Origin: PVC group bacterium
GTDB lineage: Bacteria > Auribacterota > Erginobacteria > Erginobacterales > Erginobacteraceae
Assembly (NCBI GenBank): GCA_043804695.1
Contig: JAZDIV010000051.1
Location: forward strand, 1-30,119
Direction: 5' to 3'
DNA length: 30,119 nt
Shown here: positions 1 through 30,119 of the stretch, piece after piece
How the letters are laid out: each line of letters starts with the position of its first letter
Position numbering within the stretch: the stretch's first letter is position 1
Program-made: the position numbers and the translations under genes
Notes under the pieces: model-generated
What the model was told of the DNA's origin: nothing
The model's input: the letters and a program-made list of their open reading frames with translations, nothing else
The model's database searches: none

Positions 1-343
<343 letters not shown>

Positions 344-637
344 TCATATAATTAAAGCATCTTTTGATAGATCTATGGAATCCTTGGCTCCGATATGTTC
401 TACTCGTCTTCGCCAGTTGCTCCCTAAAAAATAAAACCTCAGGCTGTCTTTCTCCGGAATGGTCTCATCTATCAGACGTTGGCGCAGGTCGGTCCATTGA
501 GCTGGTGTTACCTCACATTCAAAGACAGAGTATTGAACCCGCTGCCCATAATCAAGACAGGCTTTACCTACCCGGCGAAGCCGCCGGGCGCCCCCGGGAT
601 CCGTTGTTTCAACATCATAACTGACGAGCACCATCAT
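344..637 (-). CDS. cas2: CRISPR-associated endonuclease Cas2
   Basis: MMVLVSYDV...RLRRV..C..YGQRVQYSVFEC...DSLRFY. ATG at 637 preferred over TTG at 649. Confidence 0.97.
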   Translation of the reverse strand: MMVLVSYDVETTDPGGARRLRRVGKACLDYGQRVQYSVFECEVTPAQWTDLRQRLIDETIPEKDSLRFYFLGSNWRRRVEHIGAKDSIDLSKDALII

Positions 638-662
638 GGCTTTGTTCAAGCAAGAATAATTT

Positions 663-1694
663 TTATTTCCAGATAAATGGCGGATAGCCGTCTATATCCC
701 CTCGTAAGAACCGTGCAAGAAGAAGCGCTTGGACGTGGAACAACAGACCGATTTGCATCTGTTCCCCCAGGAAAGGATGCTCAATCATATCCTGTTTGCG
801 CTTCTGGTAAGCAACGAGAAGCGTCTTGCGCGTTTCATCTGTCATGTGGATGCCTCCCGCCTCACTCTTAATAAATCCGTCCTTCTGGACCTGTTTTAGA
901 TTGATCAACGAAAGGGCCAGACGATCAGCGAAAGGAGCGCGAAACTCCTCCATCATATCAAGGGCAAGGCTTGGTCTCCCGGGACGGTCACTATGAAGAA
1001 ACCCGACCTGCGGGTCCAATCCCACTGTCTCCAGAGCCGACCGAACGTCATGGAGCAGAATTGTATAGATAAAGGAGAGGAGGCAATTCACGTTGTCTTT
1101 CGGCGGACGCCGATTCCGGAACTGAAAAATAAAGTCATCATTCTGTGACGTAATCATAGAGTTGAAGACGCTGAAATATGACCTGGAAGCGTCGCCTTCC
1201 ATTCCCCGGATTTCATCCAACGATAACTCCTGACGCAGCTTTCTCAGGTGTTGGCCGACACGCGCCGCCATCTGTTTGATTTTTTCAGCACCACCACTTT
1301 CTCCATGATCACGGACGGCTCGCTGGAGTACCTTTCGACAATTTGCGATTTTCCCGATGACGATGGATCGTGCTATCTCCGCGCAAGCTTTCGGATTATC
1401 CGCTCTCCGATATTGTTCACGACGCAAAAGGACATTTCCGGAGACCGGGCCGTCGACACGAGCTAAAAAACGACCGTGCTCACTCATAAAGCTGATCGTC
1501 ACATTATTTTTACAGCAGAAGCCCAGCAGGAAAGGGCTGCATAACACATTCCCGAAACAGACGATGCTACCCAGGCTGATAATCGGCACTCGGAGCTTGG
1601 TCTCTCTATTTACACTGACGATAACCGATTCACCTTCTTTCGAGAGATACGCGCCCTGGGTAGTGACGAAAAGTGTATTCAGGCATCTCTTCAT
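663..1694 (-). CDS. cas1: Type I-C Cas1 integrase
   Basis: 343 aa with NTLFVTTQGAYL, GNVLLRREQY, RGMEG, GFLH.DRPGRPSLALDMMEEFR and terminal YPPFIWK. Confidence 0.98.
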   Translation of the reverse strand: MKRCLNTLFVTTQGAYLSKEGESVIVSVNRETKLRVPIISLGSIVCFGNVLCSPFLLGFCCKNNVTISFMSEHGRFLARVDGPVSGNVLLRREQYRRADNPKACAEIARSIVIGKIANCRKVLQRAVRDHGESGGAEKIKQMAARVGQHLRKLRQELSLDEIRGMEGDASRSYFSVFNSMITSQNDDFIFQFRNRRPPKDNVNCLLSFIYTILLHDVRSALETVGLDPQVGFLHSDRPGRPSLALDMMEEFRAPFADRLALSLINLKQVQKDGFIKSEAGGIHMTDETRKTLLVAYQKRKQDMIEHPFLGEQMQIGLLFHVQALLLARFLRGDIDGYPPFIWK

Positions 1695-2338
1695 TGATCG
1701 TAATCCGATACTTCCGCTTCGATCATTCTTTTTAAATAGTTTGTTGTTGAACGATATCGAGACCTAATTTTGGGAACGCATAGATCGTAAAGAGAACAGC
1801 TTTCGCATTTTTTCCCATATTCGGCTGCCGGAGTAATACCCTTCTCAAATAGTTCATGGACCTGTCGAGCCTTATTCTCCGTTTCCTGCCGTAAACATTC
1901 ATCGAATTCAACATCCTTACGATGTCGGGTTTTTCCGTAATATAAAGCGCCATGTTCAATCCGAACTTCGAGCATCTCCTCAAGGCAGATAGCTTGAGCG
2001 CATAACTGGACTTCATCACAGCGATCGTCCTTGGGTTTGCCCCGCTTATGCTCAACCGGGAAAGGCTTCCACATTTCCCTTTCCCGGTGGAACTCGACCA
2101 CATCGGCAATTCCGGCAATCCCTAAACGGAGAGATTTTAAAAGAACGCTATACTCAACCCGAACATCTCCCCTCGTCTCCTGGCCGCCCTGTTCAACCCT
2201 TTCATGGAGAATCCGCCCTTCGGCGGTGAAACGATTCTCCTCCCACAACCGCTCCAGATGGATCAATGCGCATTGCCGAGGACAGAAGAAATAATGCTGC
2301 AGCGCTGATATTGGAATCAACTCATCTTCTGCGTACAT
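1691..2338 (-). CDS. cas4: Cas4 prespacer-processing nuclease
   Basis: ISALQHY.FCPRQ, G.ADVVEF, PVEHKRGK, QLCAQA.CLEEM and C-terminal C..CSL..LC (Fe-S cysteines). ATGA overlap with cas1. ATG at 2338 is the likely start. Confidence 0.97.
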   Translation of the reverse strand: MYAEDELIPISALQHYFFCPRQCALIHLERLWEENRFTAEGRILHERVEQGGQETRGDVRVEYSVLLKSLRLGIAGIADVVEFHREREMWKPFPVEHKRGKPKDDRCDEVQLCAQAICLEEMLEVRIEHGALYYGKTRHRKDVEFDECLRQETENKARQVHELFEKGITPAAEYGKKCESCSLYDLCVPKIRSRYRSTTNYLKRMIEAEVSDYDQ

Positions 2339-2404
2339 AGCGACTCTCGTAATATCCACTACTGTAAAAATCAGAGGAGTCAGTCCGTTTCATCCGCTTG
2401 GTCC

Positions 2405-3298
2405 CTACTGTGCTTCTTCGGCGCGTTCGAGCCGCACATAGCGACTCAATTTGGCGCAAAGCACCTCTCCCAAGCTTGGCTTGTCTTCCCGATAAAGAGA
2501 GATCAGTCGTTTGCCCTCCTGCTGGTAGAGCTTGAGCTTTTTAAACATCCCGATCTTATAGTCGATCGTATCCATCCCCCAGTACTCAATATAAACATCG
2601 AACTCGGGGAGATAGAAATCCGGCCTGATGGCATACCCCTCGATAATGCGCATGCGCTCGTCGTAGCGGTAGGCGATGCCATGGCGGCTGAGGAACTCCG
2701 CGATCATGCGCTCACCCTCGGACTGAACGAGGGTGCCGTTATGGGAGCGGATGGTCTTATTTAGTTCCACCCGGGTGTCGAAGTTGCGGCGCTCAAGGTA
2801 GACCTCATCAAAGCACTTATCGCAGAACACGCGCTGGAAGGCGCGTTGACTCCGGGCATATTCGTCCGCATCCACCTGGGCGCCGCACCGCCGGCAGCGG
2901 TGTTTGGCTTGTTCAGCTGCAATGCGGAGCGCTTCGCGGATGGTCTTGCCCGCAGAGCGCACACCTCGCTTCACGTAGTCTTTCTCTGCCGGATTCCTGA
3001 AAAGGTCGCGTAGATCATCCAGAGCTTCTCTGGCGTGGACTCCAAATGCCCCTAACGCCTTGGCTGCATACTGGCGGACTTGCGGATGTGCATCCGCAAG
3101 CAGGGGCCGCAGAGTATGCACTGCGGGACCGGGGTGTACGATACCCGCTAATTTCCCCAGCGCGGATGCCGCCAGCCGCCGAACCAGCGCCGATTTCGAA
3201 CGGGTCAATGCCGCCAGCTCATCGAACGCGTCAGCATTCGCGCTCTTGCCTAAGGCTGTAGCGCGCGCGGCCAGGTGTCTTTCATTGACATGATCCAT
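2405..3298 (-). CDS. HEAT-repeat / C4 zinc finger / PD-(D/E)xK-like nuclease fusion, inserted in the cas operon
   Basis: HEAT motifs VRRLAASALGKL and VRQYAAKALGAF; CRRC...CDKC; C-terminal SEGERMIAEFL...YRYD...PDFYLP...YIEYWG...K. Confidence 0.85.
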   Translation of the reverse strand: MDHVNERHLAARATALGKSANADAFDELAALTRSKSALVRRLAASALGKLAGIVHPGPAVHTLRPLLADAHPQVRQYAAKALGAFGVHAREALDDLRDLFRNPAEKDYVKRGVRSAGKTIREALRIAAEQAKHRCRRCGAQVDADEYARSQRAFQRVFCDKCFDEVYLERRNFDTRVELNKTIRSHNGTLVQSEGERMIAEFLSRHGIAYRYDERMRIIEGYAIRPDFYLPEFDVYIEYWGMDTIDYKIGMFKKLKLYQQEGKRLISLYREDKPSLGEVLCAKLSRYVRLERAEEAQ

Positions 3299-3474
3299 CG
3301 TGTCTTACCCCGGTATCATGACTTGTTCCGCGTCCAGAGGACGCTCCACGGCGTCATCTATCCTCCATGCGACCGGAGGCAGTCGGAACGACGCCCCGGA
3401 GGTCGCCTGCCAGTGTTGGCCAATGCCCGTAAATGGTGTGGATGCAGAGTTTTTTCTCCATCTGCGAGACTATG

Positions 3475-4341
3475 TCAAATCATCTCGATCAGCTCGACGC
3501 CCTGGGGGACCTTATCTCGATCAATCTTTAGCTCATAGTCCGAAAACGCCCGCGGCGGCTTCGATTCGTCATTGCGCTTTATGGTCACCAGCTCAAATAA
3601 CTTGTGCGCGGGAGCATTTCCCAGTTTACTATCGTGTTTGAAAACGATCAATTTACGGGTTGTCATCTCCCCCCTCGCGGCAGACCGGTCTTGTTCGAAC
3701 ATATTGGTCAGGGATTCCCACAACAAACTTAGATCCTCTTCGCTGAATCCGGTCTGCTCAGCCAGAGGCGCCGAGACAAATCCATGGCAAAGATAAAGAC
3801 CATAAGGAACGGTGAATTTGCGCCCCATGGTTCGTTCCTTTTCCAGATCCCTCTCATTTGTCACGGCCATCCTCGTGATACAATGCTCCAGCGGAACTAT
3901 TTGATCCACACTTCTGGCAAAGGTTAATTGAATCGGACCACGAACCTGGCCGGCATTAACTTCTGTTGTCATTACCGCTCCGAATGCCCTGATATCAAAG
4001 AAGTTTCCACACATCCAGGCGGTGATTTTGGCCGCTTCTTCTTTAACTTTAGGGAGCTTTTTAGGCTGTGGCTTGAGCTCGTAGGCTTTATAAGCTCGTT
4101 CGTGCTCACGATTGAGAACTGCTTTTTCTTTAATGTATATTTCATAAGGTGGCTCATCGTCCTTCAAAACGCCGACATAATTTCTCACCTTACGTTTGAT
4201 ACATACATCCGTGACCAACCCATCCCCGGTTTCCGGATCCACTCGGGGAAGGTTTCCCGCGTCGGGGTCACCATTGGGGTTGCCGTCTTTTACATCAAAC
4301 AACAGAACAAAATCATACCGGTTTTTCAGAGCTTCATTCAT
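3475..4341 (-). CDS. cas7: Type I-C Cas7 (Csd2)
   Basis: [60 protein letters not shown]. Confidence 0.98.
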
Positions 4342-4720
4342 TGTTTACCTCCTTCTCTTTCGATGATTTTTCTTTTTTAGTATAAAAATCCTGCCGCTGG
4401 TGATAGTAGCCGATGGCGAATCTCCCCTGATCCGACAAGTCGAGATGAGCCGGAATGTTGTCGGCCTTCGCCATAATCTCACCAATGATTCTCTCAAAAT
4501 AGATCTTCAGTCCCTCGCTTTCGAGTTTGGCTATATGGTGACATTTTAGCTTGAGTAATCTCGGGAAGACTACCACAGGCGTACTTGACGCCGCTCCATA
4601 GAAAGAATCCCGGATAGTCGTATTGATCCCGGGATTTGCCGACTCCTGGACCCGTTCCAGTACGGCGAACAATCGCCCCAGCAGGTATCCAATGTTGGTA
4701 TTGTCTATATCAAGCGCCAT
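4334..4720 (-). CDS. cas11: Cas11c small subunit from internal in-frame start in cas8c
   Basis: In-frame ATG at 4720 ([12 protein letters not shown]...), preceded by AAGGAGG (4732-4726) with 5-nt spacing; 128 aa. Internal Cas11 translation is established for type I-C. Confidence 0.85.
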
Positions 4721-6094
4721 ATCAACCTCCTTTTGTTGTTTGTGATAATAACGAGATTTTCGAACAAGCACCGCTTTTATAAGAGCCGCCCGGGGATAAG
4801 AAACCTCCCTCTCCGCTCGAGCTCGACGCACAGCGGAAGAGAGAAGAGACATGGGATAGGGCGTGCCGTTCAATATTGAGAGCATCACTTCACCGGCCAA
4901 ATTTGACTGGATATTCTCCGATTTTCCTCCGACAGCAGTTGATACCAATAGACGAAATAAGGAAAGATATTCAGGGGACTTCGGACCATGGACAATAGCA
5001 CAATCAAGAAAGTGCTGCCGGATGGATGCGACAACTTCCTTGACCGTCCCCGCATACCAGAAACGAACTGCAATACGAGCAGCATTAGGCGCAAGTCCCA
5101 GTACATAAAAAGAAGTCGGATCCTCCTCAACCGGCGGCGCTCCTGATTTTGGCGCTGTGAAGAGCGCGCGCAGGGCAGCATTATCCTGATCGGATTCTCC
5201 TTTTGGTTGCACTCCGAATATCTCGGCAAAGATGGGTTCTATTTCGTGCTTCCTTTCCGCCCAGAAGATCGTGCTGGCATCTCCAACCTGGATCCTTTGG
5301 CGCGAATCCCGCGCAAGAAGTTCATTTAAAGCTGTCGTATAGGCAAACTCTGATTCTCCCCCGATCGGCGCATTGTAACCCTGCTTTTTTTCATAAGAAT
5401 TAAAAGCATATAAATTAAATGAAACAATATTGGCTCCGACTGATTGCGCTCCCCATATCCCTTTAATCGTGGTGTGAAGACGAATAGGAGTATTCAGTTC
5501 ACCATCGATCAAGCATTGCCGTTTTGGACCATCTTCAATATCCAGCATATTTTTAACAGCAGCAGTAACGGCTTTTATCTGACAAACCAGTTTGTTCGTA
5601 CCTTCAATTTGAAAACTGATAATCCCTCCACTTTCCTCGATTTCCTCCCATAAAGGATGTTCGAATACCTTCCTGAAATTCCCTTCATTTAAAAAATTAA
5701 ATACAGCGGAGACTGCCTCATTCTCTATTATTGAGGGGGTTTGGCGGATCCGTTCTATAAACGCCTGATGCTGAAGAACTGCACGCTTCTTAAGTCTTTC
5801 CGCGTCTTTTTTAGGATCGGGGCGAGGAATACCGAAAACATAAGCCTGATTATCCCACAATAAATTTGCGGCGATATTTACGGACTTTTTTACCCCATGA
5901 GGAACACGATATTTCCGGGCAATCTTTTTATTTCCTTCACCTATTCTGGTATCGACGATTCCTTGAAAGTTTCCTTTGTTATCAAGAATGATAATAAACG
6001 GGATTCTCTTTTTTTCGAAACCACGGGGAGCTATGTTTGAATTATTATCTTCCTTGAGCCGCCGGTAATATGCACTTAACGCCTGGAGGATCAT
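4334..6094 (-). CDS. cas8c: Type I-C Cas8c (Csd1)
   Basis: MILQAL..YY.RL, ANLLWD, VSFN...[44 protein letters not shown]. Confidence 0.97.
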
Positions 6095-6774
6095 GCCCGC
6101 ACCTCCTGTAATTCGAGTAGGGGAACCTTTATTCTCCCTTTCTCCAGTTTGGCTCGAAAGAAGCGTGCTTCAGGCTCTTTTTTGGAATAATCCATATCCA
6201 GGAGCATCCAGCCCAAATCCCGAGGTTCATCCAGTAATTCCGGTAATGGATCATGTAGCCCAATCAGCTTGAAATGAGCCGGGAATTCACGACATCCAAG
6301 ATAAGGCCGATGGAAACATTGGCCTTTTTTAACTCTACGTAAAAATATCTCCTGGAATTTGACGGCATTATCGGAATCGCCCACGTCTTCGGTCATTTCA
6401 AAAAACGCGTGGATGATATATTTTACATCCCGCAAAAAAAGGCCGGCTCGTTGCTGACGCTCTTTTTCAATGTATATTCCAAGATTTCCACGTCCCCGCT
6501 TCATCGCAGTTTTAACCGTGCCGGTTCGAATTACCTCACCTACTTCGTTTCTCCTCACTGATTCCCAGCGTATGGGGTTTAACAGGTCTATCTCAATAAC
6601 CCGCCATCGGATTGCCGGTTTCCAGAGAATTGCCTCCAGAATGCCCCTCGCGGCGGAAGGGGTCATAACATCGTACGAGACCCTCTCAACTTTCATCTCT
6701 GGACGAGTAAAACAGGCATTCCTTCCCCATACCAGCAAACGAAACGGATCGCTTTTAATGTTCGTTTTATTCAT
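6091..6774 (-). CDS. cas5: Type I-C Cas5d (pre-crRNA processing)
   Basis: ACFTRPEMKVERVSYDVMTPSAARGILEAILWKP, RRNEV, PYLGCREF, DLGWML. Confidence 0.98.
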   Translation of the reverse strand: MNKTNIKSDPFRLLVWGRNACFTRPEMKVERVSYDVMTPSAARGILEAILWKPAIRWRVIEIDLLNPIRWESVRRNEVGEVIRTGTVKTAMKRGRGNLGIYIEKERQQRAGLFLRDVKYIIHAFFEMTEDVGDSDNAVKFQEIFLRRVKKGQCFHRPYLGCREFPAHFKLIGLHDPLPELLDEPRDLGWMLLDMDYSKKEPEARFFRAKLEKGRIKVPLLELQEVRA

Positions 6775-6793
6775 TTTTCCTCCTTTGAATAGG

Positions 6794-9025
6794 CTAAGTA
6801 ATCAATAATTCCGGATTACAGGGGGCAGTTACATCATATTGAACTCCTGTTACCGGATGATACAAAATAGGGCTTATCTGAGCATAGGTCCCCGGGCAGT
6901 TTTTCAACTCTTCTATGCTTCCCGAATCTACCAGGTTGCTCATAGCATATCTGGGAATATTTACCACGAATCGCTGTAGTGATCGCATGAGTTCTCTATT
7001 GGGCCCGATTTTGTATAACAAATCGATCAGGTCTGCTCCTTTCCCATACCTGACCAGAACCGGAACCTGAGCATCTTTAATAATTTTAAATTCCCGGGAT
7101 GCTGAACGAAAACTGAAACGAAGTTCGGCATCCGAGGCCAGAAGTCGAAGGATATTGTGTCGATCAAGATTATCACCCTGCAACCAGTAAAGTTCCTTAA
7201 AAAAGGCATAAAAACGTTCCGGAGCTAAATGGTCGGTAGAATCTTCAGAAAGCAGCCGTCTTCCAAGTTCGCCGGCTTGCCGAAGGTAACCCACTGGGAA
7301 TGTACTGGGAGGAACGAATACCACAACTTTTCCGGCAATAAGCTCATCTTCCCGGTTGCATCGCCCGGCGGCTTGAGCGATGGAATCAAGTCCGGCTAGA
7401 GCTCGATAGACAACCGGAAAATCAAAATCAACTCCGGCTTCGACTATCTGGGTACTAATAACCTTGGTAGGAATACCGGCAGTGAGTTTATCCCTTATTT
7501 CTTCGATAACTTTCGATCGGTGAGCTCCACACATAAGTCCGGAAAGATGGAATGTTCCTTCCGGCATCAGGGAATGTAGATTAAAGCAGTCATCTCGGCG
7601 GTTAACGATGCAGAGGAGAGTCGGATATTGTTGTAGTTCGCCTGCAAGATCTGACCATGAAGTTGGCACGTTCAAATCTCCAGGCACTTCAAGAGAGATT
7701 CTTTTTAGTTTCCGATGGAGCGCATCGGGATTTTCAATGATTTCAATCGTGTCCGGAAGACCCGGGAAAGAAAAATCAGGTCCCTTTTGAGGTGAAAAAG
7801 CCGGCTGAGTTGCCGTGCTCAGCAGAAAAGTTGCTCCATAGTCCTCATTTAATTTCTTAATAACGAAAAGAATAGGATTTAAATATTCAGGAGGTAGAAG
7901 CTGCACTTCATCAAGAATAACAATACTGTTTACAATATTATGAAGTTTCCGGCATCGGCTTGTTTTGCAGGAAAAGAGAGATTCAAAAAATTGAACGGTG
8001 GTTGTGACGATGATTGGTGCATCCCAATTCTCGCATGCAAGACGGGTTTGGCTTGTTTCATTTTTTTCATTATCTTCTACTATATTACTGTGATGCTCAA
8101 TTACGGAGCCGCCGAAAATCTCCCTGAATTGGTCGGCGATCTGCTCAATGATACTGGTGTATGGGATTACATAGATGATCCGTCGTTTTTTATGAATTGT
8201 GGCATGGGAAAGTGCAAAAGCCATTGAAGAGAGGGTCTTACCCCCGCCGGTGGGGACGGATAATGTAAAAATACCCGGATCATTATCGACTTTCTTTTTA
8301 CACTGATTAAGAATATCCAAACGTATTCGGTTAATAGAACCGTAAGGATTTTTCAATGCGGATAATTTGTTTCCCATATATTGTTCGAAAATAGGGATAA
8401 GTTCTTCGATGAGTGGATAGCCTCCTCTTTTCTGGCTTTTTTGAAGGTTATAGAACCGTTCGGTGTCAATAAAATCGGCATCGACCAAGCAGGAGAACAG
8501 CATCCGTATCCATAAGGCAGGGTCGGCTCCCGGACGGGGACGATCAACCGGCATTTCACCGGAAAGAATATTCAAGGGAGGAGCAGACTTTTTTACATCA
8601 TTCAAGAGTTCTTCATTCTCAAGACGCCGGGTCAGAGCGGCATTACCCGTTTCGTCACTTTGCCAATCCGGTAAGCCGGCATGATGTCCCGCAATTAAAT
8701 AGGCAAGAATCCTTCCGGCCGGTCCTAATGTTTCAATTACATGTATAGCACCGGCGGTTGAGTGATCGACTCTTCCCACATTTGAACTATGCTCACCAGC
8801 AATACCCATGGAAGAATTTATCATTTTTTGAAACGCAACAGTATATTTTCCCAAATCATGCCAGAGGCCGGCCAGATAGCCCCATCCGGAACAACCGAAC
8901 TCGCCCGCGAATTTACCGGAAAGCTCGGCTACTTGTAGTAAATGATCTTCCAGAGGCTGCCACTCGCTTTCCGGCCGGTTGTCGAGACTGTGAGCGAAAT
9001 ATTTTTTCCCGGCAGCTGGGGTCAT
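6794..9025 (-). CDS. cas3: Cas3 HD nuclease-helicase
   Basis: AHS, HL, HDLGK, HH.GL and LVDAD HD-domain motifs; PTGGGKT, DEVQ, STAT and QAAGRCNR helicase motifs. Confidence 0.98.
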   Translation of the reverse strand: MTPAAGKKYFAHSLDNRPESEWQPLEDHLLQVAELSGKFAGEFGCSGWGYLAGLWHDLGKYTVAFQKMINSSMGIAGEHSSNVGRVDHSTAGAIHVIETLGPAGRILAYLIAGHHAGLPDWQSDETGNAALTRRLENEELLNDVKKSAPPLNILSGEMPVDRPRPGADPALWIRMLFSCLVDADFIDTERFYNLQKSQKRGGYPLIEELIPIFEQYMGNKLSALKNPYGSINRIRLDILNQCKKKVDNDPGIFTLSVPTGGGKTLSSMAFALSHATIHKKRRIIYVIPYTSIIEQIADQFREIFGGSVIEHHSNIVEDNEKNETSQTRLACENWDAPIIVTTTVQFFESLFSCKTSRCRKLHNIVNSIVILDEVQLLPPEYLNPILFVIKKLNEDYGATFLLSTATQPAFSPQKGPDFSFPGLPDTIEIIENPDALHRKLKRISLEVPGDLNVPTSWSDLAGELQQYPTLLCIVNRRDDCFNLHSLMPEGTFHLSGLMCGAHRSKVIEEIRDKLTAGIPTKVISTQIVEAGVDFDFPVVYRALAGLDSIAQAAGRCNREDELIAGKVVVFVPPSTFPVGYLRQAGELGRRLLSEDSTDHLAPERFYAFFKELYWLQGDNLDRHNILRLLASDAELRFSFRSASREFKIIKDAQVPVLVRYGKGADLIDLLYKIGPNRELMRSLQRFVVNIPRYAMSNLVDSGSIEELKNCPGTYAQISPILYHPVTGVQYDVTAPCNPELLIT

Positions 9026-9110
9026 TTTATAGTAACCTCGGAAAAGAATCGAAGATGATCCCTGGTTGTTTTAATCATTATGAATAGGAATTAACATTGC
9101 CTTAGCAACT

Positions 9111-9491
9111 TCATCTCAGAAGAAGCTCCTGTATCTTTCCAAGAGTGAGGATGTCATTGATGCCGAAGTCAATATCTTGCAGGACGGCGCCGGCATTTTT
9201 GAAATCCTCGTATTCTTCATCGGTGCAGACGTGACCGAGGGCGCCGACCCTTTTGACGTTCTCCAGATATTCGGAGATCTCCCAGGGTTGGAAGATGGAT
9301 TTTATCTCGGTGATGAATTCGGGGAGTTCCTCCTCGAACTCGGAATGTTGCTCCGCCGCCTGGACGAAGTTCATCAGCTTTTCCCCAATCAGATAGCCGA
9401 GCGCTTTCTCCACCCCGAACCTCTCCATGATATCCTCCGCCGCGCGGCATTGATCTCGCCAGATACCGGCCAATTTTCCCATATTGCTCAT
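9111..9491 (-). CDS. Hypothetical acidic helical protein (126 aa)
   Basis: ATG-start ORF beginning 6 bp after the dnaN-like stop; protein-like composition; no recognised family. Confidence 0.7.
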   Translation of the reverse strand: MSNMGKLAGIWRDQCRAAEDIMERFGVEKALGYLIGEKLMNFVQAAEQHSEFEEELPEFITEIKSIFQPWEISEYLENVKRVGALGHVCTDEEYEDFKNAGAVLQDIDFGINDILTLGKIQELLLR

Positions 9492-9497
9492 GGGTTT

Positions 9498-10613
9498 CTA
9501 TGCTTCCTCCTCCAGACGGACCGGCATGATGATCGCCACTTTATCCGGGTTGCGCCCGGTAACCTGTACGTGTTGTTTATTATCATTGAGATGCAGGAAT
9601 AACGATGGGTCTTGGAAACCGGAGACGGCGTCACGCAGGTAATTGACGTTGATTCCGATGAGAAGGGAATCTTCCGTAGCCTGGAGTGTTTTTACCGGGA
9701 GCTTGTGACTAAAACGCCCTGTCGCATCGTTCGTCAATTTTAGTTTCAACCGGTTCTTTTCAGGCTCGAACGACATTCTCAGGGTAGTGCTGTGGGGTTC
9801 ATACTCCGACACATACACGCTTGCTTCCTCCAGAGCGGAGAGAAAGTCCGAGCGATTTATTTCAAAGACATACGCGTATTCATTATCCAGAAGCTGATGA
9901 TAGTCCGGATACGTACTATCTTTAATGTTGAGAGGGGTTCCGATCAGAAGCCAGAGACCTTTTTGCGCATAGATTCGGCCGCTCTCCCCGACACCGATCA
10001 TGCCACCGGCCGGATCCAATTTCAAAAGCAGGTTAACGTAGTCCCCGGGTATGATTATATTCGTTTCCGAAAAACCGTGTCCCCTGAGGCAATGGATCCC
10101 TCTCCCATCGGTGGCGGTTACGTCTTCTCCAATAGAGACTCCATTTAATAAGTTCGGTTCTTCGTGATCGAACATGGCGGGCGCCACGAATGCGAGGTCG
10201 TTGACAAGGTTCCGGCTGATCGAGGACCATGTCTCAATCCGTTCGGCCGGGGCATCGGGGTATTCGGCGCCGGAAGTGCCGGGCAGGTAATGTCTTTCCG
10301 CGATACGCAGGAAGAAATCTTCAAGCGACAGCTCCACCGGAAAGTCGGGTTTCTCCGACAAAGAGCGGATGACCGTTTCAAAGACATTCGGCCGGACGCA
10401 GACGCCTTCCCGCCACCCGTCGGCCTTGCCGGGAAGATCCGCCTTCAGCCGGATTACCAGGTCATTCATGAAATCGCTTTTATGAAGCAGAAATTTGTCG
10501 TCACGGACGGATAGGCGGAAAAAGCTCTCATCGGGGAAAAAGCCGGTCCGGTTGTCGAATTTCTCCAGCGCGTTGACGGCTTTTTTCAGCAATGATTTCT
10601 TGACCTTCAGCAT
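9498..10613 (-). CDS. Divergent DNA polymerase III beta sliding clamp (DnaN) paralog
   Basis: ~371 aa with clamp motifs in order: LNGV, TATDGRG, YPDY, INRSDFLSALE, IGINVNYLRDAV and C-terminal IIMPVRL. Start 10613 or 10637. Confidence 0.8.
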   Translation of the reverse strand: MLKVKKSLLKKAVNALEKFDNRTGFFPDESFFRLSVRDDKFLLHKSDFMNDLVIRLKADLPGKADGWREGVCVRPNVFETVIRSLSEKPDFPVELSLEDFFLRIAERHYLPGTSGAEYPDAPAERIETWSSISRNLVNDLAFVAPAMFDHEEPNLLNGVSIGEDVTATDGRGIHCLRGHGFSETNIIIPGDYVNLLLKLDPAGGMIGVGESGRIYAQKGLWLLIGTPLNIKDSTYPDYHQLLDNEYAYVFEINRSDFLSALEEASVYVSEYEPHSTTLRMSFEPEKNRLKLKLTNDATGRFSHKLPVKTLQATEDSLLIGINVNYLRDAVSGFQDPSLFLHLNDNKQHVQVTGRNPDKVAIIMPVRLEEEA

Positions 10614-10662
10614 GTTCCCCCCGGGGCCCAACGGCATGGTGAAAGGATGGCTGAACAGAGCA

Positions 10663-11355
10663 TTATATCGTTGCCTCCGGCATTTTTCCAGAAATATAAC
10701 TATTCAACCGATGGGATTTTTGTCTCTTTTCCCGCTTCATGTGCCATCGGGCCGGATTGCCGGCGATATATTCACGGATTTCGTTCAATTCATGTTCGTC
10801 CCGAATAATATGTTCGTAATAATTCCGTTGCCATAATTTTCCGCTAAACGGTGGCCAATTGTGTTGTTTGACGCCATCGATATATCGTTTCGTTGTCATG
10901 GTCTTGAACCGGTGAACGATATCCGGCAATGATAATCCCGGATGGTCCGTAGGGGCAGGCTCCCGTGCCTGCTCTCCAGGCCCCTCTGCCTGCCCGGGGA
11001 ACGGGCACCCACAGGGGGGTGCCCCTACGGGTGGTCGGCCTGGCGGGCAACCACGGGGGGTTGCCCCTACGATGACGATACCGTGGACATGGTCGGGCAT
11101 GATTTGAAACACATCGATGCCGATACCCAGATAAAATATCGGTAATTCATCCCAGACTGTCCGGATCATACCCCCCGCGTCATTCAGTACCATTCTTCCA
11201 TCAATAATTTTCCCAAACAAATGTGCTCCGTTCTTTACACAGGTCGTGACATAATACGCCCCCTTCCGGGAATAATCGTATCCGCGCAAACGGATGGATC
11301 GGCGATTGTGGGAAATGCCATGGGAAAATTTCACATTCATTATATTGTTCGTCAT
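10663..11355 (-). mobile_element. REP-associated tyrosine transposase (RAYT, IS200/IS605 Y1 HUH family)
   Basis: RRSIRL.GYDYS..GAYYVT.C, HUH motif MPDHVHGI, WQRNYYEHIIR and catalytic Tyr in EYIAGNP. Confidence 0.93.
10949..11070. repeat. Three GTAG-type REP palindromes inside the RAYT ORF
   Basis: GTAGGGGC-palindrome units at 10949-10974 (+), 11003-11028 (-) and 11045-11070 (-). Confidence 0.88.
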
Positions 11356-11377
11356 GGGGCGAATTCTGGACCCCGGC

Positions 11378-11444
11378 GGTAAACCACGTGGGGTTGCCCC
11401 TACGGGTGGTCGGCCTTGCGGGCACCCACGGGGGGTGCCCCTAC
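11378..11444 (-). repeat. REP doublet upstream of RAYT
   Basis: Units at 11378-11403 and 11420-11444, both ending GCCCCTAC. The linker GGGTGGTCGGCCTTGC is nearly identical to 11029-11044. Confidence 0.88.
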
Positions 11445-11505
11445 GGTTGTTTATATATTAGTCGTTAATGGAGGGGAGTTTATTCCCAAATTTCTTTAAT
11501 CCGGG

Positions 11506-11534
11506 TTGACAATAAACAGCCTTTCCGCTACAAG
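11506..11534 (+). promoter_or_regulatory. Possible sigma70 promoter for trpR-like gene
   Basis: TTGACA-N17-TACAAG; the -10 box is imperfect. Confidence 0.45.
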
Positions 11535-11559
11535 TGTTTCTCTTCATAGAATCGTGGCC

Positions 11560-11826
11560 ATGGATTCGATTAAAGAAATTTCACGGAAGCTGTCGAAAAT
11601 AGAAGATCCGGAGCTTCTCGAGGGGTTCTTACGGGAGATTTTAACCCCGAAAGAAGTCAAGGACATTTCATCCCGCTGGGAGCTGGTTAAGCTGCTGGAG
11701 GAGGGAGTCAGTCAGCGGGAGATATCCCGCCGTCTGGGCCTGAGTCTCTGCAAGATCACCCGGGGCGCCCGGGAGTTAAAGAAGCCGGACTCGGCCCTGC
11801 GGAGAGTGATTGGAGAAAACCGCTAA
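11560..11826 (+). CDS. trpR: Trp repressor family protein (TrpR/YerC-YecD)
   Basis: FL.EILTPKE...ISSRW..VKLL..GVSQREIS..LGLSLCKITRG HTH; lies directly upstream of trpB2. ATG at 11560. Confidence 0.88.
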   Translation: MDSIKEISRKLSKIEDPELLEGFLREILTPKEVKDISSRWELVKLLEEGVSQREISRRLGLSLCKITRGARELKKPDSALRRVIGENR

Positions 11827-11870
11827 TCTCGCGAATCTTCACTGGGTTATGTCAAAACTAAATATGTGCG

Positions 11871-11998
11871 GATCAGGAAATCAGAGGACCAGAGGGAAGA
11901 GGATCAGAATATCAGGGGATCAGGCAGGGGAGCCGGACTCTCCTGGTAACCGGATATCCTGGTATTCTTCCCACTGATAAACTGATAACCTGATATTC
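11871..11998. repeat. Octamer tandem-repeat palindrome
   Basis: (ATCAG)-periodic left arm at 11871-11925 and a complementary (CTGAT) right arm at 11942-11998. Confidence 0.8.
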
Positions 11999-12067
11999 AA
12001 GTGGATAATCAGCCCGTCCATCTAATCTCCGGGCTTTGTAAAAAAGCTCTATTATAGGAGGTCTGTC

Positions 12068-13456
12068 ATGACCTTACGAGTCCTGTTGAATGAAGACGAG
12101 ATCCCGCGGCAGTGGTACAACCTGGCCGCCGATCTCCCCACGCCGCTCCAGCCGCCCCTGGGGCCGGACGGCAACCCCGTCACCCCCGACATGCTGGCCC
12201 CGGTCTTCCCGATGAACCTGATCGAGCAGGAGGTCAGCCGGGAGCGGTGGATCGACATCCCGGAAGGCATCCTCGAGATTCTCTACCGCTGGCGCCCGTC
12301 GCCGCTGCAGCGGGCAAAGTATCTGGAGGAAGCCCTCGGGACCCCGGCCCGGATTTATTACAAGAACGAAAGCCTGTCGCCGGCGGGGAGCCACAAGCCG
12401 AACACCGCGGTAGCCCAGGCCTGGTACAACAAGGAGTTCGGGATCGAGGCGCTCACCACCGAGACCGGCGCCGGCCAGTGGGGGAGCGCGCTCGCCTTCG
12501 CCTGCGCCATTTTGGGCCTGAAGTGCAAGGTCTTCATGGTGCGGATCAGCTTCGACCAGAAACCCTACCGGAAGGTGATGATGCAGACCTGGGGGGCGGA
12601 GTGCGTCGCCAGTCCCAGTACCGAGACCCAGGCCGGGCGGAACATCCTGGCCAGGCACCCCCACACCCCGGGGAGCCTCGGCATCGCCATCAGCGAGGCG
12701 ATCGAGGCGGCGGTGACCGACCAGACCGGCAAGACCCGTTACTCCCTGGGAAGCGTGTTGAACCATGTTCTCCTCCATCAGACCATCATCGGCCTGGAAG
12801 CGAAGAAACAGCTCAAAAAAATCGGTGAGAAGAAGGTCGATATCGTTATCGGCTGCGCGGGCGGCGGCAGCAACTTTGCCGGTCTCTCGTTCCCCTTCGT
12901 CGCTGACAAGATCAACGGGGCCGATATCGAGATCATCCCGGTGGAGCCCTATTCCTGTCCTACGATGACCGCCGCCCCCTTTGTTTACGATCACGGCGAC
13001 ACCGCGAAGATGACGCCCCTCCTGCCGATGTACTCTCTCGGTCACGATTTTATCCCGCCGCCGATTCATGCCGGAGGGCTCAGGTATCACGGCATGGCCC
13101 CGCTGGTCAGCCAGGCAATCGTCGAGGGTCTGCTCGCCCCCCGGGCCATCCATCAGCTGGAGTGTTATGAGTCGGCGATCCTCTTCGCCCGGACGGAGGG
13201 CATCATCATCGCCCCCGAGACCAGCCACGCGGTGGCGGCGGTGATCCAGGAGGCGAAGAAGGCGAAAGAGGAGGGGAAGGAGAAAGTCATCCTCTTCAAT
13301 TTGAGCGGACACGGGCTGATGGACCTTCTGGGCTACCAGAAATACTTCGACGAGGAACTTTTCGACTACGCCCTGCCCGAGGAGGATATCCACAAGTCGC
13401 TGGAGGCGTTGAAAGGGTTGCCGAAACCGTCCACGGCCAAGACCGGCAAATGGTAG
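12068..13456 (+). CDS. trpB2: Tryptophan synthase beta chain, TrpB2 type
   Basis: [15 protein letters not shown] (PLP lysine), [49 protein letters not shown]. Confidence 0.96.
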
Positions 13457-13465
13457 GGAGAAAAT

Positions 13466-13537
13466 AGTAAGCGGTAAGCGGTAAGCGGTTGGTGGTCAGC
13501 GGGCGCGATGGCGACTGCTTACTGCTCACTGCTTACC
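13466..13537. repeat. Heptamer tandem-repeat palindrome after trpB2
   Basis: (GGTAAGC)n left arm at 13466-13500 and (GCTTACT)n right arm at 13511-13537. Confidence 0.8.
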
Positions 13538-13584
13538 CCTCCGACTTCAAACTACTGGTGCTCTTAGACGAATGACGCTAAAGG

Positions 13585-13842
13585 ATGGATGAGCAATATG
13601 ACAGCGAGGAGATCTACTGCCGTCGGCTGGGGCATTACCTGACCTTCCGGTACTGCCGGTCGGAAAAGGGAGAACTCCCCTGCCCGAAGATACTTGACTG
13701 CTGGTGTGACCGGCTTCCCATCGGGGAGTTTCTCCATGATAATTACACGGAAGACGAGATTGCGGCGATCACGGCACCTGCCCGGCCCAAGATGGCGACA
13801 CTGATCGAGCTGATCGAGCGGGCGAAGAAGAGGGGGGGATAA
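13585..13842 (+). CDS. Small Cys/His-rich hypothetical protein
   Basis: 85 aa, YCRRLGH...YC...PC..I.DCW; co-oriented with trpB2. Confidence 0.8.
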   Translation: MDEQYDSEEIYCRRLGHYLTFRYCRSEKGELPCPKILDCWCDRLPIGEFLHDNYTEDEIAAITAPARPKMATLIELIERAKKRGG

Positions 13843-13846
13843 CGGT

Positions 13847-13917
13847 GGCGAATACAAGATTCGCCCCTACGGTAGGGTAATAAAATCCGAATGTAGGGGC
13901 GATCCTTGTGATCGCCC
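13847..13917. repeat. Inverted GTAG REP pair
   Basis: GGCGAATACAAGATTCGCCCCTAC (13847-13870, -) and GTAGGGGCGATCCTTGTGATCGCCC (13893-13917, +). Confidence 0.85.
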
Positions 13918-13947
13918 ACATGATTGGCGCCGGAGATTATTGTTGAA

Positions 13948-14181
13948 ATGAAAAGGACGATATTATTATCCGGAAACGAAGCGGTCGCCCGGGGAGCCTG
14001 GGAAGCGGGCGTGATTCTGGGGACCGGCTATCCGGGAACCCCGTCCTCGGAGATCCTGGAGAACCTGAACCGGTCGCCGCCCTTGGAGCGCCGGGCTTTA
14101 GACCTGTCAGGCCGGAGCAGGATCGGAATTATAAAGAACGGTAACGGTCAGGGTAACCCAGGCCGGTTGCGAACGAAGTGA
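13948..14181 (+). pseudogene. iorA: N-terminal fragment of indolepyruvate ferredoxin oxidoreductase alpha subunit
   Basis: [33 protein letters not shown], then loss of similarity and a stop at 77 aa (full IorA is ~600 aa). Confidence 0.85.
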
Positions 14182-14205
14182 GCTAATCATATAAGGAGGC
14201 AGGAT

Positions 14206-15114
14206 ATGAAAAAAGTGTTGGTGAGCGTGGTCCTGGTTGCCGGGCTGGTTATCCCCGCGTGTATTCTCGGGGGGCAGTCATCGGCGATCCTGGGGACCGA
14301 GGACTATTTTGTCGGGGCGCTTCCGCCCCCCGGGTTCCATTTCATCAATTACCTGGCCTACTACTACTCCGATGAGCTGAAAGATTATAACGGAGACAAG
14401 GCCCCGGTGGACTTCAAGGCCAACGTCGCGGCCGAGGTTCTCCGGGGGATATATGTCTCCGACATCGAAATCCTGGGAGCGAACCTGGGCTGGCACGTGG
14501 TGGTCCCCCTGGTTTACAAGGACATGGAGATCAAGGGGGTGTTCGACCAGTCCCGGGCCAGTCTGGGCGACATCTATGTCTCGCCGTTCCTGCTCGGCTG
14601 GCACTCGGAGATATTTCACTGCGTGGCCGGCCTCGACATCATCGCCCCCTCCGGCCAGTACAACAAGGACTACCCGGTCAATATCGGGAACAATCACTGG
14701 ACTTTCGAGCCGGCGGTGGCCGTTTCCCTGATCCTTCCCGAGGGGCTGAGCGTGGACGTCAAGCTGATGTATGACATCCACACCAAGAACACCGACTGGA
14801 TCAATCCAGCCACCGGGATAGAAGATGATTATTTAACCGGCCAGCAGTTCCACCTCGACTATAACGCCGGTTATATGATTGTGGACAACTTTCGGCTCGG
14901 TGTCTGCGGTTATTACCTGATTGGCCTTCAGGACGACAAACTGGATGGCAGCAAGGTCCCGGACTCGGAAGAGCAGGTCCTGGCGGTCGGCCCCTCCGCC
15001 ATGTACAGCGTCAGCAAACAGCTCCACCTGGTGGCCAAGGTCCAGTTTGAGACACTGTCCGAGAACCGGCCCGAGGGGATCATGAGCTGGCTGAAGCTGA
15101 TCTACAGCTTTTAA
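14206..15114 (+). CDS. SphA / phenol MetA-degradation family outer-membrane beta-barrel channel
   Basis: Signal peptide, GALPPPG, LGDIYV.P..LGWH, AP.GQY...N.G.N.W, C-terminal Phe; RBS AAGGAGG. Confidence 0.85.
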   Translation: MKKVLVSVVLVAGLVIPACILGGQSSAILGTEDYFVGALPPPGFHFINYLAYYYSDELKDYNGDKAPVDFKANVAAEVLRGIYVSDIEILGANLGWHVVVPLVYKDMEIKGVFDQSRASLGDIYVSPFLLGWHSEIFHCVAGLDIIAPSGQYNKDYPVNIGNNHWTFEPAVAVSLILPEGLSVDVKLMYDIHTKNTDWINPATGIEDDYLTGQQFHLDYNAGYMIVDNFRLGVCGYYLIGLQDDKLDGSKVPDSEEQVLAVGPSAMYSVSKQLHLVAKVQFETLSENRPEGIMSWLKLIYSF

Positions 15115-15141
15115 AAACAGCGGCTTTGCCGCTGTTTTTAA
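15111..15141. terminator. Bidirectional intrinsic terminator
   Basis: Perfect TTAAAAACAGCGGC-TTT-GCCGCTGTTTTTAA hairpin overlapping the stop codon. Confidence 0.85.
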
Positions 15142-15290
15142 GCGAGAGTATTCAGTCATACCCGCCACGGATTATTGATAATTGCGGGATGATGCGGTAC
15201 CCCGCTGTTCACGACAAAACGGTAGTATCCACGCGTTGTCGAATATTTTAGACACCGGCCCGCTCATCCTCTGCAGGATGAAAACAGAGG

Positions 15291-15320
15291 AGCCCCCCCG
15301 ATGGTATCGGGGGGGCTTTC
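15291..15320 (+). terminator. GC-rich hairpin, probable terminator
   Basis: AGCCCCCCCGAT-GGT-ATCGGGGGGGCT followed by a pyrimidine-rich tract. Confidence 0.55.
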
Positions 15321-15344
15321 CTCTTTCAGGAGTTTCCTTTTCTA

Positions 15345-15373
15345 TTGACACGGGGGGGGCTTTTCTCTATTCT
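15345..15373 (+). promoter_or_regulatory. Sigma70 promoter for transcarbamylase gene
   Basis: TTGACA (15345-15350)-N17-TATTCT (15368-15373). Confidence 0.7.
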
Positions 15374-15379
15374 CCACCC

Positions 15380-15435
15380 CTTTTTTCGGCATGCGGGTAA
15401 GCGGGAAATCCCGCTTACCCGCATGCCGAAAAAAG
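15380..15435. repeat. Perfect 27-bp inverted repeat
   Basis: CTTTTTTCGGCATGCGGGTAAGCGGGA-AA-TCCCGCTTACCCGCATGCCGAAAAAAG. Confidence 0.95.
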
Positions 15436-15493
15436 AAAAATTAACTAAATGAGCGCCGCAGGCGCTAATTTAAAAAGGAGGAACAGAGTACGG

Positions 15494-16573
15494 ATGAAGA
15501 CCAATAATTTCCTGGGACGGGACTGGATTGATGCCGAACTGGACTACACCAGGGAGGAATGGGAGACCATGATCGATATCGCCCTGGAGCTGAAGCGCCG
15601 CTTCGCGCTCCGGGAGGACACGTCGCACCTGCTCAAGGGCCGGACGCTCTTCAGCATGTTCTTCAACCAGTCGCTCCGGACGCGCTCCACTTTTGCCGCC
15701 GGCATTATGCAGCTGGGCGGGAATTATCTCGAACTGGAGCCGGGCAAGACATACACCCCGGCCCGGAAGGGATTTGACATCCCCTACAAGACCGAGCGGA
15801 TCAAGGATGTCGCCGAGATGCTCGACCGGGTCGGCGACGCCATCTCGATCCGGATGTACGGCCCGCCGGCCGGGTGGAACTACGGTTTCGCCAACGCCAC
15901 CATGAAGGAGTTCGCCGAGTACGCCTCCATCCCGATCATCAACATGGAGTGCGACAAGTACCATCCCTGCCAGGCCCTGGCCGATATGATCACCATCAAG
16001 GAAAAGTTCGGATCCTTCAAGGGGCTCAACCTGACGATGTCCTTCGCGTATTCCGGCTCGATCGAGAAGCCGCGCGCGGTCCCGCAGAGCGTCATTCTGG
16101 CCGGCACGCTGATGGGGATGAACGTCACCCTGGCCCACCCGGAGGGGTACGATCTCGATCCCGAGGTCATCAAGCAGTGCCAGAAGAACGCGCAGGAGCA
16201 GGAAGGCTCGTTCCGGATCGTCAATGATTTCGACGAGGGGTTCAAAGACGCTCACGTCGTTTACCCGAAGGCCTGGGGAGCGTACACCTGCTTCAACTAC
16301 TTTGATCCCAAGACGGGCAAGAAGATCAAGGATCAGGATCACAAGGAGGCGACTCGCGTCAACGAGCTGGCCCAGGGGTGGATGACGACCCGGAAGCAGA
16401 TGGACCTGGTCGACCATAAGGGCATCTACATGCACTGTCTTCCCGCCGACCGCGGCCAGGAAGTCACCGATGAGGTCATCGACGGTCCCCGCTCGGTGGT
16501 GATCGATGAGGCCGAAAACCGCCTCCACGCCCACAAGGCGATCATGGCCCTGATCATGGGCGGCCGGTTATAA
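15494..16573 (+). CDS. Transcarbamylase of the OTCase superfamily (knotted AOTCase/YgeW-like), substrate uncertain
   Basis: FFNQSLRT, HPCQALAD, HCLPADRG, EAENRLH. AAGGAGG precedes the ATG at 15494. Confidence 0.92.
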   Translation: MKTNNFLGRDWIDAELDYTREEWETMIDIALELKRRFALREDTSHLLKGRTLFSMFFNQSLRTRSTFAAGIMQLGGNYLELEPGKTYTPARKGFDIPYKTERIKDVAEMLDRVGDAISIRMYGPPAGWNYGFANATMKEFAEYASIPIINMECDKYHPCQALADMITIKEKFGSFKGLNLTMSFAYSGSIEKPRAVPQSVILAGTLMGMNVTLAHPEGYDLDPEVIKQCQKNAQEQEGSFRIVNDFDEGFKDAHVVYPKAWGAYTCFNYFDPKTGKKIKDQDHKEATRVNELAQGWMTTRKQMDLVDHKGIYMHCLPADRGQEVTDEVIDGPRSVVIDEAENRLHAHKAIMALIMGGRL

Positions 16574-16592
16574 ACCGCAGATGATGCGGATT

Positions 16593-16633
16593 AAAAAGGG
16601 ACCGTGGTCCTTGCGGACTCCGGTCCCTTTTTT
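16593..16633 (+). terminator. Intrinsic terminator
   Basis: AAAAAGGGACCG...CGGTCCCTTTTTT. Confidence 0.8.
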
Positions 16634-16763
16634 AATGTTTGAGGATAGCTCGAATGCCGTCACCGATATGGCTGATGACCTGTGCCGAACCGGATAATAT
16701 TTCTTAGATATCTTTTCCCAATTCCGGTACAATACGGTACAATACCGGAGGAAAAATTTTATT

Positions 16764-17714
16764 ATGAAGAGAGCGCTGGTTACAGGAGGGGCGGGTTTCC
16801 TCGGTTCCCATCTCTGCGAATTTCTGCTCGATCGAGATTTTCAGGTGGTCGGCATGGATAACCTGATCACCGGCTCGGTCCAGAATATTGAGCACCTGGC
16901 GGGGATTGAGAATTTCACGTTCATCAAGCAGGATGTCACCGAGTACATCTACCTCCCCGGGCCGCTCGATTACATCTTCCATTTTGCCTCCCCCGCCAGC
17001 CCGATCGATTACCTGGAACTGCCCATCCAGACTCTCAAGGTCGGCTCCCTGGGGACTCACAAGACGCTCGGCCTGGCCAAGGCCAAGAAGGCGACTTTTC
17101 TTCTGGCCTCCACCTCGGAAGTTTACGGGGACCCGCTGGTCCATCCCCAGAAGGAAGATTACTGGGGGAACGTCAACCCGATCGGACCCCGGGGGGTGTA
17201 TGATGAGGCCAAGCGGTTTGCCGAGGCGCTGACCATGGCCTATCACCGGTTTCACGGAGTTGATACCAGGATCGTGCGGATCTTTAACACCTTCGGGCCC
17301 CGGATGAGAGCCCGCGACGGGCGGGTCGTCCCGGCGTTTATCTGCCAGGCGCTGGCCGGAGAGCCGCTGACCGTCTTTGGAGACGGCTCGCAGACCAGGA
17401 GCTTCTGCTTCGTCTCCGATCTGATCGACGGCATCTTCCGGCTGGCTTCGTCTTCGGAAACCGGTCCGGTTAACATCGGCAACCCGCGCGAGATGACGGT
17501 CGGCCGGTTCGCCGAACTGATCATCCGCCTGACCGGCAGCTCCAGCCGGATCGAGTATCGCCCCCTCCCGGTTGACGACCCCAAGATCCGCCAGCCGAAC
17601 ATTGCCAAGGCGAAAAGAGTCCTGGGCTGGGAGCCCCGGGTGGAACTGGAGGAGGGATTGAGACAGACCATCGACTGGTTCCGCATTAAATTAGCGCCGG
17701 CGGCGTTAATTTAA
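16764..17714 (+). CDS. UDP-glucuronate decarboxylase family (extended SDR)
   Basis: [47 protein letters not shown]. Confidence 0.94.
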
Positions 17715-17825
17715 ATAATCACATCTCGCTGAAATAAAAATATAGTGAGAACGATTTGAGAATTAGTTTAAGTCCAACACTTCACGCCAAAACGTTAATT
17801 CCAAAAAATTTATAGAGGGAGGAAT

Positions 17826-19193
17826 ATGATGCCGATATTCAGAAAACATCTCTGGCTGCCGGTCGTTCTGGCGGTGTGTTGTTTCCCGGCCTGTTTCTTC
17901 GGCGCCGAAGAAGGCGATACCACTCCCCCCGAGAAACTGGAGGAGGCTCCCCCCCGGAGCGTCTACGAGAATCTTGATCTCTTTACCCGGGTGATGGAGA
18001 TCGTGAACCAGAAGTACGTGGACAAGGTCGACCGGCAGAAGCTCATCTATGGAGCGCTCCAGGGAATGATCAGTTCGCTGGACGACTACAGCCAGTTCAT
18101 GGAGCCCGATATCTACAAGGAGATGCAGGTCGAGACCAAGGGGGAGTTCGGCGGGGTGGGGATAGAGATCACCCTCCGGGACGGCGTCCTCACGGTCATC
18201 ACCCCGATCGAAGGCACCCCCGCCGGCCGGGCCGGGCTTCACCCGGGAGATAAGATCGTCAAGATTGAAGGGGAGACGACCAAGAACATCACGCTGATGG
18301 AGGCGGTGAAGAAGCTCCGCGGCAAGCCCGGTTCCCCGGTCACCATCACCGTCATGCGATCCGGGGAAAAAGAGTTCCTCGACTTCACCATCGTGCGCGA
18401 TATCATCAAGATCGACAGCGTTAAAGAAACCCGGATGCTCGATGACCGGATCGGCTACATCCGGCTGGTCCAGTTCCAGGAGAACACGATGGAGGAGTTC
18501 GATCAGGCCCTGGAGGAACTGGAGGCCGCGGAGATTAAGGCGCTGATCCTTGATCTGCGCTGGAACCCGGGCGGTCTGTTGACGTCGGCCATCGGCGTCG
18601 CCGACCGGTTTCTGAAAGAAGGGCAGCTGATCGTCGAGACCCGGGGGCGCGACGAGCAGGTGGAGATGCAGGCCCGGGCCACCGGCGGGGATCCCGTGAC
18701 GAACATCCCGATGGCGATACTGATCAATGAGGGCAGCGCCAGCGGCTCGGAGATCGTCGCCGGCGCCCTGCGGGATAATTCCCGGGCCGTCCTGGTCGGC
18801 GCCAAGTCTTTCGGCAAGGGATCGGTGCAGAGCGTGCTCCCGCTCCCGGATGAAACAGGCATCCGGCTGACCACCGGACGGTACTATACCGCCGCCCATC
18901 GGGTGATCCAGGACAACGGGATCGAACCCGACGTCGCCGTGGAGATGACGCTGGACGAGAAGAAGGACTTCTTCAAGAAAAAGTATCAGGCGCTGGAAGA
19001 GATCGAAAAGCAAAAGGAGGATCCGGAGCTGGAAGGCGATCTCCCCGAAGAGCTTGATGATGACAGCGGCGAAGATGCAGATGAGGAGGAAGAGGAGGAG
19101 TCTCTGGATCCGCAGCTGCGGACCGCGGTTGATATACTGAAGGGGATCCTGATCCAGCAGCAGTTCGACGAGGAGACCGGGGTGGAGAGTTAA
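17826..19193 (+). CDS. ctpA: Carboxy-terminal processing protease, S41 family
   Basis: Signal peptide, PDZ domain (GVGI), DLR.NPGG, SASGSEI, SFGKGSVQ, GIEPD, DPQL. Confidence 0.95.
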   Translation: MMPIFRKHLWLPVVLAVCCFPACFFGAEEGDTTPPEKLEEAPPRSVYENLDLFTRVMEIVNQKYVDKVDRQKLIYGALQGMISSLDDYSQFMEPDIYKEMQVETKGEFGGVGIEITLRDGVLTVITPIEGTPAGRAGLHPGDKIVKIEGETTKNITLMEAVKKLRGKPGSPVTITVMRSGEKEFLDFTIVRDIIKIDSVKETRMLDDRIGYIRLVQFQENTMEEFDQALEELEAAEIKALILDLRWNPGGLLTSAIGVADRFLKEGQLIVETRGRDEQVEMQARATGGDPVTNIPMAILINEGSASGSEIVAGALRDNSRAVLVGAKSFGKGSVQSVLPLPDETGIRLTTGRYYTAAHRVIQDNGIEPDVAVEMTLDEKKDFFKKKYQALEEIEKQKEDPELEGDLPEELDDDSGEDADEEEEEESLDPQLRTAVDILKGILIQQQFDEETGVES

Positions 19194-19204
19194 AATTACT
19201 ATAT

Positions 19205-19257
19205 AACCACGAAGAACACACCCGTAGGACAACCGTACGGGGGTGCTCTTCGTGGTT
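19205..19257. repeat. CCACGAAG-family hairpin
   Basis: AACCACGAAGAACAC...GTGCTCTTCGTGGTT with an inner CCCGTA/TACGGG stem. Confidence 0.75.
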
Positions 19258-19281
19258 TTATTGTGCGCACAAGAAGTGCGG

Positions 19282-20370
19282 ATGAATAACAGATATAGTC
19301 TGCTGATCCTCCTGATCCCGGGCTTGCTGGCCGGGTGCGCCGCCCCTGAAGCGGATATTTTTACCGGGCCGCCGGCTCCGGTTTTACCGGCCGATCCGCC
19401 GGTGCTCAATCAGGTGGACATGGTTCTGGCCGGGGTCCTGGGCGGACTGATCCCTCCCTGGGAAGAGTGGCCGCCCCGGGAGGAGGTTTCGCCCGCCCCG
19501 CCGGGATCTGTCATCGTCACCCGTTCCCTGCCGCTCTCTTCGCTCGCGTATTTTTCCCGCCTCCGGCCCCGGCTCCACGCCTCGCTGGAAGAAGCGGGGA
19601 TTTCCCGGTTTGAGATCAGCCGGTATCCTTCCCCCGGCGGGGAAGGGTGGGAGGTGTCGGTGGCGGTGGACGGCCAGGTGATGTACCGGGTGGAGCTTGT
19701 CCAGAAAATTGCCGCCCGGGTTGCCGTCATCATCGACGACTGCGGCAACTCGCTGAAAAATCGGGACCTGCTCTTCACCCTCGATTATCCGCTGACCGTC
19801 GCCATTCTCCCCGGATTGGCGCACTCGGCGGCGGTTGACCGCCTGGCGGCCGAGCACGGTTTCGAGGTGATGCTCCATTGTCCCCTGGAGGCGATCGATC
19901 CGGATATCCCCCTGGGGCCGGGCAGTATCGACGGCGGGATGGCGCCCGATGAGATGAGCCGGGTCTTCGAGGAGGACATCCGGAGCGTGCCGCATGCCGT
20001 CGGCATGAATAACCACATGGGATCGGCGTTCACCGCCGACACGGAGGCGATGCGTCTCCTGATGGATGAGGTCAGGAAGAAGGGCCTTTTCTTCGTCGAC
20101 AGCCTGACGGTAAGAGATACCGTGACCCGGGAGACAGCGGAGGCCGCCGGCGTGCGGCATGCTTTCCGGGATATTTTCCTGGACCATGAGATGAACGACG
20201 AGTTCATCATCCGCCAGTTCGGCGTTTTGAAGAGAAAAGCGCTGCACAGGGGCTGCGCGATCGCCATCGGCCACGACCGGCAGCTCACCCTGGAGATAGT
20301 GAGCCGGGAGATCCCGTCCCTGGCTGATGACAACATCCAGCTGGTCCCGGTTTCCGACCTGATCGAGTGA
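19282..20370 (+). CDS. Divergent polysaccharide deacetylase (YibQ family) lipoprotein
   Basis: Lipobox LAGC; AVIIDD.G, MLHCPLE, GMNNHMGS, FFVDS.T, RDIFLD, AIAIGH; follows ctpA, a common synteny. Confidence 0.9.
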   Translation: MNNRYSLLILLIPGLLAGCAAPEADIFTGPPAPVLPADPPVLNQVDMVLAGVLGGLIPPWEEWPPREEVSPAPPGSVIVTRSLPLSSLAYFSRLRPRLHASLEEAGISRFEISRYPSPGGEGWEVSVAVDGQVMYRVELVQKIAARVAVIIDDCGNSLKNRDLLFTLDYPLTVAILPGLAHSAAVDRLAAEHGFEVMLHCPLEAIDPDIPLGPGSIDGGMAPDEMSRVFEEDIRSVPHAVGMNNHMGSAFTADTEAMRLLMDEVRKKGLFFVDSLTVRDTVTRETAEAAGVRHAFRDIFLDHEMNDEFIIRQFGVLKRKALHRGCAIAIGHDRQLTLEIVSREIPSLADDNIQLVPVSDLIE

Positions 20371-20506
20371 GGCGGGAGAATAAACGGGAAAAACAAAGAT
20401 ATGCCCGCCGCACCTGCTTTTCAATCCGGATCCCCGCTCTCAGGATCTGTTGGCCGGTTTGTTCGCCATCTGATTTCATGATTGTTCTCCCGGTTGTTCT
20501 GGTGGT

Positions 20507-20746
20507 AGCTCTACCCTGCTCGAAAATTATGTCACCTTGAAACCAAATCAATTAAAACCACGAAGGACACGAAGGTCACGAAGATTTAAAAAAAATGAGC
20601 TAAATTTCGTTTGTTCCTCAACTATTCTTCGTGTCCTTCGTGCCTGCGCGCTGAAGCGCTACGGCGCGCAAGCGTGATCTTCGTGGTGAATTACTTCGTT
20701 GTTTTAGATGAAATCTTCAAAATACCTTTTCGAGTAAGGTATAGCT
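20507..20746. mobile_element. MITE-like element copy 1
   Basis: Terminal IRs AGCTCTACCCTGCTCGAAAA / TTTTCGAGTAAGGTATAGCT (17/20 match) enclosing a 9-mer-repeat palindrome. Confidence 0.7.
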
Positions 20747-21469
20747 CAGCAGTATCCCCGTTGTATACCGGACGGATCGCGTGTCCTGGGCGGGAAGGCC
20801 CCAGTCCCTGATCCATCGAACCGGCCGGGGCCCGCCCCCGCAGACGGGGAACGCCGCGGCTCCCCGGCAGAGCGCGTTGATCCAGAAGCCGCAGGCCTCG
20901 AGCGCGAACAGCCTCTTTGCCGGCTGCCGGCATTCCGGTCCCGTCCCGCACCCCCGGGCGCAGACCCGGCAGGGGCCGCAGGCATACGTTTCGATGACGG
21001 AGTATCCCTCTCCGCCCAGGGCTTGGGCCGCCCGGACGAGGAAGGGGTGGATGTCTCCCTGCCGGCCGGAATCCTCGCTCCCCTCAAACTGGATGATCAG
21101 GAAACTCCCGGCGCCTGAGAGGAGCCGAACCATTTCCGTCACGGCCGGCGAATGCGGCGGGCAGCCCTTCCAGTGCATCAGGATCCCGGGGCAGGAGGGG
21201 ATGGATCCGTCAACGGTACGGTAGGGGATGCGGCAGAACCCCCGGATTTCTTCCTCGACAACGGCGCCGGCCGGGGGCATCAGTCCGGCCCGGAGGGTGA
21301 ACCCTTTCAGGGAGGGGTCGTCCTCTTTCAGCGCCCGGAGGATGCTCCTGATCCGGCGCCGGTGGCCTGCGTGGAAACTGAGAAACGCCGCTTCCGGCTT
21401 ATCATCGGCCACCGGGAGCATCCGGTCAGCCAGCCGTATGTAGTCTACTGTGGATACTGTTCTCTTCAC
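20717..21469 (-). CDS. DUF2284-like Cys-rich metal-binding protein
   Basis: CPPH, CGPC.VC..C...ECRQP...F.LEACG, and YTTG.LL near the C-terminus. Confidence 0.75.
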   Translation of the reverse strand: MKRTVSTVDYIRLADRMLPVADDKPEAAFLSFHAGHRRRIRSILRALKEDDPSLKGFTLRAGLMPPAGAVVEEEIRGFCRIPYRTVDGSIPSCPGILMHWKGCPPHSPAVTEMVRLLSGAGSFLIIQFEGSEDSGRQGDIHPFLVRAAQALGGEGYSVIETYACGPCRVCARGCGTGPECRQPAKRLFALEACGFWINALCRGAAAFPVCGGGPRPVRWIRDWGLPAQDTRSVRYTTGILLSYTLLEKVF

Positions 21470-21527
21470 GGCACGAGGGGGAAATGAACTCGATTATGTT
21501 TGATCCGGGCTGCCGTCGGGACCGGGT

Positions 21528-21736
21528 AACTATACCCTGATCGAAAAGCGTATCCCTTTGAAACAAAACTAATTAAAACCACGGAGGACACAGAGAACAC
21601 GGAGAATTTTAAAAAAATGCGCGAAATCTATTCATTTATCTGTTTTTTCTCCGTGGTCTCCGTGATCTCCGTGGTAAAATTCAATCCATCTTCGAGAATA
21701 AGCCGCTTAAAATACCTTTTTGAGCAAGGTATAGCT
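21528..21736. mobile_element. MITE-like element copy 2
   Basis: Terminal IRs AACTATACCCTGATCGAAAAG / CTTTTTGAGCAAGGTATAGCT; internal organisation collinear with 20507-20746. Confidence 0.7.
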
Positions 21737-21782
21737 ACGTGTGCGGCATATCCTCCCGGCGGGGGGAGAGGAAGGCTCACTG

Positions 21783-22442
21783 CTACTTTTCCGGATATCC
21801 CACCGGCTGGGTCAGGATGACTTTCTGATCGGGACGCAGCCCCATCTTCTTTTCCAGGGCGGGCTTGTCCACGTGGCCCAGGACCACCGTGACCAGTCCT
21901 TCGGAAGCGCAGAACAGATAGACATTCTGGCTGATGAACCCGGTATCCGCCGCGGAATAGAAGTCTTGCCTTTCCCTGTCCGCTTTCCCCATGCGGGAGA
22001 GGTCGGCCACGTAGATCAGGTTCACCGGCGCGTCCTGCGTGAAATCCTGGTTCCCGGTCAGGGCCCGGATATCTTCCCCCAGAACCGGTTTCAGCATGTT
22101 GGCCAAAGCGTCGTACAGGAAAAGCCCCTCTTCCAGGGCGACGTAAATATCGATCTCCTGCCAGTTGACGGCGGAGGGCGCGGTGCGCTTCCCCGCCTCC
22201 GGCCGGTTCACCCCGAAGGCCGCCCAGAGCAGGTCGGCCAGCAGCTGCCCGGGGAGTTTTTGATTGCTGAATTCACGCGATGACCGTCTCTCTTTCAGTG
22301 CTTCCAGCAATGGCTTGCCTCCCTCCATCCGGGGCTTCAAGAGCTGGATCGGTTTCAGATCCCCACCGGCCGGGAGGAGAGGAGAGAGAAGAAGAACGAC
22401 GGCTGACAGAAGGATGGAGAAGGTGAAACTGCTTTTTTTCAT
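21783..22442 (-). CDS. Nitroreductase (SagB/ThcOx family) with signal peptide
   Basis: RRSSREF, LLWAAFG.NR, RTAPSA.NWQ, DTGFISQNVYLFCASEGL, QPVGYP. ATG at 22442 with AGGGAGG RBS. Confidence 0.9.
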   Translation of the reverse strand: MKKSSFTFSILLSAVVLLLSPLLPAGGDLKPIQLLKPRMEGGKPLLEALKERRSSREFSNQKLPGQLLADLLWAAFGVNRPEAGKRTAPSAVNWQEIDIYVALEEGLFLYDALANMLKPVLGEDIRALTGNQDFTQDAPVNLIYVADLSRMGKADRERQDFYSAADTGFISQNVYLFCASEGLVTVVLGHVDKPALEKKMGLRPDQKVILTQPVGYPEK

Positions 22443-22482
22443 TCTGCCCTCCCTGATGATAAGCTTATGAAACACCTCCGGG

Positions 22483-23247
22483 TTATTTCCGTCTGACATA
22501 GATGGCTTTCTGCCGGGGATCGGGACCCGCCTGCCGGCTGACCACTTCAAACGCGTCCAGCGCCCGGATGAGGGAGCTTAATTTCGCGTACCCGTAGTTC
22601 CGGGGGTCGAAGGAGGGGGACTGGTTCGATATCTTGGAGCCGATGCTTCCGAGCCGGGCCCACCCGTCGTCATCCGCGACCGCGTCGACGGCGTCGGAGA
22701 CGAGAGAGACCAGCTTGGCATCTTTCTTCAGCGTGGTTTCGCTTTTCCTCTTCCGGGCGCCGGGAGATTTCCTGACGGCGCTTTCCTCCCGTCCCTGCTC
22801 CTTTTTGAGAATGTCGGTGTAGATGAATTTGTCGCACGCGCTCACGAACGAATCGGGTGTTTTTCTCTCTCCAATACCGTACACGAGCGCCCCCTCTTCC
22901 CGGATCCGGGACGCCAGCCGGGTGAAATCGCTGTCGCTGGAGACGATACAGAACCCGTCGAACCGTTTCGTGTAGAGCAGGTCCATCGCATCGATGATCA
23001 TCGCGCTGTCGGTCGCGTTCTTGCCGATGGTGTGGCGGAACTGCTGGATGGGATGGATGGCGAAACTGGCCAGAACTTTTTTCCAGCCGCTCAAATTGGT
23101 CGAGGTCCAGTCCCCGTAGATGCGCTTGACCGTGGTCACCCCGAATTTCGCCGTCTCCGCCAGCAGGGGTTCGATCAGGGCCGGTGAGGCGTTGTCGGCA
23201 TCGATCAGCACCGCCAGCCGTTGCTGTTGTCCTGTTCTGATATCCAT
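22483..23247 (-). CDS. NYN domain protein with C-terminal OST-HTH/LOTUS domain
   Basis: AVLIDADN, RIYGDW, GKNATD..MIIDAMDLL, VSSDSDF, FDPRNYGY.KLS.L. Confidence 0.93.
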   Translation of the reverse strand: MDIRTGQQQRLAVLIDADNASPALIEPLLAETAKFGVTTVKRIYGDWTSTNLSGWKKVLASFAIHPIQQFRHTIGKNATDSAMIIDAMDLLYTKRFDGFCIVSSDSDFTRLASRIREEGALVYGIGERKTPDSFVSACDKFIYTDILKKEQGREESAVRKSPGARKRKSETTLKKDAKLVSLVSDAVDAVADDDGWARLGSIGSKISNQSPSFDPRNYGYAKLSSLIRALDAFEVVSRQAGPDPRQKAIYVRRK

Positions 23248-23318
23248 AATGTGCTCCTCGGTGTCAGAAAAAACCTCCCGATCCTTTGCATCCTTTGCGA
23301 GGATGATTATATCAAATC

Positions 23319-23409
23319 GCCACGAAGATCACCAAGGTTAATGAAAAAAAGTCAATGCGTGCTCCAGATCCCCGAAAATCCCTTCGTGGACGTCGTGACC
23401 TTTGTGGTT
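23319..23409. repeat. Degenerate CCACGAAG 9-mer palindrome
   Basis: CCACGAAGATCACCAAGG...CTTCGTGGACGTCGTGACCTTTGTGG. Confidence 0.7.
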
Positions 23410-23452
23410 AGAAAGTTGCGCCGACGGGGCCGGCTCGATATGACCACGGGCA

Positions 23453-24034
23453 TCATTCCAGCGCCAGGCTCCGTCCGAACTCCGCGGCCTTGCGCATGGC
23501 TTCGCCGTCGTCCGCGATCGCTCCCGGATCCACCGGCGCCAGCGGCAGGAGCAGGCCCGTGTAATGGGCGCCGATAATCTTGGTGGTGGAGAGGAACTGT
23601 TCCTCCAGCACCTCCAGGTTGCCCTCCAGGGTGCCGCCGCCGGAGGAGATCAGGGCCAGGGTTTTCCCGGAGAGGGGGCTTTTGATCCCGTCCTCGAGAA
23701 ATTGAACCAGGCAATACATCCGGTCGATGAATATCTTGATCTGGGCGCTGTAGCTCAGCCAATATACCGGTGTGGCGAAGACGATGGTATCGTATTCCGG
23801 CAGTCTCCCGACCTGCCGCGCCACCTCGTCTCCGATCACGCACCGGAACTCCCCGGCCTTTTTGCACCAGAGGCACCCGGAGCACCCCGGCACGGTGTGT
23901 TTCAGTTTGACGGCGTTGATCTCCTCCACCGTCGCGCCGGCCTCTCTCGCCGCTTTCATCGCCCGCTCCATCAAGACCCGGGTATTGCCGTTCTCCCGGG
24001 GACTCCCGAAAATAAAGACGATTTTCCTGCTCAT
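23453..24034 (-). CDS. Flavodoxin / iron-sulfur flavoprotein (NADPH-dependent FMN reductase family)
   Basis: GSPR.NGNT, CSGCLWC...C, FATPVYW, K.FIDR. Confidence 0.92.
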   Translation of the reverse strand: MSRKIVFIFGSPRENGNTRVLMERAMKAAREAGATVEEINAVKLKHTVPGCSGCLWCKKAGEFRCVIGDEVARQVGRLPEYDTIVFATPVYWLSYSAQIKIFIDRMYCLVQFLEDGIKSPLSGKTLALISSGGGTLEGNLEVLEEQFLSTTKIIGAHYTGLLLPLAPVDPGAIADDGEAMRKAAEFGRSLALE

Positions 24035-24104
24035 GAGATCTCCCCCAATGGTTGGTCAGAATAGAGGTTCTCTTTCATTTTGTATGGGTGAATCCATTAT
24101 ACGG

Positions 24105-24164
24105 GTCATTGCGAGGAGCGTTTGCCCCGAAGACCTTCGGGGTAATAAGCGACGAAGCAATCTC
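24105..24164 (+). repeat. GTCATTGCGAG...GAAGCAATCTC palindromic element with nested hairpin
   Basis: GTCATTGCGAGGAGCG (24105-24120) and AGCGACGAAGCAATCTC (24148-24164), separated by CCCCGAAGACCTTCGGGG. Confidence 0.7.
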
Positions 24165-24218
24165 TAATAAAATAATTTTGGTACATTGTTATTCATATAA
24201 ATTTGCGAGCGCAGCGAG

Positions 24219-26279
24219 CTAATTTATATTCAGGTTGTTGATGTGGTCGGCCAGTTCCTTCCTCAACCTCTCGACCAGGCCGTTTTGGGTCGCGATCTTT
24301 TCCTGGAGCGCCTCGATCTCCGTTTCCAGGTCGAGGAGCTTTTTCTCGAACCGGCTGTAGGCCTGGCTTCCCCGGGTTACCGAACCCATGTTCTTCCGCA
24401 CGTGTTCCTGCTCACCGCGCAGGCTCTTCACCTCCGCCTCGAGGTCGTCGAGGTCACGCTCGGCCTGGGAGAGGGCGTTCTTCATCTCGACCACTTTCGC
24501 CAAAGCGTCGCGCGCTTTCTGGGGGACCTCGCCGTTCCGGGCGTACCAGAGAAGATCACCCGCGGCGCAGGGCAGAATGGCGATGGTCTGGGCGGCGTCC
24601 TTTTCTTCGATCACCTCGAACGTGCCGGTCTCCGCGGGCGGCACCTCGACCTCGAACCGGTAGAGGTCGCCGGTCTGCTCCAGCGGTTTATCCGGCTGGA
24701 TCAGCTTCCCGTCCCTCCGGCGCGGATGCTCGATGATCACGGCGCGTTCCGTTTCGGCCTTGTTCTTGAGGATGTATTCCTGCTGATAGCGGTACCGGCG
24801 CCCGACCTCCATGACGCCGCGGACGATCTTCACGGTCACGATCCGGTCCGATGATTTTTGTGACGAGTCGACCGTCACCTTCAGGTCGATCGCGTAACTA
24901 AGCAGCCGTTTGTCCCCCGGCGAGAGGCTGCCGATCTGGGCGTCGCCGGCGTAGGTTCCGGCGTCGAAGACCGTCACCGGCCCGGCCAGCAGGCTTAAGT
25001 CCGTGTCGTTGGTAAGCCAGACCCCGTTCAGGGGATTTCCGGCCAGGACCCCCCGGTTGTAGATGCTGACCCGGCGGGCTTCGACGTCCTGGTTGATGAT
25101 CGGGAGCATGGCGGACTTGCTCCGGGGGAGCGTCACCGGGCTTCCGATCCGATAGGAGAAGAGCTCGCCGACCGCCGCCCCTTCGGCGGCGGGTTGGACC
25201 GCCGCCAGCTGGTCCCGCAGGTCGGCCGCCTCCTCGAATTCCGCTCGATCGTACACCATTGAACCCGGACTCGGCGCCATCGCTTTTTGCATCATCCGCA
25301 TGTCTCCCCGCCCTCTCCCCGGGGCGGCGGGAAGGTTCAGTTCTTCCAGGGGCAAGGTCATCCCCTCGGCATGGACCGGGGGACGGAGGGAGGAGTACAG
25401 CTCGGGCTCGACCACGGGTCTCGGCAGGTAAAGCGGGGTGTAGAGATCCTGGATAAACGAGATCGGCCGGCCGGAGACGAACGTCAGCTCGACGTTCTCC
25501 CAGTCGAAATCGCTTGTGTTTTCGACGATCGCCCAGCCCTGCATCAGCGCCGTCCCGGCGTCGGCATCCCCGAGAACCAGGCGGTAGCTTGTTTTCCAGA
25601 CCGGCGCTTCGTTGATGTACCCGACGCGCACTCTCCGCTCCCCCTCCCCACGGAAGCTGAGCTGGACCGGCTTGCGGCTGGTGTCCCGGTTCTCGGCCAG
25701 AAGGGCGAGAGCCTTGTTCAGTTCGGAGCCGAGCTTCTCGTCGCCGAGGCGGAGGCTGGAGATCGTGTCCAGGGCGATCGATTTCACCCCCCCGGGGGTG
25801 AGGATATTCAGGATCTCCCGCTCGATGATAACGTTGGCGGGGAGCACCTGCTCCTTTCTGGTCTCGATCCCCAGGATCTTGCCCGCGATCGTATCCGGCG
25901 CCTCGACAACGACATCGGCGCCCCTGAGCTGGCGGAGAAGCTGCCCCAGGGTCGGGTCTCCGGAGATATCGACGCCGAAATTCTTGAGCGCCCGCGCCAG
26001 CGGTTCCTGTGAGGCGTAATTAACCCCGTCGATCTTCCCGCCGTCCCGGTCAATCAGCACCAGCGACTTCAGGATGTCGTTGATCTGTCCGGTCTTGAAC
26101 TCAAGCAAGACATCCTCGTTCCCCCGCACGGTGCCGTTGTGTTCATAGTAGGCGACGCCCGAGATGAACGCCGTGACTTTCGTCACCGGCAGAACCGTCT
26201 CCTCCGCTCCGGCGGCCGGCACTCCCGGCACCAAGAGCGCCATCACCGGCATCCACGCCAACAGTGTCAGCTTTTTCAT
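24219..26279 (-). CDS. Secreted DUF4139-like protein with C-terminal coiled coil
   Basis: Signal peptide; LPV.KV..F.SGVAY, INDILKSL, PVWKTSYRL, QGWAIVEN...DW, G.PISF..DLY.P. Confidence 0.85.
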   Translation of the reverse strand: MKKLTLLAWMPVMALLVPGVPAAGAEETVLPVTKVTAFISGVAYYEHNGTVRGNEDVLLEFKTGQINDILKSLVLIDRDGGKIDGVNYASQEPLARALKNFGVDISGDPTLGQLLRQLRGADVVVEAPDTIAGKILGIETRKEQVLPANVIIEREILNILTPGGVKSIALDTISSLRLGDEKLGSELNKALALLAENRDTSRKPVQLSFRGEGERRVRVGYINEAPVWKTSYRLVLGDADAGTALMQGWAIVENTSDFDWENVELTFVSGRPISFIQDLYTPLYLPRPVVEPELYSSLRPPVHAEGMTLPLEELNLPAAPGRGRGDMRMMQKAMAPSPGSMVYDRAEFEEAADLRDQLAAVQPAAEGAAVGELFSYRIGSPVTLPRSKSAMLPIINQDVEARRVSIYNRGVLAGNPLNGVWLTNDTDLSLLAGPVTVFDAGTYAGDAQIGSLSPGDKRLLSYAIDLKVTVDSSQKSSDRIVTVKIVRGVMEVGRRYRYQQEYILKNKAETERAVIIEHPRRRDGKLIQPDKPLEQTGDLYRFEVEVPPAETGTFEVIEEKDAAQTIAILPCAAGDLLWYARNGEVPQKARDALAKVVEMKNALSQAERDLDDLEAEVKSLRGEQEHVRKNMGSVTRGSQAYSRFEKKLLDLETEIEALQEKIATQNGLVERLRKELADHINNLNIN

Positions 26280-26321
26280 GGTATGTTCTCCTCTATCAAA
26301 TTAGCGCCTTCGGCGCAACTT

Positions 26322-26433
26322 GGTTACGGTTACGGCGACGAGGCCCGTTTCGTCTATCGGCTACGGTTACGTTCACCCAACGAGGCGGCCGTTACCGTTG
26401 CCCTCACCGATACGGGCTTCGTTACCGTTGCCC
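26322..26433. repeat. Hexamer tandem-repeat palindrome
   Basis: (GGTTAC)-like left arm and (CGTTAC/CGTTGC) right arm; CGAGGCCCGT pairs with ACGGGCTTCG. Confidence 0.7.
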
Positions 26434-26543
26434 TTTTTGAAAGTTCCGAAGCAGTAAATTAGATCACTTCGTTTCTGATGTATGCTACCATGTAAAAATT
26501 AGATTGGTTATGGAAATATTGTATCCCTTCAGTATCTCAATAA

Positions 26544-26570
26544 TCTTATTTTTCCGGAGGAAAAATAAGA
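26544..26570. repeat. 27-bp palindrome over the tsaD RBS
   Basis: TCTTATTTTTCC-GGA-GGAAAAATAAGA; exact reverse complement at 27799-27825. Confidence 0.9.
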
Positions 26571-26571
26571 G

Positions 26572-27588
26572 ATGATTGTACTCGGTATCGAAACATCCTG
26601 CGATGAGACCTCGGTCGCCCTGGTGGAGGACGGCCGGGAAATTCTTTCCAACCTGGTCGCCACCCAGATCGACCTCCACCGGACGTTCGGAGGGGTGGTC
26701 CCCGAGGTGGCGAGCCGGGAGCATCTGAGGGTGCTGGCCCCGATGCTGGGAGAGGCGATGCGGGAAGCGGGGGTCGGCCGGGAGGCGGTGGACGGCGTCG
26801 CCTTTACCCGGGGCCCGGGGCTGATCGGGGCGCTGCTGGTGGGGACATCGTTCGGCAAGGCCCTGGCCTGCAGCTGGGGGGTCCCCCCGATCGGGGTCAA
26901 TCACCTGAAGGCCCATCTTTATGCTCCTCTTCTTGAAGGCGGCGTCTTTGAATTTCCCCTGGCCGGCCTGATCGTCTCCGGCGGCCACACTCTCCTGGTA
27001 GAGGCCCGTTCCTGGGACGAGGCCCGGATCCTGGGGGCGACCCGGGACGATGCGGCCGGAGAGGCTTTCGACAAGGTAGCCGGCCTCCTCGGGATCGGAT
27101 TCCCGGGAGGACCGGCCATCGAGGCGGCGGCCCGGGGCGGAGACCCCGGAAAGTTTCAGTTCCCCCGGGGGATGATTGGAAGCGGTGATCTCGACTTCAG
27201 TTTCAGCGGGGTCAAGACCGCGGTCCGATATTTACTGGACCGGCTGAAGGCCGACGGCCTTCCGGTCCCGACCGCCGATATCGCGGCCGGTTTTCAAGCC
27301 GCGGTGATCGACGTTCTGACGGCAAAGTTCAAGGTTGCGGTGGAAGAGACCGGTGCCCGGACCGTGGTCCTGGGGGGCGGGGTGGCCCGGAACGAACTCC
27401 TCCGCCGCCGGGTTCAGGCTGAGTTTCCTTCTTCCCGCTACCGGGTGCTGATTGCTTCCGCCGAACTCTGCTCCGACAACGCCGCCATGATTGCCGGCCT
27501 GGGCTGCCGCATCCTGAAAAAAGGCGGGGGAGGGGACTGGACGGTCGACGCCGATCCCAACTTGGCATGGGGTGACGGCATGGTGTAA
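26572..27588 (+). CDS. tsaD: tRNA N6-threonylcarbamoyltransferase TsaD
   Basis: LGIETSCDET, GGVVPEVASREH, GPGL, NHL.AH, VSGGHT, DDAAGEAFDK, FSFSG.KT, DNAAMI. Confidence 0.97.
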   Translation: MIVLGIETSCDETSVALVEDGREILSNLVATQIDLHRTFGGVVPEVASREHLRVLAPMLGEAMREAGVGREAVDGVAFTRGPGLIGALLVGTSFGKALACSWGVPPIGVNHLKAHLYAPLLEGGVFEFPLAGLIVSGGHTLLVEARSWDEARILGATRDDAAGEAFDKVAGLLGIGFPGGPAIEAAARGGDPGKFQFPRGMIGSGDLDFSFSGVKTAVRYLLDRLKADGLPVPTADIAAGFQAAVIDVLTAKFKVAVEETGARTVVLGGGVARNELLRRRVQAEFPSSRYRVLIASAELCSDNAAMIAGLGCRILKKGGGGDWTVDADPNLAWGDGMV

Positions 27589-27798
27589 ACCGCCGTGATG
27601 CCGTTGCCGGCAGTTGAGCAAGTCGCAGGAAAGGAATAATGGAGTGCTGGAGTGTTGGGATGGTGGAGAAAAATCCCCGGCTGCCGAAATAGTGCGCCGG
27701 CCCCCCGAGATTCCATCATGCCGGCCGTTTTAAAACTGCGATAATCTTTTTTTCTTTAACTTAGAAACGGCTTGTTGTACTATACTGTTCCTGTTTCG

Positions 27799-27825
27799 TC
27801 TTATTTTTCCTCCGGAAAAATAAGA
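27799..27825. repeat. Second copy of 27-bp palindrome
   Basis: TCTTATTTTTCC-TCC-GGAAAAATAAGA. Confidence 0.9.
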
Positions 27826-27968
27826 ATGTGCAAGTATTGAATCAACATCGCAGGAATAGGTTAAATCAAATTCGTGTAATTCGCGTAATTCGTAGTTCCA
27901 TTTAGTTGCCCGAGCCCCGGTAAACCGGGGTAGACTGCGCGAGGGCTAAGTTCACAAGGAGGACGGAG

Positions 27969-30062
27969 ATGCGGAGATATTCGGTTATATCCCGGCTCGG
28001 TTTGGCAGGCGTGGTCATACTGCTTTTCACCGGCACGGCTTGTTTATTCCCCGCCCGCGCCGCCGACGGCCCGTCGATCTCGGTTAAATCGGGGACCGGC
28101 CAGTTCGAGATGGTGGGGCACGAAGTGCAGCTGGAAGCGCTGGTGACCCGCGGCGGCCAGCCCCAGCCCGGCGAGCCCGTCACCTTCTGGATCGTCTCCG
28201 ACCCGGCCAAGCCCGACAAGATGAAGAAAGAGGCGACCACCCCCAGCTCCTTTCTGATCACGGGGGAGGAGATCCCGGAATCGGGGATCACGATGGTGGA
28301 GGTCCGGACCGACGGGAACGGCGTCGCCACGGTGCCCTATCGCCTGGGAAGCAAAAGCGGGACCTACCAGGTGCAGGCATCGATCGACGGCCTCTCCGGC
28401 CGGCCCGCCCTCTTCTCGATCGACTCCGGCCAGCTTCCGATCCTGATCATCACGCTTCTCGGAGGCCTGGGGATGTTCATCTTCGGGATGAACCTGATGG
28501 GGGACTCCCTTCAGAAATGGGCCGGGGGGAAGATGCGCTCGATCCTGGGGTTTTTCACCCGCAACCGGGTGGTGGCCCTGTTCTCCGGGATCGTCATCAC
28601 CTTTGTCCTCCAGAGCAGCAGCGCCTCCACGGTTCTCCTGGTCGGTTTCGTCAACTCCGGCCTGATGACGTTGGCCCAGACGATCGGGGTCATCCTGGGG
28701 GCCGATATCGGGACCACCCTGACCGTCCAGCTGATCGCCTTCGATGTCGGCCAGTTCGCGCTGGCCTTCGTCTTCGTCGGTTTCGTCTGCATCTTCTTCA
28801 CCAAGAACCCGGGGATCAATTACCTGGGGAGGATCCTGATCGGCTTCGGGCTCCTCTTTTACGGCCTCAAGGTGATGGGAGGGTCGATGAAGCCCCTCTC
28901 CAAGTATCCTCCCTTCATCGATATATTGCAGAAATCAACCGCCAACCCCTTCACCGGTCTGCTGGTCTCGACGATCCTGACCGGGATCATCCAGAGTTCA
29001 GCCGCCACCATCGCTATCGCCCTCGGTCTGGCCATGCAGACCGGCCCGGACGGGAAACCGATTCTCAGCCTGGTGGCCGCGATCCCGATCATATACGGGG
29101 CCAACATCGGGACCACGATCACCGCCGCCCTGGCCGCGATCGGGACCACCCGGGACGCCAAGCGGGTGGCGGTCGCCCACACGATGTTCAAGATCGCCGG
29201 GGTGATCATTTTCATGTTTTTGATCGGCCCTCTCTCCGACGTGGTCCTGAAAGTCGGCGGCACCATCAACCGGCAGATCGCCAACGCTCACACCATCTTC
29301 AACGTGGTGATGGCGCTGATATTCCTTCCCTTCACCCAGTTTTTCGGGGCCCTGGTCATGAAAATCCTCCCGGACAAGGCCGGGAAGGAGGAGGCTTTCA
29401 AGCCCCAGTACCTGGTCTCCGATCTCACCCGAACACCCGGGGTCGCCCTGGAGCAGACCAAGAAGGAGATCTCCCGGATGGCCGAGATCGCCGTCACCAT
29501 GAGCGACAATATCATCGAGGCCTTCAAGCGGAAGGACCCGGCCTTCGTGGATGATTTGATCGCCGAGAATCACAAGATCGAGATCCTGGAGAACGCCATC
29601 CGTCCCTACCTGGCCGCGATCGGCGCCCGGGAGCTGCCCGAGAACCAGGCCCAGACCGCGATCATGTTCCTCAACATCTCAAACGAGTATCGGCAGATGG
29701 GCAACACCATCGCCCAAGACATTTACCCGCTGGCCGGGACCTTCATCGAGAATAACCTCTTCTTCTCCCCGGAAGGGTGGGCCCAGCTCCAGGAATTCCA
29801 GGCCAGCGTCGCCGCGGACGTCCGGGACGCCACCCGGGCGTTCGATGCCAACGACACCAAACTGGCGGAGGAGGTCACCCAGCGGAAACCGGCGCTGGTT
29901 CGCCTGGAGAAGGAGCTGACCAAGCAGCACTTCGAACGGCTGCGGAAGGGGATGTCGGAGTCGGTGGAGACCAGCACCCTTCACATGGGGCTGATGGGCG
30001 GGCTCCGGCGGGTCAACTCCTACGCGACCAACATCGCTTATGCGGTCCTCGGGCAGGTCTGA
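27969..30062 (+). CDS. Na+/phosphate cotransporter (NptA/YjbB family) with PhoU domains and N-terminal Ig-like extension
   Basis: Twin QSSS/QSSA and GADIGTT/GANIGTT motifs, IANAHT.FN, helical PhoU-like C-terminus; RBS AAGGAGG. Confidence 0.94.
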   Translation: MRRYSVISRLGLAGVVILLFTGTACLFPARAADGPSISVKSGTGQFEMVGHEVQLEALVTRGGQPQPGEPVTFWIVSDPAKPDKMKKEATTPSSFLITGEEIPESGITMVEVRTDGNGVATVPYRLGSKSGTYQVQASIDGLSGRPALFSIDSGQLPILIITLLGGLGMFIFGMNLMGDSLQKWAGGKMRSILGFFTRNRVVALFSGIVITFVLQSSSASTVLLVGFVNSGLMTLAQTIGVILGADIGTTLTVQLIAFDVGQFALAFVFVGFVCIFFTKNPGINYLGRILIGFGLLFYGLKVMGGSMKPLSKYPPFIDILQKSTANPFTGLLVSTILTGIIQSSAATIAIALGLAMQTGPDGKPILSLVAAIPIIYGANIGTTITAALAAIGTTRDAKRVAVAHTMFKIAGVIIFMFLIGPLSDVVLKVGGTINRQIANAHTIFNVVMALIFLPFTQFFGALVMKILPDKAGKEEAFKPQYLVSDLTRTPGVALEQTKKEISRMAEIAVTMSDNIIEAFKRKDPAFVDDLIAENHKIEILENAIRPYLAAIGARELPENQAQTAIMFLNISNEYRQMGNTIAQDIYPLAGTFIENNLFFSPEGWAQLQEFQASVAADVRDATRAFDANDTKLAEEVTQRKPALVRLEKELTKQHFERLRKGMSESVETSTLHMGLMGGLRRVNSYATNIAYAVLGQV

Positions 30063-30119
30063 ACCCGGTTGAAGCGGGCGCGGCGGGGGGAAAAAGAGCG
30101 GGCCCGGGACAACCGGGAA

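Follow-up and report, generated by a model that had tools for sequence, protein, structure and literature searches.

What is a nuclease-type gene doing inside an otherwise canonical CRISPR-Cas operon, and does it belong there? The question arose from contig JAZDIV010000051.1 of a PVC group bacterium, whose 30,119 nucleotides (hereafter "the window") were analyzed as a whole. Pfam searches and G+C content delimited a type I-C operon at positions 344-9025 of the window, with all genes on the minus strand: cas3 (6794-9025), cas5 (6091-6774), cas8c/Csd1 (4334-6094), cas7 (Csd2; 3475-4341, Cas_Cas7 E 1.4e-111), cas4 (1691-2359, Cas_Cas4 E 1.1e-27), cas1 (663-1694), and cas2 (344-649). A CRISPR array on the same strand, read by its repeats at positions 1-144, carries at least three copies of a 32-nt I-C type repeat and is cut by the contig end. 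The ORF list and the Pfam neighbors confirmed that a 297-aa ORF with an ATG start (P0001; 2405-3298, minus strand) lies co-oriented between cas7 upstream and cas4 downstream in this intact operon. No sigma-70-type promoter or terminator was found on the strand of this gene, noting that PVC promoters may differ from the sigma-70 type.

We analyzed the encoded protein domain by domain and recovered the architecture that the preliminary description had proposed, a repeat scaffold followed by a zinc finger and a restriction-fold nuclease. Residues 1-130 (2909-3298, minus strand) form a HEAT-repeat arm: Pfam HEAT_2 matched residues about 12-112 with an E-value of 7.7e-12, alongside HEAT, HEAT_EZ, and HEAT_PBS, the AF2 model was helical over residues 3-129 (pLDDT 89-98), and Foldseek returned alphaRep and HEAT proteins. 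Residues 133-165 (2804-2902, minus strand) form a Cys4 zinc ribbon, modeled by AF2 with short strand pairs and weakly matched by zinc-finger Pfam families; its cysteines C135, C138, C159, and C162 were invariant in all 35 homologous sequences of the alignment from which the conservation figures were taken. The C-terminal sequence pattern noticed earlier was equally well conserved, with Q192, S193, G195, E196, R225, D227-E232, E238-G241, and K254 invariant across the 35 aligned sequences. This pattern falls within a domain of residues ~176-287 (2438-2773, minus strand) whose putative catalytic residues are E196, D227, E238, and K254.

Because Foldseek with the whole model returned HEAT matches only, the C-terminal part (residues 131-297) was folded alone (pLDDT 82), and its best Foldseek match was 3r3p (E 5.8e-3). 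Among 48,161 chains compared with VIA-align, the nuclease domain matched I-Bth0305I (Z 8.6, rmsd 3.3, 92 aligned residues), Vsr (1cw0; Z 7.9, rmsd 3.0, 96 aligned, 21% identity), and NGO0050 (3hrl; Z 7.8), scores of 7.8-8.6 that border on the level reached by chance matches to unrelated chains and are borderline taken alone. The ten best VIA-align matches (Z 6.1-8.6) were without exception nucleases of the restriction fold or RAP domains, the latter including a T. gondii mitoribosome protein (Z 8.6), which we take to be RAP-type, and FASTKD4 (Z 6.8). A published report (PMC11879112) describes FASTKD4 as an RNA-binding protein that is Vsr-like.

Profile searches of the nuclease domain yielded PADLOC PDC-S69 (1.5e-18), phrog_9019 (1.3e-9), and two PHROGs families with a homing-endonuclease annotation, phrog_3339 (3.9e-4) and phrog_9084 (5.4e-3). 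The Pfam search of this domain alone gave only Vsr at E 0.2, below every Pfam threshold, the NCBIfam scan of the protein gave nothing above cut-off, and sequence searches of the PDB with the single protein and a profile matched HEAT and alphaRep proteins and none for the nuclease domain. The occurrence of this domain in UvrD-type helicases, suggested earlier, was recovered by tblastn against plasmids, whose matches lay under genes named "UvrD-helicase domain-containing protein", and the sequence relatives from PHROGs and plasmids are annotated as DNA enzymes. E196, D227, and E238 were invariant in 35 of 35 sequences, and they probably correspond to Vsr E25 and D51 by motif order rather than by residue-level superposition. 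Based on the fold searches and models, we assign the domain a predicted Vsr-like PD-(D/E)xK fold, in agreement with the Vsr/DUF559-like restriction fold proposed from the sequence. The protein is not a Cas4, as no Cas_Cas4 (PF01930) match appeared at E <= 0.1 against 1.1e-27 for the true cas4 next to it.

We then found that the family already has a name. The profile PDLC01150 "HEAT_CxxC_PD-DEXK" of PADLOC-DB v2.0.0, a library of models for known and candidate defense proteins, matched with an E-value of 7.9e-136 (450 bits), aligning residues 1-287 to profile positions 1-287 of 288. The two are the same from end to end, with all three named parts present and in order, and the architecture, for which the preliminary description knew of no named Cas family, is therefore not an unnamed one. 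The library entry shows a name only, with no function, system, or reference visible. Names of this sort presumably go back to lists of CRISPR-linked genes compiled by the Koonin group (Shmakov 2018, Makarova 2020). The literature search, run on main texts, found no published description of the family; passages of the CoCoNuT paper and of the 2025 CRISPR classification paper in which HEAT is mentioned use the term in other senses only. HEAT_CxxC_PD-DEXK is thus a catalogued family for which we found no study.

To describe the genomic setting of the family, we surveyed the loci of the best 80 of 284 relatives. As had been suspected, the gene is linked to CRISPR: 43 of the 80 loci lay inside cas operons (26 I-C, 12 I-E, and 5 other cas), and all cas genes at these loci were co-oriented with it. 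Another 34 loci had no cas gene in the available DNA, a label bounded by contig ends in many of the 80 loci, and the remaining three had only an HTH-peptidase M78 regulator. Where at least 5 kb was available on both sides (n = 27), 13 loci were in cas operons, 13 had no cas gene, and one had the regulator only. At least five slots were used within cas operons (cas7|cas4, regulator|cas3, cas3|cas4, cas6e|cas7e, and cse1|cse2). In at least 15 of the 26 I-C loci the gene stood where the effector module borders on the adaptation module, and in 10 of the 12 I-E loci it lay among the effector genes. Outside cas operons, the neighbors were ordinary housekeeping genes, and the total number of distinct contexts exceeded 20.

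At the genome level, I-C Cas7 was present in four of five relatives with a full-length copy vs four of 36 without one, although relatives are not independent samples. Among 10 genomes carrying a stand-alone copy, Cas1 was not found in four; these are incomplete MAGs. Any CRISPR role is thus dispensable. Ten longer forms were found; in all of them read-through fuses the protein to an enzyme of the esterase or nitroreductase type, and in none to a Cas protein. An apparent fusion to Cas4 in one locus (L030) was dismissed on account of the gene's own stop codon. Viral contigs, plasmids, and phages yielded distant relatives of the nuclease domain only, and no copy of full length.

The earlier interpretation did not hold in a further respect, in that the gene is no fixed part of this I-C lineage. 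The closest operon found, in genome G003 (Cas7 93%, Cas8c 90%, and Cas1 88% identical to those of the window), has an empty junction in which cas4 starts 50 nt past cas7. Alignment to locus L094 and direct reading of the two junctions showed that the segment absent from the sister operon spans 2385-3469 (minus strand), about 1,085 nt, with boundaries fixed to within a few bases. In G003 the gene is present on a different contig from the I-C operon, and G001, of the same genus, has the gene while I-C Cas7 and Cas1 were not found in it. Across 41 genomes, comprising the window's own and 40 relatives, only two of eight I-C operons had the gene at the cas7-cas4 junction; in G007 and G009 the slot was filled by unrelated genes, ORF6N-like by reading of their translations rather than by a family scan. 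Of the observations named beforehand as speaking against a CRISPR-dedicated system, one, the absence of the gene from closely related operons, was made here, whereas another, that homologs lie mostly outside CRISPR loci, was not.

The phylogeny of the protein also separated the gene from its surroundings. On a tree of 81 tips, context labels required 35 changes vs a shuffled mean of 39.0, and the I-C label alone required 19 changes for 27 tips. This scatter, the two of eight occupied junctions, and the absence from a 93%-identical sister rule out a core component of subtype I-C. Several well-supported sister pairs differed in context (L024/L036, L016/L030, L021/L044, and L025/L028), and their DNA similarity ran from 35-230 nt upstream of the ATG to the stop codon or earlier. 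Near-identical proteins occur in I-C, I-E, and housekeeping contexts. Two copies were found in one genome in three cases (L003 with L035, L061 with L065, and within G025), and G002 and G006 contain decayed copies. Neither a target-site duplication nor a recombinase was found.

Base composition set the gene apart from the surrounding cas genes, in keeping with mobility. With its leader, the gene had a G+C content of 0.588, against 0.466 in the I-C operon when the insert is left out and 0.593 in the remainder of the window, representing the host chromosome; the CDS alone had a GC3 of 0.668, where the cas genes have 0.40-0.55 and the host chromosome has 0.80-0.88. Across loci, however, the G+C of the gene correlated with that of its flanks (r = 0.88), and in a clade of four loci it sits between trpA and manC every time. 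We therefore consider that residence has often been long and vertical rather than a matter of constant hopping.

What moves is more than the coding sequence. A leader of ~95 nt accompanies the gene in every type of context; in the window it occupies 3317-3411 (minus strand; covariance model R1, 85.9 bits) and includes a terminal hairpin at 3330-3344 (minus strand), with a 6-bp stem and a 3-nt loop followed by a conserved AACAAGTC tail. At E <= 1 the covariance model matched 84 times across 81 sources, with 79 matches on the strand of the gene. A copy lay upstream of the gene in 57 of 81 sources and downstream in 14 of 80 loci, 24 of 80 loci had no upstream copy at E <= 1, and one locus (L002) had gene-less tandem copies downstream. 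Over the 84 copies, changes on both sides were seen in all five pairs of the terminal helix scored, with 93.7% of cells paired. For the leader as a whole, 89.0% of cells were paired vs 79.7% in shuffles and 22-49% in slid controls, with 87 double-change cells vs 24.5 in shuffles. G-U pairs were frequent, and the fold is therefore attributed to the sense strand.

Confident matches to the leader (E <= 0.01) occurred only beside the HEAT_CxxC_PD-DEXK gene in six whole genomes, with up to 150 candidates scored per genome; a weak match (E 0.016) lay elsewhere in the window's own genome. An Rfam 15 scan reached no gathering score (best E 3-9, unrelated families) and matched no known ribozyme or riboswitch, and comparison by eye revealed no likeness to the I-C CRISPR repeat. 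The leader signal emerged only from the comparison between loci: in the window, the whole upstream spacer folded like shuffled sequences (z -1.22) and the downstream spacer worse than shuffles. A pseudoknot between a GACTTGTT box and the AACAAGTC tail was perfect in 13 of 70 copies, yet the mean of 6.31 of 8 positions paired hardly differed from the 6.02 obtained with shuffled tails, so that the pairing is not supported overall. Taken together, the covariation indicates that the leader is a conserved structured RNA of the sense strand outside Rfam. The gene travels with this leader as a self-contained cassette, a behavior described here for the first time.

The reading that we tentatively favor, at somewhat short of even chances, is that of a portable endonuclease module, acquired time and again by type I CRISPR loci and retained there. 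It would be a non-essential accessory that also works alone, and not a subunit tailored to one Cascade or Cas3. The module would be a cassette of ~1.0-1.1 kb made of the ~95-nt structured leader and the CDS, and it would have entered the cas7-cas4 spacer separately from the surrounding cas genes. The HEAT arm and zinc ribbon may serve as the recognition part, and the Vsr-like nuclease, its acidic residues intact, would cut DNA. The cassette moves independently from one chromosomal site to another in PVC-group bacteria and occurs in I-C and I-E operons far above chance placement, always along transcription. It is this autonomy, combined with the co-oriented excess in type I cas operons, that leads us to read it as a module which these loci retain. 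The gene would then be co-transcribed with the cas genes, and any gain for defense or adaptation is likewise conjectural.

The same mobility could belong to a purely selfish element, a homing-endonuclease-like or repeat-bounded nuclease cassette for which cas operons are merely tolerant and often exchanged landing places, with no gain for the host. The I-Bth0305I catalytic domain among the best structural matches and the homing-endonuclease families of PHROGs fit this, as do the element's own leader, the second motif copy past the stop codon in 14 loci, and the gene-less tandems. The contexts scattered on the tree, the empty site in the sister operon, the decayed copies, and longer forms fused by read-through to metabolic-type enzymes rather than to Cas proteins point the same way. 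However, random or homing insertion leaves unexplained why about 50% of loci are in cas operons, in at least five slots of two subtypes and always co-oriented, and a homing enzyme should revisit one target site rather than appear in more than 20 contexts. The three domains are each 60-86% identical across phyla, the G+C is adjusted to the host, one clade is inherited vertically in a housekeeping operon, and a full-length copy was not found on phage, plasmid, or viral contigs, all of which make a purely selfish element unlikely in our view. At the opposite end stands a dedicated CRISPR ancillary nuclease whose HEAT arm docks on Cascade, Cas3, or Cas4-Cas1-Cas2 and whose nuclease acts as a second effector, an anti-CRISPR backup, or a prespacer maker. 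Its recurrent place at the effector/adaptation border of I-C operons and inside I-E effector genes, its PADLOC-DB entry, and its tracking of I-C presence at the genome level even when unlinked would suit such a role. Yet a single protein without subtype-specific clades serves I-C, I-E, and cas-free contexts, although the effector proteins of I-C and I-E belong to different Pfam families; this near-identity across contexts argues against the partner-specific, Cascade- or Cas3-recruited subunit envisaged in the preliminary description. With the gene missing from the nearest sister operon and from six of the eight I-C junctions, unrelated genes in its slot, stand-alone genomes in which Cas1 was not found, and no Cas fusion among the longer forms found, we regard dedication to CRISPR as improbable.

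A further alternative shifts the target from DNA to RNA. A helical-repeat protein with a Vsr-like, RAP-like domain might bind or cut RNA, its own leader first, for autoregulation, release of the messenger, or an RNA-held toxin as in type III toxin-antitoxin systems. The covarying sense-strand leader, found essentially only beside this gene in the genomes searched, the gene-less tandem copies, and the RAP-type RNA-binding domains among the best fold matches agree with such a protein. On the other hand, the leader matches no known ribozyme or riboswitch, the pseudoknot pairing has no overall support, the leader is missing upstream in 24 of 80 loci, and the sequence relatives of the nuclease domain are annotated as DNA enzymes, so that an RNA-directed protein has in our estimation only a slight chance of being correct. 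A ToxIN-like system in particular was rejected, given that there is usually one upstream copy, that tandems occur only downstream and at one locus, and that no ToxN/AbiQ-type family appeared in any scan. A more far-reaching idea, which we also rate as rather improbable, extends the portable module: the leader would represent a novel class of structured RNA acting in cis, through which the nuclease gene becomes "pluggable" into any operon, perhaps by processing itself or by binding the nuclease, and so freeing or gating the messenger in a foreign transcript. The cassette would then be a mobile innate nuclease that type I CRISPR recruits repeatedly, either to add a second weapon independent of Cas or to supply DNA fragments for spacer uptake.

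The portable module can be set beside several known systems. I-Bth0305I (PDB 3r3p) is the prototype of the EDxHD homing endonucleases, a family defined by a composite motif of E, D, H, and D in which the His is the general base, by NUMOD motifs for DNA binding, and by location within an intron or intein (PMC3239194). Our protein resembles it in its Vsr-like catalytic domain, a separate N-terminal recognition part, and a gene that behaves as mobile DNA. However, it has HEAT repeats and a zinc ribbon instead of NUMODs, its gene is free-standing between genes in 80 of 80 loci rather than in a group I intron or intein, and the gene is spread over many sites, not confined to a single homing site. 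No invariant or near-invariant histidine occurs past residue 71 (alignment A2), the matching stretch being E-Y-W-G, and on both residues and gene setting it falls outside the EDxHD group. Vsr and DUF559-type proteins (1cw0, 3hrl) share the fold class of the nuclease domain, whereas our protein adds the HEAT arm and zinc ribbon, and no dcm-type methylase was seen adjoining the gene in the annotated loci.

Two further comparisons concern the leader. In T4-like phages, leader hairpins of free-standing homing endonuclease genes hold back translation. The cassette is similar in that a co-oriented nuclease gene is wedged into a foreign operon with a hairpin just before the start codon; it differs in its bacterial chromosomal location, with no phage copy found, in its nuclease family, and in a hairpin that leaves the Shine-Dalgarno site uncovered in most copies. 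In REP/RAYT systems, too, copies of a structured repeat, some of them gene-less, flank one gene of the nuclease type. Membership was rejected here, since no Y1_Tnp match was found with Pfam, the enzyme not being a HUH/Y1 transposase, and the leader is not dispersed, its confident matches in the six genomes being limited to the gene locus.

Genes that recur inside CRISPR operons are the principal source of newly found accessory functions. For this gene, a mobile cassette, the use of several I-C and I-E slots, and persistence in CRISPR-free settings shift the question from a Cascade partner to a portable nuclease and its movement. With both filled and empty junctions known, it offers a clean natural case of traffic between mobile DNA and defense loci. 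Assemblies of Akkermansia muciniphila, a cultivable species, also carry a copy.

The type I-C operon in the window is complete and spans 344-9025 on the minus strand, with every gene named by Pfam: cas3 (6794-9025), cas5 (6091-6774), cas8c/Csd1 (4334-6094), cas7 (3475-4341), cas4 (1691-2359), cas1 (663-1694) and cas2 (344-649), next to a type I-C repeat array (1-144) that continues past the contig end. The nuclease gene, a 297-aa ORF at 2405-3298, lies between cas7 and cas4 on the same strand, with the cas7 stop 176 nt upstream and the cas4 start 45 nt downstream, and a search of its strand found no sigma-70-type promoter or terminator. Because its G+C is about 13 points lower than that of the rest of the window (11500-30119; 0.466 vs 0.593), the whole operon itself looks recently acquired.

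We analyzed the architecture of the encoded protein. Residues 1-130 form HEAT repeats (Pfam HEAT_2, 7.7e-12), modelled by AF2 as helices over residues 3-129 with pLDDT 89-98. They are followed by four cysteines (135, 138, 159 and 162), invariant in all 35 homologues, in a region modelled as short paired strands, as is typical of a zinc ribbon. Pfam assigns no family to the C-terminal part, whose invariant residues are Q192, S193, G195, E196, R225, D227-E232, E238-G241 and K254. Folded by itself (pLDDT 82, pTM 0.62), it matched Vsr-branch restriction-fold nucleases in structure comparison: the I-Bth0305I catalytic domain (Z 8.6, rmsd 3.3, 92 aligned), Vsr (1cw0; 7.9, 3.0, 96), NGO0050 (3hrl; 7.8, 2.9, 87), VRR-NUC (4qbn; 7.5, 3.1, 86) and TnsA (1t0f; 6.5, 2.8, 95), with 3r3p as the top Foldseek match (E 5.8e-3). 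Although scores of this size are individually attainable by chance, the list is consistent throughout, which argues for a predicted Vsr-branch fold. PHROGs matches were to a Holliday junction resolvase family (1.3e-9) and homing endonuclease families (3.9e-4 and 5.4e-3). Pfam, the invariant residues, the fold matches and PHROGs thus bear out the HEAT repeats, CxxC...CxxC motif and restriction-fold C-terminus given in the preliminary description.

The PADLOC-DB v2 model HEAT_CxxC_PD-DEXK covers the protein from first to last residue (E 7.9e-136). The EDxHD homing enzymes and Vsr are closest to its nuclease domain in fold, but the protein lacks their conserved histidine and their N-terminal modules. 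On these grounds, the gene belongs to a catalogued but unstudied family: we found no published description in the literature searched, and relatives are publicly annotated just as "HEAT repeat domain-containing protein" or "hypothetical". With 2,500 matches at E <= 0.001 among 8,000 candidates scored, and 67-86% identity in the best 120, the family is both large and strongly conserved. What appears worth following is its cassette behaviour and its leader.

To see where relatives reside, we took the best 80 of 284 stretches encoding one (one genome per species), which have 60-83% identity and come mostly from PVC-group MAGs, Akkermansia included. Neighbours were annotated from tblastn searches that used cluster representatives and the Cas proteins of the window as queries, and Pfam confirmed the clusters. 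A type I-C context was found in 26 of the 80 loci, 15 of them with the gene between cas7 and cas4 exactly as in the window, three between an M78 regulator and cas3, and two between cas3 and cas4. Type I-E accounted for 12 loci (between cas6e and cas7e in six, cse1 and cse2 in four), other cas contexts for five and an HTH-peptidase M78 regulator only for three, while 34 had no cas gene in the available flanking DNA. All cas genes found share the strand of the nuclease gene. Of the 27 loci flanked by at least 5 kb at both ends, 13 lay in cas operons, 13 lay outside them and one had the regulator only. Neighbours at cas-free loci are ordinary and varied (e.g. trpA/manC, mutS, carB/ffh, rpsO and pheT). 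Cas1 was present somewhere in six of the ten genomes with a well-flanked stand-alone copy and was not found in the other four, which are incomplete MAGs. At the genome level, I-C systems occurred in 4 of 5 carriers among relatives vs 4 of 36 non-carriers, related genomes not being independent samples.

Several of these loci carry further features. A ~400-aa XRE-HTH and peptidase M78 (ImmA/IrrE-like) protein lies directly upstream of the nuclease gene in six (L019, L039, L044, L048, L050 and L071); in three of them a cas3-first operon begins with this pair, and in L039 no cas gene occurs within 5.9 and 8.9 kb. Six I-E operons with the gene (L025, L027, L045, L047, L052 and L058) end, after cas2, in an RNase_H_2-superfamily gene (PF13482, 3e-29). 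In L079 (2884-4413), the ORF continues for an additional ~220 residues and ends shortly before cas4.

Several observations show that the gene moves independently. On an 81-tip tree, context labels were scattered almost like shuffled ones: the cas-free label changed 25 times (shuffled mean 26.2), I-E 11 times for 12 tips and I-C 19 times for 27. Strongly supported sister pairs occupy differing contexts and are alike at the DNA level from 35-230 nt upstream of the start codon to no further than the stop codon. In G003, a genome of the window's own family, the I-C operon is close (Cas7 93%, Cas8c 90%, Cas1 88%, Cas4 80%), and cas4 follows cas7 after 50 nt with no nuclease gene between; G003 does carry the gene (79%), on a separate contig. 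Reading both junctions placed the window's extra segment at ~2385-3469, with no target duplication seen. The same-genus genome G001 carries the gene (83%) beside unrelated genes, and a search for I-C Cas7 and Cas1 found neither there. I-C Cas7 occurred in 8 of 41 genomes (the window's own and 40 relatives), whose cas7-cas4 junctions hold the nuclease gene in two (the window's own and G025), nothing in three and other small genes in three (L095 2382-3204, L096 2394-2942 and L097 828-1497): 182-184-aa ORFs in G007 and G009, ORF6N-like by reading of translations, and 109-aa and 59-aa ORFs in G035. The junction seems to accommodate additional genes generally.

The gene with its leader has a G+C of 0.588, and its coding sequence a GC3 of 0.668, vs a G+C of 0.466 and a GC3 of 0.40-0.55 in the window's cas genes and 0.593 and 0.80-0.88 in the host chromosome, which agrees with movement separate from the cas genes. 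Two genomes (G002 and G006) contain decayed copies interrupted by stop codons. Ten longer forms turned up; each is a read-through fusion whose partner is an esterase or a nitroreductase-type enzyme, never a Cas protein. Searches of viral contigs, plasmids and phages recovered no full-length copy. Gene G+C tracks flank G+C across loci (r = 0.88), and four Kiritimatiellales-type loci of one clade share the same housekeeping slot, evidence against constant hopping that suggests often long residence.

The ~95-nt leader preceding the gene is conserved across all context types and matched no Rfam family. RNAalifold on 26 copies predicted two elements: a long-range stem that closes onto the conserved box GACGCCGTG, and a terminal hairpin, after which comes a AACAAGTC tail often abutting the ATG. 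Searching 81 sources with a covariance model recovered 84 copies (E <= 1), of which 79 are on the gene's strand; 57 of the 81 sources have one upstream, and in 14 of the 80 loci a second lies past the stop codon. On the resulting alignment, which is biased towards the model, 89.0% of cells paired vs 79.7% shuffled and 22-49% slid, with 87 double changes vs 24.5 expected and all five terminal-hairpin pairs covarying. G-U pairs are frequent, which assigns the fold to the sense strand. A pseudoknot-like pairing was perfect in 13 of 70 copies and overall not above chance. In six whole genomes (<=150 candidates scored per genome), confident matches fell only at the nuclease gene's locus, the exception being one weak match (E 0.016) in another part of the window's own genome. 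All six copies detected in the genome of L002 are on one contig, including gene-less copies, three in tandem right after the gene (2584-2840) and two ~3 kb downstream (5763-5988), past the next large gene, which encodes a beta-propeller repeat protein.

These results are consistent with a portable nuclease cassette that inserts into operons co-directionally with transcription and occupies type I cas operons far above the level expected from chance placement. The proposal that the protein is a dedicated subunit recruited by Cascade or Cas3 did not hold, because the same protein occurs in I-C, I-E and cas-free settings alike and the nearest operon, that of G003, is without it. For the same reasons, we lean tentatively towards a generic, dispensable accessory nuclease. 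We infer DNA cleavage by the protein and co-transcription, as well as any benefit. A purely selfish element would account for the mobility but leaves the share in cas operons unexplained, and we consider it rather unlikely. An RNA-directed role, suggested by the leader together with RAP-domain fold matches, is less probable still and would be surprising.

Directly upstream of cas3 on the minus strand (9111-10637) are a 379-aa DnaN-like sliding-clamp paralogue (TIGR00663, E 4e-24, under its cut-off; Pfam DNA_pol3_beta_3) and a 126-aa ORF with no family match. The 80 related loci yielded no copy of either; with a GC3 of 0.63-0.68, the two resemble the nuclease gene in being intermediate. The stretch 10663-11441 holds an IS200-like Y1 transposase ORF (Pfam Y1_Tnp, 4.7e-7) and a 65-nt G+C-rich palindromic repeat in two copies, one within the ORF and the other just upstream (11002-11066 and 11377-11441), and looks like a RAYT with REP-type repeats.
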